A DNA stretch of 64,000 bases, from UHGV virus genome UHGV-1430915; one strand, written 5' to 3'. Of this stretch, positions 1 to 64,000 are shown in pieces (within the stretch, counting starts at the first letter, position 1; the number at the start of each line of letters is the position of its first letter). The translations under genes were made by a program, and so were the position numbers. The stretch comes from a virus. The notes beneath the pieces were generated by a model. The model had not been told where the DNA came from. It worked only from the letters and a program-made list of their open reading frames with translations, and did no database searches.

Positions 1-536
1 GTAACCGCTTTACCAGAATTGGGTGAAGGGAAATGTGTGGTTATTTCAGCCTTAATTCCCTGAAGATCCTCAAAAGCCCCAATGTCTGTCTCAACAAACC
101 TTACGTTAAATGTCAGCATTACGGTAGCTCTATTTTCATACGTCTGCTTATTCAACGGCACCCTTTGAGGTGAAATTGTTGAATTGTTAGAGTAGGCAAA
201 GCACGATCCCAGAGGGAAATACTTGTCATAAAACATTGGAAGGTTTATTGCTTGCAATACTCTGCTAAGTGCAGCATATGCCCTGCCGCGATAAGCTGTT
301 AACAGATAAGTAACAGTATAACTGTGGGTGACGTAAGCATTACCCTCCGCATCTTGAAACTCATTATCTTCCCAAGTGGTGGGATTGATCGCCAGGGTTT
401 GCAAAAGTACAAACTCACCTTCCGGCTTCGGTATGGTAGAGCTTTCTGCCAGAACTACAGTTCTTCCTGTGGCAACCTTGACAAGCTTAGCGATGGTTGT
501 TTCAAGATCAGAAAAAACTTTTTCGAAAGCTTCCAT
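1..536 (-). CDS. hypothetical virion-module protein, partial (N-terminal part; continues past window start)
   Basis: ATG at 536 overlaps upstream stop as ATGA; frame MEAFEKVFSDLETTIAKLVKV... translated by hand over ~60 codons without a stop; remainder to position 1 not fully checked. Confidence 0.4.
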   Translation of the reverse strand, partial: MEAFEKVFSDLETTIAKLVKVATGRTVVLAESSTIPKPEGEFVLLQTLAINPTTWEDNEFQDAEGNAYVTHSYTVTYLLTAYRGRAYAALSRVLQAINLPMFYDKYFPLGSCFAYSNNSTISPQRVPLNKQTYENRATVMLTFNVRFVETDIGAFEDLQGIKAEITTHFPSPNSGKAV

Positions 537-961
537 CAGTTTTCTCCTTCAGGCTCTTCTACCACAAAAAATCTATATCTTCCACCACCAGACGTGACAT
601 AAGAATCGCATTTTAAAACGGTAAACCACTTCAGGTCACCACGGATGTCAGGCAGTTGAATTTGATCAGCCATTGCATATGTTCCTTCGTCTGGACTATA
701 CAACTTGGTTGAGGAGTAAACTGTAAAAGCCTCGTATTGTCTGTCACCTTCAGGATTTATCTGGGAGGAGTAATCTTTAGCTGCCCTTCCTGTCAACGGC
801 TGCACAACACACTCTAAGACATCAAACTCTTCATACTCAAGTTCTAACCCCTCGTTAGCAAAAGGACCACCAACTGTTTTGTTATACACTCTGTGGCGAC
901 CTTTGAATGTTTTACGAGGTATTAGCCTGTTCTTTCCTATCAGCTTATAACCTGCTGCCAC
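536..961 (-). CDS. hypothetical protein, head-completion/neck region
   Basis: 141-aa ORF, co-oriented and tightly packed downstream of capsid genes; no recognisable motif. Confidence 0.55.
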   Translation of the reverse strand: MAAGYKLIGKNRLIPRKTFKGRHRVYNKTVGGPFANEGLELEYEEFDVLECVVQPLTGRAAKDYSSQINPEGDRQYEAFTVYSSTKLYSPDEGTYAMADQIQLPDIRGDLKWFTVLKCDSYVTSGGGRYRFFVVEEPEGEN

Positions 962-977
962 TCAACCCCCTTATTTT

Positions 978-1448
978 TTACTGTCCAATTTTAAAGGTTG
1001 CAGATTCAAGCAGCACATCGTAATGCCGCATAGCCTCGTTGAAGCCCTTCTCTTGTGCCCACTGCTCACTAACAGTAGGGTTACTAAACTGACCAGCCTC
1101 AATAACAAACTGGATAGCTTTGGCCCCTGTGTCCCCCATCTGCCTAAGAACAGCCTCTGCACTTGATCCTCTAGCCATAGCTCTCAACAATTTTTCTGTT
1201 AAGGTCTGCAGTTGCGTGCTGTGAAATGCAAAGGCCGTCTCCATGAAATTGCGAACAGGCAGCCCGTTCCAACCGAAGTTGTGAATAGCTGCCAATGTTG
1301 CCATATTTAAGCCTGACGGGTGAGGTTCATCATAAAAGCCGTAGGTTATTGTTTTGCTTTCAAGTTTCACAAGGTCTTTATAAAAGCGATCTAAACGCTT
1401 TAGGTTGAACCTTGTTTGACATTTAACCTTTAGCATTATATTCCTCAC
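978..1448 (-). CDS. hypothetical protein, head-completion/neck region
   Basis: 156-aa ORF in structural operon; no recognisable motif. Confidence 0.55.
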   Translation of the reverse strand: MRNIMLKVKCQTRFNLKRLDRFYKDLVKLESKTITYGFYDEPHPSGLNMATLAAIHNFGWNGLPVRNFMETAFAFHSTQLQTLTEKLLRAMARGSSAEAVLRQMGDTGAKAIQFVIEAGQFSNPTVSEQWAQEKGFNEAMRHYDVLLESATFKIGQ

Positions 1449-1489
1449 TAATGTATTTTACCACAAAGATACATCAAAAGCAACAATTT

Positions 1490-2110
1490 TTAAAAACTGC
1501 GTTTGCGTCTTGGGTGGCGAGGAGGTTGATTATTTAGACCACTAATAGGTGTAATCCCCTGAACATCGAACGGGCCGTTACTGTTTTCATTAAATTTAAC
1601 CCGAATTCCTTCGTCTACACGAACACCGCCAATGATAATCATTCTGCTATAAGCATCTAGCTCAGAGTCTACATAATCTGGGTGTGCCAGCAGCCAATCA
1701 AGAAAATCTTTCCACTGAGCGTAGGAAGATCCACCACGAATCTCTATGGTCTCATCACCTATTTTTTCCAGACGAGAAGTTATACTTGCATTACCGCTGG
1801 AAACTTCCTGCATCATCAGCCACCGCACAAGCTGCACAAGCACATTGTACTTAAGCAGGGGTAGCTTATCAGGGTCTGCCGGATAATTTAGTTTCAGCTT
1901 CTCCATGTCAAGGAATGTTTTAATTACCTCATCAGGGAGTGTTTCCTCATCAACATTGCCAAGCAATAACCTCATAATATCGATAAGAGGTTGGTCTGGA
2001 TCAGGTTCCGGAGGCACAGGATCTTCTTTTGGTGGTTCTTCTGGGGTATCGACTACACCATCATGGTTAGGCGGTGACGGGATAATCTCTTCATCTTCAT
2101 ACCATGCCAT
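1490..2110 (-). CDS. hypothetical acidic Pro/Glu-rich structural-module protein
   Basis: ORF track 1490..2167; start moved to ATG at 2110 (MAWYEDEE...) because 2122-2159 forms a terminator hairpin. Confidence 0.5.
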   Translation of the reverse strand: MAWYEDEEIIPSPPNHDGVVDTPEEPPKEDPVPPEPDPDQPLIDIMRLLLGNVDEETLPDEVIKTFLDMEKLKLNYPADPDKLPLLKYNVLVQLVRWLMMQEVSSGNASITSRLEKIGDETIEIRGGSSYAQWKDFLDWLLAHPDYVDSELDAYSRMIIIGGVRVDEGIRVKFNENSNGPFDVQGITPISGLNNQPPRHPRRKRSF

Positions 2111-2121
2111 TTGAAAATACC

Positions 2122-2159
2122 TCGTAAAAATAAAGCCCCATTCCTGATTTGGAAGGGGC
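2122..2159 (-). terminator. intrinsic terminator
   Basis: minus-strand hairpin GCCCC(T)TCC/GGAA-TGGGGC followed by TTTATTTTTA. Confidence 0.5.
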
Positions 2160-2169
2160 CTTAACAAAA

Positions 2170-3024
2170 TTATGCCAGTGCAGCCTCAAAATCTTTCATC
2201 ATATTTTGGAAAGTTTTTGCCTTACTTAAGGTAACACCGTGCTCTTTAGCGAAGGTTTGGAGTGCATCTTTCGAACCACTCTTGTCATCTTCGTTGTTAA
2301 GAGCTGCGGCTTGCTGCAGTATGGCATCAACATCGCCGTGAGAAGATCTTGATTCTTGTGCCTGTTCAGGATCCTGCTCAGTACCTTCCGTACCCTCCGG
2401 TGCGGTCGGACCTGGTGATTCCTCACTGCCACCACCAGGTTCAGTAGGGCCTACAGGTGGCTCCGGCTCTGGTTCAGGTTCTGGGGCTACTGTAGAAGTC
2501 AGCCCAAGATTTACAACCTGAGAACGTTTCTTAGGCCACTCAATGGTGAAAGTCTGGGTATCTTCTGCATAAGCAACATCGCATTGCTCATCGTTTATGG
2601 TCACTTTTTTAGGCATCCCTTCAGGGTCCCACAGATGGCCCTCTGCCACTGAAACTTTGAAAGCGGCATCTACCTCTTTAAACACTGACGGGGTGAGTGT
2701 GATATTGACATCACCGCTTTGCAGTGTTAAAGTGCTTTCATCAAGGTTCTCTGTGAAGAACAGAAGAATAACACCCATACGGATAGTTGAAATACCAGTA
2801 TCAATTGGCAGACCTGTGTGTTTTGCAATCTTCTCGAAGAAGTCTACAATCGTTCTGCATGGATAGTGAACACTGCCAATAACGAACTCTGTTGGTGGCA
2901 GCAGGGCTGATAAACCAACATTGATTTCTGGATTGTATTGTGCTAAAAATTGATAAAAACTTAACTGATTGTTGAAAACTCTTAATAGAGGATCATACTC
3001 GACTGGATATACGGCTCTCTTCAC
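2170..3024 (-). CDS. hypothetical structural protein with PEPEPEPEPP linker
   Basis: 284-aa ORF between two terminators; GTG start preceded by AGGAG; Pro-Glu repeat linker. Confidence 0.55.
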   Translation of the reverse strand: MKRAVYPVEYDPLLRVFNNQLSFYQFLAQYNPEINVGLSALLPPTEFVIGSVHYPCRTIVDFFEKIAKHTGLPIDTGISTIRMGVILLFFTENLDESTLTLQSGDVNITLTPSVFKEVDAAFKVSVAEGHLWDPEGMPKKVTINDEQCDVAYAEDTQTFTIEWPKKRSQVVNLGLTSTVAPEPEPEPEPPVGPTEPGGGSEESPGPTAPEGTEGTEQDPEQAQESRSSHGDVDAILQQAAALNNEDDKSGSKDALQTFAKEHGVTLSKAKTFQNMMKDFEAALA

Positions 3025-3044
3025 GGGACACTCCTGTTAAACCC

Positions 3045-3081
3045 TAATAAATAAAAAGGGGAGGGGGAGAACCCCCTCCCC
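3045..3081 (-). terminator. strong intrinsic terminator after major capsid gene
   Basis: perfect 10-bp stem GGGGAGGGGG/CCCCCTCCCC, 4-nt loop, then TTTTTATTTATT on minus strand. Confidence 0.75.
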
Positions 3082-3105
3082 ATATGGGATGAATCACCTT
3101 AGTGA

Positions 3106-4113
3106 TTAGTCACCTTTCAGAGTTGCTTTAACAACCAGCTCTGGGCGGGTGTTAACTGCCAGCATTGAAGTTTCAGATTCAATCTTCTCTTCACGCAGGT
3201 ATGCAGAGTGTTTATACCACATGTACAGTTCCTGTGCAGGGGTATTTGCTTCGTTAACATCATCTGCCGGAGCAAAGTGCAGCTGGAACATCTGATCAAT
3301 ACCCATCGGCAGGATGCGAGCCTCTTTCTTAGGAATATTGCCAGAGATATCTTCGATAAAGGTGATACCTTTATGTTCAAACACACGGTATACGCTGTCT
3401 TGACCGCCAGCACCCAGACGGCGACGCAGAGGTTCCTGAGCAGAGCCGTAATAGGTGTATGCCAGTTCTACCAGTGGGTGATGGGTAATAGCACTGAAGA
3501 ACTCCGGTGAGCACAGAGCTACAATACGATAGCCAGCTGCGTTATCGCCAGCTTGCAGCGCGATGTGCAGACGAGCCTCTTCCAGAACCTCCATAGGATC
3601 CTGATCTGCTTTTGCAGGGTCAATCTCAACAGATTTCTGTTCAACACCCCACAGAGTGTAGTAGTCATACTGACAGGTGGTGTCACCAGGTGCATAGGAT
3701 TTACCCAGAATAGCCTGGAACAGTGCTTTCTCACGCAGTGCTTCATGAGAAACACGGATACGGCGAACAACGCGGGTTACTACGTCCTGAACAGTTTTCG
3801 GAGCATCCGGGGTGAAGTAACGACGGAAGTTCTGAACATCTGCGGCAGTGATGCCTTTGTCCAGAGGGAAGAACGGGATGTTCAGGTTTTTAACCTGGGC
3901 ACGTTCACTACCAACGTAGTTACGCTCACCGCCACGACGGCGTGCCGGAATGTCGGTTACAACTTCATCAACACGCTCGATCTGAGCAATTGTTGAGGTG
4001 CCGAGACGGGTTTCGAACAGATCCATACCAGTAATCAGTCGGAATTGGCGCGGAACAAGTTCCAGAGTAGCACCTAAATCAACAATGCCAAATTCATCTT
4101 TACGAGTAATCAT
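3106..4113 (-). CDS. major capsid protein (lambda gpE-like by size and gene order)
   Basis: 335 aa; follows scaffold and decoration genes; followed by strong terminator; order terminase-portal-scaffold-decoration-capsid as in lambda. Confidence 0.7.
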   Translation of the reverse strand: MITRKDEFGIVDLGATLELVPRQFRLITGMDLFETRLGTSTIAQIERVDEVVTDIPARRRGGERNYVGSERAQVKNLNIPFFPLDKGITAADVQNFRRYFTPDAPKTVQDVVTRVVRRIRVSHEALREKALFQAILGKSYAPGDTTCQYDYYTLWGVEQKSVEIDPAKADQDPMEVLEEARLHIALQAGDNAAGYRIVALCSPEFFSAITHHPLVELAYTYYGSAQEPLRRRLGAGGQDSVYRVFEHKGITFIEDISGNIPKKEARILPMGIDQMFQLHFAPADDVNEANTPAQELYMWYKHSAYLREEKIESETSMLAVNTRPELVVKATLKGD

Positions 4114-4160
4114 TTATTTCTCCAAAGTAAAACTTAAATATTTCCCGAACAATTTAGGGC

Positions 4161-4550
4161 TTACTCATCACCAAGGGTCTGGACTTGAACCTTGTTACCC
4201 AGAGCCTCAAGCTTGTCTAACACAGCCTGTGCTGCTTTAGCGCCACCAGTTGCCAGCAATTTATCCTTGGCAAAAGTAACACCACGCACAGCAACAACCA
4301 GTTTATATTTCTTTGTGCCAAGAGGTTCAGCGATATGCACTTTACCAGCGGAGTCTGGAATTAAAGCACGATCCACCAGAACGCCGTAAGCGTCTGAACC
4401 GTCCTGATTGGCAATGCTACCATCTTTGGTCACAACCGTGCCAGCGTGGTGATGCTCTGTCAGTGTAATTTCCATCTCTTTAAAATTGTAGCCAGCATCG
4501 CTAGAATCAACTTTGCCGAGCACGATATCAGAATATTGAGTGGTAATCAT
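4161..4550 (-). CDS. putative head decoration protein
   Basis: 129-aa ORF immediately upstream of major capsid gene (lambda gpD position). Confidence 0.45.
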   Translation of the reverse strand: MITTQYSDIVLGKVDSSDAGYNFKEMEITLTEHHHAGTVVTKDGSIANQDGSDAYGVLVDRALIPDSAGKVHIAEPLGTKKYKLVVAVRGVTFAKDKLLATGGAKAAQAVLDKLEALGNKVQVQTLGDE

Positions 4551-4570
4551 TTATTTCCCCCGTTAATGTC

Positions 4571-5548
4571 TTATTTGGCAGATTCTGCACGTGCACGAGC
4601 AAGTGCTTTTGCAACGTTTTCAGCAAGAACTTCTTCTGCGGATTTTGCAATATCATCCACAACAGGTTCGCCATCATTACCATGTTCAGTGGTGGCAAAC
4701 TCTTCTTTGGTTTTATGCACCTCTGCTTCCAGCTCTTTAATTTTGGCTTGAGCTTTCTCCAGCATAGCTACGATAGGTTCGTTAGCTTTTTCCAGCATGA
4801 AGTCAACCAGGGTTGCATGATCTTCTTCACCAACAAAGCTTAAAGCTTGAGCTTTAGCCAGCATTTTAGCTTTTTCAACTTCAACCTGGGCCTTGATGAT
4901 TTCTTCAGCTTTACTCTGGGTTGCTTTCAGCTCTTCTACTTGCTTCAGCAGATCCAGATACTCTTTAGTTTTGGTTACGTCCACCGGATTCTCCTCGGTA
5001 TTTGCGGATTTTGCAACATCATCCACCTCGGTAGTTTTATCCACCTCAGCAGGTTCCTGTACCGCCTTGATCAGGTTCCCTTCTTTATCGAAGAGATCAG
5101 CGGTTACTTGTTCAAAAATCTGTTGTGTTTTTAACAGACTGTACTGATCTACCACGCTAAGCTGCTTGCCTTCTTTTGCAGCTTTATGAATGGTCACGTT
5201 ATCACAACGCTCTTCCAGCCATGCAATGCAAGACTCTGCGTCAGCTTGCGCCCATTCCCAATCAGGATGCTCTTTAGCCCAAGCTTCCTCTTCAATCTCA
5301 AAACCAAGCATGTGTGCGAGTGCTTTGGCATCGTCATACCACATATCGAAGAAACGACGCAGGTATTCTTCAAAACTCAGCTCCACAGTAACTTGGCGAA
5401 GTGCCTTAACAATATCGTCTGTTAACTGCTCAGGCTGGAGATCACTCTTCATCAAAAGAGATACAGGTCTGTTGTTAGCGCTATAGCCTTGCGCCTTATG
5501 GCACAGGGCAATCCCCTTCTCTTTAATAGTGATTGTTTTTTCAGACAT
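4571..5548 (-). CDS. putative scaffolding protein
   Basis: 325 aa, E/K/A-rich predicted coiled coil; sits between portal and capsid genes. Confidence 0.5.
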   Translation of the reverse strand: MSEKTITIKEKGIALCHKAQGYSANNRPVSLLMKSDLQPEQLTDDIVKALRQVTVELSFEEYLRRFFDMWYDDAKALAHMLGFEIEEEAWAKEHPDWEWAQADAESCIAWLEERCDNVTIHKAAKEGKQLSVVDQYSLLKTQQIFEQVTADLFDKEGNLIKAVQEPAEVDKTTEVDDVAKSANTEENPVDVTKTKEYLDLLKQVEELKATQSKAEEIIKAQVEVEKAKMLAKAQALSFVGEEDHATLVDFMLEKANEPIVAMLEKAQAKIKELEAEVHKTKEEFATTEHGNDGEPVVDDIAKSAEEVLAENVAKALARARAESAK

Positions 5549-6123
5549 TATTCATTGCCCTCTTCTACAACACTGATCCCGAAATTTACGTTGGTAATTT
5601 CGCCCGTCTCTTCATCAACATTACCTGTTGCCTGAATGCTTAGGCCACCAACAATGCCAGCCTTCTTAGCTTCCCATAATTCAGGATTATTGTATTTAAC
5701 TTTAGCAACCCAAGAGCCAGCCTTGATGACCTGCTCAGTACCAATTACTACAACATCAAACTCTTCTTGAATCCACGTCTTTTCAATGGTGAAAGCATCT
5801 GTGGAGGTCAAGTGGAAAAGGTTTTCAGAAACTAGGCCTGCGGCGTATGCTGCGTCCCAATTATCTTTAGCCTTTTTGATGGTGTCTTTACTCATCCACT
5901 CACCGTGAGCATCTTTAGTGTCAGGTTCGTAGATGATTTCGTAGGAAATCATTTCTTCCTGTGGCATCTTATTCCCCATGTGGATTATTTTATCACGCCA
6001 AAGGAGGTTTTGCAACCCCCTGTGTTGATAATTTTTAATTTTCCATGTTAGATATGGAATTATCTCTGGTCGATGACATCTTAGAAGTGCCGTTGCCAGT
6101 GGATCCTGCAGCCATACCATCAC
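5548..6123 (-). CDS. head morphogenesis protein (possible prohead protease or core protein); start uncertain
   Basis: ORF between portal and scaffold; track start overlaps portal by 88 nt, alternative ATG at 5979; stop overlaps scaffold start. Confidence 0.4.
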   Translation of the reverse strand: MMVWLQDPLATALLRCHRPEIIPYLTWKIKNYQHRGLQNLLWRDKIIHMGNKMPQEEMISYEIIYEPDTKDAHGEWMSKDTIKKAKDNWDAAYAAGLVSENLFHLTSTDAFTIEKTWIQEEFDVVVIGTEQVIKAGSWVAKVKYNNPELWEAKKAGIVGGLSIQATGNVDEETGEITNVNFGISVVEEGNE

Positions 6124-7591
6124 CAGCCCTGCTGATGTCCTGGCCCAAGAGCTTCATCAGCTCTTCCTGATCCATGTCTTCGTCAAATCTTTCATCAAAC
6201 CCGCCTACCTCAAGAATCTTATTAATTACTGCAGGAGTTTTTGGCAAGTAACCTACAGCACCGATCCTCTGGACAAACTTGGAGAAGCTCTCCATGTCCA
6301 CTTCTTCAATCAGACCAGGTTTCAGTTTAGGCATATCATCATCTTCAAGGATGATACCATTCAATGCCAGAAGCTGTGGAATAAGATCTTTATTGAAGGC
6401 CTCAGTGATAATATCTATATCACGCTGAACAAAATGACCATGAATGGACTGTTTTGACTCAGACAGAGAGAAGGATCCGACGTTATCGTTACCGAGGTTA
6501 ATAAATCCAGCACCGAAACGGTCAAGAATCGCCTTCTTACGGGCATCAATCAAATCTTTAGTAGAATACTGCTTACCCATACCATCAACCCCCTTCAGGG
6601 TCATGGAGTAAAGCTCTTTACCAGACTTATCTCTATCAGACGGAAGTATAAAGAAACTTTGCTCCCCACTATGGGCGTTTGCTGCGTCCAACATAAGATC
6701 TGCAACCATTCTCCCTTCCATCGAATTCGGGTCAATGCTGGCCTTGTTCAAAATATTGGAAGGAATTTTCAGCTCAAGCACACCACCAAGGTCTTTGGAG
6801 CAGCCAACAACCTCAAGGTTTTCAATCAAAACTTTCTCACGGAAAGATCTGTAGCAACCTATCATCGGTGACACACCTGCAGGATTAGATTCTGTTCCTG
6901 ACAGAGTCATGAGCATAAGCTTTTTAGCAGGGATGAAAATTTCAGGCTCATTAAAGCCTTTTGAAGGCATTGCAGCGAGAGGTCCAGCCCAGCGTGCATT
7001 CTGAGTGTTTAGAAATGCATTAGGTGACTGATAAATACCTGTCAGTGTTCTGCTATTCTTGTCAAAGACAAACGGCTCTGATCTGGACAAACTGGCCTGT
7101 GGTCGGAATGCAATTTTATCAATAAGAAGCATCCCGGCATATTTACCTTCTTTCTCTCTGCGGTATACTTTCTCAAACAGTGAAAAACCATACTCGTTAA
7201 AGGTAGCTGCGCTTCTTGCAATATCTCGAAGAGTTTGTTGGTTTGCCAAATTACGCAAAGAATACTCTATAAGCTCGGCGGCTTTCTTAGAGTCTTCACT
7301 TTTAACATTATAAAGGATCTTAAAATCATTGAATGCTTTCGTGATGAAAACATATTTTGTATCTAAGGCAGTAGCAACTGTGGAATCACATTTCATAGTC
7401 TCCACTGTGGCAATCAGCTGAGGCCAACGCAATTCCTCAACCATCATAGATTGTGATTCTGCCATAATTTGGGAAAGTGCGCCAGAACCGATCTCACTCA
7501 TACGAACATTATGAGTTGGTGCGCCTGCGTTCCCAGATTTATTCACAGTTTTGGCTGTGGCGTTGTGTTTCCTGCGGTTCTTTTTGGACAC
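6035..7591 (-). CDS. portal protein
   Basis: 518-aa ORF directly downstream of large terminase. Confidence 0.65.
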   Translation of the reverse strand: MSKKNRRKHNATAKTVNKSGNAGAPTHNVRMSEIGSGALSQIMAESQSMMVEELRWPQLIATVETMKCDSTVATALDTKYVFITKAFNDFKILYNVKSEDSKKAAELIEYSLRNLANQQTLRDIARSAATFNEYGFSLFEKVYRREKEGKYAGMLLIDKIAFRPQASLSRSEPFVFDKNSRTLTGIYQSPNAFLNTQNARWAGPLAAMPSKGFNEPEIFIPAKKLMLMTLSGTESNPAGVSPMIGCYRSFREKVLIENLEVVGCSKDLGGVLELKIPSNILNKASIDPNSMEGRMVADLMLDAANAHSGEQSFFILPSDRDKSGKELYSMTLKGVDGMGKQYSTKDLIDARKKAILDRFGAGFINLGNDNVGSFSLSESKQSIHGHFVQRDIDIITEAFNKDLIPQLLALNGIILEDDDMPKLKPGLIEEVDMESFSKFVQRIGAVGYLPKTPAVINKILEVGGFDERFDEDMDQEELMKLLGQDISRAGDGMAAGSTGNGTSKMSSTRDNSISNMEN

Positions 7592-7693
7592 AAGCTTTAC
7601 CCCTCAAAACAGTATAACAAAATAGCCCTCGTGTCAGAGGGCTAGTATCTCCGATTACTCTATTCTACCACATCTAATTAAGATTGGCAACAC

Positions 7694-9241
7694 TTAGATA
7701 AAACGCTTGAACATAGAAGGTGATGAGATTGATGGAATCACACAAGGCAGCGCTACCTCCTCTTTCTCCAGGAAATTAATCGCAGAAGCTACACAGTCGG
7801 CCCAGTCGTCTTTTCTGTTAAATGTTGATCTTTCCCCGTTGAACTTTTCAAGTTCAGTCAGAAATGCTTCCAGAGTGTCAGGATGGAAACTGGATTTTAC
7901 AATCCTCACCATTCCTTGTTGGGCAAGATTGGCAAAAGGTGAGAACCTTGTCAGTTTAGATTTGTTGGAAGGCATTGGATCTTCTTCAACCCTGAACCCT
8001 TCGGCGAGCAAGGATCTGGACGAGGTTAAGAATTCACTCTTACCTGCCTGACCGGGGTCCACAGAAAATACGATTATGCAATCATCTCCATCAAACTGCG
8101 CCTGTTTCCTGATGATCACATCTCGTTCCCCAGCCTTTTTACAGAACTTGCCTTCCAGACCTGTGGAATACCTACCGTCATCCACGTTCTCAGGACAATA
8201 ATCCCCGGACAGGTAATAAAAGCCGTCGCTATCTTTACTTACCTTAACACTGGCGGTAAAGTCAGGAAATTTATTACCGGAAGTTCTCTCGGTTCCTGCC
8301 TTATCCCATGCCCTGCAAGATACTGATCCAAGAGGTACTCTATCGGCATCCCGAAGGAAAGATCTTTGGAAATAGTTTGCACCTTCAGGTTTGGCAAACC
8401 AGTTGCCATGAAGAAGCTGGGCTTTTTCAAGCTCGGGCAGACCTTCAAGGAAAGCAAGGTATTCTGGGTTGTCTCTCAAGCAGACAGGATTATCGAAAAT
8501 TGTTGCGCCTATAAACGAGAATGACAACGGTCTTGGCTTGATCTCCACACCCAGTCCGTTAACCGTGGTGTATTTCTCTATTAACTCCTCTTTAGAGTCT
8601 CCCCAGATAAACTCACCGTCGCGTCGGATAAAATATCTTTTCTTACCACATTTCTCCGGGTCTGGATACCCTTCATCGTCCAACCACCACCTAACCAGTT
8701 TGGCAAGCATGTGTTCTGAGTCTGGGTTACAGCTGATAACCATTCTTGATGGATACTTTGACTGAGATCGCAGACGAGACATCAAATAGTCTATCTGCTC
8801 CCATTCGAATTGCGTGCCTTCATCGAAGCAAACCATGGTGTACTCAAGGCCTTGATGGTTAAGCTTATCTTGGACATACTCCATGTGGCAGTATTTTACA
8901 ACGGCCCCTTTTTTGCTCCTGTCCCACTTGCCAGTGCTCGGATCAAACCGTGGAAAAATAAACTTATGATCCTTCTCTCTGAACTTTGGTTTAATGTTTT
9001 CAGGCAGATCACTGTAAATAGCTACTGCTTTAGGCCATAGACCACCCTCACCTTCCAACTGTGGAGTTGTTCTTCGGAACATAACCACAGAGCTGTGCGG
9101 GTCATCAATAATTTTAAGCGGCATTAGCTGCAAGAGGAACGACTTGCCAGACCCAGCTGCACCTCCGATCACCAAAATATCTGCATCGTTCTCTAGGATC
9201 ATCTTCTGCTTTTCAGAACACGGTCCGTAAATCTTAGACAT
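7694..9241 (-). CDS. terminase large subunit
   Basis: Walker A VIGGAAGSGKS near N-terminus, Walker B-like MVCFDEGTQ, C-terminal acidic nuclease-like region; 515 aa. Confidence 0.85.
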   Translation of the reverse strand: MSKIYGPCSEKQKMILENDADILVIGGAAGSGKSFLLQLMPLKIIDDPHSSVVMFRRTTPQLEGEGGLWPKAVAIYSDLPENIKPKFREKDHKFIFPRFDPSTGKWDRSKKGAVVKYCHMEYVQDKLNHQGLEYTMVCFDEGTQFEWEQIDYLMSRLRSQSKYPSRMVISCNPDSEHMLAKLVRWWLDDEGYPDPEKCGKKRYFIRRDGEFIWGDSKEELIEKYTTVNGLGVEIKPRPLSFSFIGATIFDNPVCLRDNPEYLAFLEGLPELEKAQLLHGNWFAKPEGANYFQRSFLRDADRVPLGSVSCRAWDKAGTERTSGNKFPDFTASVKVSKDSDGFYYLSGDYCPENVDDGRYSTGLEGKFCKKAGERDVIIRKQAQFDGDDCIIVFSVDPGQAGKSEFLTSSRSLLAEGFRVEEDPMPSNKSKLTRFSPFANLAQQGMVRIVKSSFHPDTLEAFLTELEKFNGERSTFNRKDDWADCVASAINFLEKEEVALPCVIPSISSPSMFKRFI

Positions 9242-9528
9242 TAACCTCTCTCCTTTGGAAACAGTGTTCTTATATAGTCTTGCAAAATGATCAATTTAGC
9301 TCTATCATTACTACAAGACAGGTTATTATCCCTCATAATGCCAGAATTCACCGCATCTGGCGCACCTTTCTTCAAAGGGATAGCTTTAGCAGGTGGTTTC
9401 ATAGCACCCTCGGGAGGTTTAACAATCAACCTTCCTACATCCGGAGGGTCAATCTTGTATTCTCTCTCAACGCTGGTTGCACACCCACACAATAACAAGC
9501 ACAAAACAACCAGTGCAGTAACTCTCAT
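9241..9528 (-). CDS. o-spanin (Rz1-like outer-membrane lipoprotein)
   Basis: signal peptide with lipobox-like LLLCGCA, Pro-rich mature region, C-terminal ERG as in lambda Rz1; ATGA overlap with preceding i-spanin; stop overlaps terminase start. Confidence 0.6.
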   Translation of the reverse strand: MRVTALVVLCLLLCGCATSVEREYKIDPPDVGRLIVKPPEGAMKPPAKAIPLKKGAPDAVNSGIMRDNNLSCSNDRAKLIILQDYIRTLFPKERG

Positions 9529-17232: not shown

Positions 17233-17946
17233 ATGCTGAATACTAAACTGATCGACAACCTGGAAAAACTGTCTCAGCCTGAAAACTACCTTTGGTCTGC
17301 CAACTGGGTGGAAAATTGGAACCGTGTAGCAGCTAAAGTGAAAAAATCATACACACCATTCGAACTTCAGCTGAGTTTCATTGAGGAAGAGTTCAATGAA
17401 GTTTTGGAAGAGTTGGAGAAAGGTGATGGTGGGGATCATCTCCTAAAAGAGGCCTGCGATCTTCACGTTGTCACAAGTTATGCCGCTTATCTTGTTAACG
17501 ATAACCATGAAAAGTGGTCAAACCTGTTTGATAATCCGCGAGGTCTTAAGTTTAAGATCGGTGAATTTTATGATACACTGATCGCTGCGAAAAATACCTC
17601 TAAGCAAAGAGCGTCCGCTTACCGCTTAGCAGAGCTGTCAACGGCTTTACTGTTCCAGCTTCGCGGTGATGTGTGCGGGATGATGCGGAAGGTTCTAAAA
17701 TCTAATGACAGCAAGTTTGCACGTGTCAACCATCTGCGGCATTCACACGGTGCCAGTGCAGATATGCCTGCTGAACAACTCATCGAGTTGGAGATTAAAG
17801 ATCTTGAGCGACGCTTTGATGGTCGCTATGAAGGTTTTGTTGCTAAAGAAGAATTCTACAACGGAAATAAAGTTATCATATTCCTCGACAGTAAAGGTAA
17901 GATTATGAAGCCTTCAAGCTTCAAGGATGTAACAGAATATATTTAA
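17233..17946 (+). CDS. MazG-like nucleoside triphosphate pyrophosphohydrolase domain protein
   Basis: EExxE...D signature IEEEFNEVLEELEKGD...EACDLH. Confidence 0.45.
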   Translation: MLNTKLIDNLEKLSQPENYLWSANWVENWNRVAAKVKKSYTPFELQLSFIEEEFNEVLEELEKGDGGDHLLKEACDLHVVTSYAAYLVNDNHEKWSNLFDNPRGLKFKIGEFYDTLIAAKNTSKQRASAYRLAELSTALLFQLRGDVCGMMRKVLKSNDSKFARVNHLRHSHGASADMPAEQLIELEIKDLERRFDGRYEGFVAKEEFYNGNKVIIFLDSKGKIMKPSSFKDVTEYI

Positions 17947-17953
17947 TAACATA

Positions 17954-17980
17954 GCCGGGGCGATCCCGGCTTTACTTGTT
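17954..17980 (+). terminator. intrinsic terminator
   Basis: GCCGGG-gcgat-CCCGGC followed by TTTACTTGTTT. Confidence 0.5.
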
Positions 17981-18010
17981 TCGGAAAGTATGCAAGTGAG
18001 GTAGAAAGTT

Positions 18011-18319
18011 ATGTACAAGCACTCCAGAGATCTTGAAAACGATGATGTGTTTGGGGATCAGATGAAAGAATTGGTTAAACTTATAGGTAGGATAGAGGAT
18101 AAGTTTGACACTAAGATCTACATCGACAGCAAAGTATTCAACCACAAAATATGGACAAATCTGTGTGTTGGACTGCATGGAGATAAAGATGTGGTAAATT
18201 TAGTTGTAATTAAGTTCATAGTGTGGCAGAATAAAACTATAAATTATTACGATCCACACCTACTTGTTTACCCGATAAAAGACCTATTAGAGAAGGAGGA
18301 CTGCAATGCCGTTATTTAA
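18011..18319 (+). CDS. hypothetical protein
   Basis: 102-aa ORF. Confidence 0.5.
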   Translation: MYKHSRDLENDDVFGDQMKELVKLIGRIEDKFDTKIYIDSKVFNHKIWTNLCVGLHGDKDVVNLVVIKFIVWQNKTINYYDPHLLVYPIKDLLEKEDCNAVI

Positions 18320-18575
18320 TCTTGCTAGACCTGTAGAAGCACACCAGTTTGACGGAAGCTCTTCATCAGTATCTGATCTGCAACGGTGGATTGATACAGG
18401 TGTGTTTACACCGTCACCTGTTCGGACCAGAGATATTCTTCGCATGTGTGAGCTTGTCGAGCCGTTTGGTAACCTGGTCTTGTACCAAGGGGATTGGTTA
18501 GTTGACTTTATGGGAGACTGGTTGGTAATGAGCAAAGAAGAGATGTTTAAAATTTTTAAGGAAGAGGCTGAGTAA
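18306..18575 (+). CDS. hypothetical protein
   Basis: 89-aa ORF; stop overlaps ligase start. Confidence 0.5.
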   Translation: MPLFNLARPVEAHQFDGSSSSVSDLQRWIDTGVFTPSPVRTRDILRMCELVEPFGNLVLYQGDWLVDFMGDWLVMSKEEMFKIFKEEAE

Positions 18576-19858
18576 TGCATCAGATCAAAACAACACTGTA
18601 CGCACTGAACAAAGATGGCAGCTACCAACAGTGGAAAGTATTCACGGATGGTGATAAGGTTATCGTAGAGTTTGGCAAGCTTGATGGTAAACTGCAATAC
18701 AAAGAGACGATCTGCACACCTAAGAACGTGGGTCGTGCCAATGAAACTACAGCTGAGCAACAGGCTGAGCTGGAAGCGATCAGTAAGTGGGAAAAACAAG
18801 TCCGTCTGGGGTATGTTGAAAATATGGAAGATTGCGAGCAGGGTGTTGACCTTTTACCCATGTTGGTGCATGACTACCTGAAGCGTGGAAAGGCACTTAA
18901 ATTACCTTGCTGGATTTTGCGTAAGTTAGATGGCCTTCGTCTACTGGTTGTTTTCCAAAACGGTGAGCCTAAATTTATTTCCCGTGGTAATAAGTCCTAC
19001 CCTATTCAAGGAAAGCTTCTGGAGCAACTTCGTTCTTTCCACTTCACCACCGGGATTAAACAGCTCGACGGAGAGATCTATATTCATGGTCTGCCTCTGC
19101 AGAAAATAGTGTCTCTTGCTAAACGTTGGCGCACACAGGAAGAGATTCAGGCCGAGATCGATAAAGACTACGAGGCAGATAAAAAACGCCGTCATGCCGC
19201 AATTAAGGCAGGCTTATCAACATACAAAAACTTCAATAAGGTAGATATTCCTGTTGATGTTGAGCCTGTTCGTGATGATTTGCGTTACGGAGGGTACTGT
19301 AGCTATGACTTAGAGTATCATATTTTCGACATCCCTAGTGACAAGGTATGGTGGGATCCAGAAACAGAATCTGGACGATGCAAGGATCTTATGGATGCAG
19401 AAGATACCATTACCACCCTGATGCTTGACCATATCAAGGTTGTTGACGCAGAGCTTGCGTACACAGTTGATCATTGCGAAGAATCTGTTGGTGTATTCAT
19501 GTCCGAAGGATATGAAGGTACTATCATGCGTAACTTCTGCGGTAAATATGAATATGGTCAGCGAACATCTGAAGCATTGAAATGGAAAAAGTTCAACGAT
19601 GCTGAGGTGAAAGTTATTGACGTTGAGAAAGATAAGAATGATGAAGGTGTTCTTATCTGCGTTGACAAGGAAGGTATCGTTGTTAAAATGAAGATGAAAG
19701 GCACGCACGAGGAGCGTAGCTATGACAGGATGCAGGAAATGATCGGCAAGTTTGTCACCTTCAAATATCAAGCAAGGACAGAAGACAACAACTACCAATT
19801 CCCTGTCGGCATCTGCGTCCGAAATGTTAACCCTGACACTTGGGAGGTTCTGGAATGA
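18575..19858 (+). CDS. ATP-dependent DNA ligase
   Basis: motif I KLDGLR (KxDGxR), motif IV-like EGYEGTIMRN, motif V LKWKK; 427 aa. Confidence 0.65.
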   Translation: MHQIKTTLYALNKDGSYQQWKVFTDGDKVIVEFGKLDGKLQYKETICTPKNVGRANETTAEQQAELEAISKWEKQVRLGYVENMEDCEQGVDLLPMLVHDYLKRGKALKLPCWILRKLDGLRLLVVFQNGEPKFISRGNKSYPIQGKLLEQLRSFHFTTGIKQLDGEIYIHGLPLQKIVSLAKRWRTQEEIQAEIDKDYEADKKRRHAAIKAGLSTYKNFNKVDIPVDVEPVRDDLRYGGYCSYDLEYHIFDIPSDKVWWDPETESGRCKDLMDAEDTITTLMLDHIKVVDAELAYTVDHCEESVGVFMSEGYEGTIMRNFCGKYEYGQRTSEALKWKKFNDAEVKVIDVEKDKNDEGVLICVDKEGIVVKMKMKGTHEERSYDRMQEMIGKFVTFKYQARTEDNNYQFPVGICVRNVNPDTWEVLE

Positions 19859-19982
19859 TGTAGGAAGGTTTAGTAGGTAACGGTAGCCAATTGAATGATG
19901 GTTTTTCAATTGGCACCTACATAACCACATTATGCAGTGTTGTTGATCGGGTTAGTTATGAGTAAATTGGAGAGTATGAAAA

Positions 19983-20453
19983 ATGAAACTTGATAAAAAT
20001 GTTCAACGAAAAGCTTTCTTGGATATGATCGCATATTCAGAAGGTACAGATAATGGTAGACAACCTACCAAGGATCGGGGCTATGATGTCATAGTCGGTG
20101 GCAAGCTGTTTAGCGATTACAGTAAGCATCCAGGTGTGTACGTTAAGCTAAATGCTAAACTTACCTCCTCTGCTGCGGGGCGCTACCAAGTTTTGGAGAA
20201 GTTTGCTAAACACTATATGAAACAGTTAGGATTACCAGATTTTGGCCCTGCCAGTCAGGATAAGATCGCACTACAATTGATCCGTGAGTGCAAGGCGCTC
20301 GATGATATTGATGAAGGTCGTATTCATCAGGCCATCCATCTTTGCAGATCCCGATGGGCAAGCCTTCCTGGTGCAGGGTATGGTCAGCACGAACAGAAGA
20401 TCGAAAAGTTGATCGAGGTGTTTAAAAAGTCAGGCGGTGTTGTCCTAGATTAA
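19983..20453 (+). CDS. R: endolysin, lambda R-like lytic transglycosylase
   Basis: near-colinear match to lambda R: QRKAFLDMIAYSEGTDNGRQ, GYDVIVGG, AGRYQ, WASLPGAGYGQ; catalytic Glu in YSEGT. Confidence 0.9.
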   Translation: MKLDKNVQRKAFLDMIAYSEGTDNGRQPTKDRGYDVIVGGKLFSDYSKHPGVYVKLNAKLTSSAAGRYQVLEKFAKHYMKQLGLPDFGPASQDKIALQLIRECKALDDIDEGRIHQAIHLCRSRWASLPGAGYGQHEQKIEKLIEVFKKSGGVVLD

Positions 20454-20516
20454 TCATTGACATGACCACACGGATGTGGTATTGTTACCCAGTAAAATGT
20501 TAAGGAGAGTTTAACC

Positions 20517-20723
20517 ATGAAAGATTTTCTGTTGGCAATTTTATTCATGGCAGCATGCTTTGCCTGTGGTGTCGTGTTTGCAGGTGAAACAGCGTATCTT
20601 GTAGATGTATATCGGGACAATGGTAAACGTATTTGCCTTTATGAAACAAGCCAAGGTGAGCTCTACGAGCTTGTGAAACAAGGCGAGGCTGGATCTTGTC
20701 CTCGGACTCACTTCTTCGAATAA
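20517..20723 (+). CDS. small protein with N-terminal hydrophobic or lipoprotein-like segment
   Basis: 68 aa, LLAILFMAACFACGVVFAG at N-terminus; directly downstream of endolysin. Confidence 0.45.
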   Translation: MKDFLLAILFMAACFACGVVFAGETAYLVDVYRDNGKRICLYETSQGELYELVKQGEAGSCPRTHFFE

Positions 20724-20733
20724 TGGTGGTAAT

Positions 20734-20952
20734 ATGGCTTTAGAAGGCACTGATTATATTCACGATTATCGTGGGAGTGCAGTGTATGTGGGAGATACTG
20801 TTGCAGTATACTACGGTTATGGTTCCCTAGAAACAGCGAAGGTCATACAGATCAAGAATGACCGTGCTAAGCTTGAAGTTTATTACTCTAATGGCGAAAG
20901 ATCGATTTCTAAGTGGAAAGATGGTCATTGTATGGTCAAATTGGAGGGCTGA
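20734..20952 (+). CDS. hypothetical protein
   Basis: 72-aa ORF. Confidence 0.45.
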   Translation: MALEGTDYIHDYRGSAVYVGDTVAVYYGYGSLETAKVIQIKNDRAKLEVYYSNGERSISKWKDGHCMVKLEG

Positions 20953-21416
20953 TGGAAGACGGACGTTTAATGAAGTCTGAACGCAGGCTTATTGTGCAAC
21001 TGATCCCGGAAACAGCTTGGTATAATAACCTCAGAAACGCTGTGAAGAAGAGTGAGTGGGATAAGATCCGTAAGAAGTGCTACAGAGAAGCCAACTACAC
21101 TTGTGAGGTGTGCGGTGGTAAAGGCAGCAAACATCCGGTGGAGTGTCATGAACTTTACACTTTCGAAGAGGGAGTGATCCGGCTTGTCGGACTGATAGCG
21201 TTGTGCCCAGATTGTCACACATCGGTGCATCCTGGTTTAGCAAATATCCGTGGAAAGTATGCTCAGGCAGTTAATCAGTTGGCTAAGGTGAATAAGATCA
21301 CCAAGGGTATGGCAGAGGCGTATTACCGAGACTGCTTTGCAGAGTGGCGTGAGCTTAGTAAAGTTCCAGAATGGAAGACTGACTTTTCGTGGATAGAGGG
21401 TTACCTTGATGGCTAA
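20913..21416 (+). CDS. HNH-like zinc-finger nuclease candidate; start uncertain
   Basis: CEVCGG...VECHEL...LCPDCH pattern; alternative start at 20970. Confidence 0.4.
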   Translation: MERWSLYGQIGGLMEDGRLMKSERRLIVQLIPETAWYNNLRNAVKKSEWDKIRKKCYREANYTCEVCGGKGSKHPVECHELYTFEEGVIRLVGLIALCPDCHTSVHPGLANIRGKYAQAVNQLAKVNKITKGMAEAYYRDCFAEWRELSKVPEWKTDFSWIEGYLDG

Positions 21417-21699
21417 GAAACCTGTAAAAGAGAAATTCGATAAGACAGCTTTTGTATTTGATACGCCTCTGGACGACATTATCAGAGGTATGCAAGCACT
21501 GTATCGAAAGGCTGAATCTGAGCAGTTGTCTGAATCAGAACTTTACTGGCTTGGTTGGTGGGAGTTAAACCTGCCTAAAGCTGAAAGTTCTTGTCTGAGA
21601 ACTGTTAAAACGTGCGCCCAAGAAAACGCCGCACTTGGAATCTACCACAAAAGGAAAAGACCAACAAAAAGCTCTCCAAGAAAGACTAAAAAGTCTTGA
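21406..21699 (+). CDS. hypothetical protein
   Basis: 97-aa ORF with basic C-terminus. Confidence 0.45.
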   Translation: MMAKKPVKEKFDKTAFVFDTPLDDIIRGMQALYRKAESEQLSESELYWLGWWELNLPKAESSCLRTVKTCAQENAALGIYHKRKRPTKSSPRKTKKS

Positions 21700-21725
21700 C
21701 AAAAGTGCTATTAATCTGATATTAT
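21696..21725 (+). promoter_or_regulatory. sigma70-like promoter
   Basis: TTGACA-18 nt-TATTAT, ~35 nt upstream of 21759 with AGGAG RBS. Confidence 0.6.
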
Positions 21726-21758
21726 CAGTCAGATATTTATAAACTAGGAGAACTAGAC

Positions 21759-22067
21759 ATGCTTAAAATTTTTATTGTTGAAGATAAAGATATTGTCCAG
21801 TTGTATGCAAACGAGAATCATAAAGGTATGATCCTGAAGAAGGCAAGCAACCTTCATGAAAACACCATTCAACCTGGCGATGTAATTAAGATCTGTGGCT
21901 ATCTGATACCAGACTCCTTGATGAAAATAACCCACCACTGGGGGTCTAATCCGTTCCTTTTTGAAAAATATTGGGATGTTGAGTCACTTATTGCAGAGAG
22001 TGATGATGCATTCCATTACAGCATCCAACCATCTTGCAGAATAACTAACAGGAGGGTCTTTGAGTAG
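21759..22067 (+). CDS. hypothetical protein
   Basis: 102-aa ORF with RBS. Confidence 0.55.
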   Translation: MLKIFIVEDKDIVQLYANENHKGMILKKASNLHENTIQPGDVIKICGYLIPDSLMKITHHWGSNPFLFEKYWDVESLIAESDDAFHYSIQPSCRITNRRVFE

Positions 22068-23199
22068 AGAATATCCGCTTATTGAGTCCATAGATTGTCT
22101 AGCTGATCTTCTTGAACCTGACGCTATAGTTTATTATGACTTCGATCAGGTTGCATATCAAGCTGCAGCAAGTTGTGAAAAAAGGACAATTGAGGTAACA
22201 CATAAAGCCTCAGGACGTAAGAAGGTGTTTAAAACACGAACAGAGTTTTGGGGGAGACAGAAGAACGCAGTTGGTGGTTGGTTAAAGGCTGAGAACACCA
22301 ACCGTGAAGCTGCATGTAAAAAAGCTGGTAAGGAGTTTATTCCGTGGACACGAGAAGATTTCGATGTCTTGGATATCCAAACCCCTGATCCTGTAGAGAA
22401 CTGCTTGCACACAATTAAGTGTAAAGCTAATGCAGTCCTTAACTATCTCGGTATTCCTGAAGATCGGTGCGTAGGAGTGCTTGGGGGTACTGGTAATTTC
22501 AGACTAGATCTTCCCATGCCGGAACGATATAAAGCCAACCGTAACAATACTCTTCGACCACTGTTGCTTGAAGATGCAAGACAGTATCTCCAAAAGCAAT
22601 ATAACGCTCAAGTGATCAACGGTATTGAAGCTGACGACTGGTTAGCTATCCAGCAATTTGAAGGTTGGAACCACTACCAGAAAACAGGCAAGTTCAACAA
22701 GTTTATTATCTCTATAGATAAGGACCAGCGAACACTTCCTGGGCTTGTATTCGATCCGATGAGGAACGATAAAGGTGATTTTGTAAGAGAGACACCTATG
22801 CTCATTGATAACGGTATGGGTAACATATTCATGAAACCAAACGGCGATGTTGGTGGGTATGGAATGTTGTTCTTCGGTTATCAAATGCTATGTGGTGACT
22901 CAGCTGACAATATTAAGCCTTACCAAGGTCTTATTGGTAAAGGGAAGTTTGGAGATGCATCTGCATTCTCCTTGCTGTCCCAGTGCAGCACACCGAAAGA
23001 GATGTGGTTAACAATCATTGATCAGTATAAAAAATGGTTTCCGAAAGGTGCTGTTAAGTATACCGATTTCAATGGTATCGACCGTAGGATTTCCGTAGGT
23101 CAGTGGATGAGTATAATTTTTGACTGTTTGTATATGAAGCGAACATTCAATGATCAAACAAAACTTGTTAACGTTCTTAGAAATGTTGGAGCAATTTGA
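22060..23199 (+). CDS. 5'-3' exonuclease / flap endonuclease (T5 D15-like)
   Basis: NGIEADDWLA matches FEN GxEADD motif; GDSADNIKPYQGLIGKG matches helix-hairpin-helix region. Confidence 0.7.
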   Translation: MSREYPLIESIDCLADLLEPDAIVYYDFDQVAYQAAASCEKRTIEVTHKASGRKKVFKTRTEFWGRQKNAVGGWLKAENTNREAACKKAGKEFIPWTREDFDVLDIQTPDPVENCLHTIKCKANAVLNYLGIPEDRCVGVLGGTGNFRLDLPMPERYKANRNNTLRPLLLEDARQYLQKQYNAQVINGIEADDWLAIQQFEGWNHYQKTGKFNKFIISIDKDQRTLPGLVFDPMRNDKGDFVRETPMLIDNGMGNIFMKPNGDVGGYGMLFFGYQMLCGDSADNIKPYQGLIGKGKFGDASAFSLLSQCSTPKEMWLTIIDQYKKWFPKGAVKYTDFNGIDRRISVGQWMSIIFDCLYMKRTFNDQTKLVNVLRNVGAI

Positions 23200-23522
23200 T
23201 GACTAAAAATTCTGTAGATAATGCAATTATGGAAGCTGTTTTTGAGGATGATCATACAACAGGGAACCTTAAAACAAAAAATACATTTATTGTTGCTACA
23301 GGTATGTGGCGGTTGTATGAAGATGACACTATTGCATACATCTTGTATACTGATGATTACGCAGATGATCGTGTATGGTCTGCTGTTTTAAAAGAAGATT
23401 GTGAGCTGATTGAGGGCGAGCGGTTATGCATGTTTACCAGCGTGGAAACAGACGTTAAGCTTTGCTCTCTTGTGCTATTCAAAGACAAAGCTTATTCCCC
23501 AGATGAAGAGGAAACAGCATGA
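23196..23522 (+). CDS. hypothetical protein
   Basis: 108-aa acidic ORF. Confidence 0.5.
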   Translation: MMTKNSVDNAIMEAVFEDDHTTGNLKTKNTFIVATGMWRLYEDDTIAYILYTDDYADDRVWSAVLKEDCELIEGERLCMFTSVETDVKLCSLVLFKDKAYSPDEEETA

Positions 23523-24148
23523 GAGAAAGACTGCTGTCTATAGACCAGTCTCTTACCCACACAGCCTGTGTTGTATGGGACGATGGTAGGCCTGTTCATA
23601 AGGTTGTGTTACGCACCCAAAGCTCATCTGCAAAAGAGAAGAAACCAGGGACGGTTTCTTTTGCAACAGCGGCTGAGCGTATTGACTGGATCTGCAAACA
23701 GGTTAGATATTATATCCACACGCACGGCGTTGACACCGTGGTTATGGAAGGGCTCTCCTTCGGATCGCGAGGAGATGCCACACGTGAACTGGCTGGGTTG
23801 TTTTACGGTCTTGAAGTTATGCTTTGGGATGCTTTAGCAGATTGTGAAAATGACGGCCTGTTTAAGGTTCACACAGTGACACCAACAACTGCCAAAAAGT
23901 TTGCTCGTAGTCATCTTCCTGAAGAACTTGCTTTTGAGGAGAAGAAAAAGCTTGACAAAAGGACAGGTAAAGAGCATACTGTGAAGAAACCTGTTACGAT
24001 GGATAAAAAGTTGATGGTTAAGGCCTGCGAAGTATCTGAACCCGGGTTCCTGGATGGGATCAACTTGGTACAAGGTAAGGCCGATCTCGCAGATGCTTAT
24101 TGGATAGGTAGGGCGCATCTGGAGGGATTATCGCAAAGCGTAAAATAA
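23519..24148 (+). CDS. hypothetical protein (possible RuvC-like resolvase)
   Basis: N-terminal LLSIDQSLTHTACVVWDD resembles RuvC/YqgF first strand; weak. Confidence 0.35.
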   Translation: MRERLLSIDQSLTHTACVVWDDGRPVHKVVLRTQSSSAKEKKPGTVSFATAAERIDWICKQVRYYIHTHGVDTVVMEGLSFGSRGDATRELAGLFYGLEVMLWDALADCENDGLFKVHTVTPTTAKKFARSHLPEELAFEEKKKLDKRTGKEHTVKKPVTMDKKLMVKACEVSEPGFLDGINLVQGKADLADAYWIGRAHLEGLSQSVK

Positions 24149-24225
24149 GAAAGAAAGCTGTCAAAGCCCCCGTCCATAGCGGGTGGCTAAAAGATTCTAA
24201 GGACATAGCCGACTTTCGGAAAGAA

Positions 24226-24705
24226 TTGTCAGAAGAGCAGGATGGTCTTGATCCAATCTTGTGCGAACCACTTCGTAAGCCTTGTTTAGATCATGATCAT
24301 CTGACTGGTCGTTGCAGGGGTGTTTTGTCCCAATGCACTAATACCTTTGAGGGGTATGTGCTTAAATACTGGATGAAATACTGTAACGAGTATACAGATT
24401 GCAGTTTATCAGAGGCGTTACGCAGGATGGCTGACTATCTGGAGAAAGACTACAGCGACTTCCCGCTCCACAAAAACTACAGAGATGATATGACAAAGTT
24501 CTTGAGGAGATGCTCTAAAGCTACGATTATTGCACGTGCAGAATCAGATCTCGGTCTTGTCATTAATTCAGAGTATACCAAGCATGAGGCTATTGAGTCC
24601 TACATGCAGGAGTTTATAAAGAAAACTGAGGAGAGAGATTTCTATGGGGACGAAAAAGGTATTCAATCCTTGCGATTCAGTTCTGATCAGGATGAAATAC
24701 CGTAA
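24226..24705 (+). CDS. recombination endonuclease VII-like protein
   Basis: PCLDHDHLTGRCRGVLSQCTN resembles T4 endo VII zinc/HDH motif. Confidence 0.55.
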   Translation: MSEEQDGLDPILCEPLRKPCLDHDHLTGRCRGVLSQCTNTFEGYVLKYWMKYCNEYTDCSLSEALRRMADYLEKDYSDFPLHKNYRDDMTKFLRRCSKATIIARAESDLGLVINSEYTKHEAIESYMQEFIKKTEERDFYGDEKGIQSLRFSSDQDEIP

Positions 24706-24865
24706 CTGGAAAGGTGTTGTTGCAGATCGCTGCGTTACTGAGCCTAATTTATGGTTTGGCTCTACAGAGTATCATAAAGAAGAGCAGTGGTTGATGCATG
24801 CATTTGACGTAGATAAGGGCGAATACCGTGACTTCGCTTTAAAAGACATTCTTCAGTTTTACTAA
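24644..24865 (+). CDS. hypothetical protein (overlapping ORF, uncertain)
   Basis: 73-aa ORF overlapping end of endo VII-like gene by ~60 nt. Confidence 0.3.
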   Translation: MGTKKVFNPCDSVLIRMKYRNWKGVVADRCVTEPNLWFGSTEYHKEEQWLMHAFDVDKGEYRDFALKDILQFY

Positions 24866-24877
24866 GGAATCTTAACG

Positions 24878-25861
24878 ATGATGACAAAGTTAACTCTTGA
24901 GCAAATTTTAACACTAAAGCAACAGGGATACACTAATAGACAAATTGCTCGTGAATTTTTAGGGCGTGAGTCGCGTGAAAGCTGGATCCGACTACAGCTT
25001 AAACGTGCACAAGAGAATATGTCAGAGATTGTAGGAGAGGCAACGGAGCGCTTCCTTGAAGAACATAAAGGTGCTAAAGTTTGGGTGTATGACACAGAGA
25101 CATCTCCAACAAACGGCTGGTTCTTTGGGCATTATAAGACCAACATTCAAACCTGCGGTATTGAAATTATGCCCTATATGCTGACTTTCGCAGGTAAGTG
25201 GTTAGATAGCCCTAGCGTGGTTGACTGTGGTCTTCCTGATTACAAAATGTGGGACGAGGATATCCACAACGATCTTGAACTGATTCAAGATTTGTGGTAT
25301 TATCTGGATAAATGTGATGTAGCAGTAGCGCACAACTCCGGTTTTGACTGTGGGTGGGCCAACCAACGATTTGCATTTCACGGTTTGCCGCCAACAAGTC
25401 CATACAAAGAGGTTGACACCCTCAAGATGATTAAAAAGGCATTCCGTTTGAATGCAAACACGTTAGAGTATGCATGTAAATACTTCCAACTGGCCCGACA
25501 GAAGCTGATTGACCACACATTTGAAATGTGGATCAAGTGTGTTCATGGTGATCTTGAGGCGTTTAAACAGATGCGGGAGTATAATGTTGGGGACATCTTG
25601 TCTCTGGAAGGCCTGTATTTGCTGGCGCGTCCGTTTGCTAAGCAGCACCCCAACATGTCATTGTACTACCAAGATGAGGAGTCAAAAGTTCGTTGCCCAC
25701 GTTGTGGTGGAGAACACCTTCACGAGGAAGAAGCTTTGGCGTATACTCAGCTGAGTGCATTTAAAACATACCGCTGCGAAGGTTGTGGATCTGTTGTTCG
25801 TGATCGTAACAACATCCGTACTAGGGAAGAGATGAAAAACACCCTTATTCAGATAATCTAA
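24878..25861 (+). CDS. DnaQ-like (DEDD) 3'-5' exonuclease with N-terminal HTH
   Basis: Exo I-like WVYDTETS, Exo II-like HNSGFDCG, Exo III-like YNVGD; C-terminal Cys pairs. Confidence 0.55.
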   Translation: MMTKLTLEQILTLKQQGYTNRQIAREFLGRESRESWIRLQLKRAQENMSEIVGEATERFLEEHKGAKVWVYDTETSPTNGWFFGHYKTNIQTCGIEIMPYMLTFAGKWLDSPSVVDCGLPDYKMWDEDIHNDLELIQDLWYYLDKCDVAVAHNSGFDCGWANQRFAFHGLPPTSPYKEVDTLKMIKKAFRLNANTLEYACKYFQLARQKLIDHTFEMWIKCVHGDLEAFKQMREYNVGDILSLEGLYLLARPFAKQHPNMSLYYQDEESKVRCPRCGGEHLHEEEALAYTQLSAFKTYRCEGCGSVVRDRNNIRTREEMKNTLIQII

Positions 25862-25869
25862 CAAATAGA

Positions 25870-25897
25870 GGGAGGCTTGCGCCTCCCTTTTCCTTTT
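25870..25897 (+). terminator. intrinsic terminator
   Basis: GGGAGGC-ttgc-GCCTCCC followed by TTTTCCTTTT. Confidence 0.65.
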
Positions 25898-25906
25898 GGA
25901 GGCACT

Positions 25907-26713
25907 TTGAGCAAGAAAGAGTCCAACGACAAATATTACACAGACCCCGAGTATGCAGAATATCTTGTTGGTAAAGTAAAAGGTAAGTATGGGAATTGTG
26001 CATACGTTGAGCCTTCTGCTGGAAAGGGTTCTTTTTCAAAACTATTTTCAGAGATACTGTCGTATGATTTGGTACCAGACCCTGAATTTGAAGGCCCAAC
26101 CCCGTGTATTAAGGCAAACTTCTTAGAGGTGTATCCCAAGGCCGATGTATTCATAGGTAATCCTCCATTCGGCAAAAATTCGTCTTTAGCTTGCAAGTTC
26201 TTTAACCACTGTGCATCATTGCTAGAGCCTGGTGGAGCTATAGCCTTCATCTTGCCACGGACTTTTGAAAAAATATTTTTTGCAAACAAACTGGACATGT
26301 CGATGCACCTTATTTACAGTGAAAGGTGCCCCAAGAACTCGTTTTTACTTAACGGCAAACCTTATGACGTGCCATGTGTTTTCCAAATTTGGGAGAAAAA
26401 GGTGTGCAGTAGGGATCCTGTAGAGATCGGGGAGAATAAGTTATTTTCTTTTGGCACACCGAATGATTATGACTTCTGTATAAGACGTGTTGGGTATAAT
26501 GCTGGGAAAGTATTGGGAGATGATGACCCAAAATCTGAAGAATCAACATATTTCATAAAATCTTTAGTTGATGGTATTGACAGAGTGTTTGTTGAGTGCT
26601 ATTCTTCTTTTCAAGAAGAAGCAGGTAAGACTGCTGGAATGAAGAGTATAGGCAAGAAAGAACTACAATACATTTTGGAGACCAGGTATGATCAAAAGCA
26701 TAGACTTGACTAA
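25907..26713 (+). CDS. DNA methyltransferase (N6-adenine or N4-cytosine), probable TTG start
   Basis: motif I VEPSAGKGSF, motif IV FIGNPPFG; track start 25877 lies in terminator hairpin, so in-frame TTG 25907 after GGAGG proposed. Confidence 0.6.
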   Translation: MSKKESNDKYYTDPEYAEYLVGKVKGKYGNCAYVEPSAGKGSFSKLFSEILSYDLVPDPEFEGPTPCIKANFLEVYPKADVFIGNPPFGKNSSLACKFFNHCASLLEPGGAIAFILPRTFEKIFFANKLDMSMHLIYSERCPKNSFLLNGKPYDVPCVFQIWEKKVCSRDPVEIGENKLFSFGTPNDYDFCIRRVGYNAGKVLGDDDPKSEESTYFIKSLVDGIDRVFVECYSSFQEEAGKTAGMKSIGKKELQYILETRYDQKHRLD

Positions 26714-27146
26714 AGAGCTTTCCGATGCAAAAGCTTTTGGTGAGACAGCCGTGCAAAGGGGGCAGGCTATGGGGCTGGCACTACCTTTTGTCTTAAAAGA
26801 GCATTTTACAGATTTTCAGCTTATCCGGGGTGAAAAGGGTATGCTTATTCTGGAACATAAGCTGAGTAAGAAACGTTATAAAGTTGTTTTTAATTCTAAA
26901 GCTCCAACAAAACTTGGATTCAGAACTTACAATCTCAACCCTTCTTATACTAAGGGTGTTGGAAGAGTGGAGCAGCAGCATTTCAGTGCTAGAGCTTCTT
27001 TAGCACCTTTGATGGTAAATTTCTCAGGTGTGGCTTTAGGATACCTAGATAAGAAAAGAGTTCTTCATGTTCGTTTTACAGACTTTATAACGCTTTTAGC
27101 TAACAACGAAGTAGATGAAAAGGGACGTGTAAAAACAAACTTCTAA
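26688..27146 (+). CDS. hypothetical protein
   Basis: 152-aa ORF. Confidence 0.5.
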   Translation: MIKSIDLTKELSDAKAFGETAVQRGQAMGLALPFVLKEHFTDFQLIRGEKGMLILEHKLSKKRYKVVFNSKAPTKLGFRTYNLNPSYTKGVGRVEQQHFSARASLAPLMVNFSGVALGYLDKKRVLHVRFTDFITLLANNEVDEKGRVKTNF

Positions 27147-27161
27147 TAACGTGCAGTATGA

Positions 27162-27365
27162 TTGGAGACCGCAATGACACCAGAGTTAACAATTCCAGAC
27201 AGCTTTTCAGAAAGATTTATCCCAGAAATGATGAAGAAGATGCGATCACTGCTTGATCAGATTGAGGAGGCTGTTTGGGAAGACGATGCTGTAGTAGCTA
27301 ACGAGCTGGTAGATAAGTGTAAAAGTATTATTGATGCAGTTGAAGAATACCACGGAGGTTTTTAA
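27162..27365 (+). CDS. hypothetical protein
   Basis: 67-aa acidic ORF with RBS. Confidence 0.5.
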   Translation: METAMTPELTIPDSFSERFIPEMMKKMRSLLDQIEEAVWEDDAVVANELVDKCKSIIDAVEEYHGGF

Positions 27366-27967
27366 TGGATATTATTGTTCTTAATGCTCCACCAAGTTCT
27401 GGAAAAGACCATATCGCAGATCTTTTGTTGGAAGCCATTCCAAACTCGCATCACCGAGAGGTAAAGGAAATGCTATTCAGTGTGGCAATTAAGGCAGCTG
27501 GTATTTCACCGCAGTTGTGGAATGCACTCTATGATCGCCGCTACAAAGAAGAACCGTGCCCGTTCTTAATGATAGACGGCAAGCATGTTTCTCCGCGAGA
27601 ATGGATGATCCATTGTAGTGAAAATCTGATTAAACCTATCTTTGGTGAAGACGCTTTCGGTAAGGCCGCAGTCGCATCCTTGAAGAAAGATTTCCCTGAA
27701 GGTAAAGGGGTTGTTGTTTACTCCGATGGTGGCTTCAAAGAGGAGCTGGCATGCCTTGGCGAGTACGCATACAGCACAGGTGGCGATCTTCTACTGTTCC
27801 GTATCCACCGTGCAGGATATGATTGGGGAAATGATTCCAGAACTTACCTTAGCCTAGAGAAGAACGGGATAAAAGGTATCGAGTTTGATGTTGTTAACCC
27901 TGAGGGGTCTCCTTGGGAGTGCGCATCTGAGATTGTGTGCAAGTATATTGATGCTAAAGAGGTCTGA
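27365..27967 (+). CDS. dNMP kinase-like protein
   Basis: N-terminal P-loop-like NAPPSSGKDHIADL resembles T4 gp1 SG.KRSGKD. Confidence 0.45.
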   Translation: MDIIVLNAPPSSGKDHIADLLLEAIPNSHHREVKEMLFSVAIKAAGISPQLWNALYDRRYKEEPCPFLMIDGKHVSPREWMIHCSENLIKPIFGEDAFGKAAVASLKKDFPEGKGVVVYSDGGFKEELACLGEYAYSTGGDLLLFRIHRAGYDWGNDSRTYLSLEKNGIKGIEFDVVNPEGSPWECASEIVCKYIDAKEV

Positions 27968-27972
27968 GAACA

Positions 27973-28566
27973 ATGCTGATCGGAATTGATGTAGATTTAA
28001 CACTGGTAGACTCAGGAACAGCATGGTGGGAGTGGCTAGAGCGTTTATATGGTCCAGCCAGCAAGACAGTCGCTAAACCTTCTAACGGACTGATGTATTA
28101 CGATCTGTCAAAGTATTGGCCTGATCGCCCCAAAGAAAACATCATAGGGCCTTTTGATTTCTGGAGTGACCCGTTCCTCTACGACTTTCTTAAGCCTGAA
28201 GAGGGGGCTATTGAGGTTATGAAAGATTTGGTGGCTCGTGGTCACAAGCTTGCATTTATCTCTGTATGCAAGAAAGGTCACCTTGCATCTAAATCAAGGT
28301 TCTTAAAGCGTTGGACCAGCGATTTTATGGATCTTGACGATCACACCCAGGGCCACGGCTTCTATGCCACACATTTCAAAGGTAATGTGGCTGTAGATGT
28401 TATAATTGACGACAGGCATGAATACCTGAACCAATTCGCTTCACGCCCTGAAGTTATTAAAATCTTAAAAGACACTCCTTATGAGCAATTCGAGGAGTTG
28501 AAGGTCAGTGTTGACTATACCACCAATAGTTGGTATAAAATAGGAAAGTTTTTAGAAGGTATTTGA
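27973..28566 (+). CDS. HAD-superfamily phosphatase (possible 5'-deoxyribonucleotidase)
   Basis: motif I IGIDVDLTLVD (DxDxT), motif IV-like VIIDDR. Confidence 0.45.
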   Translation: MLIGIDVDLTLVDSGTAWWEWLERLYGPASKTVAKPSNGLMYYDLSKYWPDRPKENIIGPFDFWSDPFLYDFLKPEEGAIEVMKDLVARGHKLAFISVCKKGHLASKSRFLKRWTSDFMDLDDHTQGHGFYATHFKGNVAVDVIIDDRHEYLNQFASRPEVIKILKDTPYEQFEELKVSVDYTTNSWYKIGKFLEGI

Positions 28567-28567
28567 A

Positions 28568-28768
28568 ATGGGCAGATGTTCTAAAGGTGGCGATCCTGTA
28601 GTCAGATACGGTGACTGGCTAGAGGTATATGATCTTGGAGGTAAGCTAGTGTATGCCTCTAGGATCACCCAAGACATGTGCTCTGATATGTTTAACAGAT
28701 ACCTTGCATTTAAGGCCAACATAAACCCAGACGAAATTTCCAAAATTAAAACAAGGAGAGCTAAATAA
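28568..28768 (+). CDS. hypothetical protein
   Basis: 66-aa ORF. Confidence 0.45.
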   Translation: MGRCSKGGDPVVRYGDWLEVYDLGGKLVYASRITQDMCSDMFNRYLAFKANINPDEISKIKTRRAK

Positions 28769-29751
28769 TGCTAAAACTGTGCACTGCAAAGATTATTGCC
28801 GACAGTATTTCCGAGAAAGGTAAGCGTATCACCACTTTTGAGCTAGAGTATCCTCGAATTATTCACTCAGAGCTTATGACACATCGAGTGTTCAGCCGAA
28901 ACGCCATGTCTTCTCGTGCAGTTCCTGTCGGTAAGATGCTGCAGCAGATCGTGGAGAATCCGGCAATGCCAGTTCGCTTCGGTGTAAATAAGCGAGGGAT
29001 GGAAGATGGTGGGGAACACGATCAAAAGATCCGTGTAGAGTATACCGACATGGAGTTAACTCCTGAAGAGTTTTGGAAAGAAGCTGCAAAAAACGCCGCG
29101 TGGCATGCAGAGAAGTTCGCCCTTGCTGGTTACCATAAGCAGGTATGTAATCGCTTAGTGGAGCCGTTTCAGCGCATGAAAACAGTTGTAACAAGCACCG
29201 AGTGGAATAATTTTTTCCACCTGCGTTGCTGGCACGATGCTGATCCTACGATTCAGATGCTGGCTAATTGTATGTGGGATGCTCTTATGAATAGCACTCC
29301 TGAAACCCTTAAACCGGGTCAATGGCACACCCCATATGTAGAGCACGTTTATTTGGACGGTGAGTTTAACTACGCTGTACGTGACACAGAAGGGAAGCTA
29401 TGCATTCTCGATACTAAAGAAGCCCTATCTATTAGTGCTAGTTGCTGTGCACAAGTATCTTATCGAAATATTGACAGCACGTTTGAAAAGGCAGACAGTG
29501 TGGCTAAAAAATTGATTGGCGGGGATCGTATTCATGCAAGCCCTTACGAGCACCAGGCAACACCTATGGATCACGATAACGCAATGGAACGTTTAAACTA
29601 CTACCTGTCTTCATGTGAAATCACACAGGACAGCTGTGTTTGGCAGGAAGGTGTAACCCATCAAGACCGTGATGGTAAATTCTGGTCTGCCAACTTTTGT
29701 GGGTGGGTTCAGCACAGACAGCTGCTTAATAACCACTTCATGAAAGGTTAA
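28768..29751 (+). CDS. thyX: flavin-dependent thymidylate synthase
   Basis: ELMTHRVFSRNAMSSR resembles ThyX signature (RHR-x7-S; first R replaced by T); 327 aa. Confidence 0.6.
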   Translation: MLKLCTAKIIADSISEKGKRITTFELEYPRIIHSELMTHRVFSRNAMSSRAVPVGKMLQQIVENPAMPVRFGVNKRGMEDGGEHDQKIRVEYTDMELTPEEFWKEAAKNAAWHAEKFALAGYHKQVCNRLVEPFQRMKTVVTSTEWNNFFHLRCWHDADPTIQMLANCMWDALMNSTPETLKPGQWHTPYVEHVYLDGEFNYAVRDTEGKLCILDTKEALSISASCCAQVSYRNIDSTFEKADSVAKKLIGGDRIHASPYEHQATPMDHDNAMERLNYYLSSCEITQDSCVWQEGVTHQDRDGKFWSANFCGWVQHRQLLNNHFMKG

Positions 29752-29780
29752 TCCTATCACAGCGATAGGTAACTTTTGTG

Positions 29781-29809
29781 TTGACTAATAGTATTAGATA
29801 ATCTATAAT
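29781..29809 (+). promoter_or_regulatory. sigma70-like promoter
   Basis: TTGACT-17 nt-TATAAT. Confidence 0.65.
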
Positions 29810-29837
29810 AATGGCTCACTTTGTTGGTGAGCCAGAA

Positions 29838-30311
29838 ATGGAGACAGGTATGAGTAATGTTATGATTCCTAAAAAGACATTTATTTCAGTTACTTTAGAT
29901 TTCCTATCTACTGTTCCCGGATTTAACGTTCGCACACGAAACGGTCTCCGAGCTGCACTCTTTGCTGTAGGGTTTGATTTAAAAAATATTGATGTTCTTC
30001 GTGGAAAAAACGTTCGATGCAAAAATAAGCCAACACATTATAGAAAGGCAGATGTATTTGCTGGTGTCATGCGTGCAGACTTTAGATACCCGCAAATGTA
30101 TAACGGTGTAGATATTTTAGATGTAGATAAAGCACCCGATGAGGCAATGCTTGTTCAAGATCTTCCCTATGATATCCCTGTAGAAGATCGTGTTAATGTA
30201 AGAAAGTATACAAAACAATCTGAAAAGGCTGAAGATATTCATATTGTTGATGAACCTTTCAATTTTGAAGATCTGCATCGCCTGGAAAAATTATTCGGTA
30301 TTGAAAGCTAA
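29838..30311 (+). CDS. hypothetical protein
   Basis: start moved downstream of promoter to ATG 29838 (alternative 29850). Confidence 0.5.
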   Translation: METGMSNVMIPKKTFISVTLDFLSTVPGFNVRTRNGLRAALFAVGFDLKNIDVLRGKNVRCKNKPTHYRKADVFAGVMRADFRYPQMYNGVDILDVDKAPDEAMLVQDLPYDIPVEDRVNVRKYTKQSEKAEDIHIVDEPFNFEDLHRLEKLFGIES

Positions 30312-30321
30312 GGTGGTGAAG

Positions 30322-30552
30322 ATGAGTCATAACTCCAAGTGGAAGGATCTTGGTTTTGCAAGTCGGGCAGAATATGTTGGTTGGCTTTGGTTCAACGGTC
30401 TGACAAACGATATTAAAATGTATGATGATGTTTACTATGACGAGTATACAGGTAAAATTATAAATATCTCTGTAGAAGAGGATACCTTTGTCCAGCAAGA
30501 TACTGATACCTGCCTTGATAAATACGTTGATGAAGTGGAGGAAGCAAATTGA
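30322..30552 (+). CDS. hypothetical protein
   Basis: start at ATG 30322 after AGGTGG RBS; stop overlaps nrdA start. Confidence 0.5.
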   Translation: MSHNSKWKDLGFASRAEYVGWLWFNGLTNDIKMYDDVYYDEYTGKIINISVEEDTFVQQDTDTCLDKYVDEVEEAN

Positions 30553-32864
30553 TCACCAAGGTAATTAAAAGCAACGGATGTGAAGTGGCATTCGATCCAG
30601 AACGTTTAAATAAGGCGGCTATTTTCGGTGACGACGGTAACGGCAATTGGTCACATATTGCACTGGATGCATACAAGCGGCTGTATGATGGATGTACAAC
30701 CAAAGAAGTTAACCAAGCTATTATAGACTCTTGTGTTAGCCGTAAAGACGAAGCACATTCCCGTATGGCTGGTCGTGTTCTTATTGGTCAGATTTATAAA
30801 GAGGCTTTTGGAGGGTTTACAAAGATCCCTTCCTTACCATCATTTTACAATACCATGGTTGAGAAAGGGTATTGGGAGGATATGGGTTATAGCTTTACCG
30901 AGCTAAACACTTTAGACGCTGTTATTGACCACAGTAAAGATCTCGGTTATGGCTATGCAGTCCTTAAACAGTTTCGAGACAAATACGGGATCAAGGATAC
31001 TCTTAAAGACACCCTGTTCGAATCTCCACAGATGATGTTTATGGGGATAGCGATGGCTGTCATGAAAAATATGCCGAAAGAACGCCGTATTGACGATGTT
31101 GTAAAATTATACACTTATCTGTCAGACTTAAAGATCAATGCCCCGACACCGTACTTAAACGGGCTGCGCACAGGCAAGACAGGGTATGCATCTTGTTGTG
31201 TAATAAAAGCTGACGATACAGCAAAATCTATTGGTGTGGCACGTGAAGTTGCATACACAATGACGGTTAACCAAGCAGGTATTGGCTACTATTTATCATC
31301 AAGATCTGCAGGTGATGGTGTTCGTGGTAACACTATTAAACATATGGGCAAGATTCCATATTATCGAGGTATTGATGCTGGGGTTAAGGAGAACAGACAA
31401 CAATCACGTGGCGGTTCTGCAACAGTATCATTCCTTGCACTGGACCCGCAGATTGATGAGCTAATCCGTTTGAGAAACCCTATGACTGTTGCTTCAAAAA
31501 GAATCAACACCATGGACTACTCTATAGGTATTAATAGGTCGTTTATCAACCGTGTGGCTAAAAATTTAGATTGGATGCTTGTTTCTTATAAGCACGCGCC
31601 TCAACTGCATGAAGGTATCTTCACCATGTCTATGGAGGAGTTTGATGCCGAGGTTGATCGTATCGCTAAAGATGACAGTATTCCTAAAACATGGATCCGA
31701 GCTAGAGATCTTGCTGTTGAGCTGATCACGCAGCGCACCGAGGTTGGAAGGTTGTACGTATACTGGACAGATGAGATGAATAGACATACACCTTTTAAAG
31801 ATGTGATCTATTCAAGTAACCTGTGTGCAGAAATAGCCCTCCCGACAAAAGGCTATTCAGATATGCGTAATATCTTCAAGTACGATGTTGATGATGGCGA
31901 AGTTGCATTGTGCTTCCTGTCATCTCTTGTAGCTGGAAGGGTTACCCCAGAGGAGTATGAGGATGTTGCATACTACACGGTGCTTATGATTGACAATGTT
32001 ATGGAAATCATGACATATCCGTATGAAAATATGGAGAGCACTGTTAAAAAACGCAGATCCATCGGGGTTGGCCTTACCAATGTTGCACATTTTATTGCCA
32101 GCCACAAGGTTGCTTACGGGTCTCCTGAAAGTAAACAGCTTGTTCACGATCTTGCAGAGCTCCACAGCTACAGCTTGCATAAGGCAAGTTTACGATTGGC
32201 AAAAGAGCGGGGTGTCTGTGAGTGGATGCATAAAACAAAATACCCGGAGGGTTGGTTACCAATCGACACTTATAACAAAGAGGTCGATAGTGTGGTGAAA
32301 GATCCTTCTCTTAAGCAGGATTGGGAAGGGTTACGTAAAGAAATCATTGAAAATGGTGGGCTACGTAATAGCGTTCTTGAAGCATATATGCCTAATGAAA
32401 GCTCTTCGCTGGCAACAAACACCACTAACGGGGTTTATCCTGTCCGTGAGCACATTATCTTTAAAAAGTCGCCACAAGGGCAGGTGCTGTTTATCGTTCC
32501 TGAATATGATGAACTGAAAGAGTATTATACCTCTGCCTGGGACGTTGATACTAACGACATGATTGATATGTATGCTGTGATTCAAAAATTCACAGGACAG
32601 GCAATTAGTGCTGACCTATATATTGATTACACCAAGTTGAAAGATGGTAAAATTTCAATGAAGGAGCAGCTGGGGTATCTTATCCGTGCTACTAAATTCG
32701 GGATGAAGACATGGTATTACTTAAACTCTCGGGTTGGTGCTGGTGACTCTTTGACAGAGGAGCTTCACGCGAAGAAACAGGCTGAAGATGAAACCAGAAA
32801 GAACTATCCTTTGATTGCAGATAGTTCAGTTGAAGATCCATATTGCGAAAGTTGTGCACTGTAA
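30549..32864 (+). CDS. nrdA: ribonucleotide reductase class Ia alpha subunit
   Basis: 771 aa; N-terminal ATP-cone-like region; active-site SSNLCAEIALP; C-terminal CESCAL. Confidence 0.9.
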   Translation: MITKVIKSNGCEVAFDPERLNKAAIFGDDGNGNWSHIALDAYKRLYDGCTTKEVNQAIIDSCVSRKDEAHSRMAGRVLIGQIYKEAFGGFTKIPSLPSFYNTMVEKGYWEDMGYSFTELNTLDAVIDHSKDLGYGYAVLKQFRDKYGIKDTLKDTLFESPQMMFMGIAMAVMKNMPKERRIDDVVKLYTYLSDLKINAPTPYLNGLRTGKTGYASCCVIKADDTAKSIGVAREVAYTMTVNQAGIGYYLSSRSAGDGVRGNTIKHMGKIPYYRGIDAGVKENRQQSRGGSATVSFLALDPQIDELIRLRNPMTVASKRINTMDYSIGINRSFINRVAKNLDWMLVSYKHAPQLHEGIFTMSMEEFDAEVDRIAKDDSIPKTWIRARDLAVELITQRTEVGRLYVYWTDEMNRHTPFKDVIYSSNLCAEIALPTKGYSDMRNIFKYDVDDGEVALCFLSSLVAGRVTPEEYEDVAYYTVLMIDNVMEIMTYPYENMESTVKKRRSIGVGLTNVAHFIASHKVAYGSPESKQLVHDLAELHSYSLHKASLRLAKERGVCEWMHKTKYPEGWLPIDTYNKEVDSVVKDPSLKQDWEGLRKEIIENGGLRNSVLEAYMPNESSSLATNTTNGVYPVREHIIFKKSPQGQVLFIVPEYDELKEYYTSAWDVDTNDMIDMYAVIQKFTGQAISADLYIDYTKLKDGKISMKEQLGYLIRATKFGMKTWYYLNSRVGAGDSLTEELHAKKQAEDETRKNYPLIADSSVEDPYCESCAL

Positions 32865-32872
32865 TTTAAAAA

Positions 32873-32892
32873 GGGGCTTCGGCCCCATTTTA
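32873..32892 (+). terminator. weak terminator or attenuator between nrdA and nrdB
   Basis: GGGGC-ttcg-GCCCC followed by ATTTTAG. Confidence 0.35.
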
Positions 32893-32903
32893 GAGGTAGA
32901 ATA

Positions 32904-33992
32904 ATGGCTGTATTTAATACTGAGAACACTGCTCATAAAACTGGTGATTATCCGCTGTTTTTAGGACAGCAGATGGGGATGTACGACTCTATTAACAAAA
33001 AGTACCCACAGCTGTTTGAACTATACAAAAAACAAAAAGAACAAGATTGGGCAGAGGACGAAGTAGATTTGTCACAGTCTATTTCGGATTTCGTAACATG
33101 CTCAAAGTCAACTTACGATGTGATGGTGCAGACACTTATGTGGCAATGGGAGGCAGACAGTGTTGCAGCAAGATCTATCATTTGTCTGTTTTCACCATTT
33201 ATCACCAATAGTGAACTTTTCACCTTGTTGATGAAGCAGTCTGAGATTGAGGTTCTTCATGCATTAACTTACTCAGAGATTGTTAGACAATGCCTTCCTA
33301 ATGCTCGTGAGATTATAGAAGAGATTCAGGAAAACCAGAACGTGCTGAGCAGATCTGGAGTTATTGTCAAATATATGCAAGAGCTTGAGGTTATTGGTGC
33401 AAAATACCGACTGGATCCTTCCAGTGTTGAAGAGGATGTTGTACGGAAATGTATCCTTAGAGCACTTTTTGCACTTTTAGCTCTAGAAAGTATTGAGTTT
33501 ATTGCAAGTTTTGCATGTACGTTCGCAGTAGCTGAGCAAGGTATTTTTGTTCAAGTTGCACAACTCGTTCAAAAAATTATGCTTGATGAAATGCTGCATT
33601 CGAAAGGCGATTTTGCTATCATCGATATCCTGCTTGATGATCCTGCATGGGAGCAAAGCTTTCTTGAGATTAAGGGTGAGTTAAAAGAAATTCTTGACGA
33701 AGTGCGAATCAAGGAGTACGGTTGGAGTGACTATATTTTCAGCGAAGGAAGAGCAATTATAGGTCTTAACTCACCATTACTTAAAGAATGGGTTGACTAT
33801 AACTGCTCACCGATTTATGATTACTACAACATCGACAAAGACTTTGTGCCGCCAACAAAGGACCCGTTACCGTTTATGCAGGTGTGGATGAAACCTTCAC
33901 TGCAACAGACGGCTAACCAGGAAATGTCTAACACCGACTACCGCGTCAACACAACTGTTAATGACGCTGAAGAAGAAATTTGGGAGTTTTAA
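32904..33992 (+). CDS. nrdB: ribonucleotide reductase class Ia beta subunit
   Basis: 362 aa directly after nrdA; ferritin-like helical protein of expected size. Confidence 0.8.
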   Translation: MAVFNTENTAHKTGDYPLFLGQQMGMYDSINKKYPQLFELYKKQKEQDWAEDEVDLSQSISDFVTCSKSTYDVMVQTLMWQWEADSVAARSIICLFSPFITNSELFTLLMKQSEIEVLHALTYSEIVRQCLPNAREIIEEIQENQNVLSRSGVIVKYMQELEVIGAKYRLDPSSVEEDVVRKCILRALFALLALESIEFIASFACTFAVAEQGIFVQVAQLVQKIMLDEMLHSKGDFAIIDILLDDPAWEQSFLEIKGELKEILDEVRIKEYGWSDYIFSEGRAIIGLNSPLLKEWVDYNCSPIYDYYNIDKDFVPPTKDPLPFMQVWMKPSLQQTANQEMSNTDYRVNTTVNDAEEEIWEF

Positions 33993-33995
33993 TAT

Positions 33996-34274
33996 ATGAG
34001 TTGTGAAAAATCTTTTTTCATTATCATCTACGGTAAGGATAACTGCCCACATTGTGTAAGAGCAAAAGAATTTGCAGTAAGCAAAGGTATACCTTTCGTA
34101 TACAAGACGCTCGGTGAAGGATACACAAAAGAAGAGCTTATTGAGAAGTGTAGTCCATTTGTTCCCAGAACGTTGCCTCAGATCTTCTTGGAAAGCAACC
34201 TTGATAGTGTCCACATAGGTGGTGCTGACGATTTCATCTCTTTTGTTAAGAATGGTCTTGGAGAGAAAAAGTGA
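33996..34274 (+). CDS. glutaredoxin-like redoxin (NrdC/NrdH-like)
   Basis: 92 aa with CPHC active site near N-terminus; between nrdB and nrdD. Confidence 0.65.
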   Translation: MSCEKSFFIIIYGKDNCPHCVRAKEFAVSKGIPFVYKTLGEGYTKEELIEKCSPFVPRTLPQIFLESNLDSVHIGGADDFISFVKNGLGEKK

Positions 34275-36394
34275 AAGTTGTAAAACGGGACGGCAGAGAA
34301 GAGGTCTATAACGGAGTTAAGGTAATCAAGGCGGCAGAGTCCGCCTTACTTGAGTCTGGGCATACTGAAGAAGAAGCTTACCGGATCGCTTGTGCGGTTA
34401 ATGAAGTTGTTGCCAACAATCTACCAACCGACCAGTGCACGATCTCTGTAAAAAATATCCATATCCTTGTTGAAGATGCTCTTATGGATATGGGTTTAAA
34501 ATGTGCAGCCAGAGAATATATCCAGTATAGACAGACAAGAGATAATAACAGAGAGGCAGGTGGAAAACTGCTTGCAGATATTAGTGGCTTCTTGGATCGA
34601 ACTTGTGATGAATTTACAAAAGAAAACGCAAATAAGCCCACTAATCATGTACATACTCATCGTGACCTGCTTGCAGGTATCCTTAGCAAACACCTTGCAT
34701 CAACACAGATACTGCCAGATCGTGTCTCCGAAGAGCACAACAAGGGATTCATCCATGTGCATGATCTTGACTATCTGATCAGTCCGTTAACAAACTGCTG
34801 TTTGGTGAATTATCCGGATATGCTGGAAAACGGATTCAACATTGGCAACGCCCATGTCAGTAAGCCGAAGTCAATAGGGGTTGCAACAACAATCCTCAGC
34901 CAAATCTCTAGTGCAGTAGCTAGTGCTCAATATGGTGGTCAGACCATGAGCCATATTGATCATTATCTGGCGCAGTATGCTGAAGCAACCTATGAGAAGA
35001 ATCTTAAATTTTGTCAGGAACATTGGTTGCCGGATGCTGAGACTGTTGCAATGCAAATGACGGATAAAGACGTGTTTGATAGTATGCAAACTTTGCTATA
35101 CCAAATCAATACGTTAACTTCTGTCAACGGGCAAACTCCATTCATCACATTAAGTTTAGGACTGGATACCTCAATCTTTGGTAGAATGATTACCAAAAAC
35201 TACCTGAAAGTCCACAAAATGGGTCTTGGTGAAGAACGTATCACACCTGTGTTCCCTAAGGTGTTGTTCTTCCTGGAGGAGGGTATCAACATGAACCCCG
35301 AGGATCCTAACTATGATTTGAAACGATTAGCTCTGGAATGCTCTGCAGAGCGGATTTATCCTGACTTCGTATCTGTACCACTAAATAGAAAAGTGACAGG
35401 TTCAACAGAAGGTAATGTCACAAGCATGGGTTGCCGGAGTTTTCTTAGCAAATACAATGACTTGGAAACAGGAGAGGAGAAATACCTTGGCAGATTTAAC
35501 TTAGGTGTTGTTAGCCTTAACCTACCAATGATTGCAGCCAAAGCTAAAACGGAAGGTGTTGATTTCTTTGCAGTTCTTGACGAGTACTTGGATCTGGCCT
35601 ACGAGGCTCACCTTGTAAGGGTTAACCGTCTAAAAGGAACAAAGGCAGGGCAGAACCCCATCATGTGGTGTGAAGGAGCCCTTGCTCGCCTGGATCCTGA
35701 AGAGAGTATTGATAAACTCTTCTATGACGGGTATGCTTCCATAAGTATTGGATATATTGGTGTGTATGAAACCTGCCAGATTTTAGGCAGAGAGGGAGAC
35801 AAGTCCTTAGCTCTTGGGATCCTTCAGCACATGAAAGACGCTTGTGATCGGTACAAAAAAGAAAGTGGTCTGGCATTCAGCTTGTACGGCACTCCTTCAG
35901 AGAGCTTGTGCTATAAGGCTGCAACATGTCTAGATCGTGAATATCCTGAAGTGTTGAAGCACGAGCACGAATACCTTACCAACAGTTTCCACCAGCCCGT
36001 GTGGATCAATAGTTCACCTTTTGACAAGTGGAAGTATGAGGAAGGTTTTGCTATGATCTCTTCTGGCGGCAACATTGGATACATAGAAACACCTAACCTG
36101 AAAAACAACCTGGATGCTTTGGAAGCCCTTGTCGATTTCGGGTATAAACACATTATGTATTTTGGTATTAACCAACCTGTGGATAAATGCCTTAAGTGTG
36201 GATTCTCTGGTGAGTTCAGTGCAACAGCTAAAGGCTTTGTATGCCCAGAGTGTGGAAACCATGAAGAAGGAACGATCAGCGTGATTAGACGTGTATCTGG
36301 GTATTTGTCTAGTCCAAACTCCCGTCCTTACAACAAAGGTAAGCAAGCGGAAGTTATAGAACGGGTTAAGCACTACGGAAGTTGTGGTTGCTGA
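34271..36394 (+). CDS. nrdD: anaerobic ribonucleoside-triphosphate reductase
   Basis: 707 aa; C-terminal glycyl-radical motif RVSGY and zinc ribbon CLKCG...CPECG. Confidence 0.9.
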   Translation: MKVVKRDGREEVYNGVKVIKAAESALLESGHTEEEAYRIACAVNEVVANNLPTDQCTISVKNIHILVEDALMDMGLKCAAREYIQYRQTRDNNREAGGKLLADISGFLDRTCDEFTKENANKPTNHVHTHRDLLAGILSKHLASTQILPDRVSEEHNKGFIHVHDLDYLISPLTNCCLVNYPDMLENGFNIGNAHVSKPKSIGVATTILSQISSAVASAQYGGQTMSHIDHYLAQYAEATYEKNLKFCQEHWLPDAETVAMQMTDKDVFDSMQTLLYQINTLTSVNGQTPFITLSLGLDTSIFGRMITKNYLKVHKMGLGEERITPVFPKVLFFLEEGINMNPEDPNYDLKRLALECSAERIYPDFVSVPLNRKVTGSTEGNVTSMGCRSFLSKYNDLETGEEKYLGRFNLGVVSLNLPMIAAKAKTEGVDFFAVLDEYLDLAYEAHLVRVNRLKGTKAGQNPIMWCEGALARLDPEESIDKLFYDGYASISIGYIGVYETCQILGREGDKSLALGILQHMKDACDRYKKESGLAFSLYGTPSESLCYKAATCLDREYPEVLKHEHEYLTNSFHQPVWINSSPFDKWKYEEGFAMISSGGNIGYIETPNLKNNLDALEALVDFGYKHIMYFGINQPVDKCLKCGFSGEFSATAKGFVCPECGNHEEGTISVIRRVSGYLSSPNSRPYNKGKQAEVIERVKHYGSCGC

Positions 36395-36457
36395 TACTTG
36401 ACAAAAGCCACAAGGATGTGGCATATTGTTATCACACAGTAAACTAGGAGGTGCAGT

Positions 36458-36574
36458 ATGTCTACAGGTATTTATAAAATTTGCAAGTGCGGTTGTCATT
36501 GCAATCTTCGTTGGTGTAAGGCACTGGACGATTTTATTTGGCATTGTCCTAAATGCGATGCGGAGTACTTATGA
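36458..36574 (+). CDS. small Cys-rich protein (38 aa), translationally coupled to nrdG
   Basis: not in ORF track; ATG after AGGAGG; CKCGCHC...CPKC; stop overlaps nrdG ATG as ATGA. Confidence 0.45.
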   Translation: MSTGIYKICKCGCHCNLRWCKALDDFIWHCPKCDAEYL

Positions 36575-37044
36575 ATATTGTCGGATACACAGAAATATCC
36601 TACACCGAAGGGCCGGGTCTCAGGACGGCCTTGTGGGTATCTGGGTGCCCACACGCTTGTCCTGGTTGCTTTAATCAAGCATTTTGGTCAAAAGATAAGG
36701 GAAGAGAATTCACCGAAGAAGATTTGCAGAGAATTTTGTCAGATTTAGACAATGAATCTATATGCGGTATTTCTTTGCTTGGTGGAGAACCTTTGGCTAC
36801 GTATAATGAGCCCGGTATTATTAAACTTATGAGGAGAATTAAGGAAAAGTTTGGTGACAAGAAAACTATTCTTGTGTATACTGGGTTCACATTTGAGCAT
36901 ATCTCTAGTGATGTTCTTGAGCTGGCTGATATCATCATTGATGGCAAGTATGTAAAAGATTTACCAACAAAGAAACCATTCCGAGGCAGCGATAACCAAA
37001 GAATGTTTAAAAAGGTAGCAGGCGGTTGGGTTCAGGTTGACTAG
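36571..37044 (+). CDS. nrdG: anaerobic RNR activating protein (radical SAM)
   Basis: CPHACPGC (Cx3Cx2C) radical-SAM cluster motif; start set at ATG 36571. Confidence 0.85.
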   Translation: MNIVGYTEISYTEGPGLRTALWVSGCPHACPGCFNQAFWSKDKGREFTEEDLQRILSDLDNESICGISLLGGEPLATYNEPGIIKLMRRIKEKFGDKKTILVYTGFTFEHISSDVLELADIIIDGKYVKDLPTKKPFRGSDNQRMFKKVAGGWVQVD

Positions 37045-37047
37045 TCG

Positions 37048-37077
37048 TTGACAAAGCTTTGGTAAGTTGGTTATAAT
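37048..37077 (+). promoter_or_regulatory. sigma70-like promoter
   Basis: TTGACA-18 nt-TATAAT. Confidence 0.65.
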
Positions 37078-37106
37078 TATCGTAATGAAAGCAGAGGAGG
37101 TGCCAA

Positions 37107-37220
37107 ATGGCTAAAAAAGCCTTGAAGAAGGCGTACAAGAAAGAGATTGCGCTTGAGCTTAAGAAAAAACACAAGCGTGAAAAGAAATGTCATGAAGATG
37201 AAGAGGGGGTGCAACAGTGA
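37107..37220 (+). CDS. small Lys-rich basic protein (37 aa)
   Basis: not in ORF track; ATG after GGAGG, downstream of promoter. Confidence 0.4.
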   Translation: MAKKALKKAYKKEIALELKKKHKREKKCHEDEEGVQQ

Positions 37221-37567
37221 CACAAGAGCGTATTGATTTAGCCAGTAAGTTTGTAGATCTCATTTTGCCACGGTTGGTTACTCAACATGCAGACGCTATT
37301 TCTACCAATCTTGATGGCTTACGCCTAATGCTGAACCGAACAGATGATCCACGTATTCGGGCCGATTTAGAGGCCTCTGCCAACAAACTGGAAAAGTTCT
37401 TGCAAGTAGATACGCAAGAAGCCTTGCACAAGATTATGGTGGAAGGTTTCTCTAAAGAATTCACCGTTAAAGAGCTTAAGGAGCTGATCCGCCAAGAAGA
37501 GATGAATATCCGAGTTCAGGCTGTTGCAAGCAGCATGGAAGCGGCTATTGAAAAACTGTTGCAGTAG
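37217..37567 (+). CDS. hypothetical protein
   Basis: 116-aa ORF, GTG start overlapping preceding stop. Confidence 0.5.
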   Translation: MTQERIDLASKFVDLILPRLVTQHADAISTNLDGLRLMLNRTDDPRIRADLEASANKLEKFLQVDTQEALHKIMVEGFSKEFTVKELKELIRQEEMNIRVQAVASSMEAAIEKLLQ

Positions 37568-37605
37568 AAGTTCTTGACACATCTCAATCTGAAAGGAGTC
37601 CCAAC

Positions 37606-38394
37606 ATGGGTCGAGCTAAAGAAACAAAACGCATGCGTGATGAAGCCAAAGAGGCTCGCAAATCTGATCGTCTGCGTAAGGCTGCTGAGAAATTTGCTGA
37701 CGAACGAGAGCACACAGCTCCAGCTCTCAGACCAATGAACAAAAAGCAGCAAAAGTATCTTGATTATCTAGGATCGCGTAAGATTATTATTGTAAACGGT
37801 GTGTTTGGATCCGGTAAGACATTCATGGCATCCGCATATGCAGGTGATCTTTTGCGTAAGAACGAGATTGATAAGATCATTGTTGCACGCCCTTACGTTC
37901 AGACAGGAAAGACTTCAGGGTTTAAACCTGGAAACGCAATGCAGAAACTGTGGCCCTATCTCCGAAGCATGATGGACACGATTTGTCGTCGTGTTGGCAA
38001 AGGTGCTTTTGCCGCAATGCTGGGGGATGGTCAGAACAGTCGTATCGAGATCTGTGAAGTTGAAAGCATTCGTGGTCGTAGTTTCGATGAGCGGTGCTTT
38101 GTCCTAATTGACGAGGCACAGCAAACTAACCCTGAAGAAATGTTATCAATTATCACAAGGATCTCTGATCAGGCCACACTTGTAATCATGGGTGATAATA
38201 GCCAACGTGACATCCCTGGTAAGTCTGGGCTTGCATGGGTAACGGATTTCTTTACTCGTCATCCAGATCCTGAGGTTGGGATGATTAGCTTTGATAGTCC
38301 AGACGATGTCGTTCGTTCTGGGTTGGGTCGTCAGATCGCACTCAATCTTATTGAGGATCGTGCAAATCATATTTGGACCCCTGTTTCCGAGTAA
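37606..38394 (+). CDS. phoH: PhoH-like ATPase
   Basis: Walker A GVFGSGKTFMA, Walker B-like FVLIDEAQ; 262 aa. Confidence 0.8.
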   Translation: MGRAKETKRMRDEAKEARKSDRLRKAAEKFADEREHTAPALRPMNKKQQKYLDYLGSRKIIIVNGVFGSGKTFMASAYAGDLLRKNEIDKIIVARPYVQTGKTSGFKPGNAMQKLWPYLRSMMDTICRRVGKGAFAAMLGDGQNSRIEICEVESIRGRSFDERCFVLIDEAQQTNPEEMLSIITRISDQATLVIMGDNSQRDIPGKSGLAWVTDFFTRHPDPEVGMISFDSPDDVVRSGLGRQIALNLIEDRANHIWTPVSE

Positions 38395-38438
38395 TACAGA
38401 AGGGTGGTTATTCCACCCTTAAATATCTAAAACAGTTG

Positions 38439-38467
38439 TTGACAAATAGGTAAGCTTTAGATATTAT
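38439..38467 (+). promoter_or_regulatory. sigma70-like promoter
   Basis: TTGACA-17 nt-TATTAT. Confidence 0.65.
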
Positions 38468-38495
38468 TATCGGACAAAACAGAGAGAAGGACAGT

Positions 38496-38807
38496 ATGGC
38501 TACAATACAAGAGAAACTGAATAAAATATACTGCCTGTTTGTCTATAACGGCGAGACAATTTTGGCAAATAAGGGATCCAAGAATGTGTGGACCAAGGCC
38601 AGCGGTGGTAATATAATTAACTTAGCGTTGCTACGTGAGCGCCGACACAGATTCTTTATCGAGTCTCGAATTATTGAAAGCAGCACTTGCTACAGAACAG
38701 GCGATAAAGTAATTGTTGACAATGATACGTGGTATGTGGTAGACTGGCAATCATTGAGCTGTGATGCTTCTGACAATCGTAAGTATTCCATAGTGATTGC
38801 TAAATAA
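38496..38807 (+). CDS. hypothetical protein
   Basis: 103-aa ORF downstream of promoter. Confidence 0.5.
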   Translation: MATIQEKLNKIYCLFVYNGETILANKGSKNVWTKASGGNIINLALLRERRHRFFIESRIIESSTCYRTGDKVIVDNDTWYVVDWQSLSCDASDNRKYSIVIAK

Positions 38808-38867
38808 AGGTAAATGTGAATCAGGTTTAAATAAATAGCTTTCAACTTCCAATATTAAGGATTTCTC

Positions 38868-39917
38868 ATGAATTTAACACCTCGCAGAACCATGGTACAC
38901 GGCATGAAAGAAAAACAGAACGGTTTCGAACCTATGAGTAATAAAATGTTTGGTATGCCGGGCGGTATCATGGAAACATACAGCTACCCAACACCTGTTG
39001 TTGACCACGTTCTTTATATCGACGATTTGGAAGACTTACAAGACCATATGTCTCGTCTGCAGACGATCCGTATGGCTCAGCCGGAAGAAAGCATTCGGGT
39101 GATCATCAATAGCCCTGGGGGTTGCGTGCACATTGCAATGGCTTATCTGCAGGCATTCCGAGAGTCTCAGGCAAGCGTTGTCGTACACGCTGAAGGGATG
39201 TGCTGCTCAGCAGGAACAATCTTATGGCTGGGTTGCAAAGAACGCACTGTGGCTCCGGACACAGAATTTATGTTCCACTACTATCAAGGTGGCACTTATG
39301 GTAACGGTGTGAACATGAATACTCAGGTCAGCTACTGGAAAAAACGTTTTGAACGCCTGATTGAAAAATACTACGGTGGGGTGCTGACAGAAGATGAGAT
39401 CGCATCCATCACAGCTGGCGGTGAAGTGTGGTTGGATGGAGAAGAGCTGGCATCTAGAACTGGTGCTATCATCTTGGACGATGAAAACATTCAGCGCATT
39501 CAGAATGGACAGAAACCGAAAAAGCTTTTGGCAAAAAGAGATGAAGAAGGTGTGTTAGGTGAGGCAGGCCTTCCAGAGATTCACCAATGCACATCTTTGG
39601 ACGAGCTGGTTCATGCTGTTGAGTCTGCAAAAGAAAATGGTATGAAAGGTGATGTTCACACTGTGTTCCTGAATCTACAGATGGAGAGTGGTGAGACCGT
39701 TAAGATTGCACTAGGTGAGATTACCTCGGAAGATCTGCAGCGATTCTCTGTGGTAGAGCTTCAGGACATTTTGTCCCAATTGAAAACTACCCTGAACGGA
39801 GGTGAAGAAGTTCAGGTGAAAGATAAGACTCGCAAGCGTCTGGTGGACAATATTATTAAAACAGCAAAAGAGCTTAATGAAAAAATCCTGGGCGCAGGAA
39901 TTGTCGAAGAAGCTTAA
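38868..39917 (+). CDS. ClpP-like serine protease with ~150-aa acidic C-terminal extension (possible prohead protease)
   Basis: IINSPGG, Ser in MCCSAG, His in EFMFHYYQGG match ClpP catalytic core. Confidence 0.7.
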   Translation: MNLTPRRTMVHGMKEKQNGFEPMSNKMFGMPGGIMETYSYPTPVVDHVLYIDDLEDLQDHMSRLQTIRMAQPEESIRVIINSPGGCVHIAMAYLQAFRESQASVVVHAEGMCCSAGTILWLGCKERTVAPDTEFMFHYYQGGTYGNGVNMNTQVSYWKKRFERLIEKYYGGVLTEDEIASITAGGEVWLDGEELASRTGAIILDDENIQRIQNGQKPKKLLAKRDEEGVLGEAGLPEIHQCTSLDELVHAVESAKENGMKGDVHTVFLNLQMESGETVKIALGEITSEDLQRFSVVELQDILSQLKTTLNGGEEVQVKDKTRKRLVDNIIKTAKELNEKILGAGIVEEA

Positions 39918-39930
39918 ACATTAATTCTAA

Positions 39931-39954
39931 AGCCCTCTTCGGAGGGCTTTTATG
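39931..39954 (+). terminator. intrinsic terminator
   Basis: AGCCCTC-ttcg-GAGGGCT followed by TTTATG. Confidence 0.5.
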
Positions 39955-39968
39955 ATCTGGAGATTTGC

Positions 39969-40502
39969 ATGACTTGTGCTAGAAAACCTGACGAACAACG
40001 TAACGCCTATGATGAATATGTGACACCAGAGTGGTGTGCAGAAGGGTTGTATGACCTCATTCCGTTCCCAGAAGATTGGACCTATTTGGAGCCTTGCAGG
40101 AATAGCGCCTCAGGTGTGTTCTACTCCCGTATGCCGTTAGGATCTGCATGGGGAGAAATCCAAGAAGGTGTTGACTATCTGAATACAGAATACAACCATG
40201 TTGACTGTATTATCACCAACCCGCCGTACAGCCTGGCTCGTGAGTTTGTGGACAAGGCGTTGAAAGATGCCGACGTAGTTATTATGCTTTTGCGTCTTAA
40301 TTTTCTGGAAAGCAAGGCCAGATTTGAATGGTGGCTTGATAATGCCCCTACCACTGTGATCACAATATCTAAGCGTCCATCATTCCAATCGAATGGCAGA
40401 ACTGACGGGCAAGCATATGCATATTTTGTGTGGGACAAGAAGAACCGTTTAGACCTACCGCCATTTATGTGGTTGGCACCTCCGGAGGCAGACTTGAAAT
40501 GA
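39969..40502 (+). CDS. DNA N6-adenine methyltransferase (small phage Dam-like)
   Basis: catalytic motif DCIITNPPYS; 177 aa. Confidence 0.7.
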   Translation: MTCARKPDEQRNAYDEYVTPEWCAEGLYDLIPFPEDWTYLEPCRNSASGVFYSRMPLGSAWGEIQEGVDYLNTEYNHVDCIITNPPYSLAREFVDKALKDADVVIMLLRLNFLESKARFEWWLDNAPTTVITISKRPSFQSNGRTDGQAYAYFVWDKKNRLDLPPFMWLAPPEADLK

Positions 40503-40783
40503 AAATGAGTGCTAAGGACAAGTTGCACCAGTTAGCGCTAAAACGTCCTGTAACTCTCCCTGACGAGCTTAACTCCATTTATGATGCGATTGTAGGGGAG
40601 ATACAAAATAAGGCGTTAGCAGGCTTTCTGGGATGCGGATTTTCGATAAATCTTCCATCACACCTCTCAGACTACTTACCACACATCGTTGGGGATTTGA
40701 GGGCAGGAGGTCTGCAGGTGGATGTTGTTGGCATCTCCCCGGAGAAAAATAACACAGTTGCCTACTTGACAGTGACCTGGTAG
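40499..40783 (+). CDS. hypothetical protein
   Basis: start at ATG 40499 overlapping methyltransferase stop (ATGA), after GGAGG. Confidence 0.5.
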   Translation: MKMSAKDKLHQLALKRPVTLPDELNSIYDAIVGEIQNKALAGFLGCGFSINLPSHLSDYLPHIVGDLRAGGLQVDVVGISPEKNNTVAYLTVTW

Positions 40784-40818
40784 TAGTGTATTTTGTTTTC
40801 AACAAGAGGGGGTCATCT

Positions 40819-41058
40819 ATGTATAAGTCATTTTCAATCTACTCAAGACAGACAAAACACTACACAGAGATTCTGATCACTCAGAAAAAATCTGTGGAAG
40901 GTGAGTGGGAATATCATCATAAAATGTTGCGTCCAGACTGGGTTTTTGATAGGCTTATTGCTATGATCCCTCTTGGAGAAGTATACCCTCTGACAGGTCA
41001 TAGGGATGCTTGGGATTTAATTGACTATATAGATTCATTTAAGGAGCCTAGATTATGA
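40819..41058 (+). CDS. hypothetical protein
   Basis: start at ATG 40819 after AGAGGGGG. Confidence 0.5.
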   Translation: MYKSFSIYSRQTKHYTEILITQKKSVEGEWEYHHKMLRPDWVFDRLIAMIPLGEVYPLTGHRDAWDLIDYIDSFKEPRL

Positions 41059-41453
41059 AGATTGAGATTACTGAAGAAGGTAAGAAAGTCTCTGGTAACT
41101 ATGCAACAGTTATCCGTGATGTAATGTTCGAAGTCACTAAGATTGGCACATCCAAGGTTGGTCAAACGGTGAGTGTGCAAGGTAATATCACCTCAGGAGA
41201 GAAGATATTCATCGTAATAAAAGGCCAGGACCCTGTAGAAGGGACAGTTGGACGTGGCGGATACCTGTGTATCTCTGAAGAGCCTCGCATGCTAGTTGCT
41301 GATAACTCTACAGGTAAAAAGCGGGTATGTAACACGGACGAGGTGATGATTATCTATCCAGTCAACCCGGATGATCCGGCAACATGGATTGTGGGAAATG
41401 AAATCTTCTCTTTAGAAGAGTTATCCTTCCCAGCTCCGCGATCTGTTCAGTAA
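41055..41453 (+). CDS. hypothetical protein
   Basis: 132-aa ORF; MKIEIT start as in other members of the region. Confidence 0.5.
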   Translation: MKIEITEEGKKVSGNYATVIRDVMFEVTKIGTSKVGQTVSVQGNITSGEKIFIVIKGQDPVEGTVGRGGYLCISEEPRMLVADNSTGKKRVCNTDEVMIIYPVNPDDPATWIVGNEIFSLEELSFPAPRSVQ

Positions 41454-41492
41454 TAATTTATCTTACCAGGGACGGTAAAAGTAGGAGGTAGC

Positions 41493-41726
41493 ATGAAAGT
41501 TAAATTTCTTACAGATTTAGGGTACCCTTCCTTGGTTGACTGTGTTGGTAAAATTGTGGAAGCAAAACGGCTATCTGCAAACGATAATGTTGTCATGGTT
41601 AAGGGAAAAGATTTACTAGCTGCAGGTGCAGAGTCTGGCAGGATCTCTCCTGACTATACGTATTACCTGTCTTTAAGTAATCTACCAGAACGAGGCGGCA
41701 AAGGCCTTGAAGTTGTGGAGGAGTGA
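41493..41726 (+). CDS. small acidic protein, family A (KGxDLxAAGA subgroup)
   Basis: MKVKFL...KGKDLLAAGAESG...LEVVEE; paralog of 45053, 45267, 47136. Confidence 0.55.
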   Translation: MKVKFLTDLGYPSLVDCVGKIVEAKRLSANDNVVMVKGKDLLAAGAESGRISPDYTYYLSLSNLPERGGKGLEVVEE

Positions 41727-42268
41727 CAGGTATGCTTCTGATTAACTGGGAAGACCTCTATGGGGACAAAGACCCTGTTGCGTTTGTTGATCGTAGGTGG
41801 AGGTACACTGAAGAACAACTGGCTGCAAAAAATTTAACTGCAAAACGCAGAAAGATCATCCAGTGCAAGTACAAATACGCACAGTTTGCTGCAAAAGTGT
41901 CTCCACAAATCGAGAGTTTTGTACTTAAATTGTATGACGAGTACCTCAAATTCAAATTGGATTTTGTACAGGTATACCGTGCACAGGTACGTCCAGATAC
42001 CAACATCTGTAGATGGAAGGTTGTTTGTGATGGTAAAGATTTGCCGCTCAGTTTGACAATTGAGTGGCGTTGGGGGTATCATGAGTGCGGTTTGTATGAT
42101 ATTTGGGATGTCATTGTAGATCCTGCTAAGTACCTGAACACAGAGGAGCTGGAATATATCAATAAGGTTATTCTAGATATGTTTTTCAGCTACACCCATG
42201 AAAACTCTGAGAAAGAACGGGATAATTTTCTTGACACCCTCGGCAACCACCTGCAGTGTACAATTTAA
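41723..42268 (+). CDS. hypothetical protein
   Basis: 181-aa ORF. Confidence 0.5.
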   Translation: MTGMLLINWEDLYGDKDPVAFVDRRWRYTEEQLAAKNLTAKRRKIIQCKYKYAQFAAKVSPQIESFVLKLYDEYLKFKLDFVQVYRAQVRPDTNICRWKVVCDGKDLPLSLTIEWRWGYHECGLYDIWDVIVDPAKYLNTEELEYINKVILDMFFSYTHENSEKERDNFLDTLGNHLQCTI

Positions 42269-42286
42269 CCTACAAAGGAGGAGCCA

Positions 42287-42523
42287 ATGAGTATAGATGC
42301 TGTGCTGATAGGTTACCTGGTAGTAGCTGTTATAACAGCAGTAATCTTGGCAGGTATATGCATCGTGTCTACCCGAAGGGTGAAGTTTGATGATTTTATC
42401 ACCATCATCACTGCTGCGCCCTTTTGGCCTGTTGTTATCTTCATCGTAATAATGTGCCTAGTTGATTACCACAAGAATATCCGTAAGGAGAAAAAGGAGA
42501 GTAGGGATGGATACCGCACCTAA
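42287..42523 (+). CDS. small membrane protein with two predicted TM helices
   Basis: 78 aa, two hydrophobic segments, charged C-terminus. Confidence 0.5.
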   Translation: MSIDAVLIGYLVVAVITAVILAGICIVSTRRVKFDDFITIITAAPFWPVVIFIVIMCLVDYHKNIRKEKKESRDGYRT

Positions 42524-42742
42524 AACTGTTTATACTGTTCTTAAAGAGATTGCATTCTACGCAGATCTTAGCCGGGCACCTTTATGGGAAAAGAATATGT
42601 ATTTAAAATGGTGCGTGAAATTAGGGGGGCCTTCTAATGTTTCAAGCCATGTTTATTGAAATGCTCTCTGGGGTATTACTGCTGGTAGCCATTTTAGGTG
42701 GCGCGGCGCTGATGTATAATTATCTTGAAAAAGGGGACAGTA

Positions 42743-42928
42743 ATGACAAAAAATAAATCCTTAGAACAGGCTGAAAACCTTCTCCACGAGCTGGTAAAGG
42801 AGTGGAAAGTTGAATACTCAGATTTTAATGCAAGAGAGGGGGAAGATTATTGGCCTACGGAGCGCTCAGAGGGAGAGTGGTATCAAGATTTCATAGAATG
42901 GCTATATCAGACGTGCGATGAGGGGTGA
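42743..42928 (+). CDS. hypothetical protein
   Basis: start at ATG 42743 after AAGGGG. Confidence 0.45.
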   Translation: MTKNKSLEQAENLLHELVKEWKVEYSDFNAREGEDYWPTERSEGEWYQDFIEWLYQTCDEG

Positions 42929-42930
42929 CG

Positions 42931-43386
42931 ATGTTTGTTAAATATGTAAAAACGTGCCTCAACAACCTTGGTAGAGAGCATTGGTACACACTGCTTGAAA
43001 AAGGAGAAATTTTAACAAAATCTGGAAAGATAACTTTGATACCTTTGGACGATAAAGACCCGTCACTACTTGTCATAGATGATTACGTTACAGGTGTGTC
43101 GTACGAGGTATCTGTGGAGAGGTTAATACGCAGATCTGGAGGTCCTTATGACCGAAGAGAGTATGTTTTCGATTCCGTTACAGAGAAGGAAGATCCGTCT
43201 CTAATGTTTAGGATGGTAATCAGGGATATGAAATCATCTATAAATAGGATCGTAAAGGACATTAAGGAGCCTTTTAGGGTAAAAGTTAAGAAGTTTTTTG
43301 ATTCTAAGATCAACATACTTGCAGTTGTGCTAGGCGTAATTCAACTTCTGTTAATTTTGCACTATTTTGAACTGTTGTTTAAGTAA
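42931..43386 (+). CDS. hypothetical protein with C-terminal TM segment
   Basis: ATG 42931; C-terminal ILAVVLGVIQLLLILHYF. Confidence 0.5.
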   Translation: MFVKYVKTCLNNLGREHWYTLLEKGEILTKSGKITLIPLDDKDPSLLVIDDYVTGVSYEVSVERLIRRSGGPYDRREYVFDSVTEKEDPSLMFRMVIRDMKSSINRIVKDIKEPFRVKVKKFFDSKINILAVVLGVIQLLLILHYFELLFK

Positions 43387-43446
43387 TGTGCATTATGGCA
43401 CAAAGGATGTGCCATAACTAAATAAACTAAGAAAGAGGTAGAGAGA

Positions 43447-43794
43447 ATGTCAAAGATTAAATCGATATTAATGTGGGTGGCTGTTGTAGCTTTTGTAGGA
43501 TACTGGACTTGGGAAACTGAATTAAAAGATATTGGGTATACCAGTCTTGAGAGTAAGGCGTGCATTGGCATAACCGATGCATTCAGGCAGAATGCTATGG
43601 ATCACGAATGTGTCGATGCAGATATAGATGAGAAACTGTCTAAGGACAAAGATTTTTACCATGGTCATGCCTTGCTTGATAGTGGTGATACTGTAGAATT
43701 CTGGTCGTGGTTCCGTGAAGATGGGACAATAAAGACAGCAGTAAAGATTTCCAACAAAGAGTTGATGCTGTTGCAGCAGAAGGAGGTGCAATGA
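43447..43794 (+). CDS. hypothetical exported or membrane-anchored protein
   Basis: N-terminal hydrophobic LMWVAVVAFVGYWTW. Confidence 0.5.
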   Translation: MSKIKSILMWVAVVAFVGYWTWETELKDIGYTSLESKACIGITDAFRQNAMDHECVDADIDEKLSKDKDFYHGHALLDSGDTVEFWSWFREDGTIKTAVKISNKELMLLQQKEVQ

Positions 43795-44078
43795 TCTGGA
43801 TATCCTACGCTGATGGCACTATGCTGTATACTGCAGGTACTAGATATGAAGTTAAGGAGGACGATAAAAAATTTATCGTAAAAACATTTGACAAGGACGA
43901 CAACCTTTTGCTAGAATTGACTTACAAGGTTGGGGATGTATCTAGCATCCAATTGGATTGCGGTCATAAAGATAACCCGCTCAAGAAACCTGGGGTAGGT
44001 AAAGCTTCAGAAGAACGCCTGTCTCGTATTGCAGAAAGCGTTTCTGCACAAAAATCTAAAAAGGGGACTAGAAAATGA
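43791..44078 (+). CDS. hypothetical protein
   Basis: 95-aa ORF overlapping previous stop. Confidence 0.5.
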   Translation: MIWISYADGTMLYTAGTRYEVKEDDKKFIVKTFDKDDNLLLELTYKVGDVSSIQLDCGHKDNPLKKPGVGKASEERLSRIAESVSAQKSKKGTRK

Positions 44079-44269
44079 AAAACTTACATTTTAACACTTA
44101 TTACTACAACACTTTGAATGATTTGTATTATATTGTTCGAAGTAAAAATCCTGAAACAGTCCTATTCTGCCGCGAACCTTTCAAAGGAGAGGAAGTGGAG
44201 TCTGAGATGAATGTTAGCCAGATTACCTCTTTGTTGCTCTCAGGTGCAATGGAAGAAGCAATATTCTAA
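44075..44269 (+). CDS. hypothetical protein
   Basis: 64-aa ORF. Confidence 0.45.
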   Translation: MKNLHFNTYYYNTLNDLYYIVRSKNPETVLFCREPFKGEEVESEMNVSQITSLLLSGAMEEAIF

Positions 44270-44287
44270 ACCAGGCGGGAGGGTTTT

Positions 44288-44476
44288 ATGAAGCACTATT
44301 GTCTGTCTGGTAGGATGGGGGTGGATTGTGATTGGGTTTTCTTAAAACTTGTCAGCGTTCGAGAGTCCATCCCAGAGGAAGAGCAAGAAAGCGAGCTGAT
44401 GTCATGGATCAACCATTACGGTAACACTTTTCGGCATGTTAAGGTAGAAGAGTTGCCAAGCGAGGCTGAATTATGA
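44288..44476 (+). CDS. hypothetical protein
   Basis: 62-aa ORF. Confidence 0.45.
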   Translation: MKHYCLSGRMGVDCDWVFLKLVSVRESIPEEEQESELMSWINHYGNTFRHVKVEELPSEAEL

Positions 44477-44769
44477 AACTTTTTGAGTGGTTTAAAAAGT
44501 TTAAATATAAAGCTGTAGCCATCGTGCCGTGGTCCATTCAGTGGGTTGATGAAGGTGGTCTACCGATACCTGGTGACAAAGATACTGGGTACTGGATTAT
44601 GATGGAGAACGGGTTTGGAAAGCGAAAGTATACGTGCACAAACTCTACTCGATCTGCACTTAATAGAGTGCCTGGTTACAAACTTATGGTTGTGTGGAAA
44701 ATGTCAGGCGTGCCTCCAGCCAATGCTCAATTTCTTACTGACAATCCGACCACGGTAGAGGGAGATTGA
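44473..44769 (+). CDS. hypothetical protein
   Basis: 98-aa ORF. Confidence 0.5.
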   Translation: MKLFEWFKKFKYKAVAIVPWSIQWVDEGGLPIPGDKDTGYWIMMENGFGKRKYTCTNSTRSALNRVPGYKLMVVWKMSGVPPANAQFLTDNPTTVEGD

Positions 44770-44771
44770 TA

Positions 44772-45053
44772 ATGAAAAAGATTAACAGTAGTGAAGTAGA
44801 GTTTAAACTTGTCGGAAAAGGCACTTACTGGGAAGTTCGTCAAAAGGTATATTTGTTCGGTCTTATTCCCTACTGGTCTAAATTCTACTGGGGAGCTAAC
44901 GAGTTGGGAAGATACGCCACCAAATCAATGGCACTTATTGGTATAGCAGAGTACATTGCAGCCCGAGACAGGGTTGGAACCACTTATTACTACACTGCTG
45001 ACGATATTCGTAACAGTGTTTACGTCCCACAACCACCTGATGGAGACCGTTGA
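44772..45053 (+). CDS. hypothetical protein
   Basis: start at ATG 44772. Confidence 0.5.
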   Translation: MKKINSSEVEFKLVGKGTYWEVRQKVYLFGLIPYWSKFYWGANELGRYATKSMALIGIAEYIAARDRVGTTYYYTADDIRNSVYVPQPPDGDR

Positions 45054-45277
45054 TGAAAGTTAAAGTTTTAGATTCAAGCTTCTATATTGGTCAGGAGCCT
45101 TTAGTAGGAAAAGTGTTTACTGCTGTCCCTAACGAAGATTACCCTGACCTTTTAAAAATAAAAGGAGCAGATCTTATTGCCGCTGGTGCATCTCAGGAAT
45201 GCTTTGACAGTCAGTGGACCTATAACTTTGCCCTAGGTGAGGATGTAGAGGTAGTGGAGGACGATCATGAAGGTTAA
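45053..45277 (+). CDS. small acidic protein, family A
   Basis: MKVKVLDSSFY...KGADLIAAGASQE...VEVVEDDHEG; first gene of tandem triplet 1. Confidence 0.55.
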   Translation: MKVKVLDSSFYIGQEPLVGKVFTAVPNEDYPDLLKIKGADLIAAGASQECFDSQWTYNFALGEDVEVVEDDHEG

Positions 45278-45521
45278 AATTCTTGATTCTAACGTCTACT
45301 TGGGACAATCCTTCCTGAATGGAAAGGTCGTTCCTGCGGTATACTTTGAAGGGTTGCCGTGGGATGATCCTGTGCGGCAACATCACAGTTATGTAGGCCA
45401 CAACGTGGTGTTTATCTTGGGATCAGACCTGATCACCGCTGGTGCACCTGAATATTATTTCGGGGAAGAGTCCTACTATGCCTTTGGGGTAGGGTCAGAT
45501 GCAGATATTGTAGAGCTGTGA
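45267..45521 (+). CDS. small acidic protein, family A
   Basis: MKVKILDSNVY...GSDLITAGAPEY; second gene of triplet 1. Confidence 0.55.
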   Translation: MKVKILDSNVYLGQSFLNGKVVPAVYFEGLPWDDPVRQHHSYVGHNVVFILGSDLITAGAPEYYFGEESYYAFGVGSDADIVEL

Positions 45522-45533
45522 TGGGTAACCGTT

Positions 45534-45923
45534 GTGAAAAATAAACTGTTTAAAGTTACAATGAAAATTCGCGGAGCTTGGAGCGTAAAGCAAGGGCGCA
45601 TCCCAGAGTTTGAGAAAGACTTCTACGTAGTCTCCACCTCTGAAGAGGCTGCATGCTGGCAGGCTGGATATGCCTATGCAAGAACCTGGTACGAAGGATA
45701 CCAGACTGGAGGCTATGACGGAGAAATTGTCAGCAAGGGTGTGGAAGAAATTAATGTGTTGACAAGTGAAAAAGTTTTTGTTATAGTGCATCCTGATTCT
45801 AGAGTGAAGCATTACTGGAATGCCAGAACAAAAACCTGGACACCGTTTGCAGATTCTGCTACACCGCTTTTAAACCAGAAAGCTCTTGACTCTGCCCCAA
45901 GCTATGTGTTGAAGAAAAGATAA
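45534..45923 (+). CDS. hypothetical protein, family B
   Basis: HPDSRVKHYWNARTKTWTP paralogous to HPHSNIAYYWDVLNNEWTP in 47736..48131; GTG start, alternative ATG 45561. Confidence 0.5.
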   Translation: MKNKLFKVTMKIRGAWSVKQGRIPEFEKDFYVVSTSEEAACWQAGYAYARTWYEGYQTGGYDGEIVSKGVEEINVLTSEKVFVIVHPDSRVKHYWNARTKTWTPFADSATPLLNQKALDSAPSYVLKKR

Positions 45924-46007
45924 GCTGAAATAGTGGGGTACTTACATGATGGATTTAGTTTTGGACACTGATAACACCGAATCGTTTAAAAAGATGGTGT
46001 AATAAGC

Positions 46008-46235
46008 ATGGACCAACCCTGCCATGCCAAGATTGACTCAAAATGGACCTACAAGTTTGACGGTGAGATCTTCGCAAATGATGAGAAGGTCGTGGATGCT
46101 GTAGCCATTTTAAACGCTTTAGGGTATGACCCTGTGAACTCATTGATCAAGGATCCTGTTGAGTTTGCAGAGTATGTTCGTAAAATGGCAGATCTTGCAG
46201 TAGATATTTTAAAAACTATCGACGACAAGCTGTAA
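46008..46235 (+). CDS. hypothetical protein
   Basis: 75-aa ORF. Confidence 0.5.
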   Translation: MDQPCHAKIDSKWTYKFDGEIFANDEKVVDAVAILNALGYDPVNSLIKDPVEFAEYVRKMADLAVDILKTIDDKL

Positions 46236-46241
46236 AAACTG

Positions 46242-46270
46242 TTGACACAACACTTGATCTTTAGTATCAT
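46242..46270 (+). promoter_or_regulatory. sigma70-like promoter upstream of HPF homologue
   Basis: TTGACA-17 nt-TATCAT. Confidence 0.6.
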
Positions 46271-46317
46271 TATTTTCAAAGAGGGTTTGGTTCCCTCTTC
46301 TTTAAAAGGAGCACGTT

Positions 46318-46635
46318 ATGCAGATTGAAATCACTGGCAACGTAGATATCACTGAAGGTATGGTGTCTTTCATTTCCCACAAAATGTCCAAACTGGAGCG
46401 TTTGCACCCATCTGCCAACTATGCACGTGTGAGTGTAAAAGTTGAAAATGATCACCAGGAAGTTATGGCTTTTATTTTTGACAATTCTGGGAAAGAAGTT
46501 ATCGCCAAAGCTAAAGGTAGCGATGCTTACGAGGCAACTGACCGTATGGTGGATGTTGCAGCACGCCAGTTGGCTAAATGCGGTGGAAAGAAAGGTAAGG
46601 GAAAAGGTAAAGTAAAGATTGACTTTTTAGATTAA
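46318..46635 (+). CDS. hpf: ribosome hibernation promoting factor homologue (HPF/YfiA family)
   Basis: alignable with E. coli HPF: MQIEITGN.VDITE, KLE, VKVE, AKAKGSDAYEATD, ARQLAK; Lys/Gly-rich tail. Confidence 0.7.
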   Translation: MQIEITGNVDITEGMVSFISHKMSKLERLHPSANYARVSVKVENDHQEVMAFIFDNSGKEVIAKAKGSDAYEATDRMVDVAARQLAKCGGKKGKGKGKVKIDFLD

Positions 46636-46773
46636 GGTGCTACAATGGGCATGATTAAGAAATTAGTCCCAAATGTAGAGATTGCATGCTTTGAAATTAT
46701 GTTTGCAATCGCAGTTGTAGTTAATGTGTTAGGTTACGGCTATTAATTATCAAATAATTGAGGAGACCTCTAA

Positions 46774-47043
46774 ATGAAAATTAAATTATTCAAAACTGAG
46801 CTGGCAGACAAAAACTGCGGACTGGTTGAAGGCATGATCGTTGAAGCACAACCAGTTGACTACATGAAGGTGGTTCGTGATGCCCTGGGTGAAGGTTTTG
46901 ATCTGATGGAGCCAGCTCTGCGAGAAGATGTCATCGAGATGGCTAAAAAGCACACACCGGAAGGTTTGGTAGTGTTTGTTGCACCAGGTAACGGGGAAGA
47001 GTTGATTGTAACTCCGGATGTGTATGAGGTTGTAGAAGAGTAA
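46774..47043 (+). CDS. small acidic protein, family A (YEVVEE subgroup)
   Basis: MKIKLF...YEVVEE; similar to 48208..48468. Confidence 0.5.
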   Translation: MKIKLFKTELADKNCGLVEGMIVEAQPVDYMKVVRDALGEGFDLMEPALREDVIEMAKKHTPEGLVVFVAPGNGEELIVTPDVYEVVEE

Positions 47044-47135
47044 TCCTGCTTGGGTTGGAATACTTTCCTCGACAAGAAAGGTTTATAATTATTTGTGGGA
47101 AAGGAATCCCCATCTCTTACCAGAGGTGATACTAT

Positions 47136-47399
47136 ATGATTGTTTATTTTAAAACTTCAGGTGGATACCCTGATTCTCAAAGCTTGATTGGAAAAACGTG
47201 CACAGCATACTCCCCTCTTGATGAGGAGGTAAGTGGTATCCTACGAGATATGTATCGGATTGATCCACAAGAAGCTTTTGATCAAAACCTTGTATTTGTC
47301 AAGGGATCAGACATAAAGTCTTTGGGGGCATTCCCTGAAGCAGATGATGATGCTGTTTATTCGTTTATGACACCTTTTGAAGCTATGGTTGTGGGGTAA
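47136..47399 (+). CDS. small acidic protein, family A
   Basis: KGSDIKSLGAFPE; first gene of tandem triplet 2. Confidence 0.55.
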   Translation: MIVYFKTSGGYPDSQSLIGKTCTAYSPLDEEVSGILRDMYRIDPQEAFDQNLVFVKGSDIKSLGAFPEADDDAVYSFMTPFEAMVVG

Positions 47400-47403
47400 G
47401 AAT

Positions 47404-47736
47404 ATGAAAGTACGCTTTATTGGTGAAACAATTCCTGTGCATCTCCGGTCTCCTGAAGACTCTGCAGATCTTGCATCTCAAAAGGCGAGAGGGTATGATA
47501 AGAAAGTGATCTCAAGCAATGTAGAGCTTGAGGCCACCAGTCTGCCTGACCCAGCTGCATTCTTCAATCATTATGGCTACTATTTTAGCAATCTGATGAA
47601 TATTGGTGAGCTTGTGTTTATTAGTGGTGGAGAGATAGTTAGCAAGCTTGGTGGAGATCCGGATATCTTTCATGAAACCTGTCCTTTTGCATTTGTGGTG
47701 GGTTCAGATGTGGAAGTTATTGAGGAGGTTCGGTAA
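47404..47736 (+). CDS. small acidic protein, family A-like
   Basis: MKVRFIG...VVGSDVEVIEEVR; second gene of triplet 2. Confidence 0.5.
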   Translation: MKVRFIGETIPVHLRSPEDSADLASQKARGYDKKVISSNVELEATSLPDPAAFFNHYGYYFSNLMNIGELVFISGGEIVSKLGGDPDIFHETCPFAFVVGSDVEVIEEVR

Positions 47737-48131
47737 TGGTAAGTCTATACCGTGTTGAGTATAGCTCGGATACTGTATACAACGTAAGAAGCAAAGATCG
47801 CAGTGATAGAGTGCAAGAAATGTATGTTCTTGCAGATAGTCCGTTATCTGCAGCGTTCAAGGCAGGAGCTCTTGCATCTCGTTGGAAATTTGAGGGTGGA
47901 TCTTTCTATGAAGAAACCCTCGAAGATTCTGTTGTTATTTCTTCTGTAGAGGTTTCAACCGACTACGAAGGGAAAAAGTTCGTAATGCGGCACCCACACA
48001 GCAACATTGCGTACTACTGGGATGTTCTGAACAATGAGTGGACCCCTGATCTTCAGAAGGCCACTGTTCTAACCCCATTCCTGGCAGATAAGTTCCCACC
48101 AGAAGGTAATTTATCTGCACTGTTTCAGTAA
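47736..48131 (+). CDS. hypothetical protein, family B
   Basis: paralog of 45534..45923; third gene of triplet 2. Confidence 0.55.
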   Translation: MVSLYRVEYSSDTVYNVRSKDRSDRVQEMYVLADSPLSAAFKAGALASRWKFEGGSFYEETLEDSVVISSVEVSTDYEGKKFVMRHPHSNIAYYWDVLNNEWTPDLQKATVLTPFLADKFPPEGNLSALFQ

Positions 48132-48149
48132 TTTTATGCCACACAGGTG

Positions 48150-48178
48150 TTGACAACACCAACCCTGTGTGCAATAAT
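48150..48178 (+). promoter_or_regulatory. sigma70-like promoter
   Basis: TTGACA-17 nt-AATAAT. Confidence 0.5.
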
Positions 48179-48207
48179 ACCTTCATCTTAACAAGATAGG
48201 AGACCGA

Positions 48208-48468
48208 TTGATGAAGATTAAATTGAAAAACCTTGAAACGGCAGAGATTCAGGAAGGTGTTGATTTCCGTTCTAAAGATGGAGACATCCTAGAGGCGAAT
48301 GTCCCGACATATAAGTTGATTAAAGGTTTTGGCAACGTTCCGGAGGAGGATATTACAGACATTCTTATGATGTTGATCCTTGACGGGACTGTGTTTGTAG
48401 GTGAAGGTGAGAACGCTATTGCAATCCCGAGCCATTTTTATGAAGTAGTTGACGAAGAGGTGCTGTAA
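48208..48468 (+). CDS. small acidic protein, family A (YEVVDEE subgroup)
   Basis: MMKIKLKNLE...FYEVVDEEVL. Confidence 0.5.
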   Translation: MMKIKLKNLETAEIQEGVDFRSKDGDILEANVPTYKLIKGFGNVPEEDITDILMMLILDGTVFVGEGENAIAIPSHFYEVVDEEVL

Positions 48469-48819
48469 ATGAAAGTAGAGATCACAGGTTTTGATATGAA
48501 TGCGGTTCCGGAAGATATTTTAGCTAAACTCCCGGAAGGTTTTGGTAACGGTGTTGTGGTTGATGCTGTTCCTCCTACCAAAGACATCCTGCTGCAGTAT
48601 GGTGTGGCAGAGGAAGATGTTGATAAAGTTCTTACAATGATGGCAATCGACCGTGTTGTCGTTGTTAAAGGTCTTGAAGGTTTTGATAACGATCCTCTGA
48701 TTATTCGTGGTGATGACTATCGTATCATCGACAACGAAGGTCAGGGGTTCTACGAACCTTCTGCTGAAGATGTTCTTAACTTACTACTGGAAGCAGGTAC
48801 CGTAGAGGAGGCAGAATAA
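48469..48819 (+). CDS. small acidic protein
   Basis: 116 aa, MKVEITG start, acidic. Confidence 0.5.
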   Translation: MKVEITGFDMNAVPEDILAKLPEGFGNGVVVDAVPPTKDILLQYGVAEEDVDKVLTMMAIDRVVVVKGLEGFDNDPLIIRGDDYRIIDNEGQGFYEPSAEDVLNLLLEAGTVEEAE

Positions 48820-49148
48820 TGAAAATTGATCCGTTACTGAAGGCTCGTGCAGAAAAAGCATACACTATTAAGCTGACCTCTCTGGTTCCTACTTGTCATC
48901 CAGATGTAGGTTGGCCTGAAGGTCTGGTAGAGGGGACTGTAACAGCCGCATATCTCCCTAACATCAAATACCTCATGGAGATCTTGGAGATGGATGAGGA
49001 AACGGCAGAACAGTTCCAGTTAGACATGAAGCAAAGTGGGACTCTGGTTATTCACGGGTGGTATAATACTAAAGATGCAGAAGATCCCCTGGTAACTTCT
49101 AATCTGGCATATGAGATCTTAGGGCCTTTGAACTTGGGGGAAGACTAA
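48819..49148 (+). CDS. hypothetical acidic protein
   Basis: 109-aa ORF, stop/start overlap. Confidence 0.5.
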   Translation: MKIDPLLKARAEKAYTIKLTSLVPTCHPDVGWPEGLVEGTVTAAYLPNIKYLMEILEMDEETAEQFQLDMKQSGTLVIHGWYNTKDAEDPLVTSNLAYEILGPLNLGED

Positions 49149-49435
49149 TGAAAGATTTGGTTAAGATCAAGATTAAAGACACCAATGGAGAACTCAGCCA
49201 TTTTGGAATTAACGATGGTGACGAGCTGATCGCCCACCTGCCTACCAAGGAAGTTGTAAGCAAAGCGGTTGCCGGAGAAGAAGATGCAATGCAGGCTGCA
49301 GGTGTGGATGAAAACTATGTAGCAATGTGTATGTGCCGAGATCAGGTTGTTCTGTATAAAGCGTATCGACCAAATGGAGCACCTGAGTGGCTTGTTTTCC
49401 GACCCGAAGGATATGAAATTTTAGAGACGCTATGA
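49148..49435 (+). CDS. hypothetical acidic protein
   Basis: 95-aa ORF. Confidence 0.5.
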   Translation: MKDLVKIKIKDTNGELSHFGINDGDELIAHLPTKEVVSKAVAGEEDAMQAAGVDENYVAMCMCRDQVVLYKAYRPNGAPEWLVFRPEGYEILETL

Positions 49436-49524
49436 TAAATCTTGCCAAGGTTGCAACGGCACTGTTAATTATTTGCTGGATAGTGACCTTGGCACTATGT
49501 CTTGTATTTCATTAAGGGGGCTGT

Positions 49525-49788
49525 ATGAACATCTTGGTGTGGGTTGTAGCAGTAGCGTTTGTTGCGTGCCTCTCTTGTTGGGTTGCTGTGAGGATTTCTA
49601 TAGCCACTCTTCGGAAATTAGGGTTCTCAGAGTGGGATATTAATATCCTTTCTTTTCGCAATGAGACAATCTCAGCCGCCCTGCTGTGTAAGAAGTTTAA
49701 GTGGGAACCTTGTGAGGTCATGAACTATCTAAGAACAGGAGATATTCCTGAGAGATTTAAAAAAGTTCTTGACGGCAAAGACAAATGA
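49525..49788 (+). CDS. small membrane protein
   Basis: N-terminal TM segment ILVWVVAVAFVACLSCWVAV. Confidence 0.5.
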   Translation: MNILVWVVAVAFVACLSCWVAVRISIATLRKLGFSEWDINILSFRNETISAALLCKKFKWEPCEVMNYLRTGDIPERFKKVLDGKDK

Positions 49789-49943
49789 TAGTATAGTGAC
49801 TAACAAGAGGTGAGGAATGACTGATTTTACTGAAGCTTTAATGATGGCCTTATCTGTTTTAGCGCTATCGGTGTGTTTTGGGGCGTTATTCACATCTCTG
49901 GTTAAAGTTTTACATACCATATTCTCACCCAAGGAGCACAGTA

Positions 49944-50195
49944 ATGACGAAGATTGACTTAAATGCTGGCGACCATGTTGTTGTCAAATGCATCGGGGAT
50001 TATCTTGGATTCACAATCGGCAATACTTACGAGGCAGTGGTGGCGAAGGTTTATCATGATAAAGTCCTTAGCCTTGTATTTGACTGTGATGATGACGGAG
50101 ATGACCGCTACGTCTGTGAGGTGCTGGCACGTGACGATAGTGAAGACCAGAAATTCCTGGTTATCGAACTGAACGGTATTTTTGTAGAACGTTAA
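49944..50195 (+). CDS. hypothetical acidic protein
   Basis: start at ATG 49944 after AAGGAG; track ORF begins at 49878. Confidence 0.5.
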   Translation: MTKIDLNAGDHVVVKCIGDYLGFTIGNTYEAVVAKVYHDKVLSLVFDCDDDGDDRYVCEVLARDDSEDQKFLVIELNGIFVER

Positions 50196-50223
50196 TTTAA
50201 AACAATATAAGGAGACTCTTACT

Positions 50224-50529
50224 ATGGCTAAATCTAAAGTTGAACTGTTCACCTCTCTGCCTTCTGACACTGCAGAGCGTGATCGCCTCCGTAAAACAAT
50301 TGAAGAGCTGGTGGAACTTCAGCTTCAGATTAAAGATCTGAAAGACGCTATCAAGGATATTATTCTTGTAGAGAAACAGGATCACCTATATTCTCCTAAG
50401 TTTATCAAGTCATTGGTGGCTACCGAATTCGATATCCGCTATGAAGCTGAAAAACGTCGAGCTAAAATCGAAGAAGAGGTTGAGCACATGTCTGAAGCAG
50501 ACATTCTGTTCAAACGCTCTGCAGAATAA
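50224..50529 (+). CDS. hypothetical coiled-coil protein
   Basis: 101 aa, charged heptad-like sequence. Confidence 0.55.
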   Translation: MAKSKVELFTSLPSDTAERDRLRKTIEELVELQLQIKDLKDAIKDIILVEKQDHLYSPKFIKSLVATEFDIRYEAEKRRAKIEEEVEHMSEADILFKRSAE

Positions 50530-50535
50530 CAACGA

Positions 50536-50561
50536 AGAGGGGTCTTGGCCCCTCTTTTTTA
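50536..50561 (+). terminator. intrinsic terminator
   Basis: AGAGGGG-tcttgg-CCCCTCT followed by TTTTT. Confidence 0.7.
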
Positions 50562-50583
50562 CTATCTATGAAGGAGATTAGAG

Positions 50584-50910
50584 ATGCTAATGCCGATTAC
50601 TGTAAAAGAACTAAATGAACGTGATGCAGGAGGCCTGTGGCCTGCACGGAAAATACGCTGCGTTTATATGAAAGAGAATCTTGAACACCTTGATCAACAG
50701 ATTGCGGTTGGCGATATTTTCGAAGTTCTCTATTCTAATCGTCGCAACTGGGAAACCATTCAACCTTCCGGTTTTGTTCTTGCCAGACTTGATACCGGAG
50801 AAGTGATTATCCCTGGGCTGGATATTGTCTTCGAAATTATCCAGGAGTGGGATCCTGATAAGATTAAATATGAAGAGTTATTCGGTGAAGGTATTATCAA
50901 GCCTGTATGA
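50584..50910 (+). CDS. hypothetical protein
   Basis: 108-aa ORF after terminator, AAGGAG RBS. Confidence 0.5.
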   Translation: MLMPITVKELNERDAGGLWPARKIRCVYMKENLEHLDQQIAVGDIFEVLYSNRRNWETIQPSGFVLARLDTGEVIIPGLDIVFEIIQEWDPDKIKYEELFGEGIIKPV

Positions 50911-51218
50911 GGTGGATTATGTCTACAACGACAGCTAAATACTCCTATATGCCAGCAACCTCGGCAGAAATAGACTTCAGTTTTGATGTGTTTCCATTGT
51001 TTGAGGTGGTTCTGGCATACCCAACAATACTATCTACTCCTGAATCCCTTGTACCTGTTAAGTTGCAGAACGCTATGCATTCCATGCATTACAACAATAA
51101 ATGTAGGCACAGATGGTGTCAAGACGAGGAAAAAGATCTGGAGAGTTTGAAAGATTTTGACAGTCACCTTTTGACACCTTTTAGTTACTCAAACCTAGAC
51201 AAGCCTTCATGGGTATAG
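50907..51218 (+). CDS. hypothetical protein
   Basis: 103-aa ORF. Confidence 0.5.
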   Translation: MRWIMSTTTAKYSYMPATSAEIDFSFDVFPLFEVVLAYPTILSTPESLVPVKLQNAMHSMHYNNKCRHRWCQDEEKDLESLKDFDSHLLTPFSYSNLDKPSWV

Positions 51219-51431
51219 CAAAATATCAAATTTAAGGCACATAGGACGCTATGTGGCGTCCTTTTCTTTATCTGGTGCACGATTCCATACCTTAAGCAGT
51301 TAATCTCATTACAGAGCGTTTAAAGGCGGCTTACAAGCAACTCTCTATTTCGAGCGTAGCGAGAACGCACGTCCGTTTTGACCCAAATCACCATACGCTC
51401 GGATTTTAACCAAACCCTCGCGGCGTTTCTG

Positions 51432-51460
51432 TTGACACATTACCGCTCCAGTGATAATAT
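51432..51460 (+). promoter_or_regulatory. sigma70-like promoter
   Basis: TTGACA-17 nt-TAATAT; lies inside track ORF 51378..51791, whose 5' part is therefore rejected. Confidence 0.6.
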
Positions 51461-51480
51461 CCACACATCATTTGGAGAAT

Positions 51481-51582
51481 ATGGGATACACAATGAAAAC
51501 ATTGTCAGAGGTTTTGGTGGTGATCCTGATGATCATTACGTCCATAGTGGCTGTTGCCGGAATACTCACGGGTGGAACATGA
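51481..51582 (+). CDS. small hydrophobic peptide (33 aa)
   Basis: ATG after GGAGAAT downstream of promoter; single TM-like segment; stop overlaps next ATG. Confidence 0.35.
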   Translation: MGYTMKTLSEVLVVILMIITSIVAVAGILTGGT

Positions 51583-51791
51583 TAAACACACATGCATCTG
51601 AAGAGACATCCAAAGGAGTGACTATATGTCCCTTGGCTGAGCCAGTGAAAGAGGAAAACTTAGATTCTGAAGATTCTCCATCTTCGCTCCAGGTAGATCC
51701 TGAGGCTGATGACCTAACGTGGGAAGACATCGTAGACATCTGGTTCTCCATTATGCCTGAGCACGAAGAGTTCAGAGGTGGCAGACTATGA
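51579..51791 (+). CDS. hypothetical acidic protein
   Basis: in-frame 3' part of track ORF 51378..51791 starting at ATG 51579. Confidence 0.35.
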   Translation: MINTHASEETSKGVTICPLAEPVKEENLDSEDSPSSLQVDPEADDLTWEDIVDIWFSIMPEHEEFRGGRL

Positions 51792-51912
51792 AGCACCGAG
51801 CCCACACAGGTTCCTCATGCTAAAGCATGGCCTGAAGAGGCAAACGTGCATAATTCCTGTGCATTGGAACGTATAAAACCCTGTTCACACTCTCATTTCT
51901 AGAGGAGATTTC

Positions 51913-52128
51913 ATGAAGATAGAAATATTTGGTGGAGCTGACAACACTTGTGGCCTGATTTACCTCGAATTCGATGAATCGTACCTGCCAGAAGTGTTAA
52001 ACATGGATTCTGTTGCTGAGGCTTTGGGAGTAAGTCCTAAAGATCTCTACTCTGGTGCTGAGATTGATGGTTGGGAGGAGACCATGAACATCGATTTCAG
52101 TGAAGTAGGTGATGAACCGCTGGACTGA
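51913..52128 (+). CDS. small acidic protein, family A-like
   Basis: MKIEIFGG start, 71 aa, acidic. Confidence 0.5.
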   Translation: MKIEIFGGADNTCGLIYLEFDESYLPEVLNMDSVAEALGVSPKDLYSGAEIDGWEETMNIDFSEVGDEPLD

Positions 52129-52129
52129 C

Positions 52130-54420
52130 ACACAATTAGTTGCCCGGCTAAAGTGCTGGAAGCACCCATAACATCTTCCAACTAAATTTCCTACCAACAC
52201 AGTTACTTACCCACCACACATGACTGTTTGCTTGTTTAGTGAGCAGTCATCCCTTGACATTCTTGCCTATCTTGATAAAATTAAGTTCTTCTCTTTTCTT
52301 TTACCGAGTAATTCGGGTTTTCTGTTCTCTTCGGTTTGAAGGGGTATGGAGATACACCTGAGTGAACAGGGTGAACAACCGAACCTTTAGCTATGGCATT
52401 AGCATGGCGAAGCGGACGGGTGACGAAAGAGGGGCCGGAGGACACCAGTCACTGCCATATAGTATATGGGTGATAACCTGAAGAGTCTGAATAAGTGTTT
52501 AAGTACCAGTCAGAGGAAAAGGTGAATGGTAGCCGAAGGGGGAGGGGGGTTTCTTATATCTTTAATTTGTATACTTTATATACACTTGTAAACCAATTCA
52601 ATTAGGATCTGTTTACCACACAAAGTGGATGGAGACAAATATCACCTATTAAACTTGAATTATTTATAGAAAATACCACAACACTACTTAAGTCTTTGAT
52701 TTTACACACAAATCCTACAGATATTCACCCTCCATATTTAACATACTTGTAACATATCCCATACTCTACCTGTCTGATCAATTTACCCAACTACATCCCC
52801 ATATTTTTCCTGTCTGTACTACCCCTGCCCCGCCGGGAGTCTCGTCATATCTGGCTTCCCAGCAAATATCACACCCACAAATATCATTGCCTGAAGAGGG
52901 TTTCATCCCATAATACATGCCTTACCTGAAGAGGGTTTCATACACCACGTAAATTTTTTAATTGACCTCCCCTGCCCCGCCGGAGAGGTTGGCTTTTCCC
53001 ACACAGACCTGAAGAGTCGGCCAGAAATATCTGAATAGGTCCAGTTCTGCCCTGTCATGAGCGGTAGCGACTGGAGTGCTGCCAGGCGGACGGAATGGGA
53101 ATACTTCTCATTTTTATAATAATTCTCAAATATCGAGGCAGTGAGGCAAATTAATAGGTCAGGCCGTTCACACAGTGGCACAACATTTGCAATCTATCTT
53201 GTGGGAGTGAATGAGAATACCTATCATTGTGAGAATGGTTATCATTACGGGCAATTTAACATAATACCCATTATGCGCACCACTGGCGATACATACAGGG
53301 ATTGATAACATGGGTTACTGTTTACGCACATAACAATTATATTTCTTACTATTTGTGCGGGATATAGTTAGCAACCAATAGATTAGATATTGACCTGCGG
53401 ACTTCTGACCGTCCAGACGTCTAAACGCCCACACAATAAGGGTTATACATACATTCCTGAATGTAAACAGGGCCGCAAAAATGCTACCATACCAGTTTGT
53501 AAATTTTTCATGCAGCACTTGACAAAGAGGAGAAAAACTTGTCTGACACTTTTGCCACTTTTGACACAATATGACACAATAACGGCTGTTACTATTCCAT
53601 ATCTCACTGTTTACGCATAGACTGTTTACGCCTGAATAGTTTACGCCCAAACTGTTTACACAGAGATGATAAGCCATGCCATTCGTTTGCATGAAAACAA
53701 TTAACAAGATAACAATTAACAAGTTAATAATCTTTCGCTGGCTATGCCAGGTGACTAGGTCACCCCTTCGGGCGTTTATATGACATAATATAAAAGCAGG
53801 GCAACTATTAGAAGATCTATAGTTGCCTTACTTGTTATGTCATGATTAACTAAATACAAGGCAACTATGATCTGAGTAATAGATTGCAGAAAAACTATCA
53901 CGGGGGTGATGGTTACTGCTTTTATATTATGTCGCGACTCCGTCGCGCCATGCCATTCGTTTGCATAGTTGCCTTATTGTTACAGGTAAAATAATTACAT
54001 TATTAATTATTTCTTATCTTTCTCTTAGTCATCTAATGATTCCAGTCAGTATAGTAATGTACAGTAAACATTAGACGACTAAAGATTTCTCTGTTTATGA
54101 TAACTCATCGTGATAATTTCGGGCTGTTTACGAAAAATGTTGACACCTGAGCTGATTTATGTTATGCAGTTTACACGAATAATTATTTTATGCAGGTATT
54201 AACTATTCCGTTATTCTGTGGTTGGAATAAATACTTTGCAGGCTATAGAATGGCGTGCGTACGTGAATTCTGAGATCTGGCGGCTATAGTTATACTCGAT
54301 TTTTCGCGTAGAACACGCTTTAGATGCTGTGTAAGTGTATGACTTATAAAGATTTTTAGTTGTTGACAAGATATTGGAGATGTGCATCAGGTTAAAATTT
54401 GTGCAATAGCGGCATTACGT
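52130..54420. repeat. 2.3-kb ORF-free repeat-rich region (candidate origin, terminus or regulatory hub)
   Basis: no credible ORF; cctgaagag motif x4, cccctgccccgccgg x2, ~13-bp-period tgtttacgc iterons x4, catgccattcgtttgcat x2, acaattaacaag x2, palindromes ggtgac-tag-gtcacc and cgcgac-tcc-gtcgcg, ~19-bp inverted repeat flanking 53780-53935. Confidence 0.6.
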
Positions 54421-54580
54421 GCACTTTTGGGAGAGAAAACGGGTAAAAATGGACTTGCTACCACACAATGAAAAATTATGCAATAGTTATTTTCCATGTA
54501 TATTTGTACAGTATGTGGGATTGATGGCTAGTCAATTATTCCACTTGCCAGGTAGGGCCGTTTATGGTAGGAGAAGAGCA

Positions 54581-54607
54581 GACAAAAAGAAAGGGGCCTA
54601 AGCCCCT
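54581..54607 (-). terminator. intrinsic terminator at 3' end of minus-strand small-gene block
   Basis: minus-strand stem AGGGGC/GCCCCT followed by TTTCTTTTTGTC. Confidence 0.6.
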
Positions 54608-54626
54608 TGATAATTCAGTTAAAAAA

Positions 54627-55046
54627 TTATAATGATTCGTATATTTCAAAAATCCGATTTGCCAGGTCGTTACGGTAGCTGAATTTTTCCTCACGTTTGA
54701 TCATAAGATCTTTATAGCCGTACTCTTTAAGCACTTCATTAACTTTATGGCGGCATACTTTCATATTATCCTGCGCGTCACCAATAAATCTGTTGCTATG
54801 GTGCATGGCTTTAATTTCTTCTTCCAGGACCAGGGCAACTATGCGGACCGGATCAAGCTGATAGGCGGTAACATCCATGCGGCATTGTAAACGGCTTTTT
54901 ACGTCTGCCACCGGATATACTGCAACCTCTTCCCCGTCAACATTGACAATAATTAGTTTACCATCGATTTCGAATCCTTTCGCCGCCGGACCGTGACAAA
55001 AAGCGTTATCAAAGCTATATGCCGGATTATTAGATTTAATGTTCAT
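54627..55046 (-). CDS. hypothetical protein
   Basis: 139-aa ORF with upstream promoter and RBS. Confidence 0.55.
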   Translation of the reverse strand: MNIKSNNPAYSFDNAFCHGPAAKGFEIDGKLIIVNVDGEEVAVYPVADVKSRLQCRMDVTAYQLDPVRIVALVLEEEIKAMHHSNRFIGDAQDNMKVCRHKVNEVLKEYGYKDLMIKREEKFSYRNDLANRIFEIYESL

Positions 55047-55094
55047 GGTGTTTTTACCTCTTAGTTAATTTTCTTACAACTTCCCTTCAAAAAA

Positions 55095-55123
55095 GAATAT
55101 AGCAAAACTGCCGATCCCTGTCA
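55095..55123 (-). promoter_or_regulatory. sigma70-like promoter
   Basis: minus strand TTGACA-17 nt-TATATT. Confidence 0.6.
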
Positions 55124-55190
55124 ACCAGGGATAGCATAATTTTTATGTGATCAAGGGGCTTTATTGCCCCTGACCATGTAACTTGTTGTA

Positions 55191-55454
55191 TTATTTGTTG
55201 CTCATCCAGTTTTCCCAAGCTGCCTGATAATCTGCCTCACTACGGCGGATCTCTTCTTGCTCTTCAAGGCGGATCTCTTCTTCCAGGTACCCCAAGATGT
55301 CAGCCTTTTTAGTCTGGCGTAGCATCCAGTCATCTTTTTTGCGAGTGAAGATCTTATAAGCTTTCTCGCAAACCTCTTTTTTGCTACCTTTCTGGACTTC
55401 AAGAACACGATAAGCCATATATTGAACTAATTTGAGCTGATCAAGACGTTTCAT
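55191..55454 (-). CDS. hypothetical protein
   Basis: 87 aa; 5' leader has hairpin GGGCC-tttt-GGCCC then CACAAAGAGG. Confidence 0.5.
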   Translation of the reverse strand: MKRLDQLKLVQYMAYRVLEVQKGSKKEVCEKAYKIFTRKKDDWMLRQTKKADILGYLEEEIRLEEQEEIRRSEADYQAAWENWMSNK

Positions 55455-55514
55455 GATGTTTACCTCTTTGTGCGGTTCTGATTAGTGGGCCTTTTGGCCC
55501 GTGTCATTATCTTA

Positions 55515-55787
55515 TTACTTATGGCGGCAGAATTCAAGCGTTTTTAATTGATAATCTTCCTCAGCTTGGAGTACGACCGCCTCGATCATTTCGTTGGCAT
55601 TGTTAAAGCCATAACCTTTAGCGAACTCATCCGCGCCACCTTCGTGATCATGTTCTGCGTTCATCGCTTCCACAAAATGGAATTCCAAATTGTTGAGGTA
55701 GGGGCTTGATGTTCCGTCCTCTTTTTCGATGAGATCCCAAATAGCATTAAAACGTGATTCGACTTCTTGATTAATCCAGCTTGACAT
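55515..55787 (-). CDS. hypothetical acidic protein
   Basis: 90 aa; leader hairpin GGGCA-cttt-TGCCC. Confidence 0.5.
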   Translation of the reverse strand: MSSWINQEVESRFNAIWDLIEKEDGTSSPYLNNLEFHFVEAMNAEHDHEGGADEFAKGYGFNNANEMIEAVVLQAEEDYQLKTLEFCRHK

Positions 55788-55841
55788 AGTGTTTTCCTCT
55801 CTCCTGGTTGTTGTGTGGGCACTTTTGCCCCTTCAAGATAA

Positions 55842-55870
55842 ATGTTACCTCACCCCATGGCAGATGTCAA
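55842..55870 (-). promoter_or_regulatory. sigma70-like promoter
   Basis: minus strand TTGACA-17 nt-TAACAT. Confidence 0.5.
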
Positions 55871-56004
55871 CGGTTTTTATAGTTCTTATATGACAGGCAG
55901 GCCCGGTGATTGTCTCCCCCTGTTCCCAAGTGCCGCCCGTTTAATAAGAATAGCAAAAGGGGCCGAACAAGTCAACCCCAAAATCAGTACCAAAACACTT
56001 TTAT

Positions 56005-56316
56005 TTATACGGTCCGATCATTGGCCTTTGTCCAGGACCTGGCGATCCGTTTCCCGGTCACCTGGAACGGAGGCTGCATTGTGTGTAATGAGTCCAGAGT
56101 AAGGGAGGACCGTTTACGGCGTATCTTCAGGATCGCTAACGTATTGTCCATCTCACGGCCAGGTCCTGGGCGGTATGGTGTGCCTCCAGCGTTAAGGTTG
56201 ATGATCTCATGTATTGAGATCCGGCGTTGTTTTGCTTCCGCATCTTTGAAGATAGCCAGCGGAGGCGCTATGCGTTGCCGATACCAATCTAAAACGGTTG
56301 GCGTAATAGCGATCAT
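56005..56316 (-). CDS. hypothetical protein
   Basis: 103-aa ORF; ATGA overlap with upstream gene. Confidence 0.4.
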   Translation of the reverse strand: MIAITPTVLDWYRQRIAPPLAIFKDAEAKQRRISIHEIINLNAGGTPYRPGPGREMDNTLAILKIRRKRSSLTLDSLHTMQPPFQVTGKRIARSWTKANDRTV

Positions 56317-56504
56317 ATTTTACCCCCTATGTAGTCCGGTCGGTTTTTCTCTGTCATACGCTTAAGCAATTCTTGCATGTTGCTTATGGCTTGTAGTGTA
56401 TCCTCTTCAAGGGATGAATCAAGATAATCAGGATCATTCTTCACCTTGCAATGATTATGATAACGCAGCACCGCCAGTACTTTTTTAACTTCTTCCGCTG
56501 TCAT
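56313..56504 (-). CDS. hypothetical protein
   Basis: 63-aa ORF. Confidence 0.45.
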   Translation of the reverse strand: MTAEEVKKVLAVLRYHNHCKVKNDPDYLDSSLEEDTLQAISNMQELLKRMTEKNRPDYIGGKI

Positions 56505-56649
56505 TATCGCGCCTAAAACAATGAGTTAATATATAACACCAGATCGCTGACTACCAGGACAACATTAATCAGCACATACCTAACCATAAAGGGAAAGATC
56601 GCCAACATTGCCTCCACGATCCCCATGGTAATAATTATCTTTCTCATGG

Positions 56650-56934
56650 TTAACGGTTCACGTAAGTTTTCCCGTTTACGGTTATCGGCAGATCCTCCAG
56701 GTCTGGATCTTCTTTAAGGTCGTGAGCAAGTTCACCGCACCGAACGCCCTCGAATCCGTAGTACTCTGTCGTGCCATCCTGGAAAGTTTTAGCGGCAAGG
56801 CATAGGCGATAAGTAACACCGATTTGATTGACGGCATGGATATCAGTTAGATCTACCTCTTTTGCCAGCTCTTTGGCCATTACAGGCGCATTAAGTCCAA
56901 CAACCAGGGCAACCACTGCGATCATCTTTTTCAT
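56650..56934 (-). CDS. secreted or periplasmic protein
   Basis: N-terminal signal-peptide-like MKKMIAVVALVVGLNAPVMA. Confidence 0.55.
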   Translation of the reverse strand: MKKMIAVVALVVGLNAPVMAKELAKEVDLTDIHAVNQIGVTYRLCLAAKTFQDGTTEYYGFEGVRCGELAHDLKEDPDLEDLPITVNGKTYVNR

Positions 56935-57025
56935 TGTATCTATCCTCTTTCTGCTACGTTTAAGGCGGCGGCAACCGCCTGTTTATGCTTTGTTGGTTAA
57001 TTTTCGGGTATCGGTATAAATTAAA

Positions 57026-57241
57026 CTATACTGTACGCTCAACTATAACAACGGCTTGAGGGATCTCACCTTCCACCACTATCAAGGCTTTTTTCTGCGT
57101 AATGGATATCTTTACCCGCTTCAGCGTGGCGGTAAAGTCTTTCATTTCGTCGCGTGGTGTTTTAGTGCAATGCCAGATCTCAGGCTTACCTATTTGCAAG
57201 CCGCGTAAAAATTCTGTTTTGCCTGTTTTGTTAGTGATCAT
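57026..57241 (-). CDS. hypothetical protein
   Basis: 71-aa ORF. Confidence 0.45.
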   Translation of the reverse strand: MITNKTGKTEFLRGLQIGKPEIWHCTKTPRDEMKDFTATLKRVKISITQKKALIVVEGEIPQAVVIVERTV

Positions 57242-57250
57242 TTGCCAACC

Positions 57251-57355
57251 TCACCCGATACCGTTGGAAGACAAGATCACATTAGCCATGGTTGCAATCA
57301 GGCCAATACCTAGGGCAATAACCAGGATCACCGCATCAATTAATTTCTGTTTCAT
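57251..57355 (-). CDS. small membrane peptide (34 aa)
   Basis: not in ORF track; ATG after AGAGGAAAACAAA; MKQKLIDAVILVIALGIGLIATMANVILSSNGIG. Confidence 0.4.
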   Translation of the reverse strand: MKQKLIDAVILVIALGIGLIATMANVILSSNGIG

Positions 57356-57445
57356 TTTGTTTTCCTCTTCTTGTTCCAGGTGGCGGACCATTCCACCGCC
57401 TTATGTATTATGCTTTGTAAGATGGTTGTTTGTTTTCAAACTATT

Positions 57446-57625
57446 TTAACGATAATCATCGTACGCTTTATTAACCTGGCGAATATAACATTCAAAAGCC
57501 AGATCAATAGATTTATATTCACGGATATACTCACCATAGGAAACCACATACATTTCTATAGCTTCCTCATATGCGAGGAGAATAGAATCCAAGCCTACGA
57601 TCTCAGTCTTTGCAATAATAGCCAT
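57446..57625 (-). CDS. hypothetical protein (59 aa)
   Basis: not in ORF track (below 60 aa); leader CCACAAAGAGGATAAAAATC-ATG with upstream hairpin GGGGC-ttg-CCCC. Confidence 0.45.
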   Translation of the reverse strand: MAIIAKTEIVGLDSILLAYEEAIEMYVVSYGEYIREYKSIDLAFECYIRQVNKAYDDYR

Positions 57626-57696
57626 GATTTTTATCCTCTTTGTGGTTGGTGGGGCTTGCCCCTTTGATTTATATACTACAGTCTTATAGGGTCATG

Positions 57697-57930
57697 TCAA
57701 CTATTTTCAAAAAATTTTTCTGCTGTGATATTCTTCCCGGTCGGATTAGCTACTTTTAAAATTCTATCATGCACCGGACGCCCAAAAGAATAAGATCCGT
57801 ATACAGTAAACCAATAATCGCCGTCGGGCTGCACTATTACCGCTGCATAGGGTACGCCTTTTTCGTTATTGTTTACAAAATAGATCACATTGCCGTTAAT
57901 AGCCTCGGCGCGTTTAACTTGTTCAATCAT
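57697..57930 (-). CDS. hypothetical protein
   Basis: 77 aa; leader hairpin GGGGCC-ttttc-GGCCCC. Confidence 0.5.
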   Translation of the reverse strand: MIEQVKRAEAINGNVIYFVNNNEKGVPYAAVIVQPDGDYWFTVYGSYSFGRPVHDRILKVANPTGKNITAEKFFENS

Positions 57931-57993
57931 GATGATTTACCCCTCTTTATTTTTTTCATAATTTCAGGAGGGGCCTTTTCGGCCCCGCCAGGT

Positions 57994-58278
57994 TTATTTA
58001 TTGATGGCGTGCAACGGGAAAGGTACGCCAGGTTGATAAATAACTTTTACAACCTCATCAGGGCAAAAGAAATTGCAGAATTCTCCCCGGTAAGCTTCAT
58101 CTTCTTTTAATTCTTCGTCAACATACTCAAAAAAGTAGTCGATGCTTGGATAATCCTGGCCGGGATTATAGTCGACCATCGTTAATAGTAACTCTTGATC
58201 ATTCCGTAGGATATGCATACCCGCTTTTAAGTATTTTGCTTCCATTTCTACTACATCGCCAACGGTAACAATAGCCAT
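57994..58278 (-). CDS. hypothetical acidic protein
   Basis: 94 aa; leader hairpin GGGGGC-cg-CCCCC. Confidence 0.5.
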   Translation of the reverse strand: MAIVTVGDVVEMEAKYLKAGMHILRNDQELLLTMVDYNPGQDYPSIDYFFEYVDEELKEDEAYRGEFCNFFCPDEVVKVIYQPGVPFPLHAINK

Positions 58279-58505
58279 GGTTTTAACTCCTATCTATCCG
58301 GTTAATGATTGGGGGCCGCCCCCCTGATACGTCCTATTATCCATATTGTAGGGCTTGATGCAAGTACTTCTTTAAATTTTTTTTTTAAGCGCCTTGGGGG
58401 CCGCTGTAACGCTAAAATAATAAAGGCCATGCAACCGCATAGCCTTTATGTGATTATATCGCTTCAGGCCCTGCTAGGGGCCTTATTTTGCATCATTTGC
58501 CGGAA

Positions 58506-58805
58506 TTATTCAGAGAAAACATCGTTCACAATAGCGATCACAATGCCGCCCACCTTGTCACGGTCAACAATGCACAAATCACCATAGATCATGTGGTAGT
58601 CTGGATGATCTTTCACGGAATAGTCAATGAGCGTTTTCTTGTCGTCCAGCTTTGTAACTTCCATTCTCATAACGATACGAGAATCATCAAAGGCATTATT
58701 CCGAAAAGTCATAGCCTGACCACCAGGGCACCCAGTGATCTCCACTTCCACGCCGTCTACGATCTGACCATCAAAGAAATAAAGATTATTGGCGGGTATA
58801 AACAT
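58506..58805 (-). CDS. hypothetical protein
   Basis: start moved to ATG 58805 (MFIPANN...) because AAAGGAG RBS lies inside track N-terminus. Confidence 0.5.
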   Translation of the reverse strand: MFIPANNLYFFDGQIVDGVEVEITGCPGGQAMTFRNNAFDDSRIVMRMEVTKLDDKKTLIDYSVKDHPDYHMIYGDLCIVDRDKVGGIVIAIVNDVFSE

Positions 58806-58850
58806 GATCATTGCTCCTTTTTGCACTGATTATTTTAACAGGGTTTAAAT

Positions 58851-58894
58851 TTACTTTATTGATGGCCCTGGAGTCAAGGCCATCTAAAAATAAA
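58851..58894. repeat. 44-bp intergenic repeat, copy 1
   Basis: ttactttattGATGGCCctggagtcaaGGCCATCtaaaaataaa; 7-bp inverted repeat; TTGACT on minus strand in loop. Confidence 0.85.
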
Positions 58895-58896
58895 TT

Positions 58897-59097
58897 TTAC
58901 AGATCTACAATCTCTTTAATTCGTTTTACTGCTGCCTCAGCGCCTTGAGGGTAGAAATTATGATAACCAATCACGCGGGTAATACTGATCGCCGCTTGGT
59001 GGTCCTCGTAGTCGCCTTTGAATATTTCTTGACCATCAACCAGCACAGCAATTTTTTCTTCTTTTTTGAAGTTAATAACGCGGATATTGTTGCTCAT
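58897..59097 (-). CDS. hypothetical protein
   Basis: 66 aa; leader hairpin GGGGAG-tgt-CTCCCC. Confidence 0.5.
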   Translation of the reverse strand: MSNNIRVINFKKEEKIAVLVDGQEIFKGDYEDHQAAISITRVIGYHNFYPQGAEAAVKRIKEIVDL

Positions 59098-59242
59098 TTT
59101 GTTTCTCCTTTTGGAACTTTGTCTGTGTGGTGGGGAGTGTCTCCCCGTTGATTGTTATTATCCATATTCTGGACCGGATTGCAACATTCAGGAAGAAAAA
59201 TTTTTTGAAAAAAGTTAGGCCCCCAGGGATCGGGGGCCGTTA

Positions 59243-59362
59243 TCAGTTGCTTACAGCGATAAAATACATCCCTACGCCTAACAATATTTCAAGGGCGATG
59301 ATCTCCAGCCATACCATAACACGGCGCGCCTTATCGGTGCGGGGCTTATCCTTGGGTGTCAT
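59243..59362 (-). CDS. small membrane peptide (39 aa)
   Basis: not in ORF track; ATG after AGGAGG; C-terminal hydrophobic segment; partly overlaps another small TM ORF (59346..59471). Confidence 0.35.
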   Translation of the reverse strand: MTPKDKPRTDKARRVMVWLEIIALEILLGVGMYFIAVSN

Positions 59363-59581
59363 CGTCTCCCTCTTTCCTCCTGTTAGTAGTGACGTGGTTT
59401 ACAATGGTCCCCAGGAGTACTATCGCCACGCACATTACGAGAAAAATTATTTCTTCCGTTGTTCGGTCCATTGTTATAAAACCTCTCAAGATCAGGCCTA
59501 AAAGTAAATCTTTCGTTATTGAATCCGTCACGCCAGGCGGCTGGCTTCAAATCTTCACTAAATGGATTAATTAACGTGGCA

Positions 59582-59953
59582 TTATTTAAACGGTTGGCCC
59601 ACATATTTTCTATTCCTCTCAAATAGGCGATCCGCCTCAGTTAAACATATCTCATGGGCGTGATCTCTGGTTTTAGCTTCATCAAAAACCTGTTGTGCAA
59701 GGCTGCAACGTAGGGAGACTGGAAGATCACTATAATAGGCGTTGACAAACGTTTGAGCGTCGTACAGGTCTGAAAATACTTTACCCTTTCTATTATTCCC
59801 CTTGTCAACAATTGCAAGGATAACCAATACAATAGTTGCAACCACCCCCAGGAAAATAGATATAATAAACCATAAAAAGGCGGATCTTCCCATCTTGCCA
59901 GCGATCCAGGCGTTAAACAAGGCAACCAATATAGCCAAAATAATAAATTCCAT
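59582..59953 (-). CDS. membrane protein with two TM helices
   Basis: MEFIILAILVALFNAWIA and FLWFIISIFLGVVATIVLVILAIV then soluble C-terminal domain. Confidence 0.55.
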   Translation of the reverse strand: MEFIILAILVALFNAWIAGKMGRSAFLWFIISIFLGVVATIVLVILAIVDKGNNRKGKVFSDLYDAQTFVNAYYSDLPVSLRCSLAQQVFDEAKTRDHAHEICLTEADRLFERNRKYVGQPFK

Positions 59954-60019
59954 TCTATGTACCCTCTTACAATTCTGCGTAGCAATAAGGCGGCAAATAT
60001 GCCGCCGCCTGTTACCTGA

Positions 60020-60400
60020 TTAAAAATTATCGCCGTAAATCTTTCCGCTTTCTACCCATACCACCACGCGAGGCATACTATCCCACACGTCTTGTTTTAG
60101 ATTGAGCGCGTGCAATTCTTCGGTGGTGCTCATACCGGGCACGGGCTGATTGTATACTGCAAAACGACCACCCGCATAATCATAGGCCAGGGTTAAATCA
60201 CACTGGATCATCTTTTTGATCATGGCATTAAGCATGGCGTTAGCCGCATATTGATCACGTTTTAAAGGCAACTCTTTGATTAGTTTGCGATAGTTTTCGA
60301 TATGGTCGCACACTGTTTCACGAGGAAGATCTTTCATATCTTCACGGAATGTAACCAGGTTAAACATAACGGTGTCAATAGCCTTGGTAGTGTTTTTCAT
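60020..60400 (-). CDS. hypothetical protein
   Basis: start set at ATG 60400 after CAAAGAGGAAAACATC; leader hairpin 60422-60441. Confidence 0.5.
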   Translation of the reverse strand: MKNTTKAIDTVMFNLVTFREDMKDLPRETVCDHIENYRKLIKELPLKRDQYAANAMLNAMIKKMIQCDLTLAYDYAGGRFAVYNQPVPGMSTTEELHALNLKQDVWDSMPRVVVWVESGKIYGDNF

Positions 60401-60489
60401 GATGTTTTCCTCTTTGTTTTGTGTGGGGCAAGTCATCTCGCCCCTTGAGTTTTAATATAGCAGGTTTTTAGATTATTGCAACACTTTAT

Positions 60490-61113
60490 TTATGAAAAAC
60501 TCATCTCCCCATATTCATCCACATCAAACCGCCAATCATTGGCTTCAATAAGGCCGATCAGGTTTTCGGTAGTAAACTGTTCAAGATAGGCCCCCTCCAG
60601 GTCTACGTAAACCTTGCGGGATAGCTCCCGTACCGTCTCGGTGATCAGCTCTTCCAGCTCTTCAACTTTATCCTCTTGCTTGGTGGTCAGGTCTAGCCAA
60701 TTAGTATCGATGCACCCTCCTATTGTGTTTTCGTGGTGATAATGGCTAAACGGGATACGTTCAACACTAGCTGATAACTCGCCATCGTGCATTGTGCCGA
60801 ACAAGTGACGAATTGATCGGAACTTGGTCAGGGCCTTGACTTTACGCAAGAATTTTTCTAAATCCACGTTTTCAGCACTGATTGACGCGCCATCGCCTTG
60901 ACACCAAAAGCCGGACCAACGTACTTCGGTATCTTCAAGGCCGTACTCTGGAAAGACATATTCTTTATAGTGTTCAATTACGCTTTCTGCAAAAAAATTA
61001 TCCCCGCTGTGTTCTTCTCTTTCGCGTACCATTTCAATGGCTTTTTCTTTTTGTTCGTCGGTCAGCACGTCGAAAGATAAATTGTAACCTGTGGTAATGT
61101 TAACGGTGGTCAT
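60490..61113 (-). CDS. hypothetical acidic protein
   Basis: 207 aa; own promoter and leader hairpin. Confidence 0.55.
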   Translation of the reverse strand: MTTVNITTGYNLSFDVLTDEQKEKAIEMVREREEHSGDNFFAESVIEHYKEYVFPEYGLEDTEVRWSGFWCQGDGASISAENVDLEKFLRKVKALTKFRSIRHLFGTMHDGELSASVERIPFSHYHHENTIGGCIDTNWLDLTTKQEDKVEELEELITETVRELSRKVYVDLEGAYLEQFTTENLIGLIEANDWRFDVDEYGEMSFS

Positions 61114-61130
61114 GATATTTTCTCCTGTTT

Positions 61131-61149
61131 TCTTTGTTAGTGGCGGGAA
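61131..61149 (-). promoter_or_regulatory. conserved 5'-leader hairpin GGCGGGAA-N4-TTCCCGCC
   Basis: perfect 7-8 bp stem just downstream of predicted transcription start; near-identical copy at 63661-63679, partial copy at 62983-62995. Confidence 0.5.
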
Positions 61150-61159
61150 GTTTTCCCGC

Positions 61160-61187
61160 CTGTGTGTTTAATTATACTTATTGAGAT
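61160..61187 (-). promoter_or_regulatory. sigma70-like promoter
   Basis: minus strand TTGACA-16 nt-TATAAT. Confidence 0.65.
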
Positions 61188-61448
61188 TTACTTGTCAACA
61201 CTATTTTTTAAATTATTGTGGCGCAAAATGTTTAAAATCTCTTCAACGTCATCAACACGGCGGCAATTTTTAAACGCTACCAATTGCCCCATGATTTTAA
61301 TCACTGGGCGGCCTTGCCAGTGCCCTTGGAGAAAGCGCGCCTTGACTTTATCGGTGGAACTATCACGCCACCAAATAGCCTTGTTGTTGCAGTAGTAAAA
61401 ATTATTCAGGATAACATCAACTTTATCAAAATTTTTTAATTTACGCAT
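61188..61448 (-). CDS. hypothetical protein
   Basis: 86-aa ORF with promoter at 61481-61509. Confidence 0.5.
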   Translation of the reverse strand: MRKLKNFDKVDVILNNFYYCNNKAIWWRDSSTDKVKARFLQGHWQGRPVIKIMGQLVAFKNCRRVDDVEEILNILRHNNLKNSVDK

Positions 61449-61480
61449 GGCGTTTACTCCTTCCTCTCTTTGATGTGGTT

Positions 61481-61509
61481 AGTATAGCTAACCTGTTGAC
61501 GATGTCAAT
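61481..61509 (-). promoter_or_regulatory. sigma70-like promoter
   Basis: minus strand TTGACA-17 nt-TATACT. Confidence 0.6.
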
Positions 61510-61666
61510 GATATTTTTAACGCCATAAAACGGCCCTGGGCGATGTTTTCAGGTTAAAGGGGGCGATTGCATAGGCGGGGGCCTTTTTGGCGCTTACAGG
61601 GCCAACCAGGGGCGCTATTCGTAGGATAGAAATAAAAAGCCCCGCACAATGGCGGGGCGTTGGTTG

Positions 61667-61864
61667 TTATTTGTCTTTATGGCGGTATCGTTCTGCCTGT
61701 CGTTCACGTTCCAAAAGTAGGCCGGGCAATTTACGATCATAATGATTACGCCAGATCTTCCCAAACCTTTTTGGCTTATTCAGTTTATTGTTACGCTGGC
61801 GGCGTTCTGGCAGCTCTTCGGAATCATGAGGGCGCTTTACAATTTTCTCGAAATTAATTTTCAT
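61667..61864 (-). CDS. small highly basic protein
   Basis: start set at ATG 61864 after GGGGG; Arg/Lys-rich. Confidence 0.5.
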   Translation of the reverse strand: MKINFEKIVKRPHDSEELPERRQRNNKLNKPKRFGKIWRNHYDRKLPGLLLERERQAERYRHKDK

Positions 61865-62207
61865 ATATTCCCCCTTTGCTAACTTCAATATTGGCCTGAA
61901 TAGCCCGGATACGGCGCTTTATAACTTCCTGATCTGTGTGGTCGTATCCCCAAAAGTCTACAATTTTTGCGCCACCCGCCTCCAGGCGGTATAGTGTTTC
62001 CTGCATTTTGTAAGCCGGGATCGGTCGCGGTGTTACTTGGTCACCTTCTTTATTTTTATACTTTATAATATAATCTTCGTTATCGTTGAATGCCCAAAAT
62101 GGATATTCTGCAAGGGCGGTACTTCCTCTTTCCTTTTTATCCTGGATCTTATTTACAATTAAAGCCGTAGCAATAGCGCCAATAATAAAACTAGCCCCGC
62201 TAATCAT
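61854..62207 (-). CDS. membrane-anchored protein
   Basis: N-terminal TM segment ISGASFIIGAIATALIV. Confidence 0.5.
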   Translation of the reverse strand: MISGASFIIGAIATALIVNKIQDKKERGSTALAEYPFWAFNDNEDYIIKYKNKEGDQVTPRPIPAYKMQETLYRLEAGGAKIVDFWGYDHTDQEVIKRRIRAIQANIEVSKGGIYEN

Positions 62208-62283
62208 GTGTACTTTCTCCTTTCATGGTGTTAATAAATTATCTTTATAGATGGCCCTGCAACCAGGACCACCGAAAAAATAA

Positions 62284-62529
62284 CTATTTCACAATGCCTA
62301 CAAAACAGATCCCACCTTCACCTATGTAAGCAATATCGGTAACTTTATAATTTGTCAAGATCTGTTTATTTAGTTCATTAATAAAATCGGTCATTGCGTT
62401 GGTGTAGTTGTCTTCCATATCTAAGGCATAATCCCAGGCGTAAACCTTTTTACGTCCGAAGCCTTTTACCATGATACGGGCGCTTTTGGTGTTGGTGGGC
62501 GCATAATATTTGGTGATTAGTGCTGCCAT
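62284..62529 (-). CDS. hypothetical protein
   Basis: 81-aa ORF downstream of repeat copy 2, GAGGAG RBS. Confidence 0.5.
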   Translation of the reverse strand: MAALITKYYAPTNTKSARIMVKGFGRKKVYAWDYALDMEDNYTNAMTDFINELNKQILTNYKVTDIAYIGEGGICFVGIVK

Positions 62530-62570
62530 GGTTTTAACTCCTCATTAGTTCAGTGTTAACAGTGTAAAGT

Positions 62571-62614
62571 TTACTTTATTGATGGCCCTGGAGTCAAGGC
62601 CATCTAAAAATAAA
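62571..62614. repeat. 44-bp intergenic repeat, copy 2
   Basis: identical to 58851-58894. Confidence 0.85.
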
Positions 62615-62615
62615 T

Positions 62616-62957
62616 TTACTCGTTTTCTTCCAGCTCTGAAAGCTCTTCTTTCACTTCTTCGAGCTCTGTCTGCAATTCTTGGTACTCTTCATCGTCCTCA
62701 ATATCCAGGCTGTCGATGTAGTCGCTAAATCCGCAGCGGTAAGCGATAGGATCTAGCTCCTTGAGGATACGCGACGGAAGAAAAGAAATGTTTCCGATCA
62801 TAATTTCGCCGTAGATCTCGTCTAACCATTCATCATAGTTTTCGTCGTACTTGTCCTCGTCGATTTCAAAGTTATCGATCTTGTTCTCAAGGTCTGCGAT
62901 CTGTTTTTTCAGCGCGGCGATCTGCATAGCTTTTTCTGCGGCGGTCATAGTAGTCAT
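62616..62957 (-). CDS. highly acidic coiled-coil protein (candidate DNA mimic)
   Basis: 113 aa, very Asp/Glu-rich C-terminal half. Confidence 0.55.
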   Translation of the reverse strand: MTTMTAAEKAMQIAALKKQIADLENKIDNFEIDEDKYDENYDEWLDEIYGEIMIGNISFLPSRILKELDPIAYRCGFSDYIDSLDIEDDEEYQELQTELEEVKEELSELEENE

Positions 62958-63008
62958 GGTGTTTTCTCCTTTTGTGTGTTCTGGGAAGTTTTCCCGTTTA
63001 CGTGTTTA

Positions 63009-63036
63009 AGTATACCGATTTGGGTTAGCTTGTCAA
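63009..63036 (-). promoter_or_regulatory. sigma70-like promoter
   Basis: minus strand TTGACA-16 nt-TATACT; followed by leader hairpin 62983-62995. Confidence 0.6.
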
Positions 63037-63191
63037 TTAAAAATTTAAGAAAAATTTTGCAAAACTGTTGGCGCTACTCATTAACATTTGCGCCAGGATG
63101 TAACCGACAACGCAAACGATAATAGTTACCTTTGTGTATTGGCGTGTAGTGCTCATCTTAAAGCCCCCTTTTTCGCTTAACTGAGATTAGT

Positions 63192-63235
63192 TTACTTTAT
63201 TGATGGCCCTGGAGTCAAGGCCATCTAAAAATAAA
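63192..63235. repeat. 44-bp intergenic repeat, copy 3
   Basis: identical core to 58851-58894. Confidence 0.85.
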
Positions 63236-63236
63236 C

Positions 63237-63641
63237 TTAGTAAGTTTTCAGTACTTTCCCGTCCAACCTGTCAAGCTGGATCTCGATAGCTGCAGAAAAC
63301 CTATTGTACACCACGTCGCCCATGGAATCCAACCAGTCTATGACGTTATACACTTGCTCTTTGTTCTTGCAGGTCCGGATCCGTTTCATGATGTAAGCCG
63401 GATCAATATTGGTGCTCTCGTTGGTGCTCCCCTGTACCTGGTTTGCCGTATTAGTCACATCTTTAATGGCCTTTACCACCACCTGGAAGGGCTTTAAGGT
63501 GCCTTTTGCGTTCATCTCACGCGCTTTTGCGGCGCGGTTGTTATAGGTTACACAACGGCGGCAAATGTTCACCAAATGCATGTCAATAATTTTTTCATCG
63601 TTTGCCAGTTCGTTCATGATGCGGCGTACGTTCTTATTCAT
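63237..63641 (-). CDS. hypothetical protein
   Basis: 134-aa ORF with promoter and leader hairpin. Confidence 0.55.
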   Translation of the reverse strand: MNKNVRRIMNELANDEKIIDMHLVNICRRCVTYNNRAAKAREMNAKGTLKPFQVVVKAIKDVTNTANQVQGSTNESTNIDPAYIMKRIRTCKNKEQVYNVIDWLDSMGDVVYNRFSAAIEIQLDRLDGKVLKTY

Positions 63642-63660
63642 GATCTTTTTCCTTTGTGTT

Positions 63661-63679
63661 GGCGGGAAACATTCCCGCC
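63661..63679 (-). promoter_or_regulatory. conserved 5'-leader hairpin GGCGGGAA-N4-TTCCCGCC
   Basis: second copy of the hairpin at 61131-61149. Confidence 0.5.
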
Positions 63680-63689
63680 TTTTGTGACT

Positions 63690-63717
63690 AGTTTACTTGA
63701 ATTTTGCAGCGTGTCAA
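63690..63717 (-). promoter_or_regulatory. sigma70-like promoter (weaker -10)
   Basis: minus strand TTGACA-16 nt-TAAACT. Confidence 0.45.
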
Positions 63718-63722
63718 CAATT

Positions 63723-63966
63723 TTTATTCGTGGGCGCATGTTACAATGTGCTTTTTATAGCCCAGGTGGTTAGCAAGTGCCGACAAAAACTCTTCTTCAT
63801 AGATCCAGCCGTTGGCAGTGATCCCCATAGCATTTAATGCGCTCTCAAGTGCTGCATTAGCTTTATCGTAGCCGTGACCGCTCGCCTTCCCGCCAGTATA
63901 ACCGTACTTATTGTTCTTGTTGTCGTGAATCCAAAAAACGCAGTATTGAGTGTTCCCGCTGGCGGC
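63723..63966 (-). CDS. hypothetical protein, partial (C-terminal part; 5' end lost at contig end)
   Basis: open frame on minus strand from adapter junction down to TAA at 63723-63725 (...GHGYDKANAALESALNAMGITANGWIYEEEF...). Confidence 0.4.
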
Positions 63967-64000
63967 AGATCGGAAGAGCGTCGTGTAGGGAAAGAGTGTA
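63967..64000. other. Illumina TruSeq adapter (sequencing artifact, not biological)
   Basis: agatcggaagagcgtcgtgtagggaaagagtgta matches the standard adapter AGATCGGAAGAGCGTCGTGTAGGGAAAGAGTGT. Confidence 0.95.

Follow-up and report, generated by a model that had tools for sequence, protein, structure and literature searches.

A predicted, circularly permuted ThyX-family protein within the nucleotide-metabolism cluster of an rV5-like coliphage

Phage T4 makes thymidylate with a ThyA-type enzyme (td) and encodes a dihydrofolate reductase (DHFR, frd), its cytosine is replaced and its genes for nucleotide metabolism are dispersed. The T4 set (nrdA, nrdB, nrdC, nrdD, nrdG, gene 1, td and frd) has in common with the locus studied here the class Ia and class III ribonucleotide reductases, a glutaredoxin/thioredoxin and, as predicted here, a deoxynucleoside monophosphate (dNMP) kinase. 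In phage rV5, whose genome paper likewise draws the comparison with T4-like phages, the thymidylate synthase was assigned to gp106, and the aerobic and anaerobic reductase subunits to gp109-112 and gp117 (PMC3606486). We analysed a stretch of 64,000 nucleotides from the virus genome UHGV-1430915, referred to here as the window. Between positions 27365 and 37044 its plus strand carries tightly packed genes, all in the same orientation, for a putative dNMP kinase, a 5'-nucleotidase of the NT5C/HAD type, a ThyX-family protein, NrdA, NrdB, a glutaredoxin, NrdD and NrdG. In contrast with T4, the enzyme for thymidylate is of the ThyX type, the genes are contiguous and no DHFR is annotated in a close relative.

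The window showed 98.7% identity to Escherichia phage EI-SP-GF, which identifies its source as an rV5-like coliphage (Vequintavirus). Phages FV3 and rV5_ev147 were 94-96% identical to it over 10 kb (95.5% for FV3), and the gene set and order of the rV5/FV3 cluster (FV3_00097-00109) are the same as in the window, which is thus a member of that genus. Positions 28000-38000 were covered to at least 80% in 116 phage records, at 90-99% identity, and with that number of records the gene arrangement represents conserved synteny and not chance. Two differences were observed with respect to the relatives: nrdD is split by an HNH-endonuclease insertion in FV3 and several others, whereas it is intact in the window, and the FV3 annotation lists the kinase and the phosphatase as hypothetical proteins. 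The cluster is therefore already known: the 2013 paper on the rV5 genome (PMC3606486) described it, and over 100 phage records carry its annotation. The unusual element within it is the ThyX-family protein alone, which belongs to a large phage clade with a rearranged segment order and without two residues thought to be important in canonical ThyX enzymes.

The large subunit of the class I reductase, NrdA (771 aa; 30549..32864, + strand), was identified through the Pfam barrel domain Ribonuc_red_lgC (E 1e-100), its best NCBIfam model being the class 1a alpha subunit, and it matched E. coli R1 in the PDB with an E value of 3e-132, aligned over R1 residues 14-742. Its SCCV, SNLCAEI, ALCFLS and WYYLN motifs align with E. 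coli C225, N437/C439/E441, C462 and Y730/Y731, respectively, and the C-terminal cysteine pair is present as CESC. For an N-terminal ATP-cone (overall activity site), no Pfam match was obtained at E <= 0.01; the alignment to E. coli R1, however, begins at residue 12 and that to PRK09103 at residue 4, and the region reads VIKSNG, where E. coli R1 has VTKRDG. The class Ia small subunit NrdB (362 aa; 32904..33992, +; Pfam Ribonuc_red_sm, E 6e-29; best NCBIfam model class Ia beta) contains the di-iron ligands and the radical tyrosine, as equivalents of D84, E115, H118, Y122, E204, E238 and H241, and the alignment also shows equivalents of W48 and of the C-terminal Y356. It is followed by a glutaredoxin of 92 aa (33996..34274, +; Pfam Glutaredoxin, E 2.4e-8; 34.5 bits, cut-off 22.9) with the active site CPHC, whose best NCBIfam model is of the GrxA type.

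The class III anaerobic ribonucleoside-triphosphate reductase NrdD (707 aa, uninterrupted; 34271..36394, +) matched the Pfam domains NRDD (E 2.5e-161), Gly_radical and ATP-cone, and T4 NrdD was its nearest relative among solved structures (E 2e-168). The glycyl radical motif RRVSGY, the active-site cysteine motifs TNCCLV and MGCRSFLS, and the zinc-ribbon motifs CLKCG and CPECG are all kept. Its radical-SAM activase NrdG (163 aa; 36553..37044, +) scored 149.6 bits with TIGR02491, above the cut-off of 126.1, matched Pfam Fer4_12 (E 5e-43) and carries the CxxxCxxC cluster motif as CPHACPGC. All reductase components have, altogether, intact catalytic residues.

Upstream of the reductases, the putative dNMP kinase (200 aa; 27365..27967, +) may be of the T4 gene 1 type, given its match to phrog_139, 'deoxynucleoside monophosphate kinase' (E 2.6e-43), and a P-loop-like NAPPSSGKD sequence, with SSGKD as its core; no Pfam or NCBIfam model matched it. 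The next gene encodes a HAD-superfamily phosphatase similar to 5'(3')-deoxyribonucleotidases (197 aa; 27973..28566, +), supported by phrog_420 (E 1e-46), by Pfam NT5C (E 7e-6; 26.5 bits, cut-off 24.8) and by the DxDxT nucleophile motif, present as IDVDLT at residues 5-10. Three small conserved ORFs are interspersed. The first (66 aa; 28568..28768, +; phrog_4903, E 5.6e-35), hypothetical in FV3, has a stop codon that overlaps the start of thyX. The second (166 aa; 29811..30311, +; phrog_5557, E 2.6e-74) is also hypothetical in FV3 and gave no match with Pfam and NCBIfam profiles. The third, of about 100 aa (30244..30552, +; phrog_5488, E 2.9e-41 over residues 27-101), overlaps the start of nrdA; FV3 annotates a 303-nt gene there, and the true start probably lies a few codons downstream. 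Between thyX and the next ORF there is a sigma-70-like promoter match (TTGACT-17-TATAAT, 11/12; 29781..29809, +), which is a consensus match only, and the total of promoter-like sites in the region was not above that of shuffles.

An earlier note, made from the letters of the window, had described these genes as a complete dNTP-synthesis island with kinase-like and HAD-like genes upstream, encoded by a phage of an enteric or facultatively anaerobic host and serving under both oxic and anoxic conditions. Every one of the genes was found in or adjoining the region it described, on the plus strand, the two upstream assignments were supported by the phrog_139 and NT5C matches, and the presence of both reductase classes with their catalytic residues in an rV5-like coliphage agrees with the aerobic-plus-anaerobic logic and with an enteric host. 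The term "complete" is too strong: the cluster would provide for the reduction of ribonucleotides, the methylation of dUMP and the phosphorylation of dNMPs, but in FV3, at 95.5% identity, NDP kinase, dCMP deaminase, dUTPase, ThyA and DHFR are not among the annotated products, which indicates that host enzymes are still needed.

These data make it likely that the cluster is an early/middle nucleotide-metabolism operon supplying the phage with dNTP precursors with or without oxygen, and from the gene identities we infer the activities of its products. DNA precursors would be made at the rates demanded by the phage in either condition. Aerobically, NrdA-NrdB, a class Ia enzyme with a diferric-tyrosyl radical, would reduce NDPs, with electrons passing from the phage glutaredoxin to the C-terminal cysteine pair of NrdA. 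Anaerobically, the radical-SAM [4Fe-4S] protein NrdG would install a glycyl radical on NrdD, which would then reduce NTPs. The ThyX-family enzyme would convert dUMP into dTMP with FAD, methylene-tetrahydrofolate and NAD(P)H, and since it would regenerate tetrahydrofolate, a DHFR, which is not annotated in FV3, would not be needed. The dNMP kinase would convert dTMP and salvaged dNMPs into dNDPs, the final steps depending on host Ndk and on host sources of dUMP.

The ThyX-family protein (327 aa; 28768..29751, +) is predicted to be a circularly permuted flavin-dependent thymidylate synthase (FDTS) on the basis of Pfam Thy1, phrog_85 (E 1e-112), hhalign comparisons and an AF2 model. The Thy1 match (E 3.5e-9; 37.2 bits, cut-off 24.8) is limited to residues 23-178, corresponding to model positions 60-190, and the score with the NCBIfam thyX equivalog TIGR02170 was 39.7 bits, far under the cut-off of 87.9. 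The product aligned with ThyX across the catalytic motif, so that the earlier family assignment, which hinged on the catalytic region, stands. The AF2 model had a pLDDT of 94.3 and a pTM of 0.91, and the best 50 PDB matches found with it by Foldseek were all ThyX entries, with E values down to 6e-6. The best 50 matches of a first model were likewise all of the ThyX fold, and only that list contained PolB (4p5a), at rank 27. The target TM-scores of the AF2 matches (0.45-0.56), around 0.5 to solved ThyX structures, are those that would be expected for a permuted chain and do not prove that the active site is equivalent. A solved structure was found for no member of the permuted clade, and a literature search for a biochemical test or characterisation of any member gave none.

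Comparison with a canonical ThyX profile by hhalign revealed two out-of-order matches, one of query residues 219-275 to template positions 18-72 and the other of query 15-195 to template 55-210, each with an E value of about 2e-6. When the canonical profile was doubled, these became a single collinear match that joined query 15-275 with template positions 55-220 followed by 1-72 (E 2.6e-10, probability 96.8%), as results from circular permutation, and the same arrangement was obtained with the single T. maritima sequence as template. The canonical N-terminal unit, which holds the His53 motif of the flavin/folate site, thus corresponds to residues ~196-275. In the clade, this unit (beta1-beta2-alpha1-alpha2, with Ser30 and His53) has been moved behind the catalytic core. 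The canonical enzymes (T. maritima TM0449 and PBCV-1 A674R; PF02511, TIGR02170) share with the window protein the fold family and the HR-x7-S-x-R motif; they differ from it in having the residue 1-72 unit before, rather than after, the 55-220 unit, in a length of about 220 aa instead of 327, and in lacking its extra C-terminal stretch (276-327), which contains the invariant R317.

The N-terminal core of the protein comprises T38-H-R-x7-S48-S-R50-A51, R129 and R153, and its C-terminal part the S231 and H256ASPYEH motifs. The ThyX signature has been defined as RHR-x7-S (PMC2826268). Residues 37-51 of the window protein, MTHRVFSRNAMSSRA, depart from this signature (followed by x-R) in the first position, reading T38-H-R-VFSRNAM-S48-S-R50, with the first arginine replaced by threonine and the remainder kept. 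The THR in place of RHR reported in the earlier note is therefore real. Conservation was assessed in 103 homologs at 37-60% identity, one close relative among them being at 82%. The threonine, in the position equivalent to Arg78, occurs in 98 of the 103 diverse homologs, so that THR, as judged from these alignments, is the prevailing form in a very large clade of phage ThyX proteins and not a peculiarity of this gene; the Tyr91 equivalent is alanine in all 103. Glu86, Glu144, Arg165 and His178 are also changed with respect to the canonical enzymes. By hhalign, equivalents of Ser30, His53, Asn85, Ser88, Arg90, Arg147, Asn169 and Arg174 are kept. Those of Ser88, Arg90, Arg147 and Arg174, which we take from the T. 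maritima structures to be the dUMP-binding residues, are present as S48 (102/103), R50, R129 and R153 (103/103 each). H39 and N148 are likewise found in all 103, as are S231 and H256, the equivalents of Ser30 and His53 in the relocated C-terminal segment. Roles at the flavin/folate site have been described for Ser30, His53, Arg78 and Tyr91: in T. maritima ThyX, Arg78 stabilises N1/C2=O of FADH-, and mutation of Tyr91 led to 1000-fold slower flavin oxidation (PMC11940539).

Clustering at 50% identity divided the permuted family into more than 5000 clusters, and the family was found in 1036 phage records. The clade is almost exclusively phage-borne and extends across many phage groups that are not related to each other (ICP1, PAK_P3-like, N4-like G7C and phiCbK-like). 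Inteins were detected in 16 relatives, at five sites, every one of them within conserved ThyX motifs. The usual insertion sites of inteins are active-site motifs in important enzymes, and the location of these inteins exactly in the conserved motifs argues for an active enzyme. The protein is most likely a genuine, mechanistically variant thymidylate synthase. The permuted enzyme would still make dTMP, with other clade-invariant residues (e.g. K124, H187 and R317) perhaps standing in for Arg78 and Tyr91. We more tentatively suggest that the rV5-type ThyX represents a permuted FDTS clade, for which no description was found, that works without these two residues by means of other catalytic residues and possibly with another chemistry or product.

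An alternative would be that the permuted enzyme, instead of dTMP, makes another C5-substituted pyrimidine nucleotide, such as 5-hydroxymethyl-dUMP, or acts on another substrate, with the kinase and the NT5C-like nucleotidase editing the pool as in thymine-replaced phages. The systematic loss of the Arg78 and Tyr91 equivalents across the clade and the proximity of the dNMP kinase and deoxynucleotidase-like genes would fit this proposal, and the trapping of 5-hydroxymethyl-dUMP during catalysis by ThyX has been reported. An altered choice of substrate is known for an enzyme of the ThyX fold: PolB, the UMP/dUMP C5-methylase of polyoxin biosynthesis, likewise departs from standard ThyX, although it is a cellular enzyme of secondary metabolism with, as far as the alignment shows, the canonical segment order and no sequence relationship beyond the fold. 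We consider the proposal improbable. The dUMP-binding residues R50, R129 and R153 are invariant and S48 nearly so, the FV3 annotation contains no genes for hypermodification, and the clade is shared by the unrelated ICP1, PAK_P3-like, N4-like G7C and phiCbK-like phages, none of which, to our knowledge, has thymine-modified DNA. Furthermore, phages of the Vequintavirinae have been described as 'exceptionally susceptible' to restriction-modification systems (PMC8594841), which argues for ordinary thymine DNA. It is very improbable that the protein is a relic without catalytic activity, or has a purely regulatory or structural role, with dTMP coming from host ThyA: the score under the equivalog cut-off, the missing Tyr91 and first signature arginine and the thymidylate synthase of the E. 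coli host itself are consistent with it, but the gene is kept in more than 1000 phage genomes, five conserved motifs are intein-occupied in relatives, and about 15 positions are invariant in the 103 homologs and more nearly so, all retained substrate- and flavin-site residues among them.

The cluster itself brings nothing new, corresponding to the usual nucleotide-supply module in a group of common and well-sequenced coliphages. As regards annotation, proteins of the permuted clade fall under the curated thyX equivalog threshold, yet in FV3 no other candidate for the thymidylate synthase is annotated, and the clade is present in many phages studied for therapy or biocontrol. ThyX is studied as an antibiotic target and as a mechanistic oddity, in which the flavin is the methylene carrier, and in the canonical tetramer the segment with His53 and Ser30 is donated by another monomer. 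With this segment relocated and Arg78 and Tyr91 replaced throughout a huge clade, the permuted synthases of these phages would constitute a natural experiment on which residues are truly required.

Profile searches over positions 27365-37044 bore out each item of the nucleotide-metabolism island described in the earlier note. Every substantial ORF in this region lies on the + strand in tight packing, with a G+C content of 0.41-0.44 and a positive GC skew throughout. The island comprises genes for a dNMP kinase-like protein (27365-27967; phrog_139, E 2.6e-43) and a HAD/NT5C deoxynucleotidase-like phosphatase (27973-28566; 26.5 bits against a Pfam cut-off of 24.8, with IDVDLT as the DxDxT motif), a conserved 66-aa ORF (28568-28768; phrog_4903), the gene for a 327-aa ThyX-family protein (28768-29751; Pfam Thy1, E 3.5e-9) and two conserved ORFs with PHROG matches (29811-30311 and ~30250-30552). 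Profile searches assigned the following genes to NrdA (30549-32864), NrdB (32904-33992), glutaredoxin (33996-34274), a 707-aa NrdD with ATP-cone and glycyl-radical domains (34271-36394) and NrdG (36553-37044) and, after the island, to a PhoH-like ATPase (37606-38394) followed by a ClpP-like protease (38868-39917). The kinase and phosphatase genes (27365-28566), nominally opposing in function, are neighbours a short way upstream of thyX, and their counterparts in the RefSeq genome of the related E. coli phage FV3 are both labelled hypothetical proteins. An ORF at 25877-26713 matched the phage DNA methyltransferase families phrog_5172 and phrog_799; its FV3 counterpart is a putative N6-adenine methyltransferase, and the FV3 annotation holds several more methyltransferases. 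The sign of the GC skew flips from negative to positive at ~15000-16000 and back to negative at ~51000-52000, marking coding-strand switches that bound the + strand block in which the island is located. A perfect sigma-70 consensus (TTGACA-18-TATAAT) was found at 37048-37077, just 3' of nrdG, together with near-consensus sites at 29781-29809 (after thyX) and 36398-36427 (between nrdD and nrdG). These sites fit the host-like promoters reported throughout the genome of phage rV5 (PMC3606486), the total of promoter-like sites in the region being no higher than in shuffles.

The 28000-38000 segment showed 98.7% identity to Escherichia phage EI-SP-GF and 94-96% identity to FV3, slur16 and rV5_ev147, and 116 phage records covered at least 80% of it. 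These identities indicate that the window belongs to a Vequintavirus. The island genes are also annotated, in unchanged order, in RefSeq FV3; the island is thus known from earlier work and is nothing unusual among large virulent coliphages. Its interpretation as a phage-encoded route to dNTPs with both reductase classes was supported, but the word "complete" was an overstatement, since NDP kinase, dCMP deaminase, dUTPase, ThyA and DHFR are all missing from the full FV3 annotation. The island region was also matched by some 20-24 records that name a Campylobacter phage with C. jejuni as host, among them Campylobacter phage C7 (MG065658.1, 134,946 bp), whose ThyX is 96.9% identical to the window protein; they look to be genomes of rV5-like coliphages filed under a Campylobacter label. 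The annotation of MK883717.1 (Escherichia phage vB_EcoM-ECP26) divides the thymidylate synthase between two proteins, of 245 aa and 97 aa in BFVD, probably owing to a frameshift or sequencing error in that record; the window gene is intact.

Regarding the ribonucleotide reductases, residues 12-735 of NrdA aligned with E. coli R1 (E 3e-132), and the equivalents of R1 C225, N437/C439/E441, C462 and Y730/Y731 were all kept, with a CESC cysteine pair forming the C-terminal end of the protein. NrdB retains its di-iron ligands together with the radical and C-terminal tyrosines, and the glutaredoxin active site reads CPHC. In the match of NrdD to its T4 homolog (E 2e-168), the two active-site cysteines, both zinc-ribbon CxxC pairs and the glycyl-radical motif RRVSGY were conserved, and NrdG contains the CPHACPGC motif and scored above the NrdG equivalog cut-off. 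The ATP-cone was clear in NrdD; in NrdA it was not detected by Pfam, though the N-terminus (30549-30950) aligns with that of E. coli R1. This N-terminal region reads VIKSNG, at a position where E. coli R1 has VTKRDG, and dATP feedback inhibition may be lost or altered in the phage enzyme. The nrdD gene is unbroken in the window; in FV3 (compared over 7771-10689 of locus L001), JEP1, slur16 and other phages, a ~0.8-kb insertion with an HNH homing endonuclease breaks it into two or three ORFs.

From these family assignments, NDPs would be reduced in the presence of oxygen by NrdAB through the tyrosyl radical, with NrdA re-reduced by the phage glutaredoxin, whereas without oxygen NrdG would generate the glycyl radical on NrdD, which would reduce NTPs. 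ThyX would convert dUMP into dTMP without turning reduced folate into dihydrofolate, the dNMP kinase would pass dTMP and salvaged dNMPs forward, and host Ndk and host dUMP sources would finish the pathway. ThyX-type enzymes regenerate tetrahydrofolate, and the lack of an annotated DHFR in FV3 therefore fits an enzyme of this type. In addition, the phage, with a G+C content of ~42-43%, is more A+T-rich than E. coli (~51% G+C), consistent with an additional demand for dTMP.

The ThyX-family protein passed the Pfam Thy1 threshold, but the match was limited to residues 23-178 against model positions 60-190, and its score with the NCBIfam thyX equivalog was 39.7 bits, below the cut-off of 87.9. A sequence search of PDB chains returned zero matches at E <= 10, and a 20-sequence profile gave just marginal ThyX matches (E ~1). 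Relatives of the protein are abundant: E <= 0.001 was reached by 7526 of the 8000 candidates scored among clusters at 90% identity and, in a search of clusters at 50% identity, by 5044, 2003 of them with E <= 1e-30. Matches were present in 1036 phage records, with at least 80% of the protein covered in 983, and included rV5-like, phAPEC8-like, Vibrio ICP1, Pseudomonas PAK_P3-like and N4-like G7C phages as well as phages of Stenotrophomonas, Caulobacter and Flavobacterium. With a closer alignment as query, 185,579 species genomes yielded 17 loci in total, almost all of them from MAG contigs. On this count the clade is carried essentially by phages, and the functional argument that a cellular genome has it as its only thymidylate synthase is unusable. 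Literature searches on permuted or duplicated ThyX, ThyX in ICP1 and complementation by phage ThyX returned nothing on the clade, nor was a biochemical or structural study of it found in the library searched, which is not proof of novelty.

The first hint of a permutation came from a weak HMMER search with the 20-sequence profile, in which sub-alignments to T. maritima ThyX appeared in the wrong order. We tested it by comparing a profile of 103 clade sequences with one of 30 canonical Thermotogae-type ThyX sequences. Two matches were obtained, query 219-275 to canonical 18-72 (E 1.7e-6) and query 15-195 to canonical 55-210 (E 1.9e-6). On a self-concatenated canonical profile they merged into one collinear alignment (query 15-275 to canonical 55-220 and then 1-72; E 2.6e-10, probability 96.8%, score 80.5), which is the classical signature of circular permutation; the result was unchanged with the single T. 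maritima sequence, 100% identical to the PDB construct, in place of the profile. An AF2 model based on the 103 diverse homologs (pLDDT 94.3, pTM 0.91), superseding a mediocre one from 20 close homologs (pLDDT 70.9), showed an order of secondary-structure elements consistent with the permuted arrangement. The top 50 PDB matches of this model in Foldseek were all ThyX entries (E down to 6e-6), with target TM-scores of ~0.5, a level that a permuted chain should give in a sequential aligner; PolB, a ThyX-fold UMP/dUMP methylase, was among the matches of the weaker model. An architecture of 1.5 ThyX domains, with the C-terminal GW(I/V)QxRQ as a second xHR helix, was rejected, since the first 60 residues, compared as a profile with the last 73 or 152, gave no match (E ~0.4). 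Altogether, the alignments and the model indicate that the protein is a circular permutation of canonical ThyX plus a clade-specific C-terminal tail (276-327).

Residue equivalences were taken from the profile-profile alignment, and conservation was counted in the 103 diverse homologs. The counterparts of T. maritima Ser30 (S231), His53 (H256), His79 (H39), Arg90 (R50), Arg147 (R129), Asn169 (N148) and Arg174 (R153) were invariant, as were K124, H187, P189, S223 and R317, while those of Arg80 (R40), Asn85 (N45) and Ser88 (S48) were kept in 85, 98 and 102 homologs, respectively. On the other hand, Arg78 corresponds to T38, a threonine in 98/103, and Tyr91 to an invariant alanine (A51), within the motif M-T38-H-R-V-F-S-R-N-A-M-S48-S-R50-A51; Glu86, Glu144, Arg165 and His178 are replaced as well. 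In T. maritima ThyX, Arg78 stabilises FADH- and is directed at N1/C2=O of its reduced isoalloxazine, Ser30 bonds the flavin C4=O, and Tyr91, whose mutation makes flavin oxidation 1000-fold slower, hydrogen-bonds to His53, which lies on a helix from another monomer and stacks against flavin or folate (2025 structural paper, PMC11940539). The segment of the canonical tetramer that is trans-acting is therefore exactly the one moved to the C-terminus here. Two mechanistically implicated residues are replaced clade-wide, and THR is the family consensus rather than a lesion. The earlier suggestion that THR instead of RHR may matter for function was reasonable, but it concerns a clade-wide alternative solution and not a defect of this gene.

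We consider it likely that the protein is a genuine thymidylate synthase. Indirect arguments for activity come from its strong conservation, although homologs are just 37-60% identical, and from inteins, which as a rule reside at the functional sites of enzymes that matter to their bearer. Inteins, of Intein_splicing plus HNH or LAGLIDADG types, were found in 16 of the 150 best representatives at 50% identity (P0126, P0134, P0138, P0145, P0157, P0158, P0162, P0178, P0202, P0208, P0216, P0219, P0223, P0232, P0235 and P0244; 524-683 aa); the window copy is intein-free. They interrupt the homologs at five points, all within conserved motifs, the relocated C-terminal one included: behind H33, behind R40/F42 within the THR motif, behind S48, behind H155 (LRxH|DAQPEI) and behind H256 (H|ASPFEH). 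A tandem duplication in "two-stretch" relatives of ~630 aa was ruled out, as these proteins contain inteins. A different product or substrate seems unlikely: the BASEL study describes Vequintavirinae as "exceptionally susceptible" to restriction-modification systems (PMC8594841), a sensitivity that argues against thymine replacement, and the FV3 annotation holds no hypermodification genes. That the protein is inactive also seems unlikely in view of its conservation and of the intein sites. This putative thymidylate synthase comes from a permuted, uncharacterised clade of phage proteins and offers enzymologists a modest but real lead.

Follow-up and report, generated by a model that had tools for sequence, protein, structure and literature searches.

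The window, a 64,000-nucleotide stretch of a viral genome (UHGV virus genome UHGV-1430915), carries between nrdD and nrdG a 38-codon mini-gene that is a genuine protein-coding gene under frame-specific purifying selection. We favor, with moderate confidence, the reading that it encodes a trans-acting accessory metal-binding mini-protein, inserted in the ancestral nrdD/nrdG junction, portable, and with a function independent of NrdG. The region contains:

34271..36394, + strand: nrdD, catalytic subunit of the class III ribonucleotide reductase (Pfam NRDD, E = 2.5e-161)
36398..36427, + strand: sigma-70-like promoter, TTGACA, 18-nt spacer, and CATATT with a TG extended -10 (promoter scan, 10/12 matches; putatively active)
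36407..36422, no strand assigned: perfect 6-bp inverted repeat GCCACA-AGGA-TGTGGC, from a scan for terminator-like structures, lying in the promoter spacer and conserved with the promoter
36446..36451, + strand: Shine-Dalgarno (SD) sequence AGGAGG of the mini-gene, read directly
36458..36574, + strand: mini-gene, 38 aa, MSTGIYKICKCGCHCNLRWCKALDDFIWHCPKCDAEYL, a member of PHROG 20137 (ORF, purifying selection, PHROG match, homologues, and structure models)
36562..36565, + strand: SD sequence GGAG of nrdG, within mini-gene codons Ala35-Glu36 (GCG GAG), 5 nt before the nrdG ATG
36571..36574, + strand: ATGA overlap of the nrdG start (ATG) and the mini-gene stop (TGA), read directly; putative termination-reinitiation coupling site
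36571..37044, + strand: nrdG, activase of the class III ribonucleotide reductase, a 157-aa radical SAM protein with a CxxxCxxC cluster motif (Pfam and NCBIfam)

A sequence-only reading of this region had claimed a 38-aa Cys-rich ORF behind an AGGAGG ribosome-binding site, with its stop overlapping the start of nrdG as ATGA, and these features were all recovered: the ORF at 36458-36574 (+) begins with ATG, its 38-codon translation equals the quoted peptide exactly, AGGAGG ends 6 nt upstream of the ATG, and the mini-gene TGA (36572-36574) overlaps the nrdG ATG (36571-36573). The downstream gene is indeed nrdG (Pfam Fer4_12, E = 4.5e-43; NCBIfam TIGR02491, 149.8 bits against a cutoff of 126.1). 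The reported eight Cys and one His are in fact seven Cys (residues 9, 11, 13, 15, 20, 30, and 33) and two His (residues 14 and 29), in a protein of 4.5 kDa with a near-neutral pI of 7.6. We dropped Cys-richness as a statistical argument because random frames in the window reach 7-8 Cys (4 of the 658 mechanical ORFs of 25-80 aa have at least seven).

The mini-gene is real beyond chance because it combines a consensus SD sequence, an intergenic position, and frame-specific purifying selection. In 55 pairwise comparisons among 11 loci, pN/pS was mostly 0.04-0.15 (maximum 0.32, in close pairs with few differences), with pS reaching 0.87, and variable sites in the aligned core of 28 codons plus the stop were distributed as 9/3/19 over first, second, and third codon positions (third positions: 19/29). 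The frame is open in all loci, with stops interrupting an alternative frame in L005 and L009, and AGGAGG, AGGAG, or GAGGA is found at an unchanged distance from the ATG in 11/11 loci. All seven Cys are invariant across loci, His14 varies (H/R/S/K/E) as does His29 (H/Y), the non-Cys residues NLRW, LDDFIW, and AEYL are conserved as well as the Cys, and the N-terminus is variable. That the ORF is spurious, or a decaying remnant with no function of its own, we regard as extremely improbable: the mini-gene is very short, Cys-rich random ORFs do occur in the window, and the rV5 reference annotation leaves it out, but purifying selection confined to one frame at near-saturated synonymous divergence, a conserved SD sequence, presence in all ~122 Vequintavirus records, and the movement of an intact copy to an unrelated phage all speak against it.

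The mini-gene had been called unannotated, which proved incorrect, since many public Vequintavirus genomes already list it as a hypothetical protein, and it belongs to PHROG 20137, a family catalogued from Vequintavirus genomes (E = 2.5e-30, 105 bits; the match spans all 38 residues and all 38 profile positions). Other records, and the PHROG itself, label it 'ribonucleotide reductase', whereas the mini-protein has 38 aa and no ribonucleotide reductase domain (NRDD, Gly_radical, or Radical_SAM/Fer4_12; no Pfam match at E ≤ 1 and no NCBIfam match); the label appears to have been copied from the neighboring nrdD/nrdG annotations. The rV5 reference record omits the gene and annotates a different, wrong frame in its place. 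Two annotation errors are thus corrected here, the wrong frame in the rV5 reference and the 'ribonucleotide reductase' label in PHROG/RefSeq. No rubredoxin or ferredoxin family in Pfam or NCBIfam matched at E ≤ 1, and a PDB sequence search with the peptide and the family profile returned nothing below E = 0.43. A profile search of 1.84 billion representatives gave two clusters and no distant relatives, and a homologue search with the peptide plus a 2-residue GS pad gave nine close clusters only. A host or prophage origin is unsupported: none of 5,426 complete E. coli genomes contains a copy, and the sole 'plasmid' match is a 137.5-kb Vequintavirus-sized record. Duplication of the C-terminal zinc ribbon of NrdD (CxxC...CPxC) was also rejected (BLASTP E = 0.14-0.20 with the long variant; the window peptide did not align). 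In the literature on rV5 and nrdG, Vequintavirus transcriptomics, ACG-C91, and small zinc-ribbon phage proteins, we found no study of the mini-gene and no experimental evidence of its translation or of metal binding.

NrdG was found in 2151 phage records and the mini-gene in ~122, among them every Vequintavirus record matched. In LTH01, Seunavirus KE22, TH18, and the phi92-like muut, the mini-gene is absent and the nrdD stop overlaps the nrdG start; NrdD of other genera ends in ...KH[V/T/F], and their nrdD stop likewise overlaps the start of nrdG. A C-terminal NrdD tail, YGSCGC, is peculiar to Vequintavirus and lies at the left boundary of the mini-gene-bearing insertion. The mini-gene always lies inside nucleotide-metabolism gene clusters (nrdB, grx, nrdD, nrdG, and phoH around the window copy) and directly 5' of nrdG in about three-quarters of its occurrences, and ~33 of the ~122 Vequintavirus records have a 78-aa gene, gp111, between mini-gene and nrdG, the mini-gene then ending in TAA. 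The context is mosaic in its alleles as well: three NrdG classes with 48-57% mutual identity stand downstream of mini-protein cores that are at least 90% identical, and in other lineages nrdG is overlapped by 4 nt by nrdD, gp111, or an unrelated 175-aa gene; in each lineage examined, nrdG overlaps the gene that precedes it. Conservation of the reading frame upstream of nrdG, proposed as a check on the mini-gene, is thus borne out as far as the frame is concerned, which is under selection in 11 loci, but the mini-gene need not adjoin nrdG. Some functional connection with dNTP supply or radical-SAM chemistry may nevertheless exist, because the mini-gene is nrdG-adjacent in about three-quarters of cases and NrdDG and PflA are present in the host as well.

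The portability of the mini-gene is most visible in the K1E-like podovirus ACG-C91 (a single phage, represented by two database records of one genome), where a homologue 82% identical to the window ORF is found upstream of DNA ligase. The ACG-C91 ORF replaces a 38-aa CPxC...CxxC mini-gene of K1E exactly, from the start codon to ATGA, within flanks 92-98% identical to K1E. Among the matches listed in our nrdG and nrdD searches there was no K1E-like (Vectrevirus) record. The displaced K1E/Vectrevirus mini-protein (MTCPNCGS...CHSCD...) resembles the one in the window in size and in having two Cys knuckles ~18-20 residues apart, and its gene shows the same genomic design, its stop overlapping the ATG of the next gene in TATGAATAT. 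The two peptides differ in Cys content (4 in K1E vs 7) and in pI (an acidic 4.1 vs 7.6) and have no detectable similarity (BLASTP E = 0.45).

In the window, the mini-gene would be expressed from its own sigma-70-type promoter and consensus SD sequence as the first cistron of a bicistronic unit with nrdG. The promoter is nearly invariant in the window, L001, L002, L003, and L008, none of which has a homing endonuclease gene there, and is absent from L004-L007 and L010. The inverted repeat in its spacer may serve as an operator or as a weak terminator-like hairpin downstream of nrdD. The neighboring unit at 37048-37220 has a like layout of promoter, mini-ORF, and overlap. At the distal end of the mini-gene, ribosomes terminating at its TGA would be positioned on the nrdG ATG, with the nrdG SD sequence inside the last mini-gene codons. 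The TATGAATAT junction is identical in L001, L006, L008, L010, and ACG-C91 (where it joins the mini-gene to ligase); L002 and L005 keep ATGA with one or two junction substitutions, L007 has GTGA, and the mini-gene of rV5-type phages stops with TAA. GGAG is invariant in 11/11 loci and GCG GAG is unchanged in 10/11, the exception being ACG-C91, which has ACG GAG and so keeps GGAG; because GGAG is invariant while 19/29 third codon positions vary, the alignment suggests that GCG GAG is under a dual constraint from coding and ribosome binding. The RNA fold predicted at the mini-gene/nrdG junction was no better than that of shuffled sequences (MFE z = -1.25 for 211 nt and -1.5 for 81 nt), and a weak local hairpin is able to pair part of the nrdG GGAG. 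With the ATGA overlap and the nrdG SD sequence in its last codons, the mini-ORF would thus assume the coupling role that nrdD has in related genera, and coupling would reflect the way nrdG is generally packed against its neighbor rather than a dedicated means of control.

The mini-protein very probably binds metal and probably adopts a zinc-ribbon-type fold, as judged from its Cys pattern and from structure models. Longer variants (41 and 53-54 aa) have the pattern CK[D/H]C...CP[K/E]C, that is, a CxxC knuckle followed by a CPxC knuckle; the window variant has CxC and not the canonical CxxC as its first knuckle, and the C-terminal CPxC is invariant. Two AF2 models of low confidence (mean pLDDT 63.7 and 65.0; ~70-79 in the core) place beta-hairpin strands between the knuckles. 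The best PDB matches in Foldseek were all zinc ribbons (the N-terminal ribbon of the NUDIX hydrolase 3cng, Rpb9, and ZifS), superposed with an rmsd of ~1.0-1.3 Å over 32-34 residues at a best, nonsignificant E of 0.18. Generic zinc ribbons (Rpb9/TFIIS type, the 3cng N-terminal ribbon, Thermus ZifS, and the small CPxCG zinc-finger proteins of Haloferax) share with the mini-protein a predicted beta-hairpin flanked by Cys knuckles, but the matches are nonsignificant, the first knuckle in the window is CxC, and three extra invariant Cys have no counterpart in them. A small CPxCG protein, 8q5b, gave a weak profile match (E = 0.43). In the arrangement we envisage, one Zn would be held between the N-terminal Cys cluster (CxC, or CxxC where the protein is longer) and the C-terminal CPxC knuckle, leaving the three further invariant Cys (13, 15, and 20) free for a second, shared, or bridged metal site. 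An Fe-S or binuclear site may take the place of a simple C4 ribbon, because the first knuckle is CxC and seven Cys exceed what such a ribbon needs. Of the proposal that the peptide is a zinc or iron-sulfur mini-protein acting with the activase, the first part gains from selection, from the seven invariant Cys, and from the predicted zinc ribbon (with its nonsignificant Foldseek E-values), and the tie to the NrdG activase is not supported.

That tie would make the mini-protein an accessory dedicated to NrdG/NrdD, whose Zn, Fe, or Fe-S centre aids the anaerobic reductase by donating electrons, rubredoxin-like, to the [4Fe-4S] cluster of the activase, by chaperoning clusters or metal, or by modulating glycyl-radical activation, possibly on the host NrdG or PflA. 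The mini-gene does lie directly upstream of nrdG and overlap it in the window, L001, L002, L005-L008, and L010, its nucleotide-metabolism neighbors and surplus of invariant Cys fit such a role, and a host-directed version is compatible with the location in ACG-C91. We nevertheless consider this reading unlikely: the sister-genus junctions and ~2000 other nrdG-bearing phage records do without the mini-gene while their NrdD and NrdG are ordinary; the mini-protein core stays at least 90% identical and does not covary with the three NrdG alleles, which differ strongly from one another; gp111 intervenes in roughly one in four Vequintavirus records; the ACG-C91 copy precedes DNA ligase, with no Vectrevirus nrdG or nrdD among the matches listed; and rubredoxin or ferredoxin matches are absent from Pfam and NCBIfam. 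The same displacement of the ORF from nrdG (in rV5-type phages and ACG-C91), which shows that the linkage is not obligatory, makes a cis-acting leader peptide very unlikely. Translation of its many Cys codons (7/38) would on that account sense Cys-tRNA or sulfur, or stall the ribosome, and so gate nrdG, and the ATGA overlap, the nrdG SD sequence within the last codons, the hairpin that can pair part of it, and the similarly arranged adjoining unit at 37048-37220 are what one would expect; but NLRW, LDDFIW, and AEYL are as conserved as the Cys, the RNA structure does not exceed that of shuffles, and unrelated upstream genes overlap nrdG equally elsewhere. Ordinary translational coupling is what survives of the suggestion that a leader peptide controls nrdG, the amino acid sequence itself being under selection. 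In phage Mu, com encodes a small Cys4 zinc-finger protein and overlaps the start of mom; Com activates mom translation and acts on a specific mRNA hairpin. It sets a precedent for coupling between a zinc mini-protein and a downstream gene; it differs in that the mini-gene has no significant predicted RNA structure and in that the gene downstream of the latter varies (nrdG, gp111, or ligase).

A Cys-rich peptide of ~40 aa directly upstream of a radical SAM gene also recalls the SCIFF/ranthipeptide precursors, Cys-rich peptides of ~40-45 aa encoded beside radical SAM maturases, and the mini-gene could in principle encode such a RiPP-type precursor, modified by the adjacent enzyme. We give this almost no credence, because the neighbor is a canonical 157-aa, equivalog-level NrdG without a SPASM/twitch domain (SPASM maturase models fall well short of their cutoffs) and is paired with a complete NrdD, the linkage is not conserved and the peptide is also found without an adjacent radical SAM gene, and there is no leader/core architecture, the N-terminus being variable and the whole core structured in the models. 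Anti-defense or host takeover, in which the zinc ribbon would neutralize a host factor (restriction or another defense), is a specific version of the explanation we favor, and we consider it unlikely. On this view the mini-gene could be exchanged for other mini zinc ribbons of phage early regions. It draws on the ORF-for-ORF swap with the 38-aa zinc ribbon of K1E, on a sigma-70 promoter typical of early genes, and on the sharing of the mini-gene, like accessory genes, by unrelated coliphages. Lar of the Rac prophage is a small zinc-ribbon protein that alleviates EcoKI restriction; as a small stand-alone phage-encoded zinc ribbon acting on a host system, it resembles the mini-protein by analogy only, and the K1E peptide is weakly, sub-threshold Lar-like (TIGR03655, E = 3.7e-4, 20.7 bits against a cutoff of 39.6). 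The mini-protein itself shows no similarity to the K1E peptide or to Lar (no TIGR03655 match in NCBIfam for the 38-aa or the 53-aa form), and whereas anti-defense genes tend to evolve quickly and to have a patchy distribution, the mini-gene is present in every matched Vequintavirus record and is under strong purifying selection.

A portable accessory mini-protein acting in trans accords with a history in which, in the genus Vequintavirus, a moron-like cassette entered the ancestral nrdD/nrdG junction; insertion is the proposed direction because nrdD and nrdG overlap directly in sister genera. The mini-protein would most likely bind a conserved protein or nucleic acid of the E. coli host in early or middle infection, a role proposed for other stand-alone zinc-ribbon mini-proteins of phages. 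A quite unlikely further reading makes the Cys7 mini-protein a portable cofactor protein, carrying metal or Fe-S, that acts on NrdG/NrdD/PflA-type machinery of the host as well as of the phage and so tunes the activation of glycyl-radical enzymes or dNTP supply. It would explain the preference for nrdG-adjacent positions, the extreme conservation, and the ability to work in a podovirus for which our searches detected no anaerobic reductase and, if true, would define a new class of small viral regulators of radical-SAM activases.

As things stand, the mini-gene encodes an uncharacterized accessory protein and brings no new mechanism. It is a well-supported 38-aa addition, under strong selection, to the small proteins recorded for the therapeutically used genus Vequintavirus, whose rV5-like phages are common in coliphage collections. 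The exchange in ACG-C91 clearly illustrates how small zinc-ribbon genes can behave as interchangeable cassettes where genes of unrelated phages are translationally coupled, and the target of the mini-protein, if found, could reveal a new control point in host takeover or nucleotide metabolism.

DNA identity between the region and the rV5-like E. coli myoviruses (genus Vequintavirus) was 88-98%, with phage S127 BCL3 as the best match (97.9% over 801 nt), and the local gene order is nrdB, glutaredoxin, nrdD, mini-ORF, nrdG, a 37-aa Lys-rich ORF, a 116-aa ORF, and phoH. The mini-ORF encodes exactly the peptide quoted in the sequence-only reading, and the AGGAGG ribosome-binding site and the stop/start overlap with nrdG were both found as described. 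The count of eight Cys and one His was wrong: there are seven Cys (residues 9, 11, 13, 15, 20, 30, and 33) and two His (14 and 29).

Features of the window around the mini-ORF
34271-36394: nrdD
36398-36427: predicted sigma-70-like promoter before the mini-gene (TTGACA, 18-nt spacer, CATATT, TG extension)
36407-36422: inverted repeat GCCACA-AGGA-TGTGGC, perfect 6-bp, within the promoter spacer
36446-36451: Shine-Dalgarno sequence (SD) AGGAGG of the mini-ORF, 6 nt 5′ of its ATG
36458-36574, plus strand: mini-ORF, seven Cys, two His
36571-37044: nrdG, its ATG overlapped by the mini-ORF TGA as ATGA
37048-37077: consensus sigma-70 promoter of the next unit (TTGACA, 18-nt spacer, TATAAT; 12/12)
37107-37220: 37-aa Lys-rich ORF (PHROG 7670)
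37217-37567: 116-aa ORF, GTG start (PHROG 7650)

The next unit (37048-37567) repeats the mini-gene/nrdG layout of promoter, small ORF, and overlapped larger ORF, the TGA of the Lys-rich ORF overlapping the GTG of its neighbor; this Lys-rich ORF also lies just 3′ of nrdG in Seunavirus KE22 and phage TH18.

We compared the mini-ORF with 10 further loci (four GenBank Vequintaviruses, three IMG/VR contigs, two Logan contigs, and O157 typing phage 14), and these data are decisive for its status as a gene. In the 28-codon core, pairwise pN/pS lay mostly between 0.04 and 0.15, with a maximum of 0.32 in close pairs that differ at few sites, and pS reached 0.6-0.87; variable sites at codon positions 1/2/3 of the mini-ORF numbered 9/3/19. 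An SD (AGGAGG, AGGAG, or GAGGA) stands at constant spacing in every locus, and the frame, whose conservation in relatives was one of the tests named in the sequence-only reading, is open in all loci compared. The mini-ORF is therefore translated, with its amino-acid sequence under strong purifying selection. These sequence comparisons make it a well-supported gene, and that it is spurious is barely conceivable. Cys-richness was dropped as proof: among 658 ORFs of 25-80 aa called mechanically across the window, 4 carry seven or more Cys.

None of the seven Cys varies, whereas His14 (H/R/S/K/E) and His29 (H/Y) do and are therefore not ligands. The first knuckle is CKC in the window and the canonical CK[D/H]C in 41- and 53-54-aa variants, the latter with an additional Lys/Glu-rich N-terminal extension. 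The sequence had no match in Pfam, NCBIfam, or PDB; a profile run against 1.84 billion representative proteins returned two clusters only, both of its own family, and a word-indexed search through 5.8 billion returned nine close clusters. No copy was present in 5,426 complete E. coli genomes, and a literature search found no paper on the mini-gene. In both of two AlphaFold2 models (mean pLDDT 63.7 and 65.0; core ~70-79), the stretch from the N-terminal Cys cluster to the CPxC knuckle folds as a beta-hairpin, and every one of the best PDB structure matches is a zinc ribbon (that at the N-terminus of NUDIX hydrolase 3cng, Rpb9, and ZifS; rmsd ~1.0-1.3 Å over 32-34 residues, E-values 0.18 or higher). 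The models point to a likely zinc-ribbon-like metal-binding fold, with three invariant Cys beyond the ribbon's need.

In other Vequintavirinae (LTH01, Seunavirus KE22, and TH18) and in the phi92-like phage muut, NrdD ends in ...KH[V/T/F], its stop directly overlaps the nrdG start, and the junction holds no mini-gene. The peptide occurs in only ~122 phage records vs. 2151 with NrdG; thus the mini-gene was inserted into an ancestral junction at which nrdD and nrdG were already coupled. The Vequintavirus NrdD ends in ...KHYGSCGC (window 36377-36394), whereas the sister genera (loci L015-L018) have ...KH[V/T/F]; the genus-specific tail YGSCGC, an extra stretch with Cys in it, borders the mini-gene on the left and apparently arose when the mini-gene was inserted. 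Yet another tail, ...KHTNNGDCCSIY, ends NrdD in comparison locus L010.

The mini-ORF is conserved upstream of nrdG in relatives, a check that the sequence-only reading had proposed, but in ~33 Vequintavirus records, rV5 and naam among them, the 78-aa rv5_gp111 intervenes. This gene is shared with Rtp-like siphoviruses (PHROG 3249; annotated "putative minor capsid protein"); in these Vequintavirus records the mini-gene stops with TAA, and the ATGA overlap belongs to gp111. Three NrdG allele classes, 48-57% identical to each other, stand behind mini-protein cores at least 90% identical, and the core showed no covariation with them. Judged by eye, NrdD is much less divergent, so most of the NrdG contrast comes from exchange of nrdG alleles. 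In rV5-type phages, the final 26 residues of NrdG do not differ from the window's, which puts a recombination breakpoint within the gene.

A 36-aa homologue (MSVFKICKCGCRCNLRWCKALDDVIWYCPKCNTEYL) lies directly 5′ of the DNA ligase gene in the K1E-like podovirus vB_EcoP_ACG-C91 and overlaps the ligase start as TATGAATAT, like the mini-gene and nrdG. K1E and UTI89UKE2 carry an unrelated 38-aa CPxC...CxxC zinc-ribbon ORF at the same slot. The ACG-C91 flanks match K1E at 92% and 98% identity, and its ORF matches that of the window at 82%; the exchange was therefore ORF-precise. No K1E-like records were among the matches listed for the nrdG and nrdD searches.

Every lineage examined has nrdG overlapping its upstream gene, be it nrdD, gp111, a 175-aa gene (Slopekvirus), or the mini-ORF. 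The nrdG SD, GGAG, lies inside mini-ORF codons Ala35-Glu36 and is invariant in 11/11 loci; the GCG GAG pair is unchanged in 10 of them, and synonymous change is frequent elsewhere. The RNA fold at the mini-ORF/nrdG junction was no more stable than those of shuffled sequences (z = -1.25 and -1.5). Translational coupling is therefore plausible but generic, a role taken over from nrdD of related genera.

The predicted promoter is conserved in relatives without a homing endonuclease gene there, and is replaced by other sequence where HNH genes sit between nrdD and the mini-gene (naam, L007, and L010) and likewise in typing phage 14. The inverted repeat, conserved with the promoter in five relatives, may serve as an operator or form a weak terminator-like hairpin for nrdD. 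Both nrdD and the nrdD/mini-gene interval are hot spots for different inserted genes; nrdD is also split in several GenBank phages, by an annotated HNH homing endonuclease in 241Ecol014PP.

Additional genes in comparison loci (coordinates of each locus)
L010 2399-2908: HNH-type homing endonuclease gene, 169 aa (PHROG match)
naam (L004) 33-965: HNH-type homing endonuclease gene, 310 aa (PHROG match)
L007 45-1259: HNH-type homing endonuclease gene, 404 aa (PHROG match)
typing phage 14 (L005) 1-939: unclassified 386-aa gene in the nrdD/mini-gene interval
L006 4467-5261: unclassified 264-aa gene splitting nrdD
rV5 (L003) 1417-2123 and naam 1286-1992: gp111 and divergent nrdG 5′ part (55% aa identity)

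The mini-gene had been called unannotated, but many relatives' records list it as a hypothetical protein, some GenBank entries and RefSeq name it "ribonucleotide reductase", and its entire length aligns with PHROG 20137 (E = 2.5e-30). The rV5 reference record departs from this (L003 1084-1385; NC_011041 rv5_gp109, gp110): the conserved mini-ORF is missing, and ORF114 (75 aa) is annotated in an overlapping frame, directly followed by ORF115 (34 aa). ORF114 is probably spurious because its frame is interrupted in relatives (typing phage 14 and L009). PHROG 20137 and PHROG 13972, two small zinc-ribbon ORF families, are labeled "ribonucleotide reductase" and "DNA ligase"; the labels look copied from the larger neighboring gene and are now spreading into RefSeq annotations. 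About 18 "Campylobacter phage" records (GenBank MG065647-MG065690, host C. jejuni) carry the mini-gene and are ~90% identical to rV5-like coliphages across the locus; they are probably mislabeled, or coliphage contaminants of Campylobacter phage preparations. PLSDB CP057073.1, a 137.5-kb "non-mobilizable E. coli plasmid" with the mini-gene adjoining nrdG, is, judged on size and content, most likely a Vequintavirus genome assembled together with its host.

The sequence-only reading had offered a metal-binding partner of the NrdG activase or a leader peptide. Metal binding is reasonable, but a functional tie to nrdG is not supported: four lines of evidence (the junctions, gp111, the NrdG alleles, and ACG-C91) speak against it, and an NrdG/NrdD-specific cofactor is rather unlikely. 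The leader-peptide idea keeps plausible coupling in its favor; with that coupling generic and the fold unremarkable, a Cys-sensing leader is highly improbable, and a RiPP precursor is scarcely credible. The most economical reading is that the mini-ORF encodes a trans-acting, probably Zn-binding mini-protein, whose accessory cassette would have entered the nrdD/nrdG junction in the Vequintavirus ancestor and been exchanged with one or more unrelated coliphages. The protein would function independently of NrdG, its target most likely being a conserved E. coli or nucleic-acid one; a Lar-like anti-defense role, a specific version of this reading, is possible though unlikely. The mini-protein would be a new, uncharacterized member of a familiar class of small phage zinc-ribbon proteins, from a family already catalogued, though under the wrong label.

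Follow-up and report, generated by a model that had tools for sequence, protein, structure and literature searches.

An array of small paralogous proteins, ten of them predicted SH3-like barrels, in rV5-like coliphages

The genomes of large lytic phages abound in small genes without known relatives. One cluster of such genes, in the genome of a Vequintavirus (rV5-like) phage of Escherichia coli analyzed here as a window of 64,000 nucleotides, raises the question of whether its small proteins with similar ends share a common ancestry and, if so, what they may do. A first-pass annotation had placed between positions 41055 and 52128 at least ten paralogs with an MK[VI]K start and a [VI]VEE-like end. 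The paralogy is real, but these ten genes make up two sequence families, not one: A1 (41493, 45053, 45267, 47136, and 47404) and A2 (46774, 48211, 48469, 48819, and 49148), with proteins of 74 to 116 aa. Together with family B (45534 and 47736; proteins of about 130 aa, one after each A1 pair), the set comprises 12 genes in three families. They are located on the plus strand, as are all features described below, in a block of non-structural genes located downstream of consensus sigma-70 promoters. The families lie inside the proposed interval, but the genes at its edges (41055-41453 and 51913-52128) gave no match to any family HMM (E >1) and are not members.

Twelve genes in three sequence families

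The subgroup previously recognized by a KGxDL[IL]AAGA core proved to be a true family, A1, by blastp, HMM, and hhalign. Its paralogs matched by blastp with E values of 1e-14 to 1e-4 and by hhalign with P values of 3e-18 to 2e-5; when an HMM built from three seeds was run against 715 six-frame ORFs, 47136 (E 8e-6) and 47404 (E 1e-4) were recovered, and the next match had an E value of 1.4. Family B, also proposed before, was substantiated by 27% identity between 45534 and 47736 (blastp E 7e-10, hhalign P 1e-15) and by their common assignment to phrog_7379. Within A2, hhalign P values were 3e-9 to 7e-5 after sister-lineage orthologs were added, with 48819 being the weakest member. The profile-profile link between A1 and A2 was weak (hhalign P = 5e-4 to 8e-4), and the two families appear to be linked only by this similarity and a common predicted fold. 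The score gap was clean against both 715 and 1509 six-frame decoy ORFs, and a complete relative genome contained exactly five A1, five A2, and two B genes, all in the corresponding region, with the next-best HMM matches at E >1. The MK[VI]K-type start is not diagnostic of a family, since the unrelated HPF gene 46318 carries the same kind of start; MK[VI]x-type starts were also present in the non-members 41055 and 51913.

As had been noted, no catalytic motif is recognizable: searches of Pfam, NCBIfam, and PDB sequences with the family proteins were empty, revealing no recognizable enzyme family. Ten of the 12 proteins had no match in Pfam-A at E up to 1, including the canonical SH3, KOW, and Tudor families, and 48819 and 49148 gave only chance-level matches (SycN, LRAT, and HTH_16; E 0.07-0.22), far below gathering scores; the matches in NCBIfam were likewise at chance level and far under the cut-off. 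In PHROGs, proteins of the window matched phrog_5009, 13920, 13661, 11868, 12359, 12155, and 7379 over their full length (E 1e-32 to 1e-74), all of which are labeled "unknown function." This resource independently unites three A1 genes in phrog_5009 (41493, 45053, and 45267, E 1e-32 to 1e-38; 47136 matched at 1.6e-4) and both B genes in phrog_7379 (E 1e-66 to 1e-70). It distributes the ten barrel proteins over at least six unlinked families (the scan covered all but two of the A2 members), gives no fold or function, and has no record of a superfamily, of the array, or of the repetition of [A1, A1, B]. The rV5 genome paper is likewise silent on the paralogs.

Gene order, conservation, and age of the repeated unit

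The first gene of the array, 41493..41726, encodes a 77-aa A1 protein (phrog_5009 E 2.5e-36; blastp to 45053 E 8.5e-8; dN/dS 0.10) of a "founder" type, with 68% identity to its sister-lineage ortholog and 51% identity to a lambdoid-prophage homolog (P0086, E 5e-21). The first [A1, A1, B] unit begins with 45053..45277 (74 aa), whose product was modeled below, and continues with 45267..45521 (84 aa; phrog_5009), which overlaps it by 11 nt, shares 40% identity with it (E 1.4e-14), and contains an insertion of 14 aa following strand 2. The unit ends with the B gene 45534..45923, which has a GTG start and encodes a basic protein of 129 aa with a pI of 9.3 (phrog_7379 E 9.5e-70; dN/dS 0.09); its sister-lineage ortholog (P0097) is 37% identical.

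Between the two units lies a gene for the ribosome hibernation factor HPF/RaiA (46318..46635), a non-member that matches PF02482 (E 1.8e-12) and is so annotated in related genomes. It is preceded by a sigma-70-type promoter, TTGACA-17-TATCAT (46242..46270; 11 of 12 consensus positions), in the position of the rV5 promoter annotated P144; this sigma-70-type promoter heads an operon of HPF, an A2 gene, and the second unit. This A2 gene, 46774..47043 (89 aa; dN/dS 0.04), matched 48211 and 49148 by hhalign (P 2.7e-9 and 3.2e-6, respectively) and has a sister-lineage ortholog with 56% identity. The second unit consists of two A1 genes, 47136..47399 (87 aa; hhalign to 41493 P 6.7e-6; phrog_13920 and weakly phrog_5009), with a 20-aa insert after strand 2, and 47404..47736 (110 aa; hhalign to 45267 P 1.4e-5; phrog_13661), with a long insert after strand 1 that takes the place of the loop between strands 1 and 2 and reaches beyond strand 2, followed by the B gene 47736..48131 (131 aa, pI 4.85; phrog_7379 E 4.2e-66; dN/dS 0.04), whose own ortholog in another lineage (P0094) is 40% identical.

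A second sigma-70-type promoter, TTGACA-17-AATAAT with an extended -10 TG (48150..48178; 11 of 12 consensus positions), corresponds in position, ahead of the 48211 ortholog, to the rV5 promoter annotated P150. It precedes a run of four A2 genes: 48211..48468 (85 aa), the second modeled protein; 48469..48819 (116 aa; P 3.6e-8 by hhalign to 48211), extended by an acidic C-terminus, with a net charge of -18, and with a 91-aa sister-lineage ortholog that is not so extended, its last residues being YEVLEE (L062) or YEVVEE (L065); 48819..49148 (109 aa); and 49148..49435 (95 aa; hhalign to 46774 P 3.2e-6; dN/dS 0.05). Of the five, 48819 is only a probable member. It scored E 7.7e-4 with the A2 seed HMM among 33 genes and 0.023 as the top non-seed match among 715 ORFs, its hhalign P value was 0.011 over 69 columns, and no ortholog of it was found in the sister lineage. 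The operon that starts at 48150 is closed by an intrinsic terminator with a 10-bp stem followed by a T run (50534..50557), located after the 50224 ortholog where a terminator is annotated in rV5.

The order [A1, A1, B] indeed occurs twice (permutation test among 33 genes, P = 1.2e-4), but the view that this reflects a recent duplication was not upheld. No nucleotide similarity was found between the two units or any pair of paralogs, and protein identity is 27-40%. The layout is identical in every rV5-like locus examined, i.e., in seven individual loci, in one complete genome, and in MiataMamis, whose locus is colinear, and tblastn found each member gene in approximately 118 phage records. Moreover, a separate ortholog with 37-40% identity is found for each B copy in another lineage. 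On this sequence evidence, the duplication is not recent, because it has left no trace in the DNA, its layout is present in all rV5-like loci examined, and each B paralog has a diverged ortholog of its own. A segmental duplication of the triplet would predict that each gene is closest to the gene at the same place in the other unit; B does pair with B, and 47404 is closest to 45267, but in a neighbor-joining tree the two A1 genes of one unit cluster with each other (bootstrap 51 and 73). This grouping is compatible with gene conversion, given that natural 45053/45267 recombinants exist, or with independent tandem duplications; P0006 and P0007 are natural fusion ORFs of these two genes.

All 12 genes are present in all seven Vequintavirus loci, and 11 are intact in each; 49148 is intact in six of seven, with a frameshift only in the rV5 record. 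Values of dN/dS across these loci were 0.04-0.19, showing that all 12 genes are under purifying selection. At the 48211 locus, divergent alleles with 52% identity hint at some diversification. An uncultivated sister lineage has six of these genes (one A1, one B, and four A2) compared to 12 in Vequintavirus, and lambdoid prophages carry a lone A1 gene between antiterminator Q and holin, always as a single copy, in 46 viral contigs. Together with natural deletion and fusion variants, these distributions speak for accessory, modular genes. Altogether, the small paralogous proteins have indeed expanded, as had been proposed, and the expansion is specific to one lineage; the families are nearly confined to rV5-like phages.

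Predicted fold and charge of the barrel proteins

AlphaFold2 models built from the family alignments had pLDDT values of 91.7 for A1 (45053) and 90.1 for A2 (48211), and both are five-stranded SH3-like barrels. In the models, five antiparallel strands form a small, partly open beta-barrel with the N- and C-terminal strands adjacent to each other. An independent BFVD model of the ECP32 ortholog of 49148 matched the 48211 model with a probability of 1.0 and a TM score of 0.67. Ten of the 12 proteins, i.e., A1 and A2, are thus predicted to be acidic SH3-like barrels. Strand 1 of the models is the N-terminal MK[VI]K[VIL] and strand 5 the C-terminal [YV]E[VI][VI]E; since these strands lie side by side in an SH3-like barrel, the simplest reading of the MK..K and VVEE motifs is that they scaffold the fold and do not form an active site. 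The variable part is predicted to be the loop between strands 2 and 3, where A1 has an insert of 0-45 aa and A2 a helical hairpin, and the KGxDLxAAGA of A1 is modeled as a strand-helix element, in which G38, D40, and G45 are invariant or nearly so among 34 sequences.

The description of the proteins as acidic holds for nine of the ten A proteins (pI 4.05-4.7); 41493 has a pI of 5.4, and the B proteins have values of 9.3 and 4.85. The A proteins contain 13-22% D+E and 5-10% K+R, and their net charge is -7 to -18. Because neighboring non-family genes are equally acidic on average (16% D+E), acidity is not special to the A1, A2, and B families.

Candidate functions and what the array means

The earlier suggestion that these proteins are inhibitors or mimics acting on host defense or host machinery is plausible because of the predicted SH3-like binding fold, the acidity, and the published acidic SH3-like defense inhibitors TifA and Nip. 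TifA (phi47 Orf65, from an Enterococcus phage) inhibits type IV restriction enzymes by binding to them directly; it resembles the array proteins in its small size, its SH3-like domain, an electronegative surface in which 21.3% of residues are acidic (compared to 13-22% in the A proteins), the absence of enzyme motifs, and the confinement of its homologs to related phages (PMC11322646). TifA is single-copy, however, and its target and mechanism have been demonstrated (PMC11322646), whereas the array proteins are putative binders; no Enterococcus phage was retrieved from 50,697 phage records by tblastn with 48211 at E up to 10 or with 46774 at E up to 5. Nip of Bacillus phage Phi3T is likewise a counter-defense protein of SH3-like domains that works by binding, in this case inhibiting the SpbK TIR NADase, but it comes from a temperate phage and, at 279 aa, combines two such domains with an HU-like dimerization domain (PMC11984713).

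[quoted passage not shown] Both sets comprise several small, sequence-dissimilar proteins of one phage lineage, in the T4 case in one large lytic coliphage, with a five-stranded small beta-barrel predicted for all, and genes in the early region (for the array, we infer this from promoter consensus and gene position) (PMC12152347). In the T4 proteins, the barrel is an N-terminal domain followed by extra C-terminal domains, and the genes are scattered (PMC12152347), whereas in the array the barrel is the whole protein and the ten copies are markedly acidic and clustered in tandem. No sequence relation was detected when the A1 and A2 HMMs were compared to GoF and MotB.1 (hmmsearch E 0.16-0.54, hhalign P 0.13-0.55). 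DNA-mimic anti-restriction proteins of the Ocr/ArdA type present an elongated surface on which acidic side chains copy the phosphate pattern of B-DNA; the predicted compact barrel is unlike the helical Ocr, and for the array the comparison covered overall acidity.

Acidic binding or inhibitor modules are our best guess for function. We tentatively favor, at somewhat less than even confidence, the reading that the rV5-like array is a repertoire of stand-alone small acidic SH3-like binding modules acting on host or defense proteins. Each paralog would be a non-enzymatic module made early in infection that docks on a different host or defense protein, probably a basic, nucleic-acid-binding one, and blocks or redirects it, the paralogs having specialized after duplication; binding and inhibition of host targets are what we infer, beyond the family membership, predicted fold, copy number, gene order, purifying selection, and phyletic distribution shown here. 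Counting against a fast arms race are the low dN/dS values, which are not the signature expected of one, and counting against binders in general are the acidity shared with neighboring genes and the basic B copy. A more elaborate version, in which one scaffold has been duplicated and re-looped at the strand 2-3 insert into ten diversified binders, each neutralizing a different host defense or nucleic-acid-binding protein, with single cassettes exchangeable with temperate phages, as exemplified by the copy in the lambdoid Q-holin slot, and B serving as partner or co-factor of each A1 pair, strikes us as rather doubtful.

Two other readings appear unlikely. The barrels might act on RNA or the ribosome in an LSm-, KOW-, or L24-like manner, as may be suggested by the operon in which HPF is followed by A2, A1, A1, and B and by the analogous T4 small-barrel proteins, which have been linked to mRNA level (PMC12152347). 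Their strongly negative net charge and few basic residues are, however, unfavorable for direct RNA binding, they lack a sequence relation to GoF or MotB.1, and the HPF linkage is not conserved, since the sister lineage keeps four A2 genes without HPF. With a similarly low probability, the partners of the proteins could be the phage's own: they would then be adaptors, chaperones, or regulators acting on the nucleotide-metabolism and replication proteins encoded upstream, not on host targets. The transcription block is shared with ribonucleotide reductase-sized ORFs and with genes annotated in rV5 as PhoH-like and ClpP, and strong purifying selection with a fixed copy number across the genus would fit slowly co-evolving housekeeping partners. 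Yet one A1 member stands alone in unrelated lambdoid prophages without such partners, the sister lineage has half the copies, natural deletion variants occur, and none of the array proteins is among the virion proteins named in the main text of the rV5 paper, where gp133 is the only protein of the region mentioned.

Very unlikely, in our judgment, is that the proteins work as oligomeric sponges that take up small-molecule immune signals or other ligands, with the A1 KGxDLxAAGA as a ligand pocket. Known phage sponges are similarly small, and the array proteins are accessory proteins of the small, abundant type without catalytic motifs, with a conserved A1 element rich in glycine and alanine and an A1 gene in the moron slot of prophages; but PDB searches gave no sequence or fold match to a known sponge family, and the KGxDLxAAGA element may just pack a short helix against the barrel. 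That the motifs, a beta-strand at the start and a tail of acidic residues, merely reflect composition or a generic pattern in mostly non-homologous proteins is scarcely credible: despite the shared start in non-members, the weak A1-A2 link, and the weakly supported 48819, full-length profile matches hold within A1, A2, and B (P down to 1e-18, 3e-9, and 1e-15), decoys were cleanly separated, PHROGs groups members independently, and the confident models came from the family alignments, so that this explanation is largely refuted for membership within families and survives only for the link between A1 and A2.

The analysis reduces 12 "hypothetical proteins" of the widely used rV5/BASEL Vequintavirus group to three families, and ten of them to one predicted fold, in which the residues of the putative scaffold can now be told apart from the variable loop. 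It also gives a copy number by lineage, 12 in Vequintavirus, six in the sister lineage, and one in lambdoid prophages, and a small, concrete set of constructs for pull-down, toxicity, and defense-panel screens, for which E. coli K-12 and phages already in distribution can be used. If the proteins turn out not to be inhibitors, the array is a neat but unremarkable set of accessory paralogs. If the barrels are inhibitors, it would be a natural case of one scaffold diversified against several targets, and, should the binder-array reading be true, the locus would be a compact, mineable anti-defense or host-takeover island derived from a single fold.

Membership of the A1, A2 and B gene families

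Genes are named here by their start coordinate (45053, for instance, spans 45053-45277 on the plus strand). When 33 plus-strand genes were compared all-against-all by blastp, 45053 matched 45267 (40% identity, E 1e-14) and 41493 (E 8.5e-8), and 45267 matched 47404 (E 1e-4); the independent PHROGs grouping takes 41493, 45053 and 45267 into one family, phrog_5009. An HMM built from three A1 seeds and run against 715 six-frame ORFs of the window recovered 47136 (E 8e-6) and 47404 (E 1e-4), with the next match at E 1.4. This clean gap and the blastp links confirm the subgroup that the first-pass annotation had drawn from a KGxDL[IL]AAGA core, here called A1 (41493, 45053, 45267, 47136 and 47404). 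Family A2 comprises 46774, 48211, 48469, 48819 and 49148; 48819, 49148 and 46774 were the best three non-seed matches of a two-seed HMM, whose iteration settled on precisely these five genes. The A2 links were weak when the profiles held near-identical orthologs only and became firm once diverged orthologs from a sister lineage of uncultivated, colinear viral contigs entered them (46774-48211, P 2.7e-9; 48211-48469, P 3.6e-8; 46774-49148, P 3.2e-6), with 48819 being the weakest member (P 0.011). Family B, also proposed earlier, is real, as 45534 (45534-45923) and 47736 (47736-48131) share 27% identity (E 7e-10, blastp) and both fall in phrog_7379.

The earlier count of at least ten small paralogs stands for ten genes predicted to encode barrels; these belong to two five-member families, with the two-member B in addition. 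Genes 41055 and 51913, at the edges of the interval first described, were rejected as members by family HMM and profile comparisons, and the N-terminal motif expression also catches an unrelated HPF gene. Family HMMs run on a relative's complete genome (95% identity) recovered five A1, five A2 and two B genes, all in this region and with no further match below E 1. PHROGs divides the array into at least seven families, and every PHROG matched by family genes is of unknown function.

Two further small acidic genes, 49944-50195 and 50584-50910, may encode small barrels, with matches below significance. The former is nearly invariant (dN/dS 0.006), and an 83-aa phage CM1 protein, as long as its product, ranked third among the BFVD matches to the A2 model described below (TM 0.52); the latter matched the iterated A1 HMM at E 0.001-0.03, short of significance.

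Age and distribution of the repeated [A1, A1, B] triplet

The order [A1, A1, B] occurs at 45053-45923 (unit 1) and again at 47136-48131 (unit 2), as had been noticed from the sequence, and if gene order were random, both B genes would each directly follow two A1 genes with P = 1.2e-4. The claim that this duplication was recent failed. By blastn, no nucleotide similarity was detected between the units or any paralog pair, proteins of the duplicated units share 27-40% identity, and the layout is unchanged in seven fetched Vequintavirus loci and the colinear locus of phage MiataMamis, with each member gene matched in about 118 phage records by tblastn. The two B genes also have separate diverged orthologs, P0097 being closer to 45534 (37% identity versus 26% to 47736) and P0094 closer to 47736 (40% versus 27% to 45534); no relatives of P0094 were found in IMG/VR.

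In a neighbor-joining tree, A1 genes pair within each unit rather than by position (bootstrap 51 and 73), and in two metagenomic ORFs, P0006 and P0007, the N-terminal half of 45053 is fused to the C-terminal half of 45267. Given this grouping and these natural recombinants, three readings are possible: the triplet was duplicated and gene conversion followed, the tandem duplications were independent, or the tree shows a long-branch artifact. Other metagenomic relatives of 45053-46235 include P0091, with a deletion internal to 45267; P0092, in which a "KVV" microhomology marks the junction of residues 1-22 of 45267 with the C-terminal part of 46008; and P0095, with 45534 joined to 46008. Because natural fusion ORFs such as these delete parts of the array, it is subject to recombinational collapse.

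When single sequences and family profiles were run against 5.8 billion proteins, they returned orthologs of the Vequintavirus type only, besides P0086 and P0087 from lambdoid prophages, and tblastn detected no A1, A2 or B gene in other phage genera, with two exceptions. The first is lambdoid Escherichia coli prophages, which encode a 75-aa homolog of 41493 (P0086; 51% identity, E 5e-21) that sits alone among its kind between the Q antiterminator and holin genes and is single-copy in 46 temperate-phage contigs, mostly of about 50-57 kb, none of which carries an A2 or B gene. It lies within about 10 small unannotated ORFs in this classic moron slot (loci L003-L005 and L016-L061), and none of its neighbors resembles a window gene. 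The second is the sister lineage, i.e., four contigs of 118-141 kb that match the nucleotide sequence of the window only in patches, at 67-87% identity. These are colinear with it and hold one A1 gene (the 41493 ortholog, 68% identity), one B gene and four A2 genes in tandem, without HPF or the second unit; therefore, the A2 run predates the split of the lineages, and the A1 expansion is either Vequintavirus-specific or was lost from the sister lineage. At the places of 45053 and 45267, upstream of its B gene, stand two unrelated ORFs, which were considered as hidden A1 genes and rejected (P > 0.1).

Apart from some fragments, a family B HMM run against 1.84 billion representatives recovered two full-length but diverged relatives; P0098, a 1900-aa repeat protein, was rejected as a homolog since it matches through a repeated "YYWTVRA" strand motif. 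P0057, from a 657-bp ENA contig, joins an N-terminal DUF7399 (PF24132) part to the C-terminal half of a 48819 ortholog. Because the DUF7399 part is encoded nowhere in a complete Vequintavirus genome, this ORF was rejected as a link to Pfam and regarded as a chimera that arose either by recombination with another phage or as an error of assembly.

Genome setting, expression signals and conservation

More than 110 rV5-like Escherichia phages (genus Vequintavirus) are 92-96% identical to the window at 41.0-52.2 kb, the closest being vB_EcoM-ECP26 (96% identity, 100% query coverage); the rV5 counterpart is ORFs 126-163, almost all labeled "hypothetical." This E. coli phage region is also matched at 92-94% identity by 18 records flagged UNVERIFIED and titled Campylobacter jejuni phage (MG0656xx), whose host assignment looks doubtful. 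The region is the distal end of a long plus-strand block that starts at about 15 kb and includes ribonucleotide reductase-sized ORFs and genes annotated in rV5 as PhoH-like and ClpP. On the minus strand, a cluster at 10346-11157 gave seven tRNA calls, among them a 99-nt ARAGORN prediction at 10590-10688 whose anticodon has four bases ("atcc") and to which no amino acid is assigned.

The rV5 paper took genes 82-163 as a single transcriptional unit. Two intergenic gaps hold sigma-70 consensus promoters (46242-46270 and 48150-48178, each an 11/12 consensus match), with an intrinsic terminator farther on at 50534-50557, all three placed as the sites annotated in rV5 relative to orthologous genes. 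These signals delimit an upstream unit running through 41493 and unit 1; a second operon of HPF, A2 gene 46774 and unit 2; and a third with the four-gene A2 run and downstream genes. By inference, the array genes would be expressed early; we found no Vequintavirus transcriptome in the literature. The HPF/RaiA gene (ribosome hibernation factor; 46318-46635; PF02482, E 1.8e-12) lies between the units behind a sigma-70 consensus promoter, and in the otherwise colinear sister lineage, where it is missing, the promoter is kept and followed by tiny hydrophobic ORFs. Gene 42925-43386 is the ortholog of rV5 gp133, which the rV5 paper describes as a predominant virion protein, although its gene sits in this non-structural region.

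All 12 family genes are present in seven of seven loci, and 11 are intact in each; 49148 is intact in six, with a frameshift only in the rV5 record. Nearly every start is preceded by a Shine-Dalgarno sequence; 45534 has a GTG start with a poor one, and its longer N-terminus is conserved in its paralog and in P0097. The dN/dS analysis suggested with the first-pass annotation gave pooled values of 0.04-0.19 for the 12 genes, on par with neighboring genes. MiataMamis carries a 52%-identity allele at the 48211-48468 locus (L011, 9001-9249) in otherwise colinear surroundings, and alleles of 44075 are as low as 67% identical in amino acids, suggesting that alleles are replaced at individual small genes.

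Predicted fold and possible function

Confident AlphaFold2 models built from family alignments (A1 45053, pLDDT 91.7 and pTM 0.79; A2 48211, pLDDT 90.1 and pTM 0.77) each contain five strands, and A1 and A2 are predicted to have a common fold. In these five-strand barrels, the MK[VI]K start would thus be strand 1 and the [VI]VEE end strand 5, and it is on these strands that the motifs common to both families sit. The KGxDLxAAGA element of A1 is modeled as a short helix following strand 3, and the A2 model places two helices in the loop from strand 2 to strand 3, the one loop in which length variation is concentrated. The A2 model matched an independently built BFVD model of a 49148 ortholog (probability 1.0, TM 0.67) and an 86-aa Vibrio phage Vc1 protein (31% identity, TM 0.73), which was not located by tblastn. 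An earlier hhalign comparison with five sequences per family was uninformative (P 0.02-0.04); the family profiles align in register (P 5e-4 to 8e-4), and common ancestry of A1 and A2 is likely.

Searches of Pfam, NCBIfam and PDB sequences gave no usable match, and no search reproduced the likeness of rV5 ORF142 to a Listeria phage A118 protein recorded in an old rV5 note. No A protein matched any enzyme family, in keeping with the absence of a recognizable catalytic motif reported earlier. The acidity described then applies to nine of the ten A proteins (pI 4.05-4.7, with few basic residues), while the remaining one lies outside that range. Each is the size of one SH3-like domain, and the simplest reading would be a set of binding modules, each kept to bind a particular partner. 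Small phage proteins of this kind are already known, among them TifA, which contains an SH3-like domain, has 21.3% acidic residues and inhibits type IV restriction enzymes by binding them (PMC11322646), and Nip, an inhibitor of the SpbK NADase that contains two SH3-like domains (PMC11984713). The T4 proteins GoF and MotB.1 show no sequence relation to the window proteins. Size, acidity, lack of an enzyme match, loop variation and these precedents lead us to favor, tentatively, a role for these acidic proteins in binding or inhibiting host or defense proteins, and the earlier suggestion of inhibitors or mimics seems reasonable. One main weakness of the binder or inhibitor reading is the low dN/dS; its rivals are RNA- or ribosome-directed roles, roles internal to the phage, and ligand sponges.

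Altogether, the earlier observation was largely right and is now sharpened. No description of these paralogs was found in the literature, and the rV5 paper makes no mention of them. The array is new to description, yet of a familiar kind, that of lineage-specific paralogous small accessory proteins on what is modeled as a common binding fold.

What the first reader, a model, noticed from the sequence alone, without database searches (positions are those of the whole stretch)
46318..46635. Phage-encoded ribosome hibernation promoting factor (HPF/YfiA) homologue with its own promoter
The 105-aa product aligns along its length with E. coli HPF (MQIEITGN.VDITE, KLE, VKVE, AKAKGSDAYEATD, ARQLAK) and carries an extra Lys/Gly-rich tail. 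It has a dedicated TTGACA-17-TATCAT promoter at 46242-46270 and sits inside an array of small acidic proteins. A phage HPF could dimerise or silence host ribosomes, or preserve them for phage use.
Basis: partly seen in the sequence, partly recalled or inferred. Interest (0 to 1): 0.7.

Follow-up and report, generated by a model that had tools for sequence, protein, structure and literature searches.

The report
Known phage copy of ribosome hibernation factor
This is the already published HPF (ribosome hibernation factor) gene of rV5-like coliphages, with its own early promoter. The homology is solid, but its role is still unproven because the only published test found no stable ribosome binding.

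Summary
ORF 46318..46635 (+) encodes a 105-aa protein that passes the Pfam S30AE/HPF cut-off (48.2 vs 23.7 bits) and the TIGR00741 cut-off. Its model has the beta-alpha-beta-beta-beta-alpha HPF fold, and it is preceded by TTGACA-17-TATCAT at 46242-46270.

The window is a Vequintavirus (rV5/FV3-like) coliphage. The gene is rV5 ORF144, annotated with promoter P144 since 2006. Mizuno et al. 2019 (Nat Commun, PMC6375957) published it as a phage HPF. They expressed it in E. coli and found it in extracts but not in high-salt 70S/100S fractions, with no effect on 100S.

- The gene is in about 118 of 120 Vequintavirus records and in none of 62 sister-genus records.
- The core is under strong purifying selection (dN/dS about 0.05).
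- It is only 36-43% identical to enterobacterial HPFs, a long separate branch.
- It keeps 3 of 4 conserved basic helix residues but lacks E. coli HPF's E-tRNA and G693 contact residues.
- It carries a disordered Lys/Gly tail whose last residues vary.

Best reading: an early-expressed, weakly binding, HPF-type factor that occupies the decoding site of idle host ribosomes. This is inferred, not shown.

Novelty: already known. Interest: low to moderate.

The parts
46242..46270 (+). Sigma-70-type promoter: -35 TTGACA (46242-46247), 17-nt spacer, -10 TATCAT (46265-46270). Equivalent to rV5 promoter P144. The inferred transcription start is near 46277.
   Evidence: Consensus scan gives 11 of 12 matches. 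In orthologues the hexamers are conserved while the spacer varies. The rV5 record annotates the site as a 'Sigma70-type promoter; P144'. The start site is an inference and has not been mapped.
46279..46299 (+). 5' UTR stem-loop (AAGAGGG / TTTGGTT / CCCTCTT) between the -10 box and the Shine-Dalgarno. It is either a 5'-terminal mRNA stabiliser or a weak terminator for the upstream gene.
   Evidence: RNAfold gives a 7-bp stem at -9.9 kcal/mol. The same stem is present in rV5, S127 BCL3 and APCEc02, and is weaker in Murica-type orthologues. Over 59 nt the fold is no better than shuffles (z = -0.54). The terminator scan does not call it. Its function is not established.
46306..46311 (+). Shine-Dalgarno AAGGAG, 6 nt upstream of the ATG.
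   Evidence: Read directly from the sequence. Predicted to be unpaired in the UTR fold.
46318..46581 (+). HPF core domain (residues 1-88), with beta-alpha-beta-beta-beta-alpha topology.
   Evidence: Pfam PF02482 over residues 3-88. AF2 model with pLDDT 84-95 over most of residues 1-80 and elements E2-7, H13-29, E33-43, E46-55, E60-67, H70-88. The 36 best Foldseek PDB hits are all HPF/YfiA/pY; the top four have target-normalised TM-scores of 0.82-0.92. dN/dS is about 0.05 over these codons in 13 orthologues.
46582..46635 (+). Lys/Gly-rich C-terminal tail (residues 89-105, GGKKGKGKGKVKIDFLD) plus the stop codon.
   Evidence: pLDDT below 50 for residues 90-105, so predicted disordered. pI 10.0, with 6 K/R against 2 D/E. 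The basic K/G tract is kept in all orthologues, but the last 6-9 residues vary: KIDFLD, KIDFGE, KIDF*, a frameshifted GERQSKD* in APCEc02, and truncation to KAK* in Murica. The 64%-identical relative P0125 also has a basic tail, KYSKSKGIDKRTAKWDY.

Best explanation
Identity (about 0.97 confidence): this is the Vequintavirus (rV5-like) phage HPF gene, rV5 gp144. It is a captured and strongly diverged short-form HPF of gammaproteobacterial type, transcribed by unmodified host sigma-70 RNA polymerase from its own promoter, so presumably early.

Mechanism (inferred, about 0.45 confidence): like cellular HPF, the protein docks by its two basic helices into the A/P-site cleft of vacant 30S/70S ribosomes, between 16S helices h30 and h44. 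There it excludes mRNA and tRNA and shields the decoding region from ribonucleases. Idle ribosomes of a nutrient-limited or shut-off host would thus be kept intact and quickly reusable for phage protein synthesis.

Binding is probably weaker and more salt-sensitive than that of host HPF. The phage protein lacks the Lys79 equivalent and the residues that E. coli HPF uses to hold E-site tRNA and stack on G693. It substitutes a longer, flexible polybasic tail that would lie in the mRNA path.

Shown: homology, fold, promoter motif, conservation, selection. Inferred: early timing, ribosome binding, the protective role, the position of the tail.
For: - Family membership at sequence level: PF02482 and TIGR00741 both above their cut-offs.
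- HPF fold, with 4hei, 6h4n and 2rql as best structural matches at rmsd 1.0-1.6 A.
- Closer to HPF than to RaiA: 54.9 vs 16.1 bits; 37-43% identity to Enterobacterales HPFs against 23% to a from-memory E. coli YfiA sequence.
- Three of the four conserved basic helix residues are kept. Mutating all four together abolished ribosome binding of S. aureus HPF (K27/R30/K84/R87, PMC4889938). The phage equivalents are K25, R28 and R83 (my mapping from a from-memory S. aureus sequence, plus the alignment). They are also kept in the 64%-identical relative P0125.
- The D-x-Y-x-A-x-D...D...RQL-x-K helix-2 signature is retained.
- Strong purifying selection, dN/dS about 0.05 with dS up to 0.8.
- Present in about 118 of 120 Vequintavirus records as counted by an NrdA marker.
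- Conserved sigma-70 promoter hexamers.
- E. coli hibernation factors protect 16S rRNA from YbeY/RNase R and speed regrowth (PMC7913689).
- HPF occupies the A/P sites between h30 and h44 (Beckert et al. preprint).
- Phages can infect dormant hosts and wait for them to resuscitate (PMC10761892).
Against: - The only experiment was negative. rV5 HPF expressed in E. coli NM522 was found in the crude extract (including the C-terminal peptide VKIDFGE) but gave no peptides in high-salt-purified 70S/100S fractions, and 100S levels did not change (PMC6375957).
- The protein scores far below the enterobacterial HPF equivalog cut-off, 54.9 against 125 bits.
- It has lost the Lys79/K84(Sa) equivalent (V80; T in P0125). 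It also lacks R33, K93 and H95, the residues of E. coli HPF that contact E-site tRNA and G693.
- No RMF homologue was found in the window (from-memory RMF query), so any 100S formation would need host RMF.
- A factor that blocks the decoding site would also block phage translation unless binding is easily reversed.
- The AF2 model was built from an alignment made mostly of HPFs, so the fold match is not independent of the sequence homology.
Confidence: 0.45

Rival explanations
1. Anti-hibernation competitor, acting like RaiA or as a dominant negative. The phage protein transiently occupies the HPF/RaiA site, and its longer basic tail reaches toward the RMF site in the mRNA exit channel. This would prevent or dissolve RMF/HPF-driven 100S dimers, so that ribosomes of stationary-phase hosts stay as readily reactivated 70S particles for phage mRNAs.
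For: - Mizuno et al. proposed this.
- RaiA's 18-residue C-terminal extension is thought to protrude into the RMF site and to antagonise 100S formation (PMC7913689).
- The phage protein has an extension of about 10 residues beyond HPF, strongly basic.
- A basic tail is kept even in the 64%-identical relative P0125.
- Loss of the E-tRNA/G693 contacts and of one helix-2 lysine fits weak, reversible binding.
Against: - No change in the small 100S fraction on expression, although those cells were not reported to be in stationary phase.
- The tail has no sequence similarity to RaiA's (RaiA model 16.1 bits).
- Its last residues vary, are frameshifted or are truncated among viable phages.
- A weak binder is a poor competitor against tightly bound host factors.
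Confidence: 0.2
2. Host translation shut-off factor. Made early, it binds free 30S or post-termination 70S ribosomes and blocks initiation, contributing to host takeover. Phage messages escape by an unknown route.
For: An early-type sigma-70 promoter and a position inside a block of small, host-takeover-like early genes. HPF family proteins occlude mRNA and the A/P-site tRNAs. S. aureus HPF suppresses initiation on specific mRNAs.
Against: There is no known way for such a block to discriminate phage from host mRNA. Ribosome profiles and 70S stability were unaffected on expression, and no toxicity was reported. No ribosome association was detected.
Confidence: 0.1
3. Neofunctionalised protein that no longer acts on the ribosome. 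The HPF/dsRBD-like fold would be reused as an RNA-binding protein for phage transcripts, or as a small-molecule sponge in the manner of Acb4.
For: - Negative ribosome co-purification.
- A long separate branch at only 36-43% identity, while Enterobacterales HPFs are at least 77% identical to E. coli HPF, followed by strong purifying selection. This pattern is typical of a functional shift.
- The anti-CBASS sponge Acb4 of phage SPO1 is structurally similar to V. cholerae HPF 4HEI (PMC11722364).
- It forms its own PHROG (12469, 'unknown function'), distinct from the general phage S30EA PHROG 8990.
Against: - The ribosome-facing signature (K22/K25/R28 on helix 1; D69, Y71, D75, D79, R83, Q84, L85 and K87 on helix 2) is retained.
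- All 36 significant PDB fold matches are hibernation factors, and none is described as Acb4 or a sponge.
- No PADLOC hit.
- No evidence of oligomerisation or a ligand pocket.
Confidence: 0.12
4. Neutral passenger gene ('moron') captured from a host, with no role in infection.
For: It is absent from sister genera of Vequintavirinae, so not part of the subfamily core. No phenotype is known.
Against: dN/dS is about 0.05 with saturating synonymous divergence. It is retained in essentially every Vequintavirus genome, together with a conserved promoter and Shine-Dalgarno.
Confidence: 0.03

Closest known systems
rV5 gp144 / ORF144 (ABI79209) and FV3 AEZ65272, the phage HPF of Mizuno et al. 2019
   Same: The same gene: 97-99% amino-acid identity, same length, same upstream promoter (P144), same flanking genes.
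   Different: Only strain-level differences: D10 instead of E10, and a C-terminus of ...KIDFLD instead of ...KIDFGE.
E. coli HPF (YhbH), short-form hibernation promoting factor (PDB 2RQL, 4V8H, 6H4N)
   Same: Same fold and domain length, 40-42% identity in the structural alignments, same N-terminal MQ(L/I)xITG motif and helix-2 D-x-Y...RQL-x-K motif. Basic residues K22, K25, R83 and K87 are retained.
   Different: - Scores 54.9 bits against the 125-bit equivalog cut-off.
- One-residue deletion after G7.
- K79 replaced by V, R33 replaced by S.
- The C-terminal KHKDKLKQH, with K93 and H95 that contact E-tRNA and G693, is replaced by a longer Lys/Gly tail.
- Encoded behind a sigma-70 promoter in a phage early region rather than in the host chromosome.
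- No stable 70S/100S association detected.
E. coli RaiA (YfiA / protein Y)
   Same: Same S30AE fold and same expected binding site. Like RaiA, the phage protein has a C-terminal extension beyond the HPF core.
   Different: RaiA model scores only 16.1 bits against a cut-off of 158. Identity is 23% (from-memory RaiA sequence). The tail is shorter (about 10 vs 18 extra residues), polybasic rather than mixed or acidic, and unrelated in sequence.
HPF/S30EA proteins of jumbo phages (Cronobacter phage GAP32 K4F6Q6, Escherichia phage PBECO4 L7TII8; PHROG 8990)
   Same: Phage-encoded S30AE-fold proteins. GAP32 is also listed by Mizuno et al..
   Different: Only 24-25% identity. They fall in a different PHROG and represent an independent acquisition. 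The GAP32 protein groups with Firmicutes sequences in Mizuno et al..
Acb4 anti-CBASS sponge (phage SPO1)
   Same: A small phage protein with a dsRBD/HPF-like alpha-beta fold, reported to be structurally similar to V. cholerae HPF 4HEI.
   Different: No sequence relationship was shown. The phage protein here has clear sequence homology to HPF, and its fold search returns only hibernation factors. No oligomer or ligand evidence.

Membership tests
HPF/YfiA (Ribosomal_S30AE, PF02482 / TIGR00741) | Sequence match to the family profile above the curated cut-off | tested here: met
   PF02482 scores 48.2 bits against 23.7 and covers 83 of 88 profile positions. TIGR00741 scores 45.5 against 40.9.
HPF/YfiA (Ribosomal_S30AE, PF02482 / TIGR00741) | beta-alpha-beta-beta-beta-alpha fold of about 90 residues | tested here: met
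   AF2 model with mean pLDDT 81.7 and the expected order of elements. Foldseek finds 4hei, 6h4n and 2rql with target-normalised TM 0.82-0.92 and rmsd 1.0-1.6 A. Caveat: the input alignment consisted mostly of HPFs.
HPF/YfiA (Ribosomal_S30AE, PF02482 / TIGR00741) | Four conserved basic residues on helices 1 and 2 (S. aureus K27, R30, K84, R87) needed for ribosome binding and dimerisation | tested here: inconclusive
   Three of four are present (K25, R28, R83). The K84 equivalent is V80, and T in P0125. The mapping to S. aureus numbering rests on my own alignment from a remembered S. aureus sequence.
HPF/YfiA (Ribosomal_S30AE, PF02482 / TIGR00741) | Binds the 30S decoding region (A/P sites) of vacant ribosomes | not testable with these tools
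   In the published test no peptides were found in high-salt 70S/100S fractions, although the protein was present in the extract (PMC6375957). The authors list growth phase, salt wash or genuine loss of binding as possible reasons.
Gammaproteobacterial short HPF (NF007780 equivalog) | Score above the equivalog cut-off (125 bits) | tested here: not met
   54.9 bits. Identity to Enterobacterales HPFs is 36-43%, while those are at least 77% identical to E. coli HPF.
Gammaproteobacterial short HPF (NF007780 equivalog) | C-terminal and loop residues that hold E-site tRNA and stack on G693 (R33, K93, H95 in E. coli) | tested here: not met
   S32 aligns with R33. The C-terminus is an unrelated Lys/Gly tail.
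Gammaproteobacterial short HPF (NF007780 equivalog) | Promotes maturation of RMF-induced 90S particles to 100S dimers | not testable with these tools
   Published result: no discernible effect on 100S on expression. No RMF homologue in the window (from-memory RMF query).
RaiA / YfiA (NF007654) | Score above the equivalog cut-off (158 bits) | tested here: not met
   16.1 bits. phmmer with a from-memory E. coli YfiA sequence found no hit in the window ORFs at E of 10 or less.
RaiA / YfiA (NF007654) | C-terminal extension that reaches the RMF site and blocks 100S formation | tested here: inconclusive
   An extension exists (about 10 residues beyond HPF, basic and disordered) but it is unrelated in sequence. 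Its path on the ribosome cannot be computed here.
Acb4-type viral nucleotide sponge | Oligomer with ligand pockets for cyclic nucleotide signals, and sequence or fold membership in the Acb4 family | not tested
   The only link is a reported fold resemblance between Acb4 and HPF. None of the 50 PDB matches listed is described as Acb4 or a sponge. No Acb4 sequence was available for comparison.

The most novel reading that the evidence does not exclude
The Vequintavirus HPF is no longer a hibernation factor. It would be a derived mimic that binds only transiently to the decoding cleft and threads its polybasic tail into the mRNA exit channel. By doing so it would either keep stationary-phase host ribosomes out of the RMF/HPF 100S state (anti-hibernation) or shield the decoding centre from ribosome-directed defence nucleases. 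Either way it would be a phage counter-measure to host dormancy or abortive-infection responses.
Probability: 0.2. Interest if true: 0.6.

Novelty: already known. Interest (0 to 1): 0.25.

Why it matters
Phage-encoded translation factors are of interest because they suggest that viruses tune the host ribosome directly. This case is one of the best conserved, present in about 118 cultured coliphages, yet its role is unresolved after a single negative pull-down.

If the protein does bind ribosomes in starved, infected cells, it would link phage infection strategy to host dormancy. That is relevant to phage therapy, since rV5-like phages are widely used against E. coli O157 and other pathogenic strains.

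As a scan finding, however, it adds nothing new. The gene, its promoter and the hypotheses have been in the literature since 2006-2019.

Tried and rejected
- Word-indexed homologue search with the phage protein returned only close phage orthologues. The exhaustive phmmer over 1.84 billion representatives gave only 21 hits at E of 1e-3 or less. One was a 1160-aa repeat protein (P0126) that looks like a compositional artefact.
- Looking for the genomic context of the 64%-identical relative P0125 in IMG/VR and in JGI metagenomes found nothing. The cluster look-up showed it sits on contigs of up to 136,793 bp in E. coli assemblies, presumably a divergent Vequintavirus-like phage.
- A second HPF gene next door was rejected. 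The 'sigma 54 modulation factor' label on ORF 46774..47043 in many records is a propagated mislabel from APCEc02_082. Pfam finds nothing in it, and an HPF HMM hits only one ORF in the whole window.
- A phage RMF partner was rejected: no hit with a from-memory RMF query.
- The hairpin at 46279-46299 as a clear terminator or riboregulator was not supported. It is not called by the terminator scan, and the 59-nt fold is no better than shuffles.
- Acb4-like sponge: no support from the fold search or from PADLOC.
- Polikanov et al. 2012 could not be opened under the id I remembered, so the RaiA-tail statement is cited from PMC7913689 instead.
- DNA-level search for the region in sister genera found nothing outside Vequintavirus, so the insertion point of the gene could not be defined.

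Full report
**What is there.** The ORF is exactly as described: 46318..46635 on the + strand, ATG start, 105 aa, TAA stop. An AAGGAG Shine-Dalgarno lies at 46306-46311. A TTGACA-17-TATCAT promoter-like site lies at 46242-46270 and matches 11 of 12 consensus positions. Between the -10 box and the Shine-Dalgarno is a 7-bp stem-loop at 46279-46299, about -9.9 kcal/mol.

**Is the product an HPF homologue?** Yes.
- Pfam PF02482 (Ribosomal_S30AE) matches residues 3-88 at 48.2 bits against a gathering score of 23.7, E=1.8e-12.
- NCBIfam TIGR00741 (HPF/YfiA family) is passed at 45.5 against 40.9.
- The best PDB sequence matches are E. coli HPF (2rql, 4v8h, 6h4n) at E of 1e-11 to 6e-11 over residues 1-89.
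- An AlphaFold2 model (pLDDT 81.7) has the beta-alpha-beta-beta-beta-alpha order of elements, with a disordered tail from residue 90.
- All 36 significant Foldseek matches in the PDB are HPF, YfiA or pY proteins. V. cholerae and E. coli HPF come first, with target-normalised TM 0.82-0.92 and rmsd 1.0-1.6 A.
- The model used an alignment made mostly of HPFs, so it confirms the sequence homology rather than adding independent evidence.
- The protein is HPF-like rather than RaiA-like: 54.9 against 16.1 bits. It is nevertheless far below the 125-bit equivalog cut-off for enterobacterial HPF.

**What genome is this, and is the gene known?** The window is a Vequintavirus (rV5/FV3-like myovirus of E. 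coli).
- A 2-kb segment around the gene matches 119 phage records at 90-97% identity.
- The protein is 95-99% identical in 117 records.
- In the original rV5 record (DQ832317) the gene is ORF 144, 'sigma 54 modulation factor', and the same upstream site is annotated as 'Sigma70-type promoter; P144'.
- Kropinski et al. 2013 place it in the transcription unit of genes 82-163, and report 33 sigma-70-like promoters spread over the genome.
- Mizuno et al. 2019 (Nat Commun, PMC6375957) list rV5 ABI79209 and FV3 AEZ65272 as phage HPFs. They suggest the proteins might compete with cellular homologues and prevent ribosome dimers.
- They also tested the rV5 protein. Expressed from pBAD24 in E. coli NM522, it was detected by mass spectrometry in crude extract (peptides include the C-terminal VKIDFGE). 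No peptide was found in 70S/100S fractions purified under high salt, and 100S levels did not change.
- Mathieu et al. 2020 call the rV5 hpf gene 'already described'.

The finding is therefore correct but already known.

*Distribution.* With NrdA (window 30549-32864) as a marker, 120 records are at least 95% identical (Vequintavirus) and 62 are 80-90% identical (sister genera such as Salmonella phage SSE121). HPF is found by tblastn in 118 phage records, all from the first group, whether the query is the window protein or the divergent relative P0125. With E. coli HPF as query, 130 records in the whole collection have any HPF-like gene, about 118 of them Vequintavirus. Jumbo phages GAP32 and PBECO4 carry separate, 24-25%-identical HPF-fold proteins.

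*Selection.* In 13 orthologues, codons 1-88 give a median pairwise dN/dS of about 0.05, with dS up to 0.8. Forty-five codons vary, but only 10 amino-acid positions do. The pairs are not independent, but the direction is unambiguous.

*Divergence.* The phage protein is 36-43% identical to Enterobacterales HPFs, which are themselves at least 77% identical to E. coli HPF. A crude neighbour-joining tree, without bootstrap, places the window protein and P0125 (68% identical over the core) on their own long branch, not nested inside Enterobacterales. P0125 sits on contigs of up to 136,793 bp in E. coli assemblies. 'Recent transfer' is thus less apt than 'old capture or fast early divergence, then tight constraint'.

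*Residues.*
- The four conserved basic helix residues of S. aureus HPF (K27, R30, K84, R87) had to be mutated together to abolish ribosome binding; K84 and R87 were critical for dimerisation.
- They map to phage K25, R28, V80 and R83, so one is lost. It is T in P0125. This mapping uses my own alignment.
- E. coli HPF R33 and K93 contact the E-site tRNA, and H95 stacks on G693. The phage protein has S32 at the first position and an unrelated tail at the others.

*Tail.*
- Residues 89-105 (GGKKGKGKGKVKIDFLD) are basic (pI 10) and predicted disordered.
- The K/G tract is always present, but the end varies: KIDFGE, KIDF*, a frameshifted GERQSKD* in APCEc02, and a truncated KAK* in Murica. The extreme C-terminus is therefore not critical.
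- P0125 also has a basic tail.
- RaiA's 18-residue extension is thought to enter the RMF site and block 100S formation. The phage extension is about 10 residues and unrelated in sequence, so a RaiA-like effect is possible but untested.

*Promoter.* The number of promoter-like sites in the 7-kb region is not above shuffles (19 against 13.8 +/- 3.7). However, the -35 hexamer is invariant and the -10 is TATCAT or TATTAT across the printed orthologues, while the spacer varies. This supports a real promoter.

**How it most likely works.** I commit, at about 0.45, to a canonical-type mechanism.
- The protein is made early by host RNA polymerase.
- It docks through helices 1 and 2 into the A/P cleft of vacant ribosomes, excluding mRNA and tRNA and protecting 16S rRNA from nucleases, as E. 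coli hibernation factors do.
- Idle ribosomes in nutrient-limited or shut-off hosts would then survive until the phage needs them.
- Weak, salt-sensitive binding would reconcile this with the negative pull-down, and fits the lost contacts.

All of this is inference from homology, retained binding residues, selection and conservation. None of it has been shown.

**Rivals.**
- An anti-hibernation competitor acting like RaiA: 0.2.
- An early host-translation shut-off factor: 0.1.
- A neofunctionalised, non-ribosomal protein such as an RNA binder or an Acb4-like sponge: 0.12. Acb4 resembles HPF in fold, but the fold search gives only hibernation factors and PADLOC gives nothing.
- A neutral passenger gene: 0.03, contradicted.

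**Verdict.** The feature is already known. Interest is low to moderate (0.25): the open question of what this very well conserved phage HPF does is genuine, but it is not newly raised by this scan.

Noticed in passing
window 46774-47043 (+): This 89-aa acidic ORF (pI 4.4) is labelled 'sigma 54 modulation factor' in many GenBank Vequintavirus records. The label traces to APCEc02_082, next to the true HPF gene APCEc02_083, which is labelled 'hypothetical'. Pfam finds no domain in it and the HPF HMM does not hit it, so this is a propagated annotation error.
   Followed up: yes
window 46318-46635; records MT884010.2, OR062530.1, OR062525.1, MT884008.2: Several records label the HPF gene itself 'ATP-dependent protease La type I', which no search here supports.
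   Followed up: partly
window 46645-46746 (+) and 46619-46646: A conserved 33-aa hydrophobic ORF (rV5 ORF145, called 'putative membrane protein' in some records) follows hpf by 9 nt. A second promoter-like site, TTGACT-16-TACAAT with an extended -10 TG, overlaps the 3' end of hpf.
   Followed up: no
window 45050-45277, 45267-45521, 47377-47736; and 45534-45923, 47736-48131: Two small paralogue families sit among the neighbouring early genes (blastp E=1e-14 and 7e-8). 17 of 24 ORFs between 42.9 and 50.2 kb have pI below 6, and none of the nine neighbouring ORFs scanned has a Pfam domain.
   Followed up: partly
window 46279-46299 (+): A stem-loop lies immediately downstream of the -10 box, so it would sit at the very 5' end of the hpf mRNA. 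It is kept in rV5-type orthologues and weaker in Murica-type ones. It could be a 5' stabiliser or a leaky terminator for the upstream gene.
   Followed up: partly
phage collection records MG0656xx (for example MG065646.1, MG065658.1): Eighteen records named 'Campylobacter phage', with host Campylobacter jejuni, are 93-96% identical over this region to rV5-like coliphages. The host assignment looks doubtful.
   Followed up: no
protein P0125 (EFM7019398.1, EMB7054210.1): A 103-aa relative, 64% identical, is recorded as an E. coli protein on contigs of up to 136,793 bp. It is not in INPHARED, IMG/VR or the JGI metagenome scan. It is probably an unsampled, more divergent Vequintavirus-like phage riding in E. 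coli assemblies.
   Followed up: partly
window 46582-46632 (+): The tail is encoded by a purine-rich imperfect repeat (GGAAAGAAAGGTAAGGGAAAAGGTAAAGTAAAG). Orthologues show a frameshift (APCEc02, also P0003) and a truncation (Murica) here. This suggests slippage, or homopolymer sequencing errors.
   Followed up: partly
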